Below, piece after piece: positions 1 to 32,000 of a stretch of DNA of 32,000 nucleotides (positions are counted from its first letter, which is position 1; each line of letters starts with the position of its first letter). Where the stretch lies: assembly GCA_021770755.1 (NCBI GenBank), contig JAETQI010000021.1, positions 29,379 through 61,378 of the forward strand, written 5' to 3'. Position numbers and translations under genes: made by a program. The stretch comes from Lachnospiraceae bacterium (GTDB lineage: Bacteria > Bacillota > Clostridia > Lachnospirales > Lachnospiraceae). The notes beneath the pieces are model-generated. The model saw nothing but the letters and a program-made list of their open reading frames with translations. It searched no databases and was not told the DNA's origin.

Positions 1-1758
1 AGAAAGTCCTTGTCCTATGGGGTGTGCTCCGAACATGTCCTTCAGGAACTGGAATCAGACCGCTATGCATCGGATGGATTGATGCTGGATATCCTTCTGC
101 AGCGTCTGGGACAATCCCCCGATAAGTTTGAGATGGTATTAGGCAGCAAACTGTTCAATATGATCCGACTGCGTGATCTGATCGAAGAAGCTGTTTACCG
201 CGGGAAAAGAAAACTGGCAGAACTGCTGCTGCAAAATTATCCGTCACGTACCCATGTCGATGAGATGTATCATCACCGCATGGAGGCATTTCTCATTTAT
301 CACATGGACGGAAACTGCGCGCTCGCGGCAGAACACCTGCACAGATCCATTATCCGCACGCTTCCTGCGTATTCTTATGAACACTTTTATGACCAGATGG
401 AACGCTATCTTCTTTCCACCGTGGAGCTGGAAAACCTGCTCGCCCTCGAACGGATGCATCTTGAAGCGGATCCCGGGGTCAGCTCGATCTTGCCGGTCTC
501 GAAACACCATCTCGAACGCTGTATGAATTATATTGAAAACCATTTCAGTGATGACGAGGAGCGTGCAAAGCTTATCAGCAAATGCGCATGGCTGACCGCA
601 AGGATCTGTTATCTGGAAAAAGACTATATGCAGGCTATTGTTTCCTGCAAAAAGGGTGTGGCACAACTGCGGAAAAATACGATCCTGTATTTTATGCTGC
701 CTCTGCTGGAACTGATGGTGCGATCAGAGACGGCACTTGGCATCGCACCGGATCGGAGCAAATGGGTACAATATTATGATATATTGACCTTCTTATGGAA
801 AGGGTATACCCCAAAGTGGTATCCGACAGACGCATTGCTTCACAATTGCTGTCAGAGGGACTATCATCTGGATCATGAGCTGATCCGGTCCGAGCGGGAA
901 TCAAAACGTATGACACAGGCACAGCTTGCAGCCGATATCTATCAGAACACGGAATCCCTCTCGCGTGTAGAGACCGGAACAGTAGCTCCGAACAATAAGA
1001 CCTTTGAGAAGATCATGGATAAGCTGGGACTGGAAAAGCGCAGATACAACGGGTGTGTTATCACCAGATCCTTTGAGGTGATGGAGCTGAAACGTAGTAT
1101 CGACGGTTTTCTGATGCGCCGGAATTATCAACAGGCAAGGGAGGCAACTGACAGACTGAAAAGCGCCCTTGATATGGAAATATCAGAAAACCAAATGGTC
1201 GTCAGCCTCTATGAAATTCTCACAGCGAAAGCTCTTGATGAAATGACATCAGCGGAAGCTCTTGAACAGTTAAAAAAATTGTCGGGAAGATTTATGCGGT
1301 TTGAAGAGAAAACTTTCTCACATATTCCTATGAGAAACGAGGTTCTGGTCATCAATAATATCTGTATTTCCCTATGCGGAACCGGACGCTGGGACGAGGC
1401 AGTTGATCTATATCGGATCGCATTAGAAAAAATAAGAAGCAGTAAGGTCGACGTAAAATACAGATACCGCTCTTATCAGCTCCTATACAATAATTATATA
1501 CATGAACACCAGGGCAAAGATATCGTGGAAGCGCTTGAGGAATTGCAGTTGGAATTCCTGTGTGGGAAGGCTATGACACTCCCCCTTTGTATCGATAACA
1601 TTTTACAAATATTGATCAGAAATGATGTTCCCATAAAAGACTGTGATGAGTGGATAAAAGCAGTATATTATATATGTGACTTGTTTTACTTCGAAAAAGA
1701 TAAGCAGATATATAAACAATTTCTTGAAAATAGTCGTTCTATAGAACTTATAGATTAG
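1..1758 (+). CDS. XRE-type HTH + TPR-like transcriptional regulator (RNPP/Rgg-like) with two HTH-repeat modules in one frame; 5' partial
   Basis: The frame is open from position 1 (aga aag tcc ttg...), so the listed TTG at 10 is not the true start. The N-terminus is the tail of HTH-1 (GVCSEHVLQELESDRYASDGLMLDILLQRLGQSPDKFE). A complete second HTH sits at aa ~300-345 (MTQAQLAADIYQNTESLSRVETGTVAPNNKTFEKIMDKLG, ATG at 910). Each HTH is followed by ~230-250 aa of helical-repeat sequence. Stop TAG at 1756-1758. Confidence 0.7.
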   Translation, partial: RKSLSYGVCSEHVLQELESDRYASDGLMLDILLQRLGQSPDKFEMVLGSKLFNMIRLRDLIEEAVYRGKRKLAELLLQNYPSRTHVDEMYHHRMEAFLIYHMDGNCALAAEHLHRSIIRTLPAYSYEHFYDQMERYLLSTVELENLLALERMHLEADPGVSSILPVSKHHLERCMNYIENHFSDDEERAKLISKCAWLTARICYLEKDYMQAIVSCKKGVAQLRKNTILYFMLPLLELMVRSETALGIAPDRSKWVQYYDILTFLWKGYTPKWYPTDALLHNCCQRDYHLDHELIRSERESKRMTQAQLAADIYQNTESLSRVETGTVAPNNKTFEKIMDKLGLEKRRYNGCVITRSFEVMELKRSIDGFLMRRNYQQAREATDRLKSALDMEISENQMVVSLYEILTAKALDEMTSAEALEQLKKLSGRFMRFEEKTFSHIPMRNEVLVINNICISLCGTGRWDEAVDLYRIALEKIRSSKVDVKYRYRSYQLLYNNYIHEHQGKDIVEALEELQLEFLCGKAMTLPLCIDNILQILIRNDVPIKDCDEWIKAVYYICDLFYFEKDKQIYKQFLENSRSIELID

Positions 1759-1760
1759 TA

Positions 1761-1832
1761 CTCCATCCAGTTAGAAATCAGAGTATGGTGCGAAACAGAC
1801 AGTCACAGACTCCAATTTCTAACCGGAGGGAG
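1761..1832. terminator. Long imperfect hairpin between convergent genes (possible bidirectional terminator)
   Basis: Left arm tccagttagaaatcagagt (1766-1784) pairs with actccaatttctaaccgga (1809-1827): 19 positions with 3 mismatches. It extends through ctcc/ggag-type pairs. No clear U-tract on either strand. Confidence 0.35.
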
Positions 1833-1834
1833 TA

Positions 1835-2005
1835 TTAGTATCCACTTTCAATTGAAGGAAAACTCGGACATTCTTCACTGCATACTGATATAGCATTTTT
1901 ATCCTGACTTCTTTCCAGACTTACTTTATATCCAGATGCAGAAACGACTACTGCCATAAGAGTTGAGAATAAAATTGTTTGTACGATTGTTTTTACTTTT
2001 TTCAT
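1835..2005 (-). CDS. Small secreted peptide (56 aa) with Sec-type signal peptide; candidate propeptide pheromone
   Basis: Below the ORF-track cutoff. ATG at 2005-2003, TAA at 1837-1835. My translation: MKKVKTIVQTILFSTLMAVVVSASGYKVSLERSQDKNAISVCSEECPSFPSIESGY. It has a basic n-region, a hydrophobic h-region and a VSA/SG cleavage-like site. AAAGGAA lies ~9 nt upstream of the ATG, and a TATAAT (minus strand, 2070-2065) lies further upstream. Confidence 0.5.
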   Translation of the reverse strand: MKKVKTIVQTILFSTLMAVVVSASGYKVSLERSQDKNAISVCSEECPSFPSIESGY

Positions 2006-2084
2006 AATACCTGTTCCTTTCTATGATATTTTGCAGTACAGTTGGTGCCATAATATTCTTGTCTATTATACAGGAAGCTCCCAT

Positions 2085-2149
2085 AAAGTACATGACTTTT
2101 TGCATATAATAAAAAAGAATTTTTTTGTATGTAAGAAGTCATGTACTTT
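2085..2149. promoter_or_regulatory. Perfect 14-bp inverted repeat in the divergent promoter region (candidate operator or activator site)
   Basis: aaagtacatgactt (2085-2098) is the exact reverse complement of aagtcatgtacttt (2136-2149). The 37-nt AT-rich spacer contains TATAAT (2105-2110). The right arm is followed by T7. Confidence 0.5.
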
Positions 2150-2229
2150 TTTTGATATCAGTGTATCATATGGATTATCCGGAATGAGGCATGCATTAGA
2201 CCGGAAATAATCAGAGAGGAGGTAAGCAT

Positions 2230-2313
2230 ATGAAAATCGTTTGTAAACCAGTAAAAGTAAAGGTAAATTCCCACGAAGAAGGTCCTTTATGCTGCAACGG
2301 CGTACAATTCTAA
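2230..2313 (+). CDS. Candidate RiPP precursor peptide (27 aa)
   Basis: Below the ORF-track cutoff. ATG 2230, TAA 2311-2313. My translation: MKIVCKPVKVKVNSHEEGPLCCNGVQF. A strong SD (gagaggaggt) ends 6 nt before the ATG. The gene lies 77 nt upstream of, and co-directional with, the radical-SAM/SPASM gene. Confidence 0.65.
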   Translation: MKIVCKPVKVKVNSHEEGPLCCNGVQF

Positions 2314-2327
2314 CATCGTAACTTACA

Positions 2328-2372
2328 GATCAAGCAGGAGACCTTGACCATGTCAAAGCCTTCTGCTTGATC
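2328..2372 (+). promoter_or_regulatory. Intercistronic stem-loop between precursor and maturase genes (candidate attenuator or stabiliser)
   Basis: gatcaagcag (2328-2337) pairs with ctgcttgatc (2363-2372). The stem extends about 3 more pairs including one G-U. The loop is ~20 nt and there is no U-tract. Confidence 0.5.
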
Positions 2373-2390
2373 AATTGAATAGGAGGTCAA

Positions 2391-3575
2391 ATGAAAGAAT
2401 CAATATTTAATTACCACTTCTTAATAAATAATAAGGAATACATTTTCAACACGAACAATGGCGGTTTGATAGAAATAAATCCCAATGGTTTTACTGATGA
2501 AGAAAAAAAGATTTTAAGTGAAAACCGCTTTTGGGTCGAGGATCAGTACGACGAAGTCTGCGAACTGGAAAAAGAAATAAATGAAAATATTCAACAAGGT
2601 AGTGAAGATCTAACGCTCACGCTCGCCCTGACATATCAATGCAATTTTCATTGCGTATATTGTTTTGAAGATAAGAATGACAAGGTCATGGAAAAAGAAA
2701 CAGCACAGGAAATCATTGAAAAAGTCGCGCAGATATTGTCCGAACATAAGTATAACAGATTAAGAATACATTATTACGGTGGCGAGCCTCTCTTAAATTT
2801 AGATGTATTGCTTTATTTTCATGAGAGGTTCAAAATAATTTCCGAAAATACAGGAATTCCATACAAACCATGTCTTACTACAAATGGATCCATGCTGACA
2901 AATGAATTGATTTCTTCCTTGAATTTTGATACAATACAATTAACATTCGATGGCTTAGCAAAAACACATAACAGCCTTAGAGTTTCAGATATATTTCGCT
3001 TTGACGAACAGGTACAATTGCTGGGGAGGATTCTGGAACATTCTGATACTCAGATACGATTCCGTGTCAATCTATGCCGGCAGAATAGAATTGAAGTCAT
3101 GGAATTATATCATTATATTACAGAAAAATACGGAAAGAAAAGAATCTTATTTATTCCAAACAGAATGATAAAATTCCATGAAGAAGATCAGTTTGACATG
3201 CTTAGTATAAAAGAATATTCAGATGCGTTATTAGAAATAAAGGATGCACTGTCTGATGAGTATAAGCTTCCAACTCCGGAAAGAACCCCTTGCAGTTTTG
3301 TGTGCAGAAATGCATTTTCAATTGATACAGACGGGAACTGCGATTTTTGCGAGACAACGAAGGAAAAGAAGAGTTACAAATTCAAAGATATTGATGTGCG
3401 TAAAAAGAGAGCAATCCACTTTCGGGAGGAATGCAGAAACTGCAAGTGTCTTCCAATCTGTCTGGGAGGCTGTGTCGTTCAATATAACCTCAATGCAGGC
3501 TCCTGTACTTATGAGAAATATCATATGGAGCATATCATAACGAAGTATCTCCAATCCGTCAATACCAATTCATGA
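2391..3575 (+). CDS. Radical SAM/SPASM-domain peptide maturase
   Basis: CX3CX2C cluster motif (YQCNFHCVYCFE), a GGEPLL motif, and a Cys-rich C-terminal SPASM-type region (CSFVC...CDFC...CRNCKCLPICLGGC...C). An ~85-aa N-terminal extension sits before the cluster motif, where RiPP recognition elements usually lie. AGGAGGT sits just upstream of the ATG. Confidence 0.9.
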   Translation: MKESIFNYHFLINNKEYIFNTNNGGLIEINPNGFTDEEKKILSENRFWVEDQYDEVCELEKEINENIQQGSEDLTLTLALTYQCNFHCVYCFEDKNDKVMEKETAQEIIEKVAQILSEHKYNRLRIHYYGGEPLLNLDVLLYFHERFKIISENTGIPYKPCLTTNGSMLTNELISSLNFDTIQLTFDGLAKTHNSLRVSDIFRFDEQVQLLGRILEHSDTQIRFRVNLCRQNRIEVMELYHYITEKYGKKRILFIPNRMIKFHEEDQFDMLSIKEYSDALLEIKDALSDEYKLPTPERTPCSFVCRNAFSIDTDGNCDFCETTKEKKSYKFKDIDVRKKRAIHFREECRNCKCLPICLGGCVVQYNLNAGSCTYEKYHMEHIITKYLQSVNTNS

Positions 3576-3597
3576 TAAGGAGTCCAAAATGAAAACA
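3553..3597 (+). repeat. 45-nt direct repeat, copy A (3' end of rSAM gene + RBS + first 3 codons of ABC gene)
   Basis: aatccgtcaataccaattcatgataaggagtccaaaatgaaaaca matches 8761-8805 at 42 of 45 positions. Confidence 0.9.
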
Positions 3598-5163
3598 AAA
3601 GTGCTGAAAAAATACCCCATCCAGGTTCTGATGATGACAGTCACGTTTCTGATCACGATGACGCTGCCCGTGCTGATGAGCTACCTGATCGACAATATTC
3701 TGGAATCAGGCGATATGCATACGCTGGTCCGGTGGTTTGCGGTCACATTCGGCGTGTCGGTCGTGGGATATCTGTTCAAATTCTATTTCTGTGAATATAC
3801 TCCCGTAAAACTGGGCATCAAAAATACATTTCAGCTACAGAAAAAATCCGCTTCGGATATCCTTAGGATGAATCAGTCCTTATATACGCAGAAGGACAAA
3901 GGATATTATTACAATGTCTGCTCCAATAGCTGCGCTTCTTACGGCGACCTGCATGAAGAGACCCGTCTGAGAATGATAAGCTGTCTGCTCTATATTTTTA
4001 GTATCCTTGCCGTTATTACCTGCGTGGATACCTTTTTTGGCATCTTTTTTCTGATCTACGGGGCAATTCTTGTCGTGATCTCCCTCAACAGCTCCAAGCC
4101 GCTCTATGCGATGCAAAAAGTAGTTTTGCCCACGCAGGATAAATATCTCAGCGGGATACGCAATATCATTGAGAACAAGGCTGGGATCAATGCCCTCCAT
4201 ACAGAGGATTACTTCGAACAAGAGTACACAAAATGTGTGGGAAATTACGAAAAATTTGTTCTAAGATATCGTTTCTTTGAATATTTCTGCAGTTATCTTC
4301 CCAGTATCATCAACCAGATATTTGGCGTGGCGTATCTGTTTATTGCCGCCGTGCTTGTATTTAAGGGAAATATCACCGCCGGCGTGCTGCTGATGGGATA
4401 TCAGTACCTTGGTTATTTCTCCAACCCGATCTCAACCGTGTGCGGTATCCTGATGCGCTACCGGTCAAACAAAATACATATTGAGCGAGTCGACGAGCTG
4501 ACGCTGGACGCAGAGAAGCCAGACGAGCTGACAGCGTATCGTACGGAGGAGGATACCATTTTTACAGCCAATGATTTTGATTTCTACAAGGGGAACCAGC
4601 CGGAAGATTTCCTGTATCACATTCAGCATATGGAACTGCAAAAAAACGGTCTGTATGTGATCAAAGGTGAAAACGGGAGCGGCAAAAGCATGCTGATGAA
4701 CCTGATCCTTGGAAATATCACACCCCGGAACTGCACCGGAAATTTCAGTGTATCAAAGGATACCGGCAATACTACATTTTTGACCTATCCTATTTTCACA
4801 GTTGACGGAAGCTTCGAGGATAATCTATACGAAAAACCTAAGATAGAGCACCTGATCAAAATGCTGGGCATTGATTTTGAAGAGAAAGAGATCACAAGCA
4901 ACCCGATCAACTTAAGCTACGGACAGCAGCAGAAGCTTGCCCTGTACAGGGTATTTGCGTCGGACACACCGGTCTTCTTTCTGGATGAACCGCTGTCCAA
5001 TCTGGATATCGAAACACAGGAAAAGGTTCTGGCATATATCAGGCATCTGAAAGGTACCAAAACGCTGCTTGTCGTCATGCACAGCAGCGAATTGGACGAC
5101 GCGGCGGATGATATCATACTGATCAAGGATCATCAGGCGACCATGATGAAGACAGGTGCGTAA
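3589..5163 (+). CDS. ABC transporter, fused permease/ATP-binding half-transporter
   Basis: Hydrophobic N-terminal half. Walker A GENGSGKS, signature-like LSYGQQQK, Walker B VFFLDEPLSNLD. No N-terminal C39 peptidase domain. Only a 13-nt gap after the rSAM gene. Confidence 0.9.
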   Translation: MKTKVLKKYPIQVLMMTVTFLITMTLPVLMSYLIDNILESGDMHTLVRWFAVTFGVSVVGYLFKFYFCEYTPVKLGIKNTFQLQKKSASDILRMNQSLYTQKDKGYYYNVCSNSCASYGDLHEETRLRMISCLLYIFSILAVITCVDTFFGIFFLIYGAILVVISLNSSKPLYAMQKVVLPTQDKYLSGIRNIIENKAGINALHTEDYFEQEYTKCVGNYEKFVLRYRFFEYFCSYLPSIINQIFGVAYLFIAAVLVFKGNITAGVLLMGYQYLGYFSNPISTVCGILMRYRSNKIHIERVDELTLDAEKPDELTAYRTEEDTIFTANDFDFYKGNQPEDFLYHIQHMELQKNGLYVIKGENGSGKSMLMNLILGNITPRNCTGNFSVSKDTGNTTFLTYPIFTVDGSFEDNLYEKPKIEHLIKMLGIDFEEKEITSNPINLSYGQQQKLALYRVFASDTPVFFLDEPLSNLDIETQEKVLAYIRHLKGTKTLLVVMHSSELDDAADDIILIKDHQATMMKTGA

Positions 5164-5188
5164 GGAACTCTGAAAAATAACGGAGAGG

Positions 5189-7228
5189 ATGGAGGTAAAA
5201 CAGTTGAATCTTCAGGAGGAAAAGGAACATTTACTTGTTGGTCTCAAAGCTTTGCAGGCTACGGCAGAAAAGCTGTTGAAAAAGGTGATGCACTACTCTG
5301 AAAATTACCGCGATTCTGCAAGATATGTCTGGGAGAGCCAGAGTGAATTTGATGAATACGAAGCGATCTTTAACCGGCTGCTGATCGACCAGGTAGTCGA
5401 TTCGGGGGAACAGACGAAAGAAAGGCTGCATCAGATCATCAAAATGATGGACTCTCCGTATTTTGCACGGATCGATTTTTTGATGGAAGAGGATCCGGAA
5501 CCCATGAAGGTTTACATTGGAAAATTTTCTTTCTGGGACGATAATGGTGAGTTCGAAGTATTTGACTGGCGTGCACCGATCTCCGGAATGTATTATGAGT
5601 ACGGATACGGAAATGCCCATTATGATGCACCGATGGGAAGGATCGAAGGGCAACTGGTCTGCAAGCGGCAGTACAAAATCAGCCGCGGAAATCTGGAGTA
5701 TGCGCTGGAGAGTGGTATCGGCATCAGTGACGAGATCTTACAGCAGGAGCTTGCAAAGAATGCGGATCATAAGATGGCAGATATCGTTGCCACGATCCAG
5801 AAGGAGCAGAATAAACTGATCCGGGATCTTTCATCAGATACACTGATCATTCATGGTGTTGCAGGTTCCGGCAAGACCTCTATCGCACTGCATCGGATCG
5901 CCTATTTTTTATACAAATATAAAGGTCAGATCACATCAAAGAATTTCCTGATCATCTCGCCAAACGGCGTTTTTGTCGATTATATTGCAGACGTCCTTCC
6001 AGAACTTGGCGAGGAGAATGTCAGATGCATTGCCATGGATGATATCGCGGAAAAAATTCTGGGAAAAGAATACCACTGCGAAAGAATGAATCTGCAGGCA
6101 GAACGGTATTTGCAAAGAGCCGAGGATACCGACTGGAAGAACAGAAACCAGTTTAAAAACTCTGTAGAATTTTTAAAACGATTAGATGATTATCTGCTGA
6201 AATGTGATAAAGAGAATTTTCAAGAAGAAGATTACCACTATGAGGGCGACATGGTCGAAGCTGCATATCTGCGAAAATGTTACGATATCAGGAAAGCACT
6301 GCCCGTAAGGGAACGGTTTCAGGAAATTGCCGCGCTGATATCCAGGGACATTCGGGAAGTTCACAGGAATGATCTGTTCGAGTGGCTGATGGAACGGTAT
6401 GACAGAAATCATGTACTGCAGCTATACCGGGATTTTTACGAAGATCTCGGTATGCCCGATTTTTTTCATTATGCGGAGGGCATGGAAATCGAAAGCTCGG
6501 ATGTTTTCCCGCTCGTATATGTGAAAATGTATCTGGAAGGTTTTATACGGGAACCGGAGATCAAGTACCTGATCATTGATGAAATGCAGGATTATTCACC
6601 GATCCAATATGCCGTCATCAATAAACTTTACAAGTGCAGAAAAACGATTCTCGGCGACTTCTGTCAGAATGTCGTTCCTTTTACAGGAAACCATTTTGAC
6701 TTTTTCCATCAGATGTATGCAAATGCGCAATTCATAGAAATTCATAAAAGCTATCGTTCCACTTATGAGATCATGAGCTATGCCGGGAAAATCAAAAAGG
6801 ATCAAAAACTTGATCCCATTGAACGGCATGGCAGTGAACCCTCTGAGGTCTCATTTGAGAGTCGCATGGACGAGGAAGCTTATCTGATCAGTGCAGTCAA
6901 ACGTGCACAGGCGGACAAGAAAAACGGCAAACTGGGCATTATCTGCAAAAGCCACCCGCAAGCGGAATCCTTGTTCCACACATTGTCTGGTGCTGGTGAT
7001 GTTCATCTGTTTACTTATGATACAGATGTGTTTTACAGTGGTGTGATCGTGACATCCGTATCACTTTCAAAAGGACTGGAATTTGACGAGGTCCTGATCG
7101 TGGACGCCGACCAGCAAAACTATTGTACACAATATGACCGCAATCTGCTTTATGTAGCGTGCACGCGGGCAATGCATCGTTTAAAGCTGCTTTATTGCGG
7201 AAAAAAGAGCAGATTTCTGGAAGGATAA
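5189..7228 (+). CDS. helD: HelD-type (helicase IV-like) UvrD/Rep superfamily-1 ATPase
   Basis: N-terminal coiled-coil-like segment, then YFARIDF...YIGK...DWRAPISGMYY. Walker A GVAGSGKTS, IIDEMQDYSP, KSYRST, and C-terminal SLSKGLEFDEVLIVDAD...LLYVACTRAMHRL. The start could instead be TTG 5204, which has better spacing to GGAGGT. Confidence 0.85.
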   Translation: MEVKQLNLQEEKEHLLVGLKALQATAEKLLKKVMHYSENYRDSARYVWESQSEFDEYEAIFNRLLIDQVVDSGEQTKERLHQIIKMMDSPYFARIDFLMEEDPEPMKVYIGKFSFWDDNGEFEVFDWRAPISGMYYEYGYGNAHYDAPMGRIEGQLVCKRQYKISRGNLEYALESGIGISDEILQQELAKNADHKMADIVATIQKEQNKLIRDLSSDTLIIHGVAGSGKTSIALHRIAYFLYKYKGQITSKNFLIISPNGVFVDYIADVLPELGEENVRCIAMDDIAEKILGKEYHCERMNLQAERYLQRAEDTDWKNRNQFKNSVEFLKRLDDYLLKCDKENFQEEDYHYEGDMVEAAYLRKCYDIRKALPVRERFQEIAALISRDIREVHRNDLFEWLMERYDRNHVLQLYRDFYEDLGMPDFFHYAEGMEIESSDVFPLVYVKMYLEGFIREPEIKYLIIDEMQDYSPIQYAVINKLYKCRKTILGDFCQNVVPFTGNHFDFFHQMYANAQFIEIHKSYRSTYEIMSYAGKIKKDQKLDPIERHGSEPSEVSFESRMDEEAYLISAVKRAQADKKNGKLGIICKSHPQAESLFHTLSGAGDVHLFTYDTDVFYSGVIVTSVSLSKGLEFDEVLIVDADQQNYCTQYDRNLLYVACTRAMHRLKLLYCGKKSRFLEG

Positions 7229-7239
7229 AGGAGGTATTC

Positions 7240-8742
7240 ATGAATAAAAATCGCAGATTACTGCAGCAATATCTTATAGAAAATATCGGGCTGGTCATTG
7301 CTTTGCTGACGCTTTCCATATTGATCAGTGTACTGAGTCTGACAGTGCCCTGGTTTATGCAGTATTTCACCGATACGGTCGTCATCGGCGGCGCGTGGGA
7401 ACATACAGGCACCGTGATCATCGCTTTTCTCGTCATCATCTTACTGCGGTTTGCGATCGATCTGATGTATGAACGGCTGATGGCTTATCTGGTTTTTCAA
7501 AAGATTACCTTGTCTCTCAGACAAAGAGTTGAGCATATCCTGATCTATATGAAATGCAGATACCTGTATAAAAAGAAAGAAGAGATCGCTGAGAAGGACA
7601 TTGAAACAATTCTGCTTGGAGATGTGGATGCTTTCAAAAATGTCTTGTCCCAGACGATCAAATTTTTTACAGAGGTGCTGAAACTGATCGTATACCTCTT
7701 TGTCCTGCTTTACTATTCGTTGCCTGTCGGGCTGATAGTATGCGCAAGAATCCCCGTCTATTATATTGTTTCCAATTTATATGACCGCCCACTGTCCACG
7801 CGAAGCGAGAAAAACCGGGCAGTCCAGTCAAAGCTGATCCAGAAGGTTAAGAAAATCTTTCAATCCCTGCCTGCCATCAAGACCTTTCAGATGGAATCGC
7901 GCGTTGAACAGGATCTGGATGGACAGGTGACAGACTATTGCAGGAATCAGGGAAAGATATCCATGCTCAACGCCGGATATCAGGAACTCAATACAGCGAT
8001 CAATACCCTGCTGAATGTCCTGGTTCTTGTACTGTGCGGCAGGGCGATCCTGCAGGGCAATATGACGCTTGGTACGATGATGCTGATCTCCAATATTCAG
8101 TCGCGAACGACCATGCCGCTATTTTTTTTCAACAATTACTATCTGCAGTATAAGAGCAGCTTTCCCGGAATATCCCGTCTGGTACGTTTTCTGGAGACAG
8201 AAACCGAAACTGCCGCATCCTGTCCTAATAAACCACACTTTGAGACACTGTCTCTGAGGAATGTGAGTTATTCGTATGTGGAGGGGCAATGTGCGCTGGA
8301 GAACTTTTCACTGGAGATCCGATCCGGCGATAAACTGATCCTGACAGGCGACAATATGGCTGGGAAGAGCACCCTTTTAAAATTGTTGGCGGGACTGCTG
8401 ACAGCCGACAAAGGGCAGATATTCATAGACGGAAAAGTATCCACGGATCATGAACTGCGAAATCTTGCGACACTTTTTCTTCAAAATCAAGACAGCTACT
8501 GCTATTTTGATCAGGAAGGTTCTGGCGGAGAAGTGCAGCTCATGAACCTGTCCATGATGCGTGATGTATCAAGCCCGCTGATCCTGCTGGATGAAGCGGA
8601 TGCAAGCATCAACCACAGCCGCCTGGATGAAGTCTATCAGTTTCTGGATTCCGATGCGACTGTCATCCTGGTCACCCACAGGAATACCGGGCACATTTTG
8701 CAAAAATACCCTAATGCGAGACTGATGCATATGAAAGCGTAA
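7240..8742 (+). CDS. ABC transporter, fused permease/ATP-binding half-transporter (second subunit)
   Basis: I chose the internal ATG 7240 (MNKNRRLLQQYL...), which follows AAGGAGG and lies 11 nt after the helD stop. Walker A GDNMAGKS, degenerate signature GSGGEVQ, Walker B ILLDEADASIN. The listed start at 7159 overlaps helD. Confidence 0.85.
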   Translation: MNKNRRLLQQYLIENIGLVIALLTLSILISVLSLTVPWFMQYFTDTVVIGGAWEHTGTVIIAFLVIILLRFAIDLMYERLMAYLVFQKITLSLRQRVEHILIYMKCRYLYKKKEEIAEKDIETILLGDVDAFKNVLSQTIKFFTEVLKLIVYLFVLLYYSLPVGLIVCARIPVYYIVSNLYDRPLSTRSEKNRAVQSKLIQKVKKIFQSLPAIKTFQMESRVEQDLDGQVTDYCRNQGKISMLNAGYQELNTAINTLLNVLVLVLCGRAILQGNMTLGTMMLISNIQSRTTMPLFFFNNYYLQYKSSFPGISRLVRFLETETETAASCPNKPHFETLSLRNVSYSYVEGQCALENFSLEIRSGDKLILTGDNMAGKSTLLKLLAGLLTADKGQIFIDGKVSTDHELRNLATLFLQNQDSYCYFDQEGSGGEVQLMNLSMMRDVSSPLILLDEADASINHSRLDEVYQFLDSDATVILVTHRNTGHILQKYPNARLMHMKA

Positions 8743-8760
8743 ATGTAACGCGGAATCGCA

Positions 8761-8805
8761 AATCCGTCAATACTGATTTATGATAAGGAGTCCAAAATGA
8801 AAACA
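8761..8805 (+). repeat. 45-nt direct repeat, copy B
   Basis: aatccgtcaatactgatttatgataaggagtccaaaatgaaaaca duplicates the rSAM-tail/RBS/ATG-AAA-ACA junction of 3553-3597, 19 nt after the second ABC gene stop. Confidence 0.9.
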
Positions 8806-8806
8806 A

Positions 8807-8932
8807 TTGGACGATATTGCAGACGGCGTTATACAGATCAAAGATCAGCAGGCGTCCATCATAAAAACTAAATGTAAATATAATACCTTTCAGTGCAAAC
8901 TGGCATGTTCCTCTGAGTGCCTGTGTTCGTAA
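8807..8932 (+). CDS. Cys-rich 41-codon frame (possible second RiPP precursor, or a frameshifted relic of one)
   Basis: My translation from TTG 8807: LDDIADGVIQIKDQQASIIKTKCKYNTFQCKLACSSECLCS, stop TAA 8930-8932. It is in the +1 frame relative to the duplicated ATG at 8797. That ATG frame gives only MKTIGRYCRRRYTDQRSAGVHHKN (stop at 8869-8871). The SD (8785-8790) is ~16 nt from the TTG, which is poor spacing. Confidence 0.4.
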   Translation: MDDIADGVIQIKDQQASIIKTKCKYNTFQCKLACSSECLCS

Positions 8933-8937
8933 AAGGA

Positions 8938-9924
8938 TCACAGCATCGAAGCCCGCAGCTCCTCCGCGCTCTTTGCACTCAGATACGACGGTGCGATGTC
9001 AAACACGGTCCTGCACCCGCTCTGCCCTTCCCCTGCCAGACGATGAGCCGCCCTCGCATAAGCGACGAGCACGCTCGCCGTGAATTCCGGATTGGAATCA
9101 AGCTTTAAGCTGTATTCGATCAGATGCCGGTTCTCCTTCTCCCAGCCGGTCACGCCGCTCCGCAGCACGAAACCGCCGTGCGGGATCCCGCTGTGATTGG
9201 CGAGAAGCTCCTCCTCGCTGATAAAGTGAACCGTCGTGTCGTAATCTGCAAAATAGTTCGGCATGGTCTTGATCTCCTCCTCGACCTTCGCCGCATCTGC
9301 CCCTTCCTCGAGCACAACGAAGCACTCGCGCGTATGCTTCTGCCTCGTCGTCAGCTCCGGGTTGCTGCCAGAACGCGCCGCCTCCAGCGCGGATTCGACA
9401 GGGATCGTGTACTGCTTCGCATTTCTGACGCCCTCGATCCGGCGGATCGCGTCAGAATGCCCCTGGCTGACACCTTTTCCCCAGAATGTATAGTCCTTTC
9501 CTTCCGGCAGGATCGCGTTCGCATACAGACGGTTCAGCGAAAACATACCCGGATCCCAGCCCACGGAAATGATCCCGATATGCGCATTCTCCTTTGCTGC
9601 CGCGTCCACCTTTGCGAAATGCTCGGGGATCTTTGCGTGCGTGTCAAAGCTGTCGACCACGTTAAAATACTTCACATACGCCGGCGTCTGTTCCGGCAGG
9701 TCTGTGGCGCTGCCGCCGCAGATGATCATCACGTCGATCCGGTCCTTCCACGCTGCCGCGTCCGATACCTTGCAGACTTTCGCCGTGTCCGTCAGGATCG
9801 ATACAGACGACGGATCCCTGCGCGTAAACACTGCCGCCAGCTCCATATCATCATTTTGTCTGACCGCGCACTCCACGCCGCGCCCCAGATTGCCATATCC
9901 TAAGATTCCTACCCGTGTACTCAT
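8938..9924 (-). CDS. ddh: meso-diaminopimelate D-dehydrogenase
   Basis: MSTRVGILGYGNLGRGVE..., GWDPGMFS, WGKGVSQGHSDAIRRI, MPHGGF and LDSNPEFTAS closely follow the Ddh sequence as I remember it from Corynebacterium. I chose the start at ATG 9924 after GGAGGAG; the listed 9969 start is an extension. Confidence 0.9.
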   Translation of the reverse strand: MSTRVGILGYGNLGRGVECAVRQNDDMELAAVFTRRDPSSVSILTDTAKVCKVSDAAAWKDRIDVMIICGGSATDLPEQTPAYVKYFNVVDSFDTHAKIPEHFAKVDAAAKENAHIGIISVGWDPGMFSLNRLYANAILPEGKDYTFWGKGVSQGHSDAIRRIEGVRNAKQYTIPVESALEAARSGSNPELTTRQKHTRECFVVLEEGADAAKVEEEIKTMPNYFADYDTTVHFISEEELLANHSGIPHGGFVLRSGVTGWEKENRHLIEYSLKLDSNPEFTASVLVAYARAAHRLAGEGQSGCRTVFDIAPSYLSAKSAEELRASML

Positions 9925-10075
9925 TTTTGTTCTCCTCCATGTTTTTAGTCGTTTTAGCTGCCCGTTCATATCACCTTGTCAGCAGTTCCCCCTGGTCTGT
10001 AACTCATATCTGTTCCCACTCTCTCTTTAATAACCGATATTCCAACCGCGTCTTCATCTTTCCATCATGCCATTC

Positions 10076-10555
10076 TTAGTCAATGTGTTCTGCTTCCCTG
10101 ATCAATCCGCATTTTTGCATGACCCTTTCAGAGCCGATGTTTTCAGCAAGACATCCTGTGGAGATCCTGTATACATTATTTTCGCAAAATGCGTACGCGA
10201 TAACCCGCCGAAACGCTTCCGTCATATATCCTTTTCCCCAGAACTTTGGATACGTAAAATACCCTGCCCCCACAATCTTCCCGACGGGAGTATCGTTCTC
10301 TACCGTATACCCGGCACTCCCGACCTGCTCATGTGAATCTTTTAATTCTATGTGCATAAAGTAAAACTTCCTGTCTGTCCGAGTCATATCCTCCAGGACC
10401 TTATGAAAATCCTCCTGTGCTTCTTCTTTTGTATGCAGTTGTATATCCTGCAGGTAATACATGGTTTTGACATCCGACTTTAGCCGGTAATATTCGTCAA
10501 AATCGGATTCCTGATAATCCCTCAGGATCAGGCGCTGCGTTTCCAGGTATATCAT
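10076..10555 (-). CDS. GNAT family N-acetyltransferase (RimJ/RimL-like)
   Basis: MIYLETQRLILRDYQESDFDEYY... and FWGKGYMTEAFRRVIAYAF are typical GNAT A/B motifs. The ATG at 10555 overlaps the upstream HAD stop in an ATGA arrangement. The listed N-terminal extension is Gly/Arg-rich out-of-context sequence. Confidence 0.85.
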   Translation of the reverse strand: MIYLETQRLILRDYQESDFDEYYRLKSDVKTMYYLQDIQLHTKEEAQEDFHKVLEDMTRTDRKFYFMHIELKDSHEQVGSAGYTVENDTPVGKIVGAGYFTYPKFWGKGYMTEAFRRVIAYAFCENNVYRISTGCLAENIGSERVMQKCGLIREAEHID

Positions 10556-11211
10556 CTGCCGCACCAGCCTTCTATTTTCCCCATAAGCTTTGGCAGATCT
10601 GCAAACGCCTCCAGCCGGTAGTCCGGCGCCTTTGCCTCGCCAAATCCGTATTCCGCATAGATAAACGGTATGCCCGCCACGCGCGCCGACTCCTCGTCGC
10701 CCGCCGTGTCGCCCACATACACTGCCCTCGTCACATGGTTGCGCTCCATGATGAGCTTGTTGTTCTCGCCCTTTGGAAGCAGGTTGTTGCCCCAGCACTC
10801 GATGTCGTCAAAACACTTCGCGAGCTTGTGCGCCTTGATAAAACTCTCGATATAACCCTGCTGGCAGTTGCTGACCACAAAGAGTTTGTACGTTTTTTTC
10901 AGCTCCATCAGGGTCTCCTCGAGCGCCGGATACAGGATTCCGCCGTGCTCTGACAGATAGGCATTCTCCACCTCGCAGCACTCGTCCATCAGCGCCTGCT
11001 GCTGTTCCGGCGTCGTGCCCGGGAACAGCTTCGCCGCGATGTCGGTCATGGGCAGTCCCAGACAGCCCTCCAGTTCCTCGAAGGTGATGGGGTCTTTTCT
11101 GTACTCCGAATGGTTTGCCACAACCTGGTTCCAGGTCTGGTGGATCCCGTCGAGCGCATTCCACATGGTTCCGTCCAGGTCAAATAGGATCGCTTCTATC
11201 GTATTCTTCAT
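10552..11211 (-). CDS. HAD-IA family hydrolase (phosphatase)
   Basis: Motif I ILFDLDGTMWN. Later VSN and a YVGDTAGDEESA motif. Start chosen at ATG 11211 (MKNTIEAILFDLDGT), 11 nt after the metG stop. Confidence 0.85.
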   Translation of the reverse strand: MKNTIEAILFDLDGTMWNALDGIHQTWNQVVANHSEYRKDPITFEELEGCLGLPMTDIAAKLFPGTTPEQQQALMDECCEVENAYLSEHGGILYPALEETLMELKKTYKLFVVSNCQQGYIESFIKAHKLAKCFDDIECWGNNLLPKGENNKLIMERNHVTRAVYVGDTAGDEESARVAGIPFIYAEYGFGEAKAPDYRLEAFADLPKLMGKIEGWCGR

Positions 11212-11222
11212 TATGATTCTCC

Positions 11223-13217
11223 TCACATGATCTCCGCCCCTGACGGCATCGCTCTCTCCGGCGTCATCAGCGCGAGCTTTCCGTCCGCGTCCTCCGCGCA
11301 CAGGATCATGCCCTCAGACAGGACACCCGCAAGCTTCGCCGGTTTCAGGTTTACGAGCACCATCACCTTCTTGCCGACCATCTCCTCGGGACTGTAAAAC
11401 GCCTTGATCCCCGATACGATCTGCTTCACTTGGGAACCGATCTTCACCTGGCTGCACAGCAGTTTCTTTGACTTTGGCACTGCCTCACAGGAGATGATCT
11501 CTCCTACCTGAAACTGCATCCTGGTGAAATCCTCATAGGTGATCTCCGCCTTGGGTTCGATATCGATCACATCGGTAACATCCGTGTCATTTTCCGGCTC
11601 CTGCGCCGCACCCGCTTCTGTCCTCTGCCGGCTGGCAAGCTCCTCCACCTTCGCATCGATCTCCTTCGGGTCAAGACGCGCAAAGAGGATCTCCGGCGCA
11701 TCTGTCACCTTTGTGCCCGACGCGTAGACGCCAAATGTCTTTGTCGACTCAAAATCGCGGACTTCGCTGCCCAACTGCTTCATGATCCGCTGCGCAGTCT
11801 CCGGCATGAACGGCTCAAGTAGCCCTGCACCGATCGAGATGCCTTCCACCAGATTGTACAGGACAGTCGCAAGCCTGTCCTTCTTTGCCTCGTCCTTTGC
11901 CAGCACCCACGGCTCCGTCTCGTCGATGTATTTGTTGCAGCGCTTGAACAGGTTGAAGATCTCCGTCATGGCGTCGGCAACGCGCAGCTCTGCCATCTTT
12001 GCTTCCACCCTGTCATACGTCCCTGCAGCGACTGCCTTCAGATCCTCATCGACTGCCTCCGCGGCGCCCTTGTCCTCCACCACGCCGCCAAAATATTTGT
12101 TGCTCATGGAGATCGTCCTGTTCACGAGATTTCCGAGCGTATTTGCCAGGTCGGAATTCAGGCGCTCGACCATCAGATCCCACGTGATCGATCCGTCATT
12201 TTCAAACGGCATCTCATGCAGCACGAAATAACGCACCGCGTCCACGCCAAAAAGCGAGACAAGGTCATCCGCGTACATGATATTCCCCTTGGACTTGCTC
12301 ATCTTGTCATTGTTCTGCAGAAGCCACGGGTGTCCAAACACCTGGTGCGGGAGCTCCTCGCCGAGCGCCATCAGAAAGATCGGCCAATAGATCGTGTGAA
12401 AACGGATAATATCTTTTCCGATCAGATGCAGGTCTGCCGGCCACAGCTTTTTGTACTGCTCTGTGCTGTTTCCGTCCGCGTCATAGCCGATGCCCGTGAT
12501 ATAGTTTGTGAGCGCGTCGAGCCACACGTAAACGACATGCTTGTCGTCAAAGTCAACAGGTATCCCCCACTTGAACGAAGTGCGCGACACACACAGATCC
12601 TGCAGGCCGGGAAGCAGGAAATTGTTCATCATCTCGTTTTTGCGCGATACAGGCTGGATAAACTCCGGGTGCCTGTTGATGTGGTCGATCAGCCTGTCCG
12701 CATACTTGCTCATCTTGAAGAAGTACGCCTCCTCCTTCGCCGGTTTTACCTCGCGCCCGCAATCCGGGCACTTGCCGTCCCTGAGCTGCGACTCCGTCCA
12801 GAAGGACTCACAGGGCGTGCAGTACATTCCCTCGTACGCCCCCTTGTAGATATCGCCCTGGTCATACAGGCGCTTAAAGATCTTCTGCACCTGTCTCTCA
12901 TGGTATTCGTCCGTTGTGCGGATAAACTTGTCATACGCAATGTTGAGCAGATCGCAGAGCCCGCGGATCGTTCCCGCCACACTGTCCACCAGCTCCTTCG
13001 GCGTCACGCCCGCCTCCGCCGCCTTGAGCTCGATCTTCTGACCATGCTCGTCCGTACCTGTCTGGAAAAAGACGTCGTAGCCGTCCTTCCGCTTATAGCG
13101 CGCTATGCTGTCCGCCAGCACGATCTCATAATTGTTTCCGATATGCGGCTTTCCGGAAGTGTACGCAATCGCCGTCGTGATATAATATTTTCCTTTATTC
13201 TGCATTGTCGCCATCAC
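11223..13217 (-). CDS. metG: Methionine--tRNA ligase with C-terminal tRNA-binding (EMAP/Trbp111-like) domain
   Basis: HIGH-type motif (KPHIGN), KMSKS motif (DKMSKSKGN), a Zn-knuckle-like CPDCG, and a C-terminal OB-fold tail (KLLCSQVKIG...VNLKPAKLAGVLSEGMIL). The exact start among the first Met/Val codons is uncertain. Confidence 0.95.
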   Translation of the reverse strand: MMATMQNKGKYYITTAIAYTSGKPHIGNNYEIVLADSIARYKRKDGYDVFFQTGTDEHGQKIELKAAEAGVTPKELVDSVAGTIRGLCDLLNIAYDKFIRTTDEYHERQVQKIFKRLYDQGDIYKGAYEGMYCTPCESFWTESQLRDGKCPDCGREVKPAKEEAYFFKMSKYADRLIDHINRHPEFIQPVSRKNEMMNNFLLPGLQDLCVSRTSFKWGIPVDFDDKHVVYVWLDALTNYITGIGYDADGNSTEQYKKLWPADLHLIGKDIIRFHTIYWPIFLMALGEELPHQVFGHPWLLQNNDKMSKSKGNIMYADDLVSLFGVDAVRYFVLHEMPFENDGSITWDLMVERLNSDLANTLGNLVNRTISMSNKYFGGVVEDKGAAEAVDEDLKAVAAGTYDRVEAKMAELRVADAMTEIFNLFKRCNKYIDETEPWVLAKDEAKKDRLATVLYNLVEGISIGAGLLEPFMPETAQRIMKQLGSEVRDFESTKTFGVYASGTKVTDAPEILFARLDPKEIDAKVEELASRQRTEAGAAQEPENDTDVTDVIDIEPKAEITYEDFTRMQFQVGEIISCEAVPKSKKLLCSQVKIGSQVKQIVSGIKAFYSPEEMVGKKVMVLVNLKPAKLAGVLSEGMILCAEDADGKLALMTPERAMPSGAEIM

Positions 13218-13366
13218 CTTTCCTTCGCTATACTTATAAAATAACCCAATTATCTATAATTTACCATACTCGGGAGGCTTTGTAAATGAAAATGCGATCG
13301 TACTTCAATCCTGCGCAAGCTGTATCGGTTTGACACGGAAAGATCTGCCCTCCAGATCATAAATAC

Positions 13367-13678
13367 CTATGAACTGCGCCCCGAAAAAATCTTTGTAATA
13401 TCCTGATACCGATTCACCACCCGATAAATCTCAACTGCCTCTTTAAAAGCCTTATACATCACAACATAATCATTCCAAACCACATACTTATAATCTGTCT
13501 TAAAGCTCACACGTTTAGACAAATCTGCGCCAATATAAGGAAACTGCTGTATATTTTCAAACTGCTTATAAATCTCCTGAACTGTTTCTGATGCTTTATC
13601 AGCATTATCTTCTGCAATAAAATTTTTGATAGCTTTTAAATCTTCTGCAACTACTGGATTGATTCGCAATCTCACCAT
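13367..13678 (-). CDS. Type II toxin, ParE/RelE family
   Basis: About 103 aa, starting MVRLRINPVVAEDLKAIKNFIAEDN...YRVVNRYQD. It lies 4 nt downstream of the antitoxin stop, and a GGAGAG RBS sits inside the antitoxin's end. Confidence 0.8.
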   Translation of the reverse strand: MVRLRINPVVAEDLKAIKNFIAEDNADKASETVQEIYKQFENIQQFPYIGADLSKRVSFKTDYKYVVWNDYVVMYKAFKEAVEIYRVVNRYQDITKIFSGRSS

Positions 13679-13682
13679 AAAT

Positions 13683-13931
13683 TTACTCTCCAACTTTCGC
13701 TTTCAATTCATCCATTGTAAGCCATCCATTTCCGTCCTTGACAGCTTCCTCTGCCTCATGCAGTTTCTCCAACAGCTTTTTTTCTGCTTTTTCACGCTCG
13801 TAATCTTCTATATCCATTACCACAAATCTTCCTCTGCCATTTTTCGTCAGAAACACAGGCTCTCCAATCTGACAGTTTTTCAAAACCTCATTATAATTTC
13901 TTAAATCCGATACCGGTAATATACTTGCCAT
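13683..13931 (-). CDS. Type II antitoxin, Phd/YefM family
   Basis: 82 aa. MASILPVSDLRNYNEVLKNCQIGEPVFLTKNGRGRFVVMDIEDYE is the characteristic Phd/YefM N-terminal fold sequence. The C-terminal tail is acidic. Confidence 0.8.
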   Translation of the reverse strand: MASILPVSDLRNYNEVLKNCQIGEPVFLTKNGRGRFVVMDIEDYEREKAEKKLLEKLHEAEEAVKDGNGWLTMDELKAKVGE

Positions 13932-13990
13932 AGATATACCATTCCTTTCAAATCAAATGATACGATTTCTTTTCTATTATACCCAAAGAT

Positions 13991-14020
13991 GCTGTAATAA
14001 TCAACGAAATATTTTACAGC
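13991..14020. promoter_or_regulatory. Inverted repeat upstream of the TA operon (possible antitoxin operator)
   Basis: gctgtaa...ttacagc: 7-bp arms separated by 16 nt, 60-90 nt upstream of the antitoxin ATG. Confidence 0.3.
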
Positions 14021-14068
14021 ATTTTCTTATATTTGTAGAGAAAACAAGTCTATACGCTCTATTTTTAT

Positions 14069-14158
14069 GCACATGGGCACCCAGAGGAAGATTGTCAGCA
14101 TGTGCTGACGGGTGCCCGGCGCGCGAGTAGGGTAAGACGGCTCTTCCCTACTCGATTG
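14069..14158. repeat. GC-rich two-hairpin intergenic repeat element, copy 1
   Basis: gcacatgggcacccagaggaagattgtcagcatgtgctgacgggtgcccggcgcgcgagtagggtaagacggctcttccctactcgattg. Hairpin 1 is gggcaccc/gggtgccc enclosing gtcagca/tgctgac. Hairpin 2 is gagtaggg(t)aaga/tcttccctactc. It is homologous to the reverse complement of 18287-18377. Confidence 0.75.
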
Positions 14159-14272
14159 TAAAGCATAGAATATGGCAGAAACCAAAAACGAGCATCAACC
14201 CCACAGTTTCAAGCGGAAGTTGTGGAATACCACTTCGAAAAACTCAGCCCTGACTGATAAATCTAACATGAT

Positions 14273-15055
14273 CTATTGTGCTTCCCTGATAACAATACTT
14301 TGGAACACTTTGTCTATTATATCTTTGTTTTCACTGTAAATACTTTCCGGCATGTTAAAACGGACACCATAGAAGCCTGCAAGCTCCGTATCAAAAATAA
14401 TTGTTCCCTGTACTGCAGGATTTCCGTCATCAAGCGTATATTCATCCCAAGAATACTGTCCTGTCAACCCCTGTGATGTCTGAAAAGATTTTGGTCCATT
14501 TGAAGAATCGTCGGTTAGCGTTCCATGCTGTCCAAAAATACTAAAAATTGCATCTTCCCTTCCCTGCACTTTAACAGAATATCCCCAATCAGGAGATTCC
14601 TCCTCCACATCCCACAGAATATAGTTCCAATCCTCCGGCATCTGCAAGGATATTTCTACCGCCTGTTCATATGGTTTAAATACATGAGCAATATCCATAT
14701 ATTTTACTTCTTTGACAGGAGGCATTTGTGCTGTTTGCGTTTCCTGTTTGGGAGTAGCCGTTTGTGTTGTTTGCGTTTCCTGTCCGCTGCCGGGTTCTGG
14801 CTCTGATGCACTCTCCGTCTTTGCCGGTTCTTCGCTTTGAACAATTGTTTCACTCTGTAGTTCATCAGAGGTTATTGGCTGCGTTTCATTCGCAACTGTC
14901 GTTTGCTCCGCTGCAGATGCAAGTATCTCATTAACAAATGTCTCACTCGGTATCTCCTGCACTTCCTCTTTTGCGCCACATCCGCTAATTAAGAACGCTC
15001 CCATTGTCGCCAGCAATAATATGGACTTTCTTCTTTTTTCATCATTTTTCATCAT
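14273..15055 (-). CDS. Lipoprotein of unknown function with a Thr/Gln/Glu-rich linker
   Basis: Start chosen at ATG 15055 (MMKNDEKRRKSILLLATMGAFLISGCGAKE) after an AGGAG RBS. Lipobox LISGC. The linker has a 36-nt periodic repeat (14725-14747 vs 14761-14783, 22/23 nt) encoding QETQT. Confidence 0.75.
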   Translation of the reverse strand: MMKNDEKRRKSILLLATMGAFLISGCGAKEEVQEIPSETFVNEILASAAEQTTVANETQPITSDELQSETIVQSEEPAKTESASEPEPGSGQETQTTQTATPKQETQTAQMPPVKEVKYMDIAHVFKPYEQAVEISLQMPEDWNYILWDVEEESPDWGYSVKVQGREDAIFSIFGQHGTLTDDSSNGPKSFQTSQGLTGQYSWDEYTLDDGNPAVQGTIIFDTELAGFYGVRFNMPESIYSENKDIIDKVFQSIVIREAQ

Positions 15056-15289
15056 TTCCAACTCCTCATTATACAAAATTATTGATAAGGATCCTAAGTT
15101 CCGTGTATGATCAATGATAAGTCCCCCTGTGTCATTTTTCAAGGTATTATACATGAAACGACATTTAATATGCTTTTTTGGCATGAAAAGAATAAGCTGC
15201 ATACCAAATTTGACATTTTCATGTATCCGTCTTGCAGGAAGAAACTGTTACTATTATAATAAGGAAAAGTTTGCGAGAGAAGGGAGTAT

Positions 15290-15520
15290 ATGAGGATACT
15301 CATCTTCGATGACGATGATTTCATTTTGCAGCAATCAACAGATTACCTTGATGAATATTTTCGAAAAGCTGGAGCGGATTGTCCCAAAATTGTATGTTAC
15401 AGAGAGGGTGGATCACTTCTTGCCGATCAGGGTGAAAAAGATATTGGTACGAAAAAGAAACCGCTTTTAAACGTTTTCTTTTTCGTATATCTTTTTTCAT
15501 CGTACACCTCCAAAATCTGA
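15290..15520 (+). pseudogene. Truncated response-regulator receiver domain fragment
   Basis: MRILIFDDDDFILQQSTDYLDEYF...GGSLLADQGEKDI matches the first ~52 aa of a receiver domain (acidic pocket DDDD). It then degenerates into unrelated sequence after ~15445, and no output domain follows. Confidence 0.5.
15448..15487. terminator. A/T-rich 13-bp hairpin, T-run on the plus strand
   Basis: tacgaaaaagaaa (15448-15460) pairs with tttctttttcgta (15475-15487). It is followed by tatatcttttttc. It lies between the receiver relic and the 3' end of the convergent 15576 gene. Confidence 0.35.
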
Positions 15521-15575
15521 AATAGCAACTATATCTACTGCATGGATCTCTTTTATCCGTTACTGGAAAAAAAGC

Positions 15576-17153
15576 TTAACAAAAGCACTCGATCACACAC
15601 GAATGCTCCTTCGTCTTTTTATCATAATCAATTTCCACCAACAGCATCTTCCCTGCATAATCTTTCAGCGACTCGGGATACTGTTTCTTCCTGATCTGTG
15701 CGATCGCCGCCTCCGCGCTTTTGTCCCATTTCAGCTCCACCACGATCACGGGGCGGTTGGAGTGGTTTGCGCGGGGCAGATAAATAATGTCCGCAAATCC
15801 TTTCCCAGCGGGAAATTCCCGAATCGGTCTGTGATAATAAGAAAACGCTGCGATCAGCGCGATCATGACTGTGCAGGAGAGCGAATTTTCGTCATTGTAT
15901 TCGATACTGGACGTAAAATCATTATGCACACCCTGGATCAGTCTGGCAGTCCGCTCCCCGTCGCCTGCTATGACTGCCTCCAGAATCTCTTCGGAGAGCT
16001 TCATGAACTGTGCCATTCCGTCGTTTTTACTCCTTTTGACGGATTTGTAAAATACGGCATGGATCTCTTTGTTTGGTATATATGCCTCCTGTGTGTCCTC
16101 ATCGTAGGCGCAGTACCCCAGATGGATCAGCGCCGTGATCACCTGCTCCTTGTCCTCAAAGGTCTGCAGGTCATTGATGCCGTTATCCACCTCCACCGGT
16201 ATCCTGTTCCCTGAGAGCATCCTGATGATATCCTCCCGGAGTCCGTCAAAATTTTTGCAGATCAGGTCGTCGATATCCCCGTAAGTGCCCGTGACCGTCC
16301 AGTACTGCTGAAACCGTTTTGCGGAGACCGCACGAACGACGGACAGCGGATTGTACATCGCTGTTCCACCCAGATTGTATCCATTGTACCACTCTTTCAT
16401 CTGTTCAAAATCCACACCAGATCTCTCACAGAGCAAAAAGACTTCCTCCTCTGTAAATCCGATATCCTTTGCCAGATCCATCGGATTTATCATCGTATAC
16501 TCCATGAAATTATTGACGGCGGACTGTCCCTTCGTCCGCACGATCGGCATGATTCCCGTCAGATATGCCAATCGGATATATGATTTGGCAGCGTTGTTCT
16601 TGAACAATCCGCGCAGCATCTCGATATACGACAGTCTGTCAGTGTTACCCTTATCCAGTTCCCGTATGGGATAGTCCCACTCGTCAAAAATAATGACAAA
16701 ACGGCTCCCTGTCTCATGATAAATTTCGGACACCGCATTCATCAACGCCGTCTCTCCAGACACAATATCAGGATAGTCTTCCTGAAGTTCTTTCACAATC
16801 TTTCTGCTGATATAGCCGACCGGTTCCTCGTTCTCAAACTGTGCCGCCTTAAACTGTGCCTGGATATCCACAAAGATCGTGTCATATGCATTCATACTCT
16901 CGAGAAACAACGCATCTTTCATACACTTGAGCGGCTCAAACAGGCTCCTCGAATCCACCCCTTTGCTAAAATACGCGACAAGCATATCCGCCGTGACTGA
17001 CTTCCCGAACCGGCGCGCCCTGCTGTTACAGACAAATTTTTCCGTGATATCCTTTTTCAGCAGTTTGTTGATCAGCTCCGACTTGTCTACAAAATATTGC
17101 GTCTGGGAAAATTCCGCATAATTTTTATTTCCAATGTTTAAAAAAAGTCCCAT
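15576..17153 (-). CDS. AAA-ATPase-like (PF09820-type) + PD-(D/E)XK nuclease-like (PF08011-type) protein, paralogue 1
   Basis: N-terminus YFVDKSELINKLL...CNSRARRFGKSVTADMLVAYF is the predicted-AAA-ATPase signature. C-terminus GKGFADIIYLP...PVIVVELKWDKSAEAAIAQIRKKQY is a PD-(D/E)XK-like D...ELK motif. GGGAGGA RBS. Confidence 0.85.
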   Translation of the reverse strand: MGLFLNIGNKNYAEFSQTQYFVDKSELINKLLKKDITEKFVCNSRARRFGKSVTADMLVAYFSKGVDSRSLFEPLKCMKDALFLESMNAYDTIFVDIQAQFKAAQFENEEPVGYISRKIVKELQEDYPDIVSGETALMNAVSEIYHETGSRFVIIFDEWDYPIRELDKGNTDRLSYIEMLRGLFKNNAAKSYIRLAYLTGIMPIVRTKGQSAVNNFMEYTMINPMDLAKDIGFTEEEVFLLCERSGVDFEQMKEWYNGYNLGGTAMYNPLSVVRAVSAKRFQQYWTVTGTYGDIDDLICKNFDGLREDIIRMLSGNRIPVEVDNGINDLQTFEDKEQVITALIHLGYCAYDEDTQEAYIPNKEIHAVFYKSVKRSKNDGMAQFMKLSEEILEAVIAGDGERTARLIQGVHNDFTSSIEYNDENSLSCTVMIALIAAFSYYHRPIREFPAGKGFADIIYLPRANHSNRPVIVVELKWDKSAEAAIAQIRKKQYPESLKDYAGKMLLVEIDYDKKTKEHSCVIECFC

Positions 17154-17544
17154 ATGATCCTCCCTTCATTTCAATATACTTGCAGATCAACCGGATATCC
17201 TCCATGTCCTTCTCCCTGCCCAGCCGCTGTTTCATCATGATGATCCCTTTCAACGACACCACAGAAATTCCATCAAGCACTTCAAGCTCTCCCGCCCGCC
17301 ATTCCTCAAAGATCTCGATATCCGGGCGGTACTGAATCCTGCGGCTGCCGTCCTCATAAACCTCTGTGCTGTATCCCGCCCGCTGCAACTGATCCGCCAA
17401 TTTCCGGCTGCAGCCCAGATCGATATCCCTTGTACATGCCTTTACTCCATGCAGTACCATCGCCGCGCCTGCCACGACCCAGTAACTGTCTGCATCAAAT
17501 CCTGTCTGCCTTAAAGTACTGCATATTTTCTCCCTGTCATACAT
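17125..17544 (-). CDS. Small nucleotidyltransferase-fold-like protein (function uncertain)
   Basis: The VVAGAAMVLHGVKACTRDIDL pattern (G-x-A..LHG...T.DIDL) and the C-terminal KQRLGREKDMEDI resemble minimal nucleotidyltransferase families. The 3' end overlaps the start of paralogue 1 by 29 nt. Confidence 0.45.
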   Translation of the reverse strand: MYDREKICSTLRQTGFDADSYWVVAGAAMVLHGVKACTRDIDLGCSRKLADQLQRAGYSTEVYEDGSRRIQYRPDIEIFEEWRAGELEVLDGISVVSLKGIIMMKQRLGREKDMEDIRLICKYIEMKGGSYGTFFKHWK

Positions 17545-17562
17545 CGCCGCACCCCCGGTCTG

Positions 17563-18255
17563 TTACCCCTTCCTGCCAAAGTACCGCCCCGTGCACTCCC
17601 TATATACGCGGTACTCCTCGCCGAACACAGTCTCCAGATACTTCTCCTCCTGCAGGATCTGCAGATGCAGCATCACGATCACCCATATCGTAAAGAACAA
17701 TAAAACACCGTTGAAATACATCAGCAGTATCCCAATATACATCAGGTCAAATCCCAGAAAAGCCGGATTCCTGCTATATCGGTAGATACCGTGCGAGACA
17801 AACTCCGTCCTGTCCGTCTCCGGTATCCCCGCGCGCCAGCTATCCCGCATCGTCAGCACCGCAGCAAGGAAAACCGCATCCCCAACGAACCCGGTCACCA
17901 CCCCTGTGATCCTCACCGGCGACGGCATGTGATTCCATCCGAGCAGGATCGAAATCAGCTCCACCGGAACAATAAAAAGTGTCGCCACTGACATGATAAA
18001 TTCAATCCGCCGCACCAGTTTATCCTTCCCCCGGCCAAGCTGTGTCGTCTGGATACCCTTGCGTTTCTGCGTGATCTTTTTGGCGAAATAGATGCCGTAA
18101 AAAATCACCATGATCAACAGCGCCAAAATGCAAAACAGACTCTCAAACCTGCCAGCCAGAAAGATGGCCGTAGGACCGTCTGCCCCGCCAATCACCATAA
18201 TCTGTGTATCAAAATCCATATCCAGACTCCCTTTTATTCTAAAACTTTTTCCCAT
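17563..18255 (-). CDS. Isoprenylcysteine carboxyl methyltransferase (ICMT)/phospholipid methyltransferase family membrane protein
   Basis: Multiple TM segments. The C-terminal motif HGIYRYSRNPAFLGFDLMYIGILL...EEKYLETVFGEEYRVY is typical of the ICMT/PEMT family. Confidence 0.8.
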   Translation of the reverse strand: MGKSFRIKGSLDMDFDTQIMVIGGADGPTAIFLAGRFESLFCILALLIMVIFYGIYFAKKITQKRKGIQTTQLGRGKDKLVRRIEFIMSVATLFIVPVELISILLGWNHMPSPVRITGVVTGFVGDAVFLAAVLTMRDSWRAGIPETDRTEFVSHGIYRYSRNPAFLGFDLMYIGILLMYFNGVLLFFTIWVIVMLHLQILQEEKYLETVFGEEYRVYRECTGRYFGRKG

Positions 18256-18262
18256 AGCTGCT

Positions 18263-18436
18263 TATTTCCTCTGCACGGGTCTGTTGCAATCGAGTAGTGG
18301 TATGTCCTTCTCCACTACTCGACGCGCCGGGCACCCGTCAGCGCATGCTGACACTCTTCCTCTGGGTGCCCATGTGCGATCGAGCCTGCGCGACCCGGGC
18401 GCCGCTCTAGCGGCATATTTCCTCTGCACGGGTCTG
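18263..18436. repeat. 132-nt GC-rich insert (18284-18415) bounded by perfect 21-nt direct repeats
   Basis: tatttcctctgcacgggtctg occurs at 18263-18283 and again at 18416-18436. The insert carries repeat-element copy 2 (core 18287-18377). Confidence 0.8.
18287..18377. repeat. GC-rich two-hairpin intergenic repeat element, copy 2 (inverted relative to copy 1)
   Basis: Its reverse complement reads gcacatgggcacccagaggaagagtgtcagcatgcgctgacgggtgcccggcgcgtcgagtagtggagaaggacataccactactcgattg. Hairpin 1 is conserved. Hairpin 2 has a different sequence but is still self-complementary (gagtagtgg/ccactactc). Confidence 0.75.
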
Positions 18437-20014
18437 CGCATAAAGACTCTCGATCACGCACGTGTGCTCTTTTGTCTTTTTGTCGTAATCGATTCCCACC
18501 AGCAGGATCTCGCCCGAAAACGACCGCAGCGATTCGGGATACTGCCTCTTTTTGATCTGCGCGATCGCCGCGTCCGCGCCTTTGTCCCATTTCAGCTCCA
18601 CCACGATCACAGGGCGGTTGGGATAATTGGGCAGTGGCAGATAGACAATATCGGCAAAGCCCTTTCCGCATGGAAACTCGCGCACCGGCTTGTGATAGTA
18701 CCGGAAAGCGGAGATCAGCGCGATCGTGATCGTGCAGGAGAGCGAGTTTTCATCATTGTACTCAATGCTCGACACAAAATCGTTGTGCACGCCCTGAATC
18801 TGCCGTGCAGTCTCCTCCGCGTCCCCCTCCAGCACGGTACTTAAGATCTTCTCGGAAACCTTCATAAAACGCGACAGGTTATCGCTCTCATTATCCTCCA
18901 TATACTGATAGAAGAATTCCTGAATCTCCTTATTGGGGACATACGCCTCCTGCGTGTCTGCATCATACGCAAAGTATCCCAGATAGATCAGCGCAGTGAG
19001 AACTTCACTCTTGCTCCGAAAGGACTGCAGATCGTTTTTGCCATTTGACACATTGACTGGTATCCTGTTTCCTGAGAGCATCTTGATGATCTCCTCGCGG
19101 AGCCCGTCAAAATTCTTGCTGATCAGATCGTCAATATCCCCATAAGTGCCCGTGACTGTCCAGTACTGCTGGAATCGTCCGCTCGAGAGCGCCCGCACGA
19201 CGGACAGCGGGTTGTACATCGCGATCCCATTCAGGTCATAACCATTGTACCACTCCCGCATCTGCCCATAATCGGCGCCGGACCGCTCGCAGAGCATCCT
19301 CACCTCACTCTCTGTAAAACCGATATCCTGTGCCAGATCCATCGGGTCTGTCATCGTGTACTCCATGAAATTGTTGACAGCGGACTGCCCTTTCGTCCGC
19401 ACAACGGGCATAATCCCAGTGAGATAAACCAATCGTATATATGATTTTGCAGCATTGCTCTTGAACAGTCCCCGCAGCATTTCAATATATGTCAGCCTGT
19501 CGGGATCATCCTCGCCAAACTCCCTGATGGGATAATCCCATTCGTCAAAAATGATGACAAAGCAATTGCCTGACTTATTATATATTGTTGACAGCGCATT
19601 CATCAACGATATCTCACCCAGGTCGATATCTATATACTCCTCCTGCAGTTCTTCCACAATCCTTCTGCTCAAATATTGTACCGGCTTCTCGTTCTCAAAC
19701 TCCGCCTCCTTAAACTGCGCCTGTATATCCACAAAAATCGTATCATACGCATTCATACTCTCAAGAAACAGCGCGTCCTTCACGCACTTCAACGGTTCAA
19801 ACAGACTCCTCGAATCCACCCCTCTGCTGAAATACGCGACAAGCATATCCGCAGTGACAGACTTGCCAAATCTCCGCGCCCTGCTGTTGCAGATAAACTT
19901 CTGTGTAATATCCTTTTTCAGCAGCTTGTTGATCAGTTCTGATTTATCGACAAAGTACTGCGTTCTGGAAAATTCCGCAAAAATCTGATTTCCAATATTC
20001 AAAAAACGTCCCAT
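18407..20014 (-). CDS. AAA-ATPase-like + PD-(D/E)XK nuclease-like protein, paralogue 2
   Basis: Same architecture as 15576-17153 (NSRARRFGKS...; GKGFADIVYLP...VVELKWDKGADAAIAQIKKRQY). The last 13 codons (SLYAQTRAEEICR) read through the 21-nt direct repeat into the GC-rich insert. GGAGAGGA RBS. Confidence 0.85.
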   Translation of the reverse strand: MGRFLNIGNQIFAEFSRTQYFVDKSELINKLLKKDITQKFICNSRARRFGKSVTADMLVAYFSRGVDSRSLFEPLKCVKDALFLESMNAYDTIFVDIQAQFKEAEFENEKPVQYLSRRIVEELQEEYIDIDLGEISLMNALSTIYNKSGNCFVIIFDEWDYPIREFGEDDPDRLTYIEMLRGLFKSNAAKSYIRLVYLTGIMPVVRTKGQSAVNNFMEYTMTDPMDLAQDIGFTESEVRMLCERSGADYGQMREWYNGYDLNGIAMYNPLSVVRALSSGRFQQYWTVTGTYGDIDDLISKNFDGLREEIIKMLSGNRIPVNVSNGKNDLQSFRSKSEVLTALIYLGYFAYDADTQEAYVPNKEIQEFFYQYMEDNESDNLSRFMKVSEKILSTVLEGDAEETARQIQGVHNDFVSSIEYNDENSLSCTITIALISAFRYYHKPVREFPCGKGFADIVYLPLPNYPNRPVIVVELKWDKGADAAIAQIKKRQYPESLRSFSGEILLVGIDYDKKTKEHTCVIESLYAQTRAEEICR

Positions 20015-20065
20015 ATGATCCTCTCCTTTTCCATCACATTACCAGTCTTTTTCTCTCACATCAAA

Positions 20066-21655
20066 TCACAATTGCTCAGTTTCGAAACGTTCGATCACGC
20101 ACGTGTGCTCTTTTGTCTTTTTGTCGTAATCGATTCCCACCAGCAGGATCTCGCCCGAAAACGACCGTAGCGACCCGGGATACTGCCTCTTTTTAATCTG
20201 CGCGATCGCCGCGTCCGCGCTTTTGTCCCATTTCAGCTCCACCACAATCACAGGGCGGTTTGGATAATTGGGCAATGGCAGATAGACAATATCGGCAAAG
20301 CCCTTTCCGCATGGAAACTCGCGCACCGGCTTGTGATAGTACCGGAAGGCGGAGATCAGCGCGATCGTGATCGTGCAGGAGAGCGAATTTTCATCATTGT
20401 ACTCAATGCTCGACACAAAATCGTTGTGCACACGCTGAATCTGCTCTGCGGTCTCACCCGCATCCCCTTCCATCACAGCACTTAAGATCTTCTCCGAAAG
20501 TACCATAAACCGCGACAGGTTGTCATTCTCACTGTCCTCCATATATTGGTAAAAAACTTCCTGAATCTCCTTATTGGGGACATACGCCTCCTGCGTGTCT
20601 GCATCATACGCAAAATATCCCAGATGGATCAGCGCAGTGAGAACCTCACTCTTGCTCCGAAAGGACTGCAGATCGTTTTTGCCATTTGACACATTGACTG
20701 GTATCCTGTTTCCTGAGAGCATCTTGATGATATCCTCGCGAAGACCGTCAAAATTTTTATTGATCAGGTCATCAATATCCCCATAAGTGCCCGTGACCGT
20801 CCAGTACTGCTGAAACCGTTTCGCCGCGACCGCACGCACGACAGACAATGGATTGTACATCGCGGTTCCTTCCAGATCATATCCATTGTACCATTCTTTC
20901 ATCTGTTCGAAATCCACTCCGAATCTCTTGCAGAGCGAATAAACCTCCTCTTCTGTAAATCCGATATCCTGTGCCAGATCCATCGGGTTTGTCATCGTGT
21001 ACTCCATGAAATTGTTGACGGCAGACTGCCCTTTCGTCCGCACGATCGGCATGATGCCTGTGAGATATGCCAGGCGGATATATTCTTTTGCATCGCTGTT
21101 CTTGAACAGTCCGCGCAGCAGCTCTACATAATCTGACCGCTCCCCGCTGCCCTCCGCCAGTTCCCTGATCGGATAGTCCCACTCGTCGAAAATGATGACA
21201 AACTGACTTCCTGTCTCGTGGTAGATTCTGGACACTGCCATTGCAATAATGTCATCGTCTGAAACAATCTCCCGATAGGTTTCCTGCAGCTCTTTTATAA
21301 TGCACCGTGTAATATATCGCACAGGATCTTCCGCTCTCTCTGCCGCCCAGACAAACTGTGCCTGTATATCCACAAAGATCGTATCATACCGATTCATGTT
21401 ATCCAGAAACTGTCCGTCCTTCACACACTTCAACGGCTCAAACAGGCTTCTTGAATCCGCCCCCTTGCTGAAATACGCGACAAGCATATCCGCCGTCACC
21501 GATTTGCCAAACCTCCGCGCCCTGCTGTTACAGATAAACTTTTCGTCGGCATCCTTTTCCAGAAGCTTGTTGATCAGCTCCGTCTTGTCCACAAAATATT
21601 TCGTTTTGGAAAAATCCGCAAATTTTTTGTTCCCCTTGTTTAAAAACTGCCCCAT
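20066..21655 (-). CDS. AAA-ATPase-like + PD-(D/E)XK nuclease-like protein, paralogue 3
   Basis: Same architecture. Start chosen at the second ATG (MGQFLNKGNKKF...) by alignment with the paralogues and RBS spacing; the listed start is 21670. Confidence 0.85.
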   Translation of the reverse strand: MGQFLNKGNKKFADFSKTKYFVDKTELINKLLEKDADEKFICNSRARRFGKSVTADMLVAYFSKGADSRSLFEPLKCVKDGQFLDNMNRYDTIFVDIQAQFVWAAERAEDPVRYITRCIIKELQETYREIVSDDDIIAMAVSRIYHETGSQFVIIFDEWDYPIRELAEGSGERSDYVELLRGLFKNSDAKEYIRLAYLTGIMPIVRTKGQSAVNNFMEYTMTNPMDLAQDIGFTEEEVYSLCKRFGVDFEQMKEWYNGYDLEGTAMYNPLSVVRAVAAKRFQQYWTVTGTYGDIDDLINKNFDGLREDIIKMLSGNRIPVNVSNGKNDLQSFRSKSEVLTALIHLGYFAYDADTQEAYVPNKEIQEVFYQYMEDSENDNLSRFMVLSEKILSAVMEGDAGETAEQIQRVHNDFVSSIEYNDENSLSCTITIALISAFRYYHKPVREFPCGKGFADIVYLPLPNYPNRPVIVVELKWDKSADAAIAQIKKRQYPGSLRSFSGEILLVGIDYDKKTKEHTCVIERFETEQL

Positions 21656-21732
21656 TTTGATCCATTCCACCTTCCCGTTTGTCTTGTATTCATTGTATCA
21701 CGACAAGGAGCGCACACCAATACCAAATTAGC

Positions 21733-21765
21733 AAAAACCTGATGTAAAGCTTTACACCAGGTTTT
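21733..21765 (-). terminator. Rho-independent terminator of the SDR gene
   Basis: Minus-strand RNA: aaaaccuggug uaaagcuuua caucagguuuu followed by a U-run (uuuuugc). The stem is 15 bp with one G-U, ~35 nt downstream of the stop at 21799. Confidence 0.6.
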
Positions 21766-21798
21766 ATATGTCACATATTTAATCTTAAAACTCCTAGA

Positions 21799-22599
21799 TC
21801 ACGGCCTCTGTCCCATACCGCCCTCGAGCGTGAGGGTCTCGCCTGTCATGTACTTGAAGTCAGGCGACGCGAGCTGTACACAGACGCGGCCGATCTCCAG
21901 CTCCGCATCTCCGTAGTGTCCTGCAGGCGGCATCTTGACATTCTCCTTGAACGCCTCCGGATACGCCTTCTCAAACTGCTCCAACTGCGCCGTCCATGCC
22001 AGCGGGCAGACGATGTTGACATTGATGCCGTCCTTTGCCCATTCGGTGGCCGCCACGCGCGTCAGACCGCGGATCCCTTCCTTGGCGGCAGCGTAAGCGC
22101 ATTGTCCGAAATTGCCAAACAGTCCCGCGCCGGAGGCAAAATTGATGACGGAACCCTTTGACTTTGCCAGGTGCGGGTAGCATGCCTTCATATAATAAAA
22201 AGCAGCGTACAATCCCGAGTACATCGCAAGGTTGAACTGTTCTGTCGTGTGCTCTGCCAGCGTCACGCCCGAAGCAGACGCCTGCGCATTGTTGATCAGC
22301 ACATCGATGCTGCCGAACGTGTCGATCGTCTGCTTCACGACACTGCCTACCACTTCCTCATTGTCCGCGCCGGCATTGACATCCGCCTGGACGATCAGCA
22401 CCCTGATGTTGTACAGACGCTCCAGCTCCTCCTTCGCGTCCTCCAGCTTCTTGACATTCCTGCCTGTGATGACAAGGTTTGCGCCCTCCTTCGCGTAGGC
22501 TGTCGCGATGCCGTAGCCGATCGATCCGCATCTGCCGTCACTTAAGACTGCCCTGCCCGCACCCGTGATGATCGCTGTCTTTCCTGTTAAAAATCCCAT
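21799..22599 (-). CDS. SDR family oxidoreductase
   Basis: N-terminal Rossmann motif GKTAIITGAGRA...GIGYGIA, NNAQ, and catalytic YAAAKEG (YxxxK). Confidence 0.9.
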   Translation of the reverse strand: MGFLTGKTAIITGAGRAVLSDGRCGSIGYGIATAYAKEGANLVITGRNVKKLEDAKEELERLYNIRVLIVQADVNAGADNEEVVGSVVKQTIDTFGSIDVLINNAQASASGVTLAEHTTEQFNLAMYSGLYAAFYYMKACYPHLAKSKGSVINFASGAGLFGNFGQCAYAAAKEGIRGLTRVAATEWAKDGINVNIVCPLAWTAQLEQFEKAYPEAFKENVKMPPAGHYGDAELEIGRVCVQLASPDFKYMTGETLTLEGGMGQRP

Positions 22600-22747
22600 T
22601 TTCCAAATACCTCCTTTTTCCTTCGAACTCCCAAAAACAATGTCTCCATGTTTTCACGGTTCCCTGCATACCATTTTACAGATATTTCTATTATATCCCA
22701 TTATTTTGAAAAAGGATAGTCACAATTTACTCCACTAAATTTATATT

Positions 22748-23668
22748 CTAAAATTGGAAAAACTCATAGTCCAAAGTTTCCGGTCTCCGATACTCCCCTG
22801 TACTGAAATCATGAATGAGGATCTGATGCGGCTCTTCCAGCGAGATCCAGATATGATACCCCGCCTCTTCTATATCCCCATGCATGACGATCGTATAGCC
22901 GAGCTTCCAGTATCCCGGATCGTCGCCCGACAGAAAGGTCACGCCATACTCAATCCCCTCCATTCCGTCAACGATCCGCAGCCCCTGGACCGGACTTAAC
23001 AGCACCTTCTCCCTGTCCCAGCCCGGATTGACGCGCGTGTAGATCTCATCCTCCAGCTCGCTCAGCAGGCCGATATGGTCATTATTCCAGTCATATATCC
23101 TGAAATTGTCGTAATCCGAACCGACGATATAGAGCACCTTTCCCTTCATATCCGGTATCGTGATAGAAAAATCCTGCTGCTCCTTCCCAAACGGCAATGT
23201 CTCCGCCGCATAGACAAACAAGTCGACGCGGGCGCCGACGCTCGGATTCTCCTTCCACTCCACATGGCTGATGCGATATCCTGCATACGACATAGAACCC
23301 TTTACCGTGAGGCTGTCCGTCTCCTCATCGTACTCGGCGCTGGAAATCATCACTGCCCCCTGTTCCAGCAGGCTTCCCGCGACATAAACCTTGAGAAAGA
23401 CGCCGATGACAAGCGCTGCCAGCAGCAATCCCCCCAGTGCGGCAGCCGCCCTGAGATACCGGGTGCGGCTGCGTATTTTTTTAAATCCATCAAGGACAGC
23501 CCGCTCCTCGGGCGTGGACCGGTCCGCCATATCCTCCTTCATTTCCGTAAAAATACGCCTGCACTCCCCACAGCCCTCCAGATGCTCCCTCACAGCACTG
23601 CTGCCCGCCTCGCTGATCACGCCGTCGATATATCCCGGCATCAGATCCCTGACAATATCACAATTCAT
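22748..23668 (-). CDS. Anti-sigma factor (zf-HC2 type) with one TM segment and an extracytoplasmic domain
   Basis: Start chosen at ATG 23668 (MNCDIVRDLMPGYIDGVISEAGSSAVREHLEGCGECRRIF), giving an H-x3-C-x2-C zinc motif. A TM segment (AAALGGLLLAALVIGVFL) follows. It overlaps the sigma gene end by 11 nt. Confidence 0.8.
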   Translation of the reverse strand: MNCDIVRDLMPGYIDGVISEAGSSAVREHLEGCGECRRIFTEMKEDMADRSTPEERAVLDGFKKIRSRTRYLRAAAALGGLLLAALVIGVFLKVYVAGSLLEQGAVMISSAEYDEETDSLTVKGSMSYAGYRISHVEWKENPSVGARVDLFVYAAETLPFGKEQQDFSITIPDMKGKVLYIVGSDYDNFRIYDWNNDHIGLLSELEDEIYTRVNPGWDREKVLLSPVQGLRIVDGMEGIEYGVTFLSGDDPGYWKLGYTIVMHGDIEEAGYHIWISLEEPHQILIHDFSTGEYRRPETLDYEFFQF

Positions 23669-24173
23669 ACTTTTCCAGCTCCTTTCTGATCTTCTGTTTC
23701 GCGCGGTAAAACACCGTCCTGCTCCAGTTCTCGCTCTTTCCAAGGATCTCCCCGATCTGACGGAAAGAGAGCTCCCCGGTCATGCGATACAGGACAACCT
23801 CCCTCTCCAGCTCCGGCAGAAGATGGATCGCGCGATACAGCTCCTGTGTGCGCTCCCCGCGGATCACACTCGCCTCCCCGTCCGCGCCGGAGGCATCGGG
23901 AAGTTCCTCTGGCAGCTCCACAAAATCCACCCGCTTCCTCCTGCGCAGATCCTGCCACAGGAGATGCTTTGCGATCTGGCAGAGCCAGACAGAGAGCTTA
24001 CAGGAACCGTCATAGCGGGCGATCGAATCCACCGCGCGCAGAAACGTCTCCTGCATCAGCTCCTGCGACCAGTCCGCATCATGGGTATGCGAATACAGAA
24101 AACGGTACACCAGCTCCGCGTACTCCTGATATACGGCTTCCATGTCGACGCCATCCTTATCCTTTTTGTGCAT
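23658..24173 (-). CDS. ECF-type RNA polymerase sigma-70 family factor
   Basis: Region 2 (YAELVYRFLYSHT...QETFLRAV...FDG...SVWLCQIAKH) and region 4 (REVVLYRMTGELSFRQIGEILGKSENWSRTVFYRAKQKI). AGGAGGTG RBS. Confidence 0.9.
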   Translation of the reverse strand: MHKKDKDGVDMEAVYQEYAELVYRFLYSHTHDADWSQELMQETFLRAVDSIARYDGSCKLSVWLCQIAKHLLWQDLRRRKRVDFVELPEELPDASGADGEASVIRGERTQELYRAIHLLPELEREVVLYRMTGELSFRQIGEILGKSENWSRTVFYRAKQKIRKELEKYEL

Positions 24174-24255
24174 CTTCCCACCTCCTACCCCTTATATCCC
24201 ATTTTACAGCCATTCGTTTCAAATAAAAATCAAAATAAAATTCGATAAATAAAAT

Positions 24256-24284
24256 TTGACATTAAGTTGTCGCATAATTATAAT
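24256..24284 (+). promoter_or_regulatory. Consensus sigma-A-type promoter
   Basis: TTGACA (24256-24261), a 17-nt spacer, then TATAAT (24279-24284). It lies ~160 nt upstream of the HAD gene ATG. Confidence 0.7.
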
Positions 24285-24442
24285 ACAATGTATACACTTT
24301 CCGCGGACTGTACCCTGAATGGTGCGCCCAATCCGTAATTTCGAGGTTACTGCTAAAAATCCATTTGCGCAACGAACAAATTTCGTTCTGCAATTTTTAC
24401 TCGTTACGGATTGAACAGGAACATTGCGAGAGGTATATTACA

Positions 24443-25057
24443 ATGAAAAATATTAAATGGATATTTTTTGATGTCGGATCCACATTGGTAGACGAAAGCA
24501 GAGCCTATGAAAATAGAATGAAAAGGGCTGCCCAGGCAGCAAATGTTTCTTATGAATACGTTTACGAGACAGCACTGAAATTTTATCAGGAGAACAAAAA
24601 AGGCGATCTGGAAACCATAAAACTTTTGGGAATAAAAAAGCCTGAATGGAGATCCGAGGACGAGATCCTATATCGCGATACGGAAGAATGTTTGCATCAG
24701 TTAAGCCAAAAATACAACATAGGGGTCATTGCAAATCAATCGCCGGGAACAGAAAAAAGACTAAAGGCGTTTGGAATATCACCGTATATCGATCTGGTCA
24801 TCGCTTCCGCAGAAGAAGGAGTTGCCAAGCCGGACAGAAAAATATTTGAAATCGCCCTGAGCAGGGCAGCCTGTAAACCACAGCAGGCAGTCATGGCTGG
24901 CGACCGGATCGACAATGATATCGTCCCCGCGAAAGCGCTTGGAATGAAGACCATCTGGGTAAAACAGGGATTTGGAAAGTACTGGAAAATAACATCTGAT
25001 CGCGAACAGGCAGACTACGAGGTCGGCAGCTTGTCCGAAATTCTGGAAATTTTATAA
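24443..25057 (+). CDS. HAD family hydrolase
   Basis: Start chosen at ATG 24443 (MKNIKWIFFDVGSTLVDE; motif I DxG/DxT variant). Later IANQ and MAGDRIDNDIVPAKALGMKTIWV (motif IV). The listed start at 24365 is a non-ATG extension into the leader. Confidence 0.85.
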   Translation: MKNIKWIFFDVGSTLVDESRAYENRMKRAAQAANVSYEYVYETALKFYQENKKGDLETIKLLGIKKPEWRSEDEILYRDTEECLHQLSQKYNIGVIANQSPGTEKRLKAFGISPYIDLVIASAEEGVAKPDRKIFEIALSRAACKPQQAVMAGDRIDNDIVPAKALGMKTIWVKQGFGKYWKITSDREQADYEVGSLSEILEIL

Positions 25058-25087
25058 CCGATCACAACTGCCATGACAGAGACATCC

Positions 25088-25130
25088 CAATCGAGCAGGG
25101 AAGAACCCTCTTCCGCTGCCCGTGTGCAAT
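25088..25130. repeat. Partial third copy of the hairpin-2 module of the GC-rich repeat family
   Basis: caatcgagcagggaagaaccctcttccgctgcccgtgtgcaatc aligns with the reverse complement of copy 1 (caatcgagtagggaagagccgtcttaccctactcg). Paired substitutions keep a stem (gcag-ggaaga/tcttcc-g-ctgc). Confidence 0.45.
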
Positions 25131-25149
25131 CAATACAAGGAGAACACAA

Positions 25150-26451
25150 ATGCTTAGAAACAAAGATATCTTAGAATTAAAAAGACGCTTTAAGAAAGAG
25201 TCCTGCACCATCACAAAAATGTGCGGCTGCTACGTGGACGCGAACAAAAACAAGATCGTCGAACTGAACGAGACTTTTCTGAACCTCGAGGACGAAGAGT
25301 TTTTCAAGTACCTCGAGATCGCCAAAAAAGCCCTCTCCGGCACGATCGGAAACAATCTGCTGGAACTGAATTTTGCCAGCGAGGAGGAGGAACCCGGCGG
25401 AAAACAGCAGTACCTTCTGGGACTCCGCGAGAGCGGGCTGAAAAATCCCGACCTACTGGAACACCTCTATGACATGATCATCGACAATTATGATTATGTC
25501 GGCAACTATCTCATCCTGGTCTTCCACGATGCGTACGATGTGATGACCAGGACAAACGACGACCTCAAGCTCGACGAGTCCGAGGAGGTCTTTACCTATC
25601 TGCTGTGCGCCATCTGCCCCGTCAATCTGTCAAAGCCGGGACTTGGATACCGCGCCGACTTAAACCGCATCGGTATCCGCATACAGGACTGGGTTGTGGG
25701 CGCGCCTGACGTCGGATTCCTGTTCCCGTCCTTCGTGGAGCGCTCAACAGACATCCACTCCCTCACATACTATGTCCGGGACGCCAAGGATTCCCACCGC
25801 GGCTTTATCGAGACCGCGCTCGGCTGCGGCGCAAAAAGGACGGCAACCGAGGAGCACAACGCCTTCAGCAGCATCGTGAAGACCGCCATCGCCCCGATCA
25901 TCAAGGACAGCGATGCGATGCTGATCAACATCCAGGAAAAGCTCAACGATCTCGCCGAAGAGCACGACGCGGCGATGGAGGACCTGGTTCTCGTGGAGCC
26001 AGAGGACTTCACACTCACCGCCGATATGATCAAAGAGGTGCTCGCGGACAGCGAGATCCCGGACGCCGCCGTGATGCAGATCCAGAGCCATTTCACAGAA
26101 GAGTTCAGCGACAAACCGCCTGTGGTAAAGAATCTCGTGAACGAGAAGGCGATCGAGAAAAACAACAAAGAGAAAAAGGAGATCCGGCTTCTCGAGGAAG
26201 TCGCAACCTTAAAGCAGGAGCTCCAGGACACCCGGCAGGAAAACGAGGAAAAGACAGAGCAGATCGAGACACTCGTCAAAATGGAGGCTCCCGTCGATCC
26301 CGAGGAGGCCAGAAACTGGGCGGAGGTCTTCCTGCGCATGAAACCCGACAAGGCGGAACAGGTAAAATATGAGACGATCGACGGTCAGAAATATCTCATG
26401 ATCCCGATGGAGGAGCATGAGCACATCAATCTGAACGGAGTGGAGCAATAA
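25150..26451 (+). CDS. DUF4317-like protein (clostridial family of unknown function)
   Basis: The N-terminus LELKRRFKKESCTITKMCGCYVDANKNKIV...FLNLEDEEFFKYLEIAKKALSG matches my memory of the DUF4317 N-terminal signature. The C-terminal third is an acidic coiled coil. AAGGAGAA RBS. Confidence 0.6.
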   Translation: MLRNKDILELKRRFKKESCTITKMCGCYVDANKNKIVELNETFLNLEDEEFFKYLEIAKKALSGTIGNNLLELNFASEEEEPGGKQQYLLGLRESGLKNPDLLEHLYDMIIDNYDYVGNYLILVFHDAYDVMTRTNDDLKLDESEEVFTYLLCAICPVNLSKPGLGYRADLNRIGIRIQDWVVGAPDVGFLFPSFVERSTDIHSLTYYVRDAKDSHRGFIETALGCGAKRTATEEHNAFSSIVKTAIAPIIKDSDAMLINIQEKLNDLAEEHDAAMEDLVLVEPEDFTLTADMIKEVLADSEIPDAAVMQIQSHFTEEFSDKPPVVKNLVNEKAIEKNNKEKKEIRLLEEVATLKQELQDTRQENEEKTEQIETLVKMEAPVDPEEARNWAEVFLRMKPDKAEQVKYETIDGQKYLMIPMEEHEHINLNGVEQ

Positions 26452-26465
26452 AGGAGGATATCAGA

Positions 26466-27581
26466 ATGCCAAGAGCAGGTTCCGGCGGCAGCCGGTCATC
26501 AGCCCCCCGCCGGTCATCCGGAGGGCACTCGTCATCGCGCAGCTCGGGAGGGCACCGCATCGGCGGCAGCCGCCCCGGCAGCAGTTCCAGCCACAGCAGG
26601 GCAGGCACTTCACGCAGCAGCGTTTTCCGCTCCGGCAGTCCGTCACACCGAAGCGGCACACCATCCTACGGCAGCGCTCCGCGGCCATTTGGCGGTCCGG
26701 CAATGCCTCCTCCGCCTCATAGAAGTCCGGCAATCCCTCCCCCGCCTCCGCGCCGTTACAGCGGCCGTGCCTACCGCGGCGCCTACTACAATCGTTCTTC
26801 CGGCAGTTCCGCCGCGACCGTCATCGCGTCGGTCATCATCCTCGTTGTCATCCTCGCCTTTGCGTCGGCCTTTTTCTCATCGATGTCATCCGGCGGCGGC
26901 GCCAACGGTTCTTCCGTTCCTGTCAGCACGAGAAACCGCGAGAAACTAAATGCGGGGATCTCCTATGACAGCGACTGCATCGTCGACGAGATCGGCTGGT
27001 TTGACTCTGTCTCCACCGCCGGAAGGCAGCTTCGGACATTTTACGACAAGACAGGCGTGCAGCCCTATATCGTTCTGCTGGACTATCACCCCGAGCTGGT
27101 CACAGATTCCCAAAAGGAAACCTATGCGCAGGAGTATTACGAGGCGAATATCGACAACGAGGCGACATTCCTCTATATGTATTTTGCCGAGGAAGATGTG
27201 GACAATACAGTCGGATATATGTGCTATGTAAACGGCAGACAGGTGGATTCCGTCATGGACGCGGAAGCCATCGAGATCTTCTGGGGATATCTTGACCGGA
27301 ACTGGTACAGTGACCTGTCCACAGATGCGCTTTTCGAGAACGCCTTCACGAAAACGGCAGAGACGATCATGACGAGGTCCAGGACAAAGACCGATATCCT
27401 CTTCGCAGTGGTCGTGGGCGCTGTCATCATCGGCATCCTCATCGCCGTCATCGCCGCCATGAAGACCAGACGCAGACATGAGCGCGAGCGTGCTGAGGAG
27501 ACACAGCGCATTTTGAATACGCCGCTGCCCGACAACCCGCTGAGTTCACCGGCATCATCACAGCCAGACAGCAGACGCTAA
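26466..27581 (+). CDS. Membrane protein: Ser/Arg/Gly/Pro-rich N-terminus, TM, TPM-like domain, C-terminal TM
   Basis: AAAGGAGGA RBS. Low-complexity first ~115 aa, then a TM (AATVIASVIILVVILAFASAFF). A globular part follows (VDEIGWF...LRTFYDKTGVQPYIVLLD) resembling TPM/YgcG-like domains. A second TM (ILFAVVVGAVIIGILIAVIAAM) closes it. Confidence 0.55.
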   Translation: MPRAGSGGSRSSAPRRSSGGHSSSRSSGGHRIGGSRPGSSSSHSRAGTSRSSVFRSGSPSHRSGTPSYGSAPRPFGGPAMPPPPHRSPAIPPPPPRRYSGRAYRGAYYNRSSGSSAATVIASVIILVVILAFASAFFSSMSSGGGANGSSVPVSTRNREKLNAGISYDSDCIVDEIGWFDSVSTAGRQLRTFYDKTGVQPYIVLLDYHPELVTDSQKETYAQEYYEANIDNEATFLYMYFAEEDVDNTVGYMCYVNGRQVDSVMDAEAIEIFWGYLDRNWYSDLSTDALFENAFTKTAETIMTRSRTKTDILFAVVVGAVIIGILIAVIAAMKTRRRHERERAEETQRILNTPLPDNPLSSPASSQPDSRR

Positions 27582-28718
27582 AATACGCTCCGCGATCTCC
27601 CGGATCACGCCCTCCCCGCCGCGCCTGTCTGCTATGTAATCCGCCGCCGCCCTGACCGCCGCGCACGCATCGCCCGGGCAGCACCCGTATCCCACCGCCG
27701 CTACTGCCTCCAGATCATTGAGATCGTCACCGATATAGAGTACATTGGACAGGGAGATCTGGTAGTCCCTGCACAGACTTTTGATGCACGCCAGTTTGTC
27801 CCTGATCCCTGATTCACAGATATTTAGCTGCAGTTTTTCTGCCCTGCGTTTCACCAGACTGCAGCTTTCTCCCGTTATGATCCCTGTGACGATCCCCCTT
27901 TTTCGTAGCTGTTCCAATGCCATGCCGTCCCTTGTATTGAATTTCTTGAATTCATCGCCCGACTCTGTATAATACATTCCGCCGTCTGTGAGACAGCCGT
28001 CACAATCTGTCAGAAACATCTTAATATCCGGAATGTCATTGCGCATCTTCATTTCCCTTCGCCGCATCAGCGCTTCCATGATCACCCAGTCTTCTGGCTC
28101 ATCAATCTCATAGTACGTGTCCTCACACATTTCTACGGCTCTTATCTTACCGGAGATCCTGCACTCTGAGCGCAGCAGACTTTCCCTTCCGGTGATATAG
28201 AACGCCCCGTTTTCAACCAGATATCCCTCAAACTCCTGCCGCCTTGGCCGATTTCTATGATCATAATTCAGCGGCCGCACATTCTGATCCTCTGACTGCC
28301 CCCAGCAGAAACGCTTCTGCCTTACCACCGATAGCACACTGTCCGCATCCGTACCATTGTAGACCGCCAATCCTTGATCCAGGTCTTCTCCGGTCAGCAG
28401 CGGAGAAGTCGCCTGGATCAGTACGATCGTATCAAAATCATGTCCTGACGCAAATTCCAGCATCGCCGATTCGGTGGATGCTGTGTCTGTCGCGCTTTCC
28501 GTACTCCTGCCGATCACCTCGGCTTTGGAAAACGAAAACTGGCTGACGCAGTTTTTGATCTGTTCACTGTCCGTGGCGATATAGATCCGGTCGATCCCTT
28601 CGCATTCCTGCGCGGCCTTGATCGTCCAGTAGACCAGCGGCTTTCCGTGAAATGGCCGGATATTCTTTAGCGGGATCGATTTGCTCCCTCCCCTTACCGG
28701 GATAAATGCTATTGTCAT
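27558..28718 (-). CDS. Bifunctional CMP-nonulosonate (N-acylneuraminate) cytidylyltransferase / HAD-IIIA (KdsC-like) phosphatase
   Basis: N-terminus IAFIPVRGGSKSIPLKNI is the CTP_transf_3 signature. C-terminus MFLTDCDGCLTDGGMYY...FNTRDG...IITGE...IGDDLNDL is a KdsC-type HAD phosphatase. Its 3' end overlaps the convergent 26466 gene by 24 nt. Confidence 0.85.
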   Translation of the reverse strand: MTIAFIPVRGGSKSIPLKNIRPFHGKPLVYWTIKAAQECEGIDRIYIATDSEQIKNCVSQFSFSKAEVIGRSTESATDTASTESAMLEFASGHDFDTIVLIQATSPLLTGEDLDQGLAVYNGTDADSVLSVVRQKRFCWGQSEDQNVRPLNYDHRNRPRRQEFEGYLVENGAFYITGRESLLRSECRISGKIRAVEMCEDTYYEIDEPEDWVIMEALMRRREMKMRNDIPDIKMFLTDCDGCLTDGGMYYTESGDEFKKFNTRDGMALEQLRKRGIVTGIITGESCSLVKRRAEKLQLNICESGIRDKLACIKSLCRDYQISLSNVLYIGDDLNDLEAVAAVGYGCCPGDACAAVRAAADYIADRRGGEGVIREIAERILASAVWL

Positions 28719-28731
28719 TGTTTTTGATCTC

Positions 28732-30168
28732 CTATAATTTAAATATATTCTTAATATTCTTTTGGGTTATCTCCCATAATGTGTCCTGTGCTGTCTGTAT
28801 TTCCGCCTTGATCTGGTTCAAATGGCTTAACATATAACCCATCGTACTGTTAAGCTTATCTTCGAAACCATCATCTTGTATCTCTACTCCCCATTCCATA
28901 TGATCAATGTCTTCCAAAAACCACTGCAATTTGTCATGTGTGATAATACTTAGTACAGGTGTCCCGCATCCAAAGGGAATCATCTGTGCATGACCGCGCA
29001 TAGCCAGAACAAGTGTCGGCTCACAGTAGACGCTCAAAAATTCATCAACGGTCAATCCGCGGTCCAATTCCACCAGCTTGTACTTTAGACCGACGGAATC
29101 CAAAATGGACAGCATCTCCTTATCCGAACCCATATGAGCGTAATATTTGATCGTATATGTCCCCTCATATTGCTTCAAAACTTTTGCGATCGCGCGAAGT
29201 TTTTCTTCCTTGTGCCCTCCGTACCGAAACGCACTTCGATCGAAAGCACAATTTAACGCGATCACCTTATCTCCCGATCTTTTGGGTAAATGATAGATCT
29301 TACTTAACACGGTTGTTGCACATGGATGATAGCATACTTTTCCCCTCAGGTCTTCAGAAAGATAACTCCGAATTGCATTTACTGAACCGTGATTTCTCAA
29401 CCCGATAAACGAAAATCTTCTGACGATCTCGTTGATGTGCTCTCTGAAATATGGTTCGAAATCCTCCTGTCCCCTAAAACGGTTATACCCCACTCCCAGC
29501 ATATACATAGGAACCTGAATCTTATCAAGTTCATTTAAGGAACAAGGCCATTGCCACCCTGAAATATCATTTTTGTTGGTGTCTTTCAAAAAAAGCCCAC
29601 CGCCTCCGATCACTAATCCCTGCGTCGCATTGATCATTTCCACACTCTCTGCATCCAACACGTCCCTAACCGACTTATGGCACCATGTGACAGGACAGTT
29701 GGATACTTTTTGTACTGAGTCCCTCAATGCCGGAACCAGTAGATTATCCCCTGCATTCCCGACTTTCGAAAATGCTGACAGGTGTACGTACGCGTTTGGA
29801 AACTGTGTCTTGATCAGACATTGCGTAGAATCGAACTGTCTTCCCTGTTCTGTATATAATTTCAAAAGATTCGCCACACTGTCCTTATCGCCAGATTTGA
29901 TCTTTTCTGAGAGATCATAGTACAGATCGTCACAATGCTGACTCAATCGCACATTCTGGTCAGTCAGCTCGTTTAGCCGGCTGTTCAGACGATCATATTC
30001 ATTCAATAATGAGTCATACTGGCTGTTTAAATATCGGATCTCTTCCTGGAGCTGCATAAACGCATACTGGGAGGAATATCCCTTAAACTCTGCTTTTCCT
30101 ATATTAATACATCGGTAACATTCTTCTCTGTGTTCATTGAATATGTATTTTAGCAAACGACTGATCAT
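28732..30168 (-). CDS. Polysaccharide pyruvyl transferase family protein with N-terminal coiled coil
   Basis: GNAGDNLLVPALRD and LVIGGGGLFLKD motifs (PF04230-type). The N-terminal ~90 aa is heptad-like (QLQEEIRYLNSQYDSLLNEYDRLNSRLNELTDQN). Confidence 0.7.
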   Translation of the reverse strand: MISRLLKYIFNEHREECYRCINIGKAEFKGYSSQYAFMQLQEEIRYLNSQYDSLLNEYDRLNSRLNELTDQNVRLSQHCDDLYYDLSEKIKSGDKDSVANLLKLYTEQGRQFDSTQCLIKTQFPNAYVHLSAFSKVGNAGDNLLVPALRDSVQKVSNCPVTWCHKSVRDVLDAESVEMINATQGLVIGGGGLFLKDTNKNDISGWQWPCSLNELDKIQVPMYMLGVGYNRFRGQEDFEPYFREHINEIVRRFSFIGLRNHGSVNAIRSYLSEDLRGKVCYHPCATTVLSKIYHLPKRSGDKVIALNCAFDRSAFRYGGHKEEKLRAIAKVLKQYEGTYTIKYYAHMGSDKEMLSILDSVGLKYKLVELDRGLTVDEFLSVYCEPTLVLAMRGHAQMIPFGCGTPVLSIITHDKLQWFLEDIDHMEWGVEIQDDGFEDKLNSTMGYMLSHLNQIKAEIQTAQDTLWEITQKNIKNIFKL

Positions 30169-30183
30169 AAGTTTGTCTTTCCT

Positions 30184-32000
30184 TTACTGTTCAAACCACC
30201 GGTTTATTTTGGCATTATTGTATGCCTGTAACAGAAAATCATATTTACTGAGACCTTTTCTCCCCGCAATCGTCCCGCATGCTGTACAGATCCTCTGTGC
30301 CCCGACATTTTCACTTGTTATGGAACCGCCATTGAGAAACTCTTCTGAGAACATCTTAAAACGCAGATCTGTTTTTCGATCGTATATTATGATGTTGGCA
30401 ATTTCCTGATCCCATCCCTTTTTTAATATGGTTTCCTGCTGTACCTGAATCCAAAAATCCAGACTTGCCTGATTGCATTTCATAGCGACAAAACCAATAT
30501 TGATATTGGCGATTGCTTTTTCATACGGCTTTTGATCGCTGCTTCGTTCCCTCAAAAAGATCATATCGGCATCTTGTAATCCATACAGGATATCTTCTTT
30601 GGTTCTTTTTAAAAATACCAGATCAGCATCAGCTACTATTAATATTTTGCCCCAATACTCTCTGATCTTATCTATCACCAATTGCGTCTTGACTGTATTT
30701 CCACCAAAAAAAGCAAAATCCCCTGTGCCTTTCTGCTCATTCCACTGTGCCTCGGAAATATACCGAAAATCAAACTGATAGTCATCCTCGCATGTTTCCT
30801 CCTGCAATTCCACCATCCTTCTATAATCCTCTGTATACACTCCTGACACGATTATTTCATCAAATTGATGATCTATATAGTAAAAACTTTTTGCCAGCTT
30901 TTCGTTTGTCGTATCCCTAAAACGCAATGAAACCCGAGGGTTCTCTAATTTTAACTGCTTTTTGAAAGCGATCAGGTTATCCTGGACATTGTGCGCATAT
31001 TTGGACCTATTGGGATCAGAACCATAATTCAGTTCACTAAAGTCGACACCGCACAGCGTTATGTCCTGAAACCCTGCCAACACGGCAAATTGCAGTGCGC
31101 TGAATAAAACAGACTGTCCATCTGCAAAATATTCATCTGGTCTGGAGAGATTGAACTGATCCGCCCTACGATCCAATACTTCTGGTTCCAGCTCGTACCT
31201 GTACAATCTGTTTTTGAGATCATGAAACTTGTTTATGTCAGTATATAATCCCATTTTGTTTAATTGGGGATTTGTGATAACGCCATAAAATTTCAGGCAG
31301 TCATAAGAATTATAATCCTCCAGTTGGTATTTCTGGTTCTGCGGATGATCCTGCATAAAGAGCATGTCAAACTTTATGTGAGGGTAAAACAGTGCCTTGT
31401 TCAGAGCAATATAAACAAGCTGTCCATCCTGTTCCCGGATCGAATCCAATGAGGATCCGCTCCCGCAGATCACAACCTTTCTGTCAATATACCGATCTTT
31501 CCATTCCGTCATATATTGTTGGTTAATGCGCGATTTCCTTGATCTGGAGTCTCCATATTCCCACGTCAGATCTCGCAGCATTTTTATATAATTATCTGCA
31601 AACCTCTCCTGCGTAAAATAGGTATTAAAAACCGCTTTATTTTTCTGTTTCCATCCATTTAGATCTTTCTGAAGTAATTTCGTGACTGCCTGATCCATAT
31701 CATCCAGATCCACTATTAAGACATTGTCTTCCCTGTTGAATTCATAGTTACTTGCGGAATCAGACAAAATAAGCGCATTTCCAGCCCTCATAGCCTCTAA
31801 CACAGCCAGGTCAAATATGGAATTTCTGTGCAGCATGATATAGAAATCCGCCCAGTTAAGCAATTCCAGAACTTTGCCATGATCAATCCTTTTGCCTATT
31901 AAATATGCCTCAAAATTCCAGTTGTCCTTCTCCCTGTTTAATTTTTCAAACAGTTCTTTATTGGATGCCGTTCCTACTGCGATCCATGCAACATCTTGTC
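30184..32000 (-). CDS. Multidomain glycosyltransferase, 5' partial: GT-B (GT1/GT4-like) C-terminal lobe + DUF115/MptE-like (Maf/sialyltransferase-like) + further nucleotide-sugar-transferase-like domain
   Basis: The frame stays open upstream of the listed start to the window edge (...AWIAVGTASNKELFEKL...). FDLAVLEAMRAGNALILSD is a GT-B signature. KVVICGSGSSLD...LFSALQFAVLAGFQDITLCGVDFS resembles DUF115-type transferases. Confidence 0.75.
   Translation of the reverse strand, partial: QDVAWIAVGTASNKELFEKLNREKDNWNFEAYLIGKRIDHGKVLELLNWADFYIMLHRNSIFDLAVLEAMRAGNALILSDSASNYEFNREDNVLIVDLDDMDQAVTKLLQKDLNGWKQKNKAVFNTYFTQERFADNYIKMLRDLTWEYGDSRSRKSRINQQYMTEWKDRYIDRKVVICGSGSSLDSIREQDGQLVYIALNKALFYPHIKFDMLFMQDHPQNQKYQLEDYNSYDCLKFYGVITNPQLNKMGLYTDINKFHDLKNRLYRYELEPEVLDRRADQFNLSRPDEYFADGQSVLFSALQFAVLAGFQDITLCGVDFSELNYGSDPNRSKYAHNVQDNLIAFKKQLKLENPRVSLRFRDTTNEKLAKSFYYIDHQFDEIIVSGVYTEDYRRMVELQEETCEDDYQFDFRYISEAQWNEQKGTGDFAFFGGNTVKTQLVIDKIREYWGKILIVADADLVFLKRTKEDILYGLQDADMIFLRERSSDQKPYEKAIANINIGFVAMKCNQASLDFWIQVQQETILKKGWDQEIANIIIYDRKTDLRFKMFSEEFLNGGSITSENVGAQRICTACGTIAGRKGLSKYDFLLQAYNNAKINRWFEQ

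What the first reader, a model, noticed from the sequence alone, without database searches (positions are those of the whole stretch)
1..8932. Candidate new RiPP system: peptide-sensor-type regulator, secreted peptide, short precursor, radical-SAM/SPASM maturase, two ABC half-transporters and an embedded HelD
Seen directly:
- A 27-aa ORF with an excellent SD (2230-2313) lies 77 nt upstream of a gene with CX3CX2C, GGEPLL and a SPASM-type Cys cluster.
- ABC (13-nt gap), HelD (25-nt gap) and ABC (11-nt gap) follow on the same strand, which looks like one operon.
- Immediately upstream lie an HTH-TPR regulator and a convergent signal-peptide ORF.

Established knowledge: rSAM/SPASM enzymes next to short Cys-containing peptides make sacti-, ranthi- and related RiPPs. 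In streptococci many such operons are controlled by Rgg/SHP-type peptide quorum sensing.

Inference: this is a quorum-regulated rSAM-RiPP locus whose gene set (no C39 or other protease, a HelD inside the export module) does not match any described class I know.
Basis: partly seen in the sequence, partly recalled or inferred. Interest (0 to 1): 0.85.

Follow-up and report, generated by a model that had tools for sequence, protein, structure and literature searches.

The report
Pheromone-controlled radical-SAM peptide operon with HelD
A gut Lachnospiraceae bacterium carries a peptide-pheromone-controlled operon that very probably makes a small, chemically cross-linked peptide of an undescribed family; an RNA-polymerase-protecting HelD gene and a second exporter were added to the operon later, which hints at, but does not prove, an RNA-polymerase-targeting peptide.

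Summary
In detail: every gene, gap and motif is at the stated coordinates.

**Conserved core (window 1-5163).** Comparison with about 35 related loci shows five parts that stay together in three different chromosomal sites:
- a 605-aa regulator built from two PlcR-like HTH+TPR modules in tandem
- a divergently promoted 40-56-aa signal-peptide propeptide
- a 25-30-aa precursor, M[KR]II..P…CCNG[VIAL]
- a 394-aa radical-SAM/SPASM maturase
- one ABC exporter (ABC1)

The maturase is below the cut-off of every NCBIfam RiPP-maturase model. Its clade is rare: 35 of 1.84 billion representatives at E<=1e-30. The CCNG motif is not among the 16 named streptococcal families.

**HelD-ABC2 is a separate module.**
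- It is missing from a near-identical strain whose flanks are 98.5% identical at the nucleotide level.
- It is absent from all distant CCNG loci.
- In sister strains it sits behind a different precursor and an ACGX-like maturase, under the same promoter.
- Homology between the two locus types breaks exactly at the HelD start codon.
- A scar of a deleted rSAM-ABC1 copy lies downstream of ABC2.
- Its GC3 matches the island, not the core genome.

**Verdict.** This is a new variant of a known kind: a quorum-sensing-controlled radical-SAM RiPP. HelD as self-protection against an RNA-polymerase-targeting peptide is the most interesting reading that remains open.

The parts
1..1758 (+). Regulator: the C-terminal 582-583 aa of a 605-aa protein made of two tandem HTH+TPR (PlcR-like) modules. 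The N-terminal 22-23 aa lie outside the window.
   Evidence: The ORF is open to the window edge. Full-length copies of 596-609 aa are found in L024, L013, L007, L003, L021 and L030. Pfam HTH_3 matches at aa 292-341. The AF2 model has pLDDT 88, and its top Foldseek hits are PlcR/PapR 2qfc and 3u3w; ComR also appears. The N-half and C-half are homologous (hhalign 87%, E 4e-6).
1835..2005 (-). 56-aa propeptide with a signal peptide (MKKVKTIVQTILFSTLMAVVVSAS|G…VCSEECPSFPSIESGY). It is the candidate secreted pheromone precursor.
   Evidence: A 40-56-aa ORF with the same position, orientation and N-terminal signal is conserved in L003, L007, L010, L013, L021, L029 and L031. The C-terminus is variable. 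It has no Pfam or NCBIfam match. The signal peptide was judged by inspection, not with SignalP.
2065..2070 (-). -10-like box (TATAAT on the - strand) of the propeptide promoter, 14 nt from the left operator arm.
   Evidence: Read from the sequence. It forms the outer part of the extended 51-nt inverted repeat 2064-2114 / 2120-2170. Its function is inferred.
2085..2149 (.). Candidate operator: inverted repeat AAAGTACATGACTTTTTGCATA (2085-2106) / TATGTAAGAAGTCATGTACTTT (2128-2149), 20 of 22 positions complementary. It sits between the two divergent promoters, and each arm lies where a -35 element would be.
   Evidence: A palindrome occupies the same place in every locus. Its sequence is the same where the regulator is 73-82% identical (L007, L013). 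It differs where the regulator is 47% identical (L003: ATTGTACATAACTTTTCGCTTTAA) or about 23% identical (L021, L030: …CCAAAAC.CGAACT). Binding has not been tested.
2164..2169 (+). -10-like box (TATCAT) of the precursor operon promoter, 14 nt from the right operator arm. There is no -35 consensus.
   Evidence: It is mirror-symmetric to 2065-2070. The consensus promoter scan finds nothing above background here, as expected for an activator-dependent promoter. Inferred.
2230..2313 (+). 27-aa RiPP precursor MKIVCKPVKVKVNSHEEGPLCCNGVQF. The N-terminal MKI(I/V)..P is the candidate recognition sequence, and the C-terminal CCNG(V/I/A/L) is the candidate core.
   Evidence: Homologues: L010 MKIVCKPVKVKVNSHEDGPLCCNGVQF; L001 …SLCCNGIVM; L007 …ILCCNGIVF; L021 MRIISAPINKGDVISTTQCCNGVSVGGTTR; L030 …AQCCNGATIFATR; L023 …RGNCCNGLQIC; L003 variant …IKCKIGII. 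Against L010 there are 4 synonymous and 1 non-synonymous change.
2328..2372 (+). Stable hairpin between the precursor and the maturase gene. It may act as an attenuator or a transcript-stabilising element.
   Evidence: Arms of 21 nt, 86% complementary. Folding energy is -26.7 kcal/mol, z = -4.7. A hairpin of unrelated sequence occupies the same place in L003, L007, L013, L021 and L030 (z -4.2 to -6.8 for the three folded). The window copy has no T-run, and the terminator scan does not call it.
2391..3575 (+). Radical-SAM/SPASM peptide maturase (394 aa) with an N-terminal RRE-like domain.
   Evidence: Pfam Radical_SAM and Fer4_12. The best NCBIfam hits are all Cys-rich-peptide RiPP maturases (TIGR04463, CefB, Clo7bot, geopeptide, PapB, SCIFF), and all are far below their cut-offs. 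The AF2 model has pLDDT 91. Its top Foldseek hits are CteB 5why/5wgg, then anSME, TigE, SuiB, SkfB and ChlB. Only 35 of 1.84 billion representatives reach E<=1e-30.
3589..5163 (+). ABC1: an ABC exporter half-transporter (TMD+NBD, 524 aa, no peptidase domain). It is the conserved partner of the maturase.
   Evidence: Pfam ABC_membrane and ABC_tran. It follows the maturase at 40-91% identity in every CCNG locus that has an ABC exporter: L001, L003, L007, L010, L020, L030 and L032.
5189..7228 (+). Class I HelD (RNA-polymerase recycling/protection ATPase, 679 aa). It is an accessory part of the operon.
   Evidence: NF041464 HelD_BACSU scores 494 bits against a cut-off of 419. It matches B. subtilis HelD in the RNAP complex 6wvk at E 1e-98. 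PADLOC gives only weak generic GajB hits. It is present in locus types A, C, D and E and absent in type B and in all distant loci.
7240..8742 (+). ABC2: a second ABC exporter half-transporter (500 aa). It is found only directly after HelD.
   Evidence: Pfam. The HelD-ABC2 pair is conserved at 79-91% identity in L010, L013, L029 and L037. It is the only ABC gene in L029.
8761..8868 (+). Recombination scar: a copy of the rSAM 3' end plus the ABC1 RBS and start, fused to the last ~64 nt of ABC1.
   Evidence: Window 8761-8806 is 93% identical to window 3553-3598. Window 8805-8868 matches the ABC1 3' ends of L010 and L007.

Best explanation
**The core system (window 1-5163).** This stretch is a self-contained, pheromone-controlled radical-SAM RiPP system of an unnamed family.

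Inferred sequence of events:
1. The 56-aa propeptide is exported by Sec and trimmed outside the cell. A fragment, probably from its variable C-terminal part, is taken up again and binds the 605-aa regulator.
2. The regulator is a single chain of two PlcR-like HTH+TPR modules, in effect a covalent pseudo-dimer. It binds the two arms of the inverted repeat at 2085-2149.
3. Each arm sits at the -35 position of one of two mirror-image, divergent promoters. Binding therefore switches on both the propeptide gene (positive feedback) and the precursor operon.
4. The 27-aa precursor is made in excess. The hairpin at 2328-2372 limits read-through or stabilises the short transcript.
5. The maturase recognises the N-terminal MKI(I/V)..P segment through its RRE-like domain and modifies the CCNG core. 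The most likely product is an intramolecular thioether from a conserved Cys.
6. An ABC1 homodimer exports the product. No dedicated leader protease is encoded.

**HelD-ABC2 (5189-8742).** This pair is co-transcribed from the same promoter but is a separable accessory module. It was inserted secondarily, and sister strains carry it behind an unrelated precursor/maturase cassette.

**Shown here:** the gene content, the conservation and co-occurrence of the five core parts, the folds, and the modular boundaries.

**Inferred:** pheromone action, operator binding, the chemistry of the modification, export, and co-transcription.
For: **The five core parts recur together in three unrelated chromosomal contexts.**
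- Next to DAPDH: window, L024, L007-9 and L001.
- Next to a toxin-antitoxin pair and a TPR gene: L003-6.
- Next to an AraC-family gene and a PALP gene: L020-22. L030/31 carries the same five parts with other neighbours.
- Sources.

**Precursor.** The CCNG core persists down to 36% maturase identity, even where the leader is unrelated (L023). The changes against L010 indicate coding constraint.

**Maturase.** It has the radical-SAM and SPASM motifs, and its nearest models and structures are thioether-forming RiPP enzymes.

**Regulator.** The confident AF2 model has PlcR-PapR as its top structural match. The two halves are homologous.

**Propeptide.** Its signal peptide is conserved and its C-terminus is variable. 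It diverges together with the regulator: 48-55% identity for the propeptide against 73-81% for the regulator in the same strain group.

**Operator.** A palindrome is present in every locus and changes when the regulator changes.

**Hairpin.** It is conserved in structure but not in sequence.

**Modularity of HelD-ABC2.**
- Homology to L013 and L029 ends at 2194-2220 and resumes at 5191.
- L007 lacks 5163-8935 although its flanks are 98.5% identical.
- A scar of a deleted rSAM-ABC1 copy lies downstream of ABC2.
- GC3 is 0.50-0.56 for HelD and ABC2, against 0.71-0.76 for DAPDH, HAD and MetRS.
Against: - There are no expression, binding or mass-spectrometry data.
- The Pfam SPASM model does not reach threshold on this protein.
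- The L003 precursor lacks the second Cys and the Asn (KCKIG), so the modified residue cannot be named.
- The window hairpin has no T-run and is not called as a terminator.
- The promoter boxes are weak consensus matches.
- The maturase is degraded in several natural copies: a frameshift in L001/2 and an in-frame 115-aa deletion in L025-27. The product is therefore dispensable.
- The 605-aa receptor is outside the length range of validated RRNPP receptors (PMC10075063).
- Uptake machinery was not looked for.
Confidence: 0.75

Rival explanations
1. HelD-ABC2 is the self-protection module of the island. The peptide made by the pre48/ACGX-like cassette, and perhaps also the CCNG peptide, would inhibit RNA polymerase. 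HelD would dislodge it from RNA polymerase, and ABC2 would pump it out. On this reading, the window keeps the module as immunity or cross-immunity.
For: - HelD-ABC2 has no room for its own promoter. It always sits directly behind a RiPP gene in the pheromone-controlled operon: after ABC1 in types A (window, L010), after rSAM444 in L013 and L029.
- In L029 the operon is just precursor, maturase, HelD and ABC2.
- The pair stays intact when biosynthesis decays (L037; the maturase deletion in L025-27).
- It has island-like GC3, is absent from a conspecific strain, and is flanked by a scar. These three points argue against a housekeeping gene.
- The nearest HelD outside the island is only 55-56% identical and stands alone.
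- Target protection of RNA polymerase by HelD/HelR is established, including for class I B. subtilis HelD through its N-terminal domain (PMC12802891; bioRxiv 10.1101/2021.05.10.443488).
Against: - CCNG loci in other taxa and in a conspecific strain work without HelD.
- The same HelD-ABC2 follows two unrelated cassettes, so it cannot be specific to both products unless both hit RNA polymerase.
- All HelD-linked loci found come from one chromosomal site in one group of Lachnospiraceae, so they amount to essentially one evolutionary event.
- No RNA-polymerase-targeting radical-SAM RiPP is known to me.
- In L015/16, ABC2 is split by an inserted acetyltransferase gene.
Confidence: 0.3
2. HelD-ABC2 is a passenger. 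It would be a mobile, general stress or antibiotic (rifamycin-type) tolerance pair that landed downstream of the RiPP operon and is read through by accident, with no functional link to the peptide.
For: - The pair is separable from the CCNG core and missing in most CCNG loci.
- helD paralogues are common and are transferred horizontally among gut Clostridia (PMC8655204).
- HelD and transporters both belong to rifampicin-response regulons (PMC12802891).
- The scar shows a secondary insertion.
Against: - The homology break falls exactly at the HelD start codon. The gaps are 24-25 nt, or the genes overlap. This leaves HelD without an evident promoter in three different arrangements.
- In L029, ABC2 is the only exporter of a RiPP operon.
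- The pair was never seen outside this operon among the loci retrieved.
Confidence: 0.35
3. The 56-aa signal-peptide ORF is not a pheromone. It would be a secreted bacteriocin, an immunity or membrane peptide, or a second substrate. The regulator would then sense something else.
For: - In the window group its C-terminal part carries conserved Cys and acidic residues (VC[SC][EQ]EC), which could suggest a structured or modified peptide.
- No binding has been tested.
- The receptor is atypically long.
Against: - The Cys residues are absent in L021 and L031, where only the signal peptide and a short tail remain.
- Its size, signal peptide, adjacency to a PlcR-fold receptor, divergent shared promoter and fast co-divergence with the receptor all fit the RRNPP propeptide signature (PMC10075063).
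- A Sec signal is unusual for a substrate of a cytoplasmic radical-SAM enzyme.
Confidence: 0.15
4. The radical-SAM enzyme is an anaerobic sulfatase-type or cofactor maturase, and the 27-aa ORF is a chance ORF.
For: anSME is the second-best structural match. TIGR03942 and the MoaA models give weak hits.
Against: - The small ORF, with its SD and CCNG motif, is conserved next to homologues down to 36% identity (L023).
- No sulfatase gene or cofactor pathway gene is nearby.
- The best sequence and structure matches are peptide maturases.
Confidence: 0.03

Closest known systems
Rgg/SHP-controlled streptococcal RaS-RiPP operons (streptide, tryglysin, streptosactin, NxxC and others; 16 motif-named subfamilies, PMC13361665, PMC8092268)
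   Same: The logic is the same: a cytoplasmic peptide-sensing HTH regulator next to a small pheromone gene drives an operon of short precursor, radical-SAM/SPASM enzyme and transporter. There is often no dedicated protease.
   Different: - The host is Lachnospiraceae, not Streptococcus.
- The receptor is a 605-aa tandem PlcR-like protein, not an Rgg of about 285 aa.
- The pheromone precursor is a 40-56-aa propeptide with a signal peptide, not a short SHP.
- The CCNG motif is not among the 16 listed motifs.
- The maturase is below the cut-off for WgkB, GggC-associated, ryptide and all other NCBIfam models.
PlcR-PapR of the Bacillus cereus group (RRNPP family)
   Same: PlcR is the best structural match (2qfc, 3u3w). 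Both have an HTH plus TPR-like repeats, a palindromic DNA target, and an adjacent propeptide that is Sec-exported in PlcR-PapR and carries a signal-peptide-like N-terminus here.
   Different: - There are two PlcR-like modules in one chain, whereas PlcR is a homodimer.
- Sequence identity is only 13-15%.
- The operator arms are about 22 bp long with variable spacing, whereas the PlcR box is 16 bp.
- The propeptide gene is convergent to the receptor and divergent from the target operon.
Thioether-forming SPASM maturases (CteB/SCIFF, PapB ranthipeptides, NxxcB beta-thioether, TIGR04463, CefB)
   Same: They share the radical-SAM core, the full SPASM Cys set, an N-terminal RRE-like domain and a Cys-containing core peptide. 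CteB is the best sequence and structure match.
   Different: - Scores are 65-112 bits against cut-offs of 340-600.
- The precursor is only 25-30 aa, with one or two Cys.
- The chemistry is unknown.
HelD/HelR RNA-polymerase protection factors (B. subtilis HelD, Streptomyces and M. abscessus HelR)
   Same: The window protein is a bona fide class I HelD. These proteins protect RNA polymerase from rifamycins (PMC12802891; 10.1101/2021.05.10.443488).
   Different: - Here the gene sits inside a pheromone-controlled RiPP operon and is paired with an ABC exporter.
- The papers I searched and read describe no such context.
- Its role here is untested.

Membership tests
Radical-SAM/SPASM RiPP maturase (general class) | CX3CX2C radical-SAM cluster motif and a GGE SAM-binding motif | tested here: met
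   C84/C88/C91 and G130-G131-E132-P133-L134 are invariant in 30 homologues. Pfam Radical_SAM E 1.4e-10.
Radical-SAM/SPASM RiPP maturase (general class) | SPASM auxiliary-cluster Cys pattern | tested here: met
   C-x9-G-x4-C followed by C-x2-C-x5-C-x3-C plus a downstream C. C301, C320, C348, C351 and C357 are invariant, and C361 and C372 are nearly invariant. The fold matches CteB, anSME and SuiB. The Pfam PF13186 model itself is below E 0.01.
Radical-SAM/SPASM RiPP maturase (general class) | A conserved small precursor gene adjacent to the enzyme | tested here: met
   Eight loci, with maturases 36-94% identical to the window's, share the ORF and the CCNG or C-x-x-G core.
Named maturase families (TIGR04463, CefB, Clo7bot, geopeptide, PapB, SCIFF, WgkB, ryptide, RumMC and others) | Score above the curated NCBIfam cut-off | tested here: not met
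   The best is TIGR04463 at 112 bits against 525. Next are CefB 108/600, Clo7bot 106/600 and PapB 70/340.
Sactipeptide / ranthipeptide | A Cys-S to C-alpha (sacti) or C-beta/gamma (ranthi) thioether in the product | not testable with these tools
   Only the conserved Cys in the core and the similarity to CteB are available. Mass spectrometry and NMR are needed.
Streptococcal RaS-RiPP subfamilies | [quoted passage not shown] | tested here: not met
   The motif is CCNG[VIAL]. The list is from PMC13361665.
RRNPP quorum sensing | A receptor with a TPR-type peptide-binding domain (and an HTH for the transcription-factor members) | tested here: met
   The AF2 model is all-helical repeats after each HTH. 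Its top Foldseek hits are PlcR with and without PapR, and ComR also appears. Pfam HTH_3 matches, and TPR_1 matches weakly.
RRNPP quorum sensing | Receptor length 250-500 aa (validated range 285-473 aa) | tested here: not met
   The receptor is 605 aa, and the family spans 591-641 aa, because of a tandem duplication. The criterion is from PMC10075063.
RRNPP quorum sensing | An adjacent 10-100-aa propeptide gene with a Sec signal (or SHP type) | tested here: met
   A 40-56-aa ORF lies 77 nt or less from the receptor's stop codon. It has a Lys-rich n-region, a hydrophobic h-region and an A/S-x-A/S-type c-region in all loci. This was judged by inspection; SignalP was not available.
RRNPP quorum sensing | The mature peptide binds the receptor and changes its activity | not testable with these tools
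   Binding and reporter assays are needed.
Rgg/SHP | An Rgg-type receptor of about 285 aa and a short hydrophobic peptide of about 20-25 aa without a Sec signal | tested here: not met
   The receptor is 605 aa and its best structural match is PlcR. The propeptide is 56 aa and has a signal peptide.
HelD class I (RNA-polymerase recycling motor) | Score above the NF041464 cut-off, and similarity over the N-terminal arm plus the 1A/2A ATPase domains | tested here: met
   494 bits against 419. The match to 6wvk chain H has E 1e-98. Walker A GVAGSGKT and Walker B IIDEMQD were read.
Peptidase-containing bacteriocin ABC transporters (C39/PCAT) | An N-terminal C39 peptidase domain | tested here: not met
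   In ABC1 and ABC2 the transmembrane domain starts at residues 16-20. There is no peptidase hit, and alignments to PCAT models begin after their peptidase region.
Anti-phage defence systems (PADLOC) | A specific match of the helicase or ATPases to defence-system models | tested here: not met
   There are only generic UvrD-type GajB hits of 55 bits or less, against 494 bits for HelD.

The most novel reading that the evidence does not exclude
The island encodes one or more radical-SAM-modified peptides that inhibit bacterial RNA polymerase. The embedded class I HelD would be the producer's target-protection immunity factor and would work together with the ABC2 efflux pump. If so, this would be the first case of a HelD-type RNA-polymerase 'plunger' recruited as RiPP self-immunity, and the first RNA-polymerase-targeting radical-SAM RiPP, made by gut Lachnospiraceae under control of an unusual single-chain double-PlcR pheromone receptor.
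Probability: 0.25. Interest if true: 0.88.

Novelty: new variant of a known kind. Interest (0 to 1): 0.62.

Why it matters
**Extension beyond streptococci.** Quorum-sensing-controlled radical-SAM RiPPs are well studied in streptococci. This locus extends that scheme to abundant gut Lachnospiraceae. It adds an unnamed precursor/maturase family (CCNG) and a receptor architecture that standard RRNPP searches exclude by length: two PlcR-like modules in one chain.

**Cassette exchange.** The site also shows precursor+maturase units being exchanged between an unchanged pheromone switch and an unchanged HelD-ABC2 tail. This makes it a natural system for studying how bacteriocin-like loci diversify within a species.

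**A testable target hypothesis.** If HelD proves to be immunity, it would point directly to the molecular target (RNA polymerase) of an uncharacterised peptide. It would also offer 'HelD next to a biosynthetic gene' as a resistance-guided mining handle for new transcription inhibitors.

Tried and rejected
- **Related-loci scans were thin.** The genome-contig scan with the maturase gave only two close loci. The metagenome-contig scan with the ACGX-like maturase of L013 gave two. A broad co-occurrence statistic for HelD with RiPP genes could therefore not be made.
- **No plasmid link was found; phage records were not searched.** The plasmid collection has no DNA match to 1800-8800. It has only protein matches of 27% identity or less to the maturase.
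- **Literature searches found nothing relevant.**
  - CCNG with radical SAM found nothing relevant.
  - HelD or HelR in gene clusters found nothing relevant.
  - Radical-SAM RiPPs in Lachnospiraceae with quorum sensing found nothing relevant.
- **No solved relative of the regulator by sequence.** The sequence search against solved structures gave only designed PPR proteins and EDF1 HTH hits. The fold search was needed to identify it.
- **Consensus scans were uninformative.** The promoter/terminator scans are not above shuffled background around the operator. They give no convincing internal terminator or promoter between 2391 and 8742.
- **The 59-aa ORF 1926-2105 (-) was rejected.** A gene caller chose it in L024-27. 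It overlaps the operator and is not the conserved frame. The 56-aa ORF is the one conserved across loci.
- **An anti-phage defence reading of HelD and the ATPases was rejected**.
- **HelD as an ancestral housekeeping gene at this site was considered.** HelD genes 55-56% identical to the window's lie near HSP70/DnaJ-like genes in other genera, and L007 has HSP70/DnaJ/GrpE genes upstream. I judged this unlikely because of the GC3 values, the absence from a conspecific strain, and the scar.

Full report
**1. Observation**

- The 27-aa ORF at 2230-2313 (MKIVCKPVKVKVNSHEEGPLCCNGVQF) has a GAGAGGAGG Shine-Dalgarno sequence.
- A 394-aa gene follows 77 nt downstream. It has C-x3-C-x2-C, GGEPLL and a complete SPASM cysteine pattern.
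- ABC1, HelD and ABC2 follow on the same strand with gaps of 13, 25 and 11 nt.
- An HTH/TPR regulator and a convergent 56-aa signal-peptide ORF lie upstream.

Pfam and NCBIfam identify Radical_SAM/Fer4_12, two ABC_membrane+ABC_tran half-transporters without a peptidase domain, and a class I HelD (NF041464, 494 bits against a cut-off of 419). HelD matches B. subtilis HelD in its RNA-polymerase complex at E 1e-98. The gene beyond the region (8938-9969, - strand) is diaminopimelate dehydrogenase (DAPDH). MetRS and a HAD hydrolase follow, so the locus is chromosomal.

**2. Is the small ORF a real precursor?**

Homologues of the maturase form a small, rare clade. There are 23 clusters above about 30% identity in the word-indexed search. 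In an exhaustive search, only 35 of 1.84 billion representatives reach E<=1e-30.

I read the DNA upstream of the maturase in every distinct context recovered. All but the contig-end locus L032 have a small ORF with an SD directly upstream, ending 70-90 nt before the enzyme:

| Locus | Maturase identity | Precursor |
|---|---|---|
| L010 | 94% | MKIVCKPVKVKVNSHEDGPLCCNGVQF |
| L001 | 75% | MKIIFDPIREKKNNRSGDSLCCNGIVM |
| L007 | 76% | MKIIFNPVNEKKNVRLNDILCCNGIVF |
| L003 | 52% | MKIISKPKKIKVHSSAEIKCKIGII |
| L021 | 50% | MRIISAPINKGDVISTTQCCNGVSVGGTTR |
| L030 | 50% | MKIISEPISKESVISTAQCCNGATIFATR |
| L023 | 36% | …ELESRGNCCNGLQIC (two rSAM genes and MFS pumps) |

The N-terminal M[KR]II..P and the C-terminal CCNG[VIAL] are the conserved parts. 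Between the window and L010 the ORF carries 4 synonymous and 1 non-synonymous change. This is a genuine precursor family. The 'would refute' condition that no small ORF is conserved is not met.

**3. The maturase**

All of the best NCBIfam hits are maturases of Cys-rich peptides (TIGR04463, CefB, Clo7bot, geopeptide, FlmE/OhkG, PapB, SCIFF). None comes near its cut-off (112 against 525 at best).

The closest solved sequence is CteB (5wgg/5why). An AF2 model built on 30 homologues (pLDDT 91) matches CteB first, then anSME, TigE, SuiB, SkfB and ChlB. It has an N-terminal three-strand/helix domain of the RRE type before the radical-SAM barrel.

By analogy with those enzymes, I infer an intramolecular thioether from a conserved Cys. 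The L003 variant (KCKIG) shows that the second Cys and the Asn are not universal, so the acceptor residue cannot be named.

**4. The regulatory part**

- **Regulator length and family.** The window cuts off the first 23 residues. Full-length copies are 596-609 aa. The family has at least 142 clusters, and the named ones are all Lachnospiraceae.
- **Regulator fold.** An AF2 model (pLDDT 88, pTM 0.88) shows HTH + helical repeats + HTH + helical repeats. Its top structural matches are PlcR with PapR (2qfc), PlcR-PapR7-DNA (3u3w) and apo PlcR; ComR also appears. A profile-profile comparison of the two halves aligns residues 8-103 with 8-104 of the second half (87%, E 4e-6). The protein is therefore a tandem duplication of a PlcR-like module.
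- **Propeptide.** A 40-56-aa ORF sits between the regulator and the precursor operon in every locus. It always has a Lys-rich start, a hydrophobic core and a small-residue cleavage region, and a variable tail.
- **Co-divergence.** Within the strain group that shares the DAPDH site, the regulator is 73-82% identical and the propeptide 48-61% identical. The flanking core genes are 98.5% identical at the nucleotide level. This is the pattern expected of diverging pherotypes.
- **Operator and promoters.**
  - The propeptide gene and the precursor operon are divergent and share a 224-nt region.
  - In the window, this region contains AAAGTACATGACTTTTTGCATA (2085-2106) and its near-perfect complement (2128-2149).
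  - Flanking these arms at 14 nt on each side are a -10-like box for each strand: TATAAT on the - strand at 2070-2065, and TATCAT on the + strand at 2164-2169.
  - Neither promoter has a -35 consensus. Each operator arm occupies that place.
- **Operator tracks the regulator.** The palindrome is kept where the regulator is similar (L007, L013). It is replaced by a different palindrome where the regulator is 47% identical (L003) or about 23% identical (L021, L030).

I infer activator-dependent, bidirectional, autoinducing control. Binding and induction are untested. The receptor fails the 250-500-aa criterion of the published RRNPP signature (PMC10075063), so it works like an RRNPP system but is not a standard member.

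**5. The hairpin after the precursor**

The hairpin at 2328-2372 folds at -26.7 kcal/mol (z = -4.7). Hairpins of unrelated sequence occupy the same position in L003, L007, L013, L021 and L030, with z = -4.2 to -6.8 for the three that were folded. Some have T-runs; the window copy does not. This fits the common arrangement that keeps precursor mRNA in excess over enzyme mRNA. This is an inference.

**6. What belongs to the system**

The set regulator + propeptide + precursor + maturase + ABC1 recurs in three unrelated chromosomal neighbourhoods. HelD and ABC2 do not. They occur only in the strain group that carries the island next to DAPDH, where five arrangements exist:

| Type | Loci | Arrangement after the propeptide gene |
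|---|---|---|
| A | window, L024, L010/11 | pre27, rSAM394, ABC1, HelD, ABC2 |
| B | L007-9, L001/2 | pre27, rSAM394, ABC1 |
| C | L013/14 | a 48-aa precursor, an ACGX-like rSAM of 444 aa (TIGR04340, 249 bits against 400), HelD, ABC2, ABC3 |
| D | L029 | as C, without ABC3 |
| E and decayed | L015/16, L037 | ABC2 split by an insertion (L015/16); regulator fused to the rSAM444 C-terminus (L037) |

Nucleotide comparison gives the module boundaries:
- The window and types C/D are homologous up to 2194-2220, just before the precursor RBS, and again from 5191, the HelD start.
- Type B lacks 5163-8935, although its flanks are 98.5% identical.

Further evidence that HelD-ABC2 arrived later:
- Downstream of ABC2 the window keeps a scar. 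Positions 8761-8806 copy the rSAM-end/ABC1-start junction (93%). Positions 8805-8868 copy the ABC1 3' end. HelD-ABC2 therefore arrived at a junction that was formerly of type B.
- GC3 is 0.36-0.58 for the island genes, including HelD (0.50) and ABC2 (0.56). It is 0.71-0.76 for DAPDH, HAD and MetRS.
- The nearest HelD outside the island is 55-56% identical and stands alone.

HelD-ABC2 is therefore an accessory, mobile module. It is not a housekeeping gene and not part of the conserved CCNG system. However, it is always inserted in-line in the pheromone-controlled operon, with no space for a promoter of its own.

**7. What HelD might do**

Class I HelD of B. subtilis and actinobacterial HelR protect RNA polymerase from rifamycins (PMC12802891; bioRxiv 10.1101/2021.05.10.443488). 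helD paralogues are common and are transferred horizontally among gut Clostridia (PMC8655204).

Two readings remain:
- **(a)** Target-protection plus efflux immunity for an RNA-polymerase-targeting peptide of the island. The pre48/ACGX-like product is the most natural candidate, because type D consists of just precursor, maturase, HelD and ABC2.
- **(b)** A passenger tolerance module.

I give (a) about 0.25-0.3 and (b) about 0.35. All HelD-linked loci found trace to one site in one bacterial group, so the association amounts to essentially one event.

**8. Decay**

The maturase is frameshifted in L001/2. It carries an in-frame 115-aa deletion in L025-27, in strains otherwise 99-100% identical to the window. 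In L037 the regulator, propeptide, precursor and half of rSAM444 are deleted, while HelD-ABC2 stay intact. Such loss of production with retention of the downstream genes is common for bacteriocin-like loci. It fits, but does not prove, an immunity role.

**9. Verdict**

- The interpretation as a quorum-regulated radical-SAM RiPP locus is supported by comparative evidence.
- The claims of an Rgg/SHP type and of a single export module with an embedded HelD are not supported.
- The system is a new variant of a known kind. It has three unusual features: the CCNG precursor/maturase family, the single-chain double-PlcR receptor, and the HelD-ABC2 tail.

Nothing was found in the plasmid collection, among defence models or in the searchable literature that already describes it.

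Noticed in passing
window 1-1758; P0200 and about 140 related clusters: The regulator family is a tandem duplication of a PlcR-like HTH+TPR module in one chain of about 600 aa. This single-chain pseudo-dimer architecture falls outside the 250-500-aa filter used in published RRNPP surveys. It appears restricted to Lachnospiraceae.
   Followed up: partly
L013 7423-8976; L029 9615-11166: Sister strains carry a different cassette behind the same regulator, propeptide and operator. It has a 48-aa precursor (MSNVKKIMDRYNSFRVSKNESNDKKDSLKNSKLIAHSGSGSSFAHCYG) and an ACGX-like rSAM/SPASM enzyme (TIGR04340, 249 bits against a cut-off of 400), followed directly by HelD-ABC2.
   Followed up: partly
window 8761-8868: There is a scar of an almost completely deleted second rSAM-ABC1 copy between ABC2 and DAPDH. 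Positions 8761-8806 are 93% identical to 3553-3598, and 8805-8868 match the ABC1 3' end.
   Followed up: yes
L025-L027 (maturase aa 232-344); L001 1414-2591; L002: Natural loss-of-function alleles of the maturase exist. One is an in-frame 115-aa deletion in strains otherwise 99-100% identical to the window. Another is a frameshift shared by two independent MAGs.
   Followed up: partly
L001 729-895, 4350-4424, 5839-5999: Short fragments of the DAPDH gene are scattered on both sides of the RiPP cassette in this MAG. This suggests repeated recombination at the site. A 404-aa ORF (4563-5777) replaces HelD-ABC2 and was not identified.
   Followed up: no
L015 3141-5162; L016: ABC2 is split by an inserted GNAT acetyltransferase gene, while HelD and ABC3 stay intact.
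   Followed up: no
L023 6663-11666; L032 162-3996: The most distant CCNG-type loci pair the maturase with a second, shorter radical-SAM gene (350-375 aa). In L023 they also carry two MFS pumps instead of an ABC exporter, and no tandem regulator was seen.
   Followed up: no
window 15576-17153, 18407-20014, 20066-21670: There are three paralogous AAA-ATPase_like + PDDEXK_9 genes (525-535 aa) in near-tandem on the - strand. A 139-aa and a 230-aa (ICMT/PEMT-like methyltransferase) gene lie between the first two.
   Followed up: no
window 13367-13693: A ParE-family toxin gene with low GC3 (0.33) lies just past MetRS. A partner antitoxin was not looked for.
   Followed up: no
window 22748-24173: Overlapping ORFs of 171 and 331 aa that I took for an ECF sigma factor and an anti-sigma factor, from the sequence alone; no domain search was run on them.
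   Followed up: no
window 26466-27581: A 371-aa protein has an extremely Ser/Arg/Pro/Gly-rich N-terminal 110 residues, followed by a transmembrane segment. Its only match is a weak, sub-threshold Pfam hit.
   Followed up: no
window 27558-31863: A low-GC glycan-modification block is present. It holds a cytidylyltransferase-HAD fusion, a polysaccharide pyruvyl transferase, and an MptE-like/nucleotide-sugar transferase protein.
   Followed up: no

Follow-up and report, generated by a model that had tools for sequence, protein, structure and literature searches.

CteB is a thioether synthase acting on the SCIFF peptide and TigE is a cyclopropyl synthase, and the products of SPASM enzymes further include C-C and C-O links, epimers, cyclopropanes and formylglycine. 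The geopeptide system (TIGR04229/TIGR04280) has been defined computationally, and we know of no chemical characterisation of it. For streptococcal radical-SAM peptides, activation of the Cys thiol on an auxiliary cluster, four-residue sactionine rings and quorum-sensing control have been described (PMC9389541, PMC13361665); streptosactin has such four-residue rings (PMC9389541), and the control is that of SHP/Rgg (PMC13361665).

The locus described here lies in a window of 32,000 nucleotides, that is, the whole stretch of Lachnospiraceae DNA that was analysed, and carries a conserved cassette of a tandem PlcR-like regulator, a divergent candidate pro-pheromone gene, an inverted-repeat operator, a peptide gene, a radical-SAM gene and an ABC exporter (Table 1). 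With a probability of roughly 0.8, the 27-codon ORF of this cassette is the structural gene of a modified peptide and stands first in an operon with the radical-SAM/SPASM maturase and the exporter. The peptides of this type very probably make up a small new family in gut Lachnospiraceae, within the known radical-SAM/SPASM RiPPs.

Table 1. Features of the peptide locus, in window coordinates.
Feature	Position	Strand	Description
Tandem PlcR-like regulator	1-1758	+	Two HTH + helical-repeat modules; first ~24 codons cut by the window start
Candidate secreted pro-pheromone	1835-2005	-	56 aa, MKKVKTIVQTILFSTLMAVVVSASGYKVSLERSQDKNAISVCSEECPSFPSIESGY; divergent from the peptide operon
Inverted repeat, candidate operator	2085-2149		Perfect 14-nt arms AAAGTACATGACTT (2085-2098) and AAGTCATGTACTTT (2136-2149)
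Shine-Dalgarno GGAGGT	2218-2223	+	6-nt spacer to the ATG of the peptide gene
Probable precursor peptide gene	2230-2313	+	ATG start, 27 codons, product MKIVCKPVKVKVNSHEEGPLCCNGVQF
Hairpin	2328-2372	+	13-bp outer stem (2328-2340 with 2360-2372) plus inner helix
Radical-SAM/SPASM peptide maturase	2391-3575	+	394 aa, CNFHCVYC cluster motif, Cys-rich C-terminus
ABC exporter	3589-5163	+	Permease + ATPase, 524 aa, no peptidase domain
HelD-like helicase	5189-7228	+	NCBIfam HelD_BACSU, 494 bits vs cut-off 419
Second ABC transporter	7159-8742	+	Downstream of the helicase
ABC-exporter 3′-end remnant	8807-8932	+	Residues 1-21 correspond to 502-522 of the ABC exporters in the cluster

A conserved peptide gene in front of the radical-SAM enzyme

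The preliminary description of this DNA had singled out the ORF for a Lys/Val-rich N-terminal half, a CC pair in the C-terminal half and the best Shine-Dalgarno sequence in the region. Its coordinates, ATG start, translation and GGAGGT with the 6-nt spacing were all reproduced, and the description of the 27-mer as a whole was found to be accurate. The putative leader spans approximately residues 1-17 (MKIVCKPVKVK...) and the putative core approximately residues 18-27 (GPLCCNGVQF). The ribosome-binding signal is as good as had been stated but not uniquely the best, because the radical-SAM gene has a GGAGG of equal quality at 2382-2386. An ORF of such size carries no weight by itself, since several others occur within the same 650 nt.

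The relatives of the window maturase form a small set, and in all 11 locus groups, namely the window and 10 further groups with maturases 82-30% identical to that of the window, an ORF on the strand of the first radical-SAM gene terminates 56-87 nt ahead of it (Table 2); in an additional locus, L093, the contig starts too near the radical-SAM gene for any upstream ORF to be visible. The ORF is 25-30 aa long in 10 of the 11 groups and 43 aa long in L094. The 27-mer had earlier been called unusually short for a leader-plus-core design, and while its length is confirmed, 25-30 aa is the norm within this peptide family.

Table 2. Peptides encoded in front of the first radical-SAM gene in the 11 locus groups.
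Locus	Identity of maturase to that of the window	Peptide
Window	Reference	MKIVCKPVKVKVNSHEEGPLCCNGVQF
L081	82%	MKIVANPVKVKTNDRSHGGLCCNGIVF
L083	76%	MKIIFNPVNEKKNVRLNDILCCNGIVF
L085	52%	MKIISKPKKIKVHSSAEIKCKIGII
L088	52%	MKILCDPKKIKVDQIDIHICGTGNH
L091	50%	MKIISEPISKESVISTAQCCNGATIFATR
L092	50%	MRIISAPINKGDVISTTQCCNGVSVGGTTR
L095	47%	MKVISAPTSKGDSISAIKCCDGIVIVKK
L096	38%	MVIVAETKKSSTSIVARGNCCHGVVIN
L097	30%	MKVIVKSPTKEEPAATGNCCIGIIMC
L094	36%	Ends ...ELESRGNCCNGLQIC; 43 aa, long acidic leader

The conservation of these ORFs is evident at the protein level. First, a Cys-x-x-Gly motif is present in the peptides of all 11 locus groups, in most of them as CCxG. Met1, Cys21 and Gly24 are invariant in the ten aligned short-leader members, eight of which have CCxG, and Cys21 is also kept in two additional members (P0097 and P0098). 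Next, an N-terminus of the MK(I/V)(I/V)xxP type is common to the window peptide and nine further short-leader members; across the ten aligned sequences the N-terminus and the core are conserved and the middle is variable, with the reading frame kept. The same pattern is found in the three closest loci, where changes in the leader N-terminus and core are mostly synonymous and the middle changes freely without a frameshift, and the 94%-identical lineage carries a further copy of the ORF with four synonymous changes and one conservative change (E17D). Finally, every locus has a purine-rich Shine-Dalgarno sequence ahead of the orthologous start codon. A strict chance test, for which an ORF of 20-35 aa had to have a Shine-Dalgarno sequence and C..G in its last 12 residues and to end 40-100 nt before the radical-SAM gene, was passed by 8 of the 10 orthologous locus groups, with the other two failing only the strict Shine-Dalgarno criterion, and in simulations no more than 0.25% of the trials per locus produced such an ORF (first-order Markov model of each upstream region). 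The protein-level pattern of conservation and the low simulated chance together identify the ORF as a gene whose protein sequence is under selection. Absence of the ORF in front of orthologous maturases was one of the refuting outcomes named in the preliminary description, but the gene occupies this position throughout the groups examined, in front of maturases that are 94-30% identical.

The promoter-region DNA is highly conserved among close relatives, which would preserve spurious ORFs too, and the product of the divergent ORF at 1835-2005 has Cys in several clades (VCSEEC, MCCEEY, VCCEEC). On these grounds the true substrate might be that product, or the one encoded at 8807-8932, and the 27-codon ORF a chance reading frame in a conserved 5′ UTR. 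This is scarcely credible, however, as the 27-codon ORF survives where the surrounding DNA has diverged beyond alignment, and a search of Rfam with positions 1700-2500 finds no RNA family, with only sub-threshold hairpin-like 'miRNA' matches. A Sec-type signal, present in all orthologs of the 1835-2005 product, is unusual in the substrate of a cytoplasmic radical-SAM enzyme, and the orthologs in L091 and L092 have no Cys. The ORF at 8807-8932, which the preliminary description had held out as another possible substrate of the maturase, is rejected as a precursor: it is a remnant of an ABC gene, with a blastp E-value of 1e-6 to the L083 exporter and 91% DNA identity over 35 nt to the 3′ end of the gene for that exporter.

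An exact look-up found the 27-mer absent from the protein collection, and a database search for the peptide family, with over-extended ORFs as the first alignment row, returned only seven over-extended versions of the peptides, all without a name, among 5.8 billion protein clusters. The peptide family is thereby nearly invisible to annotation. In contrast, the cluster itself occurs commonly in assembled gut metagenomes, with the maturase or its exporter present on hundreds of contigs. NCBI labels as 'Lachnospiraceae bacterium' both homologs of the regulator and the proteins that share at least 90% identity with the first ABC transporter.

The maturase and the proposed modification of the CCxG core

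The CxxxCxxC triad of the maturase (C84, C88, C91) is invariant in the alignment together with eight further Cys residues (C229, C301, C320, C348, C351, C357, C361 and C372), which represent a full SPASM domain, and Pfam matches the protein to Radical_SAM and Fer4_12. Its NCBIfam matches are all RiPP maturases and every one is far below the cut-off: the best is TIGR04463 with 112 bits vs 525, with CefB and Clo7bot also among the best, and the scores are 104 bits vs 400 for the geopeptide maturase TIGR04280, 57.6 vs 425 for the SCIFF maturase ScfB, 70.5 vs 340 for PapB, 37.3 vs 720 for RumMC and 46 vs 600 for the ryptide maturase. The peptide has no Pfam or NCBIfam match above threshold, its sole match being RumC at 14.4 bits vs a cut-off of 40, and does not match TIGR04229 up to E = 10 (membership needs 30 bits). 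Neither peptide nor maturase thus belongs to a curated family, whether SCIFF/ScfB, PapB, RumC/RumMC, SkfB or GggB, and since the maturase is far below all curated cut-offs, its chemistry is not transferable by homology. Among 1.84 billion representatives searched, the maturase scores 316 bits or more with approximately 21 full-length clusters, below which there is a gap in the scores and then a continuum that comprises some 2,900 at E <= 1e-30; by this measure, the window maturase is part of a small, distinct clade within a very large superfamily.

The closest solved structure is CteB, both by sequence profile (5e-18) and by fold, as compared by Foldseek with an AF2 model of the maturase (pLDDT 84.5), and TigE and anSME follow as close structural matches. 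The whole-chain Foldseek alignment with CteB covers more columns than the length of either chain. In the model, the radical-SAM core is preceded by an N-terminal domain of three strands and two helices with pLDDT above 90, which is a candidate RRE-like domain; Pfam gives no PqqD match in the maturase.

Judging from the sequences, the 27-mer is very probably the peptide modified by the radical-SAM enzyme. The conserved basic and β-strand-prone N-terminus, MK[IV][IV]xxPxKxK, would then function as a short leader docking on the RRE-like N-terminal domain, and the core GPLCCNGVQF would be modified at the invariant Cys-x-x-Gly. The Cys thiol would be held on an auxiliary Fe-S cluster while the 5′-deoxyadenosyl radical removes hydrogen from a carbon close by, with a thioether ring as the outcome, and the modified product would be exported by the ABC transporter. 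Leader-guided thioether cross-linking of Cys is the most likely chemistry, in that the invariant Cys, the thioether-forming nearest relatives and the extra Cys in loci with two enzymes all point to a Cys-derived thioether. In the two-radical-SAM loci with a visible peptide (L094 and L097), the peptide has an extra C-terminal Cys and the second radical-SAM enzyme is weakly PapB-like. The invariant Cys(i)/Gly(i+3) spacing suggests a four-residue ring to Gly, possibly from Cys21 to Gly24, or alternatively Gly24 may be needed only for a turn. Asn23 was considered as an obligatory thioether acceptor by analogy to NxxC and rejected: the position varies among N, D, H, I, K and G, so that no Asn acceptor of the NxxC kind is needed.

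The preliminary description could name no precursor family for the peptide, and indeed there is no curated match, but the peptide is not without relatives, as CCxG is shared with the neighbours of geopeptide maturases. In a genome-collection scan with the maturase alignment, the surroundings of 80 distant maturase relatives among the matches listed (24-36% identical) were searched for nearby same-strand ORFs of 20-100 aa with CCxG in the last 16 residues. Seven such C-terminal CCxG peptides were found vs 0.38 expected (P = 1.6e-7), and three of the seven corresponding maturases (L039, L067 and L076) are above the TIGR04280 cut-off, with 479-546 bits. The peptides of these three loci end ...SVCCRGASFPIR, ...AACCVGRPS... 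and ...LMCCWGPYSPTLM, respectively, so that the cores beside bona fide TIGR04280 maturases are CCRG, CCVG and CCWG, to be compared with LCCNGVQF in the window, and the L076 peptide reaches 18.2 bits on TIGR04229. An Afifella locus has a precursor in which TVNCCNGRVGR occurs twice. The enrichment and the geopeptide loci mark CCxG as a recurrent core of this maturase superfamily, and because bona fide TIGR04280 systems also carry CCxG peptides, the window family is a distant, short-leader, Firmicute relative of the geopeptide class. With the core shared in this way, one reaction assigned here could cover a large part of the approximately 2,900 representative SPASM maturases. The literature searched contains no description of this peptide family and no published chemistry for geopeptide-type systems; Haft & Basu 2011 and the radical-SAM RiPP 'Atlas' lie outside that search, and an earlier mention of the family in either is possible.

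The most-assembled form of the maturase is a truncated call of 295 aa, present on 402 contigs, which results from the loss of one nucleotide in the A7 run (2503-2509) and in some copies is accompanied by a nonsense codon. In alleles with the truncated maturase, the Shine-Dalgarno sequence of the peptide is weakened and the peptide ORF is intact. With the most-assembled allele frameshifted, the system appears to be dispensable and often inactive. A broader proposal, which at present seems unlikely, would be that a radical-SAM reaction new to description acts on the CCxG core and is common to the gut clade, geopeptide systems and further, unassigned SPASM maturases found from Clostridia to Alphaproteobacteria, and that the gut-clade product is a social molecule, serving fratricide or signalling, under a new tandem-PlcR quorum-sensing receptor. 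If this were true, the frequent loss-of-function alleles of the maturase would represent cheating or phase variation.

Hairpin, regulator and flanking genes

A 13-bp stem-loop had been described between the peptide gene and the maturase, and it was found again in the window, where it begins 15 nt past the stop codon; the 77-nt spacer folds with -25.8 kcal/mol (z = -3.5), and 1 of 200 shuffles is as stable. When each spacer is folded singly, a strong hairpin follows the ORF in 11 of 11 loci (z from -1.9 to -5.6). The hairpin sequences differ at every locus and are unrelated across clades, with only the position conserved, and no structure emerged when the spacers between peptide and radical-SAM gene were folded as a consensus, since the spacer sequences do not align; compensatory and wobble changes are present among the window, L081, L083 and L098. 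No T-run follows the window hairpin and a terminator scan makes no call there. In L088, L091, L092 and L096 the hairpin is followed by a T-run, which makes it similar to an intrinsic terminator in these loci. A hairpin after the precursor gene in lantibiotic and subtilosin operons provides partial termination or 3′-end stabilisation. By analogy, the hairpin here is a putative attenuator or transcript stabiliser that would let the short precursor transcript outnumber that of the enzyme; its presence in all 11 loci fits the high precursor-to-enzyme transcript ratio proposed in the preliminary description. Overall, the hairpin in all 11 loci, the conservation of the ORF with the maturases and the exclusion of 8807-8932 support the precursor interpretation given in the preliminary description.

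The shortness of the ORF and the strong hairpin that follows it in every locus, in some of them with a terminator-like T-run, might also be expected of a regulatory leader peptide, whose translation controls the hairpin and the expression of the radical-SAM gene, perhaps by a pause of the ribosome on the Cys-Cys codons, and which is not a substrate. Such a role is very improbable, as an attenuator needs neither a conserved N-terminal motif nor an invariant C-x-x-G, and CCxG also ends far longer peptides with acidic leaders beside distant maturases, those of geopeptide systems included. Moreover, the hairpin does not overlap the ORF and no alternative anti-terminator pairing is seen.

The regulator has a PlcR-type layout, an XRE-type HTH followed by a TPR-like domain, twice in tandem. 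Pfam places HTH_3 at residues 292-341, and the second, N-terminal HTH is seen by alignment with orthologs of 596-609 aa. The top Foldseek matches of its AF2 model (pLDDT 81) are the PlcR structures 2QFC, 3U3W and 4FSC, with a target TM-score of 0.60-0.65 over approximately 290 columns, and the alignments with PlcR (with PapR and DNA) take in all of PlcR and half of the regulator. In a comparison with solved structures by sequence, only the HTH was matched and no similarity to PlcR was detectable. One locus carries the regulator as two separate genes.

The ORF at 1835-2005 has counterparts of equal placement and orientation in L081, L083, L085, L088, L091, L092 and L095 and is predicted by gene callers in several loci; each ortholog has a signal-peptide-like N-terminus of the Sec type and a variable, clade-specific tail, and by analogy to PapR the product would be a pro-pheromone. 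The right arm of the inverted repeat overlaps the -35 position that belongs to a TATCAT -10 box at 2164-2169, and the extended arms span 2064-2114 and 2120-2170. The repeat is invariant in the window, L081 and L083, a related repeat, GTACATAACTTTT...AAAAGTTATGTAC, is present in L085 and L088, and the inverted repeats of L091, L092 and L095, which have divergent regulators, differ from that of the window. Regulator, candidate operator and candidate pheromone ORF together resemble the architecture of a PapR/PlcR-type circuit, with a parallel in the streptococci, where SHP/Rgg governs radical-SAM peptides (PMC13361665). In such a circuit, the PlcR-like regulator would activate the operon via the inverted repeat over the -35 position, probably on sensing the 1835-2005 peptide.

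The fold of the regulator and the placement of the peptide operon directly downstream of the operator-like repeat would also suit an arrangement in which the modified peptide itself is the autoinducer sensed by the PlcR-like regulator, thus a signal and not an antimicrobial or fratricidal agent. The 27-mer would still be the radical-SAM-modified precursor, and only its biological role would differ. The expected small size of the product and the lack of a peptidase domain in the exporter are both compatible with a signal, and SCIFF-derived ranthipeptides are reportedly linked to quorum sensing in clostridia. On the other hand, the separate conserved ORF with its Sec-type signal and clade-specific tail suits a PapR-type role better, the cores are near-identical (LCCNG[IV]xF) in loci with a regulator identity of only 71-73%, and the cassette contains no oligopeptide importer, and a signalling role of the modified peptide itself is accordingly judged rather unlikely.

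The ABC exporter gene directly follows the radical-SAM gene in all single-rSAM loci. Its product in the window scores 55 bits on GggC vs a cut-off of 750, and according to Pfam and NCBIfam neither a leader protease nor a peptidase domain is encoded at the locus. The segment with the HelD-like helicase and the second ABC transporter (5189-8742) is accessory, lineage-specific and outside the conserved cassette, being absent from L081, L083, L085, L088, L091, L092, L095 and L096; in L098-L101, a UvrD/HelD-type helicase follows the ABC gene. The remnant at 8807-8932 is a duplicated ABC 3′ end flanking this segment. The G+C content of the cluster is 34-47%, compared with 55-57% in the adjacent housekeeping genes for diaminopimelate dehydrogenase and MetRS.

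Comparison with described systems

The geopeptide system shares with the window locus a short peptide encoded directly upstream of a radical-SAM/SPASM maturase and a C-terminal core in which adjacent Cys residues are followed by x-Gly. In contrast, the window leader is short and basic (approximately 17 aa), whereas geopeptide-type leaders are long and acidic, and both the window peptide and its maturase are below the cut-offs of the geopeptide families. The hosts also differ, gut Lachnospiraceae on one side and Desulfobacterota on the other, and the window cassette adds the PlcR-like regulator and the ABC exporter. The systems of CteB/SCIFF, PapB, SkfB and RumMC likewise have a Cys-containing core, and CteB is the best solved match of the window maturase, with the N-terminal domain apparently included, although the two enzymes are only 18-20% identical. 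The window peptide has one or two Cys residues compared with six in SCIFF and does not match the SCIFF model.

For the regulatory part, the closest counterpart appears to be PlcR-PapR of the Bacillus cereus group, with which the window locus has in common the HTH and TPR-like fold of the regulator, a small adjacent gene for a candidate pro-peptide with a signal-peptide-like N-terminus and a candidate palindromic operator upstream of the target promoter. Unlike PlcR, the window regulator consists of two PlcR-like modules fused in one chain, its pro-peptide gene is convergent and not co-directional with the regulator gene, and the half-sites of the operator are 37 nt apart.

Finally, the streptide, streptosactin, NxxC and enteropeptin systems differ from the window locus in several respects. 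The window regulator is a tandem PlcR-like protein of approximately 600 aa instead of an Rgg, a Sec-type signal peptide distinguishes the candidate pheromone from SHP, the maturase and the exporter are below the cut-offs of the curated models that they match, and C-x-x-G or CCxG is not among the subfamilies named in PMC9389541 and PMC13361665. Nevertheless, the overall organisation is similar, in that a single radical-SAM/SPASM enzyme and a protease-free exporter accompany a very short precursor under a peptide-sensing RRNPP-type regulator (PMC9389541, PMC13361665), and several of the streptococcal enzymes form small Cys thioether rings (PMC9389541, PMC13361665). The gut family has a defined core motif and an unusual regulator, and its cassette would provide a compact model, outside the streptococci, for the way in which strict gut anaerobes make a modified peptide under peptide control.

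Regulator and divergent ORF

The gene that opens the window (Table) encodes a regulator each half of which is PlcR-sized, PlcR being the receptor partner of the pro-pheromone PapR in the Bacillus cereus group. The window start removes about 24 codons of the gene, and the full-length form, P0101, comprises 605 aa. The two halves are encoded as separate genes in the related locus L095, and the architecture of approximately 600 aa is found in at least 142 clusters at 90% identity, the named members of which come from Lachnospiraceae. A conserved 56-aa ORF is oriented convergently with the regulator gene and divergently from the peptide operon, with orthologs in the related loci L081, L083, L085, L088, L091, L092 and L095, and its product looks like a candidate PapR-type pro-pheromone. 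A hairpin within 1758-1835, seen only through sub-threshold miRNA-like matches in Rfam, lies between these two convergent genes and is probably a bidirectional terminator.

Features of the window and of related loci
Feature	Location	Strand	Remarks
Regulator gene	1-1758	+	Two fused HTH + helical-repeat modules; top structural match PlcR
56-aa conserved ORF	1835-2005	-	Signal-peptide-like N-terminus MKKVKTIVQTILFSTLMAVVVSAS..., clade-specific tail
41-codon ORF	8807-8932	+	Duplicated from the 3′ end of the ABC exporter gene in the cluster
Adjacent radical-SAM gene pairs	L094 2663-5218; L097 2461-4959; L093 162-2429		More distant members
ORF with two TVNCCNGRVGR copies	L041 (Afifella pfennigii) 7238-7500		Immediately 3′ of a distant SPASM maturase

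Genomic setting of the cassette

The G+C content of the cluster (window 1-8900) is 34-47%, versus 55-57% in the adjacent diaminopimelate dehydrogenase-to-MetRS genes (9000-13000), and L083 and L098 carry this cassette between grpE/dnaK and the dehydrogenase gene; the contrast and the placement are together consistent with an acquired island. The 41-codon ORF directly follows a lineage-specific segment of HelD and a second ABC gene (5189-8742), and this adjacency of a duplicated ABC 3′ end suggests that recombination where the first ABC gene ends brought the segment in. Further downstream, a 108-aa ORF (13367-13693, minus strand) looks like a putative RelE/ParE-type toxin.

Maturase variants and two-enzyme relatives

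The maturase form found on more contigs than any other (402) is a 295-aa call, which comparison of L098-L101, the lineage with a 94%-identical maturase, traces to an A7-to-A6 change in the run at window 2503-2509, a frameshift inside the radical-SAM gene and upstream of its CxxxCxxC motif. L099 and L100 additionally carry a GAG-to-TAG nonsense change, and alongside the frameshifted maturase the Shine-Dalgarno site of the peptide is weakened from GGAGG to CGAGG. The frameshift could reflect decay, homopolymer phase variation or a systematic assembly error.

In the loci with paired radical-SAM genes, the upstream gene is without the N-terminal domain and weakly PapB-like, and both visible peptides, from L094 and L097, have an extra C-terminal Cys (...CCNGLQIC and ...CCIGIIMC, respectively). 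Finally, the repeat-containing ORF of A. pfennigii, an alphaproteobacterium, possibly encodes a precursor with several cores that belongs to the same CCxG class, CCxG being the core motif shared by this peptide family and geopeptide-type systems.

Follow-up and report, generated by a model that had tools for sequence, protein, structure and literature searches.

A separable module of HelD ATPase and ABC exporter at radical-SAM RiPP loci of gut Lachnospiraceae

The gene at 5189 to 7228 of the window (the whole 32,000-nucleotide stretch of Lachnospiraceae DNA analysed here) encodes a bona fide, canonical class I HelD, and together with the exporter gene ABC2 it makes up a module of two genes that are acquired, lost or kept jointly. 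This module occupies the downstream end of a strain-variable locus, whose upstream cassette of a precursor gene, a maturase gene and, in some cases, a further exporter gene (ABC1) is of two unrelated types. HelD and ABC2 natively accompany the cassette that we call type B, making HelD a recurrent member of a RiPP cluster family in gut Lachnospiraceae. A specific tie to the type A rSAM, precursor and ABC1 genes that adjoin HelD in the window is not supported.

Results

Layout of the locus

HelD has an ABC exporter gene on either side, and a precursor gene and a radical-SAM maturase gene lie upstream of it. The features of the locus are as follows.

10..1758, + strand: REG, a regulator with a helix-turn-helix and helical repeats (Pfam HTH_3 and weak TPR)
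1835..2005, - strand: SIG, an ORF of 56 aa that begins with a signal-peptide-like segment and diverges from the precursor operon (from translation)
2085..2149, no strand: inverted repeat in the SIG-precursor intergenic region, arms of 25 nt at 2085-2109 and 2125-2149 (RNA fold -36.3 kcal/mol, z -7.0)
2230..2313, + strand: type A precursor peptide, MKIVCKPVKVKVNSHEEGPLCCNGVQF (sequence and translation; strong Shine-Dalgarno upstream)
2328..2372, + strand: stable hairpin lying between precursor stop and rSAM start, with no U tract (-26 kcal/mol, z -3.9)
2391..3575, + strand: rSAM A, a radical SAM peptide maturase of 394 aa (Pfam Radical_SAM and Fer4_12)
3589..5163, + strand: ABC1 A, a full-length TMD-NBD ABC exporter, part of the type A cassette (Pfam ABC_membrane and ABC_tran)
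5189..7228, + strand: HelD, a class I RNA polymerase recycling ATPase, likely true start TTG 5204 (NCBIfam, PDB phmmer, AlphaFold/Foldseek)
7240..8742, + strand: ABC2, a TMD-NBD exporter of 500 aa whose NBD is shortened; constantly paired with HelD (Pfam)
5163..8935, + strand: the HelD-ABC2 module, a presence/absence unit by comparison with the conspecific L109 (blastn)
8938..9969, - strand: convergent diaminopimelate dehydrogenase (DAPDH) gene, a conserved flank that serves as the chromosomal anchor of the locus (Pfam DAPDH_C)

The regulator REG is cut by the start of the window; it is 605 aa long in L001, related copies contain two HTH stretches, and it heads type A and type B clusters alike (L001, L007, L095, L106, L109 and L114). 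A PDB sequence search with the regulator matched no Rgg, PlcR or other RNPP relative, and REG may be called RNPP-like on its architecture. Small ORFs homologous to SIG adjoin REG in L007, L095, L106 and L109, making SIG a candidate pheromone pro-peptide for REG. The inverted repeat, which is also visible in L007 (at about 7285-7350), is a candidate operator. The radical-SAM RiPP locus is probably controlled by quorum sensing.

The type A precursor has family members in L109 (MKIIFNPVNEKKNVRLNDILCCNGIVF) and L106. The hairpin that follows it probably sets the ratio of precursor to enzyme transcript or stabilises the transcript. rSAM A is a member of no curated equivalog, its top NCBIfam matches being RiPP maturases far below their cut-offs, and its homologue family is small. 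ABC1 A accompanies it in L098 (91%), L109 (85%) and L106 (59%), and the DAPDH flank is 89-99% identical at the amino acid level in all relatives at the same site.

The ABC1 stop codon (5161-5163) is separated by 25 nt from the HelD ATG at 5189, and the HelD stop codon (7226-7228) by 11 nt from the ABC2 ATG at 7240. These junctions agree with the gaps given in the initial annotation, although the more probable HelD start would widen the first to 40 nt and shorten the protein from 679 to 674 aa. This start is TTG 5204, which we consider likelier because a GGAGG at 5191-5195 precedes it with an 8-nt spacer and because the ATG is missing from the HelD orthologues in L007 and L014, which begin at the corresponding TTG. 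A scan for promoter- and terminator-like signals gave counts near those of shuffled sequence (terminator-like matches: 11 found against 6.5 ± 2.8 expected) and carries no weight for or against internal promoters. HelD shares its strand with the RiPP and ABC exporter genes across short gaps and may be co-transcribed with them.

HelD is a canonical class I enzyme

The identification of this protein as a full-length HelD with a coiled-coil arm, a DWRAPIS motif and Walker A and B sequences, made initially from the sequence alone, is borne out by profile and structure comparisons. It scores 494 bits against the NCBIfam equivalog NF041464 (HelD_BACSU), above the cut-off of 419; the cluster HelD of L111 reaches 452 bits and that of L114 493 bits. 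Pfam places a UvrD-like SF1 ATPase core in it (UvrD-helicase, UvrD_C and AAA_19), and the translation carries DWRAPIS, a Walker A of GVAGSGKTS and a Walker B of IIDEMQD, of which GSGKT and DEMQD are invariant in the HelD alignment, indicating that both Walker motifs are intact. In a phmmer search of the PDB, residues 77-418 and 437-677 align to Bacillus subtilis HelD (6WVK_H, E 1e-98). The same chain, a HelD bound to RNA polymerase, is the top Foldseek match (E 6e-41, TMq 0.68) of the AlphaFold model, which has a pLDDT of 78 and a pTM of 0.72. Models of class II HelD and HelR reached just 119-136 bits against cut-offs of 750-1100, covering the shared region of about residues 100-288 alone, and membership of that class is rejected on these scores.

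The model and the solved structures of B. subtilis HelD (6WVK, 6ZCA, 6ZFB) have the same domain order, in which a coiled-coil secondary-channel arm with an acidic tip is followed by an SF1 1A/2A core with a clamp arm inserted in domain 1A, the arm being putative in the model. The N-terminal antiparallel coiled coil of the model is formed by helices H9-53 and H56-87. Its tip motif, WE-x-QSEFDE-YE, can be aligned across relatives, and the acidic residues E49, D55 and E58 are invariant among the 16 relatives aligned. The two proteins share about 35% identity over the aligned parts (28% over the whole alignment in Foldseek). They differ in that the N-terminal arm of the window protein is about 9 residues shorter and its clamp arm about 80 residues shorter: the model has a helical insertion at about 283-450, and some 80 residues of the B. 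subtilis clamp arm (437-519) have no counterpart. Compared with stand-alone HelDs, neither the arm nor the motifs show obvious specialisation. The gene is under purifying selection (dN/dS 0.07-0.12), and the 32-kb window encodes no second HelD.

HelD and ABC2 behave as one module

The comparison with L109, a strain of the same species with the locus at the same site, defines the limits of the module. In a blastn comparison, the match between L109 and the window breaks off after 5162 and restarts at 8936, with 98.4% identity over 3.7 kb. L109 has kept REG and the type A genes for precursor, rSAM and ABC1, and the 3.8-kb HelD-ABC2 segment is cleanly missing. ABC2 adjoins HelD in every intact relative, with 78-91% identity, and its homologues in the L111 and L114 clusters are 60% and 54% identical. 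Spacing between the two genes in relatives is -8 to 14 nt; it is 9 nt in L111, where their order is reversed. Since ABC1 comes from cassette A and HelD-ABC2 from the resident module, the position of HelD "wedged" between ABC genes, as it was first described, is a mosaic seam.

The module also persists when the cassette next to it is exchanged or lost. In a sister species, HelD and ABC2 are 99% identical at the amino acid level in L095, which has the type B cassette, and L098, which has type A, and the flanks of both are about 98% identical to those of L007. In L014, L096 and L097 everything from the regulator through the maturase is deleted and HelD, ABC2 and ABC1 B remain, while the L099 genes for regulator and maturase have become fused pseudogenes; all four of these presumably non-producing relatives still carry intact HelD and ABC2. 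The three deletion variants are 98.9% identical in nucleotide sequence to the full cluster and thus recent, so that the retention of HelD in them may not reflect selection. HelD is truncated in L015, and forms of 580-581 aa occur in a sizeable share of the sister-species contigs; HelD is therefore dispensable. The frequent truncations and the absence of the module from L109 are indirect signs that the gene may be an extra copy beside a housekeeping paralogue. Within one species, dS reaches 0.84 for HelD and 1.15 for ABC2, compared with 0.03 for DAPDH. The HelD and ABC2 alleles at this one locus are deeply diverged, which is the pattern expected for bacteriocin and immunity loci.

The recurrent partner is the type B cassette

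Type B cassettes, which encode a precursor with the core HS-x3-SSFAHCYG and a SPASM maturase, are unrelated to type A. The co-occurrence of HelD and ABC2 with type B spans three lineages, namely L007/L095, L111 and L114-116, and covers three chromosomal sites and as many gene orders. HelD was found with the type B set in L007, L095, L008, L099 and L100, all at the DAPDH site, as well as in L111 and L114-116; it is missing from L113, the most distant of the type B clusters. With a tree bootstrap below 60%, the three occurrences may be independent recruitments or derive from one ancestral cluster. A scan of viral contigs with the type B maturase alignment yielded no relatives.

Type A behaves differently. 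The window's arrangement of type A with HelD-ABC2 is present only in L098, from another species and 88.7% identical to the window in nucleotide sequence, and HelD does not otherwise accompany homologues of rSAM A, precursor A and ABC1 in other genomes. The type A set lacks HelD and ABC2 in L109 and L110, which are of the same species and at the same site, and in L106-108, from a different genus with 52% rSAM identity. The proposal in the initial annotation that HelD belongs to the adjacent rSAM and precursor cluster is not supported, as these loci carry type A without HelD and the HelD-ABC2 module follows either cassette. Its description of an operon-like layout that joins HelD to RiPP genes stands, and this arrangement recurs with the type B rSAM and precursor family. 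The co-occurrence of helD with rSAM and ABC genes elsewhere, which it had suggested as a check, is seen for the type B rSAM and ABC2 and, L098 apart, is not seen for the adjoining type A genes.

HelDs outside these clusters have other contexts. The closest relatives outside the cluster clade are stand-alone Lachnospiraceae HelDs (P0011, P0016 and P0034; 53-56% identity), which are of the same length class and have the same motifs as the cluster HelD, but lie in a conserved DUF4867-HelD(-aldo/keto reductase) neighbourhood without ABC, rSAM or regulator neighbours. In the tree, the cluster-embedded HelDs are on longer branches than these DUF4867-linked proteins. Among 81 other HelD loci, full ABC exporters are near two and an rSAM homologue is near none. 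In L017, from a Bacillota MAG, and L038, from Paenibacillus, HelD is followed by two full ABC exporters, with gaps of 280-340 nt and ABC genes 20-22% identical to those of the window, and RiPP genes are absent. Plasmid-borne helD adjoins a TetR regulator or sugE, in contexts free of RiPP genes. Among the matches listed in a scan of GTDB genomes with the HelD alignment were two close relatives and distant HelDs from many phyla, and a metagenome scan with the single HelD protein returned five close relatives only.

Discussion

The best reading of HelD-ABC2, which we put forward tentatively and at somewhat short of an even chance, is immunity at the level of RNA polymerase. The pair would act as a two-layer protection device. 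ABC2 would export the peptide, and HelD, made from the same induced transcript as the cluster genes, would insert its acidic-tipped coiled-coil arm into the secondary channel of RNA polymerase, open the clamp and spend ATP on clearing inhibited or stalled polymerase. The protection would be directed against a product of such a cluster, in all likelihood the peptide of type B, whether it comes from the cell itself or from neighbouring strains, in analogy with the action of B. subtilis HelD and actinobacterial HelR against rifamycins. We count in favour of this reading the identity of HelD, its conserved acidic tip, the operon-like layout, the co-occurrence with type B, the persistence of the module, the purifying selection and the pattern of variation, with its diverged alleles, the longer branches of the cluster HelDs and the scarcity of full ABC exporters and rSAM homologues near other HelDs. 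Against it we count the HelD-free cluster of L113, the HelD-free type A clusters, the unspecialised arm, the HelD truncations, the recency of the deletions and the chance that the three type B occurrences go back to one ancestral cluster. The same ABC context without rSAM and precursor, which the initial annotation had named as evidence against such a role, exists in part in L014, L096 and L097, although these recent deletions also fit an orphan-immunity pattern.

An alternative that we regard as unlikely, yet worth keeping in view, is that the gene serves density-coupled housekeeping, with ordinary recycling or parking of RNA polymerase placed under a quorum-sensing promoter and raised at high cell density, whatever the target of the peptide. 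The ordinary class I appearance of HelD, free of specialised features, and its unchanged service behind two unrelated cassettes fit this explanation, as does the situation in L014, where the regulator's own promoter drives HelD after the deletion. In addition, many bacteria have several expressed HelD paralogues of unknown purpose (PMC8655204). Housekeeping leaves unexplained, however, the constant linkage of HelD to ABC2, the joint loss of the pair in L109 and L015, and the recurrence with type B only, given that the related stand-alone HelDs have another conserved neighbourhood.

A shade less probable is an older efflux and target-protection module against exogenous polymerase inhibitors, beside which RiPP cassettes were repeatedly inserted and to which they are linked by position only. 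The cassette can indeed be swapped and the module separated from it, the HelD-exporter loci of L017 and L038 exist without RiPP genes, and the plasmid neighbours TetR and sugE suggest accessory resistance roles. Nevertheless, the wide gaps and the low ABC identity in L017 and L038 distance them from the window, and HelD and the orthologue of ABC2 (54-60% identity) lie inside type B clusters at three sites with changed order, which argues that the whole cluster moved, rather than that cassettes landed by a fixed pair.

We consider it improbable that HelD provides self-immunity against the adjacent type A product, as first proposed, with that product blocking the secondary channel in the manner of MccJ25 or capistruin. 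HelD is co-directional with the type A genes across short gaps, and the combination is shared by two species (the window and L098) and under purifying selection. Yet the regulator and the type A precursor, rSAM and ABC1 occur with neither HelD nor ABC2 both in a strain of the same species and in another genus; as type A clusters function without it, HelD cannot be required in the window for immunity to the locally made peptide. Moreover, that peptide is a short, Cys-containing rSAM substrate and not a lasso peptide. An anti-phage pair of the Gabija kind (a UvrD-like helicase with an ABC-type ATPase) is rejected, since its weak partial PADLOC matches (GajB at about 50 bits, GajA and other ATPases at about 18-38 bits) are generic UvrD/ATPase hits that the family assignments effectively refute, with HelD at 494 bits in its equivalog, ABC2 a membrane exporter with a transmembrane domain, an OLD-family nuclease absent and the type B maturase without relatives in viral contigs.

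Several known systems resemble parts of this locus. In B. subtilis, helD is a stand-alone gene, unlike the window helD, which is embedded in a RiPP and ABC exporter locus. The B. subtilis gene is under convergent dual-promoter control, and its product protects RNA polymerase from rifampicin via the N-terminal arm, in which the acidic tip has a role (PMC12802891). HelR of Streptomyces venezuelae and Mycobacterium abscessus is a HelD-type ATPase that confers resistance through target protection of RNA polymerase (PMC10719064). The mode of action proposed here would be the same, but HelR is a class II protein with a primary-channel loop, induced through a rifamycin-associated element, whereas the window HelD is of class I and lies in a peptide operon.

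The lasso peptides MccJ25 and capistruin act in the secondary channel of the polymerase, where the HelD arm binds, and export by an ABC transporter contributes to lasso-peptide immunity. To our knowledge, immunity to these two peptides is by export only (McjD) and involves no HelD. They also differ from the peptides of the present clusters, which are rSAM substrates with Cys-containing cores. A parallel in organisation is the pneumococcal blp locus, in which swappable bacteriocin cassettes lie between conserved genes for regulation and transport, non-producers keep immunity and transport genes, and alleles within the species are deeply diverged. The locus studied here is likewise a mosaic with swappable cassettes, retention after deletion and diverged alleles; it differs in maturation chemistry, regulator type and the candidate immunity protein.

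Streptococcal RaS-RiPP loci under Rgg/SHP quorum sensing, those of streptide and its relatives, have the same architecture as the present locus (PMC13361665). In both, a gene for a small signalling peptide lies beside the regulator gene, and the locus also encodes a short precursor, a radical SAM maturase and an exporter. In contrast to them, the regulator here is a 605-aa double-HTH protein without a sequence match to solved Rgg or PlcR, and its candidate signal peptide is made with a leader of the Sec type. No helicase is mentioned in the review of RaS-RiPPs (PMC13361665). More broadly, searches of the literature on HelD or helicases in RiPP clusters or biosynthetic gene clusters of other kinds, in which "HelD" also matches the English "held", returned nothing relevant, and the searchable papers describe no helicase in a Firmicute rSAM-RiPP cluster, in agreement with the initial annotation. 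That HelD and HelR rescue RNA polymerase from rifamycins was already known.

A wider picture, on balance doubtful as a whole, would combine these elements. The type B peptides, matured by a SPASM enzyme related to ACGX, would be a new class of RiPPs of gut Lachnospiraceae that target RNA polymerase or transcription, and the class I HelD of the clusters would be the first dedicated HelD immunity protein encoded in a biosynthetic gene cluster. Producer, immune and cheater dynamics would maintain the locus, with strains of the window type keeping HelD-ABC2 as cross-immunity while making another peptide.

If the module does confer immunity, it would mark an uncharacterised peptide family of gut commensals as likely transcription inhibitors. 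A resistance gene would then point the way to a new class of antibiotics, and the many unexplained HelD paralogues would gain a natural function. Even if it does not, the locus is a clear case of modular evolution, in which strains of one species have swapped, deleted or kept each part (regulator, peptide cassette, HelD-ABC2, second exporter) independently of the others.

Organization of the locus

The window carries one of two unrelated cassettes of precursor and radical SAM maturase, here called type A (the window's own) and type B, followed by the HelD gene and flanked at the downstream end by a diaminopimelate dehydrogenase gene. The remainder of the window consists of ordinary chromosomal genes.

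Features of the locus
10-1758 (+): REG, the cluster regulator, with HTH and helical repeats; truncated by the window edge (605 aa in the related locus L001)
1835-2005 (-): SIG, a 56-aa ORF with a signal-peptide-like N-terminus; divergent
2085-2109 / 2125-2149: inverted repeat with 25-nt arms (span 2085-2149), between SIG and the precursor gene
2230-2313 (+): precursor A, 27 aa, MKIVCKPVKVKVNSHEEGPLCCNGVQF
2328-2372: stable hairpin (-26 kcal/mol, z -3.9), directly 3' of the precursor stop, without a U tract
2391-3575 (+): rSAM A, radical SAM maturase
3589-5163 (+): ABC1, exporter
5189-7228 (+): HelD
7240-8742 (+): ABC2, exporter with a shortened nucleotide-binding domain
Downstream end of the locus: diaminopimelate dehydrogenase gene, convergent

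The placement of HelD is operon-like, with the gaps of 25 nt on the ABC1 side and 11 nt on the ABC2 side that the initial annotation had reported. Because the Shine-Dalgarno position and the orthologues point there, the sequence suggests TTG 5204 as the true start, which would make the ABC1-HelD gap 40 nt. The layout is similar to that of the streptococcal quorum-sensing-controlled RaS-RiPP loci, although REG has no detectable sequence relation to the solved Rgg, PlcR or RNPP regulators. REG proteins are about 600-630 aa long (L001 3508-5325; L111 7442-9337 (-); L114 7538-9355), and the copies in L111 and L114 contain two separate HTH_3/HTH_31 stretches plus helical repeats; the protein looks like an HTH-repeat module duplicated in tandem. 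The SIG ORF (52-56 aa) is conserved and adjoins REG in type A and type B clusters alike (L007 7033-7191 (-), L095 7767-7937 (-), L106 8488-8646 (-)). It has a Sec-type signal-peptide-like N-terminus and an acidic C-terminus containing Cys, and looks like a secreted pheromone pro-peptide. The inverted repeat, near-perfect (AAAGTACATGACTTTTTGCATA...) and kept across species (L007 copy at ~7285-7350), is a candidate operator for REG, and the hairpin may act in processing or stabilising the transcript and thereby set the ratio of precursor to enzyme. In ABC2, Pfam ABC_tran covers profile positions 1-55 only, and the Q-loop region is separated from the SGGE signature by only ~10 residues.

Elsewhere in the window, three paralogous predicted AAA-ATPase genes (PF09820; 15576-17153, 18407-20014, 20066-21670, all (-)) lie close together with small genes between them, one having a weak PDDEXK_9 match. 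A ParE-family toxin gene (13367-13693 (-)) is located between the methionyl-tRNA synthetase gene and these paralogues, and the small ORF upstream of it (13683-13931 (-)) is probably its antitoxin.

Identity of the HelD protein

The ORF encodes 679 aa and is indeed a full-length HelD, in which the previously noted DWRAPIS, Walker A and Walker B motifs are all present. It scores 494 bits on the NCBIfam equivalog for B. subtilis-type HelD (cut-off 419), and only 119-136 bits on the class II HelD and HelR models (cut-offs 750-1100); by these family scores, the protein is a class I HelD and not a HelR. The top match among PDB sequences is 6WVK_H, the HelD chain of a B. subtilis RNA polymerase complex (E 1e-98), with residues 77-418 and 437-677 covered by the alignment. 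Modelled with AlphaFold from 16 relatives (pLDDT 78, pTM 0.72), the protein has an N-terminal antiparallel coiled coil at residues 9-53/56-87, and in Foldseek 6WVK_H is once more the top hit (E 6e-41, TMq 0.68), followed by mycobacterial HelDs and next by UvrD and PcrA. In contrast to the B. subtilis protein, the window HelD has no counterpart for ~80 residues of the clamp arm. The acidic arm-tip residues E49, D55 and E58 are invariant across relatives. No second HelD is encoded within the 32-kb window.

HelD and ABC2 behave as a module

HelD relatives at 73-86% identity are all found at one chromosomal site, upstream of the dehydrogenase gene, with varying gene content. The evidence comes almost wholly from metagenome-assembled contigs, in which the arrangements recur in independent assemblies.

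Haplotypes at the dehydrogenase site
Type A plus module (window, L001, L098): REG, SIG, precursor A, rSAM A, ABC1 A, HelD, ABC2
Type B (L007, L095, L008, L010): REG, SIG, precursor B, rSAM B, HelD, ABC2, with or without ABC1 B (a different second exporter)
Deletion variant (L014 [a GTDB species representative], L096, L097): HelD, ABC2 and ABC1 B only
Decayed type B (L099): deletion fuses REG to rSAM B; HelD-ABC2 intact
Degraded (L015): HelD and ABC2 are remnants; ABC1 B intact
Damaged maturase (L002-L005): window-type cluster; rSAM A with an internal deletion

Precursor B is a 48-aa peptide ending AHSGSGSSFAHCYG, unrelated to precursor A, and rSAM B is a 444-aa SPASM maturase unrelated to rSAM A, to which it gives only a weak partial tblastn match (~50 bits, 25%). 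What is missing from the deletion variant is precisely L007 5169-8993; at a short repeat, the HelD start is fused to the promoter and ribosome-binding region of REG. In L002-L005 (e.g., L002 4687-5526), rSAM A residues 232-344 are deleted and HelD is 100% identical; these strains are probably non-producers that retain both exporters and HelD. In L008 (2874-5165) and L010 (2832-5123), an inserted segment with a GNAT acetyltransferase gene and an ORF of 91 aa splits ABC2; HelD and ABC1 B are intact.

By flanking DNA (~98% nt), L007, L008, L014, L095, L097 and L098 are one species, in which the HelD-ABC2 alleles reach 19% divergence in protein sequence. The dS values within it are 0.03 (dehydrogenase), 0.84 (HelD) and 1.15 (ABC2). 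HelD and ABC2 of L095 (type B) and L098 (type A) are nevertheless 99% identical.

HelD is linked to the type B cluster family

The flanks of L109/L110 are 98.4% identical to the window across 3.7 kb, which places these loci in the window's own species. Both have the set of REG, SIG, precursor A (MKIIFNPVNEKKNVRLNDILCCNGIVF), rSAM A (76% aa) and ABC1 A (85% aa), but their alignment to the window ends at 5162 and restarts at 8936, HelD and ABC2 being missing as a single block. HelD is also missing from a 52%-identical type A cluster at another site in another genus (L106-108), where regulator, small peptide, maturase and ABC1 are all present.

Type B clusters present the opposite picture. In L111 (rSAM B homologue 69%), precursor B and rSAM B occur together with an orthologue of ABC2 (60%) and a HelD of 695 aa (47% identical, 452 bits on the HelD model), with gaps of -4 and 9 nt and a divergent regulator. 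In L114-116 (rSAM B homologue 68%), REG and a small peptide gene accompany precursor B and rSAM B; these loci also have an orthologue of ABC2 (54%), an ABC gene that is split, and a HelD of 687 aa (50-51% identical, 493 bits). The chromosomal neighbourhoods of these clusters are each different, and the type B precursors have in common the core HS[GS][SC][GA]SSF[AV]HCYG. The most distant type B cluster, L113 (55%), is the sole type B case without HelD and regulator; its exporter is followed by a 314-aa protein of unknown family (12888-13832) and then by transposase genes.

Thus, co-occurrence of helD with homologous maturase and exporter genes holds for type B (L111, L114-116) and fails for the type A cassette (L109/L110, L106-108), and on this distribution HelD and ABC2 are recurrent members of the type B cluster family. 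By gene content, the window is a hybrid: its type A cassette, which brings along ABC1 as exporter, precedes the HelD-ABC2 module. This hybrid is conserved in two species (window and L098, 88.7% nt).

Discussion

Class I HelD proteins insert their arm deep into the secondary channel of RNA polymerase and open the clamp. Tentatively, and as the likeliest of several readings, we propose that the HelD-ABC2 module shields cells from a cluster product, in that ABC2 would export the peptide and HelD would clear or shield RNA polymerase. In B. subtilis, HelD increases rifampicin resistance via its acidic arm tip (PMC12802891), and class II HelR has an equivalent role in actinobacteria (PMC10719064). 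Three features are in keeping with immunity genes of bacteriocin loci: HelD-ABC2 persists where regulator, precursor and maturase have been lost, it persists where the cassette has been replaced, and its alleles are deeply diverged inside one species. It follows that HelD in this window is more likely to give cross-immunity to the type B peptide of neighbouring strains, or to protect generically, than to confer immunity to the type A peptide made locally.

It is unlikely that the locus instead represents ordinary polymerase recycling or hibernation brought under density control, and about as unlikely that HelD and ABC2 are an older efflux-plus-protection pair, beside which the cassettes were inserted.

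Multiple HelD paralogues with unexplained roles are known in Clostridia (PMC8655204). Beyond the cluster clade, the closest HelDs (53-56% identity) stand alone in a DUF4867-HelD(-aldo/keto reductase) neighbourhood that is conserved in three species. In a neighbour-joining tree, cluster-embedded HelDs lie on long branches (the window clade; L111 with the homologue P0066; L114; homologues P0068 with P0070) that share an origin node with the shorter-branched stand-alone group; the tree gives no order among them and does not settle the independence of the three type B occurrences. HelD and, similarly, ABC2 are under purifying selection in the window clade (dN/dS 0.07-0.12 for HelD). HelD is dispensable, as it is truncated in L015 and occurs in 580-581-aa forms on dozens of sister-species contigs. 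One sample (ENA ERZ14651025) contains both a stand-alone DUF4867-HelD contig (L104, coverage 11.2) and a HelD-less type A contig (L107, coverage 12.3), which, given the common sample and similar coverage, may be one genome.

In a set of 81 further HelD loci spanning many phyla, no rSAM homologue is found close to HelD, and full ABC exporters lie downstream of HelD in only two, with gaps of 280-340 nt. In these two, L017 (9980-16050, a Bacillota MAG) and L038 (10007-15953, Paenibacillus), HelD is followed by two full-length same-strand ABC exporter genes and RiPP genes are absent; the layout may be an efflux-plus-HelD resistance arrangement. Plasmid-borne helD is also seen in several Firmicutes, e.g., L118 (Bacillus safensis pBPL056, 6018-9115) and L117 (a Paraclostridium bifermentans plasmid, 6728-9414); one plasmid copy is divergent from a TetR/AcrR regulator and another lies beside the SMR efflux gene sugE.

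The specific suggestion of the initial annotation, immunity to the adjoining type A product, is weakened by L109 and L106 and now seems quite improbable. A Gabija-like defence pair is excluded by family scores.

Our literature searches found no description of a HelD or UvrD-type gene in RiPP clusters, in agreement with the initial annotation, and a review of RaS-RiPPs makes no mention of a helicase. While HelD-type polymerase protection itself is known, what would be new here is its presence as a constant module within a locus for peptide biosynthesis.
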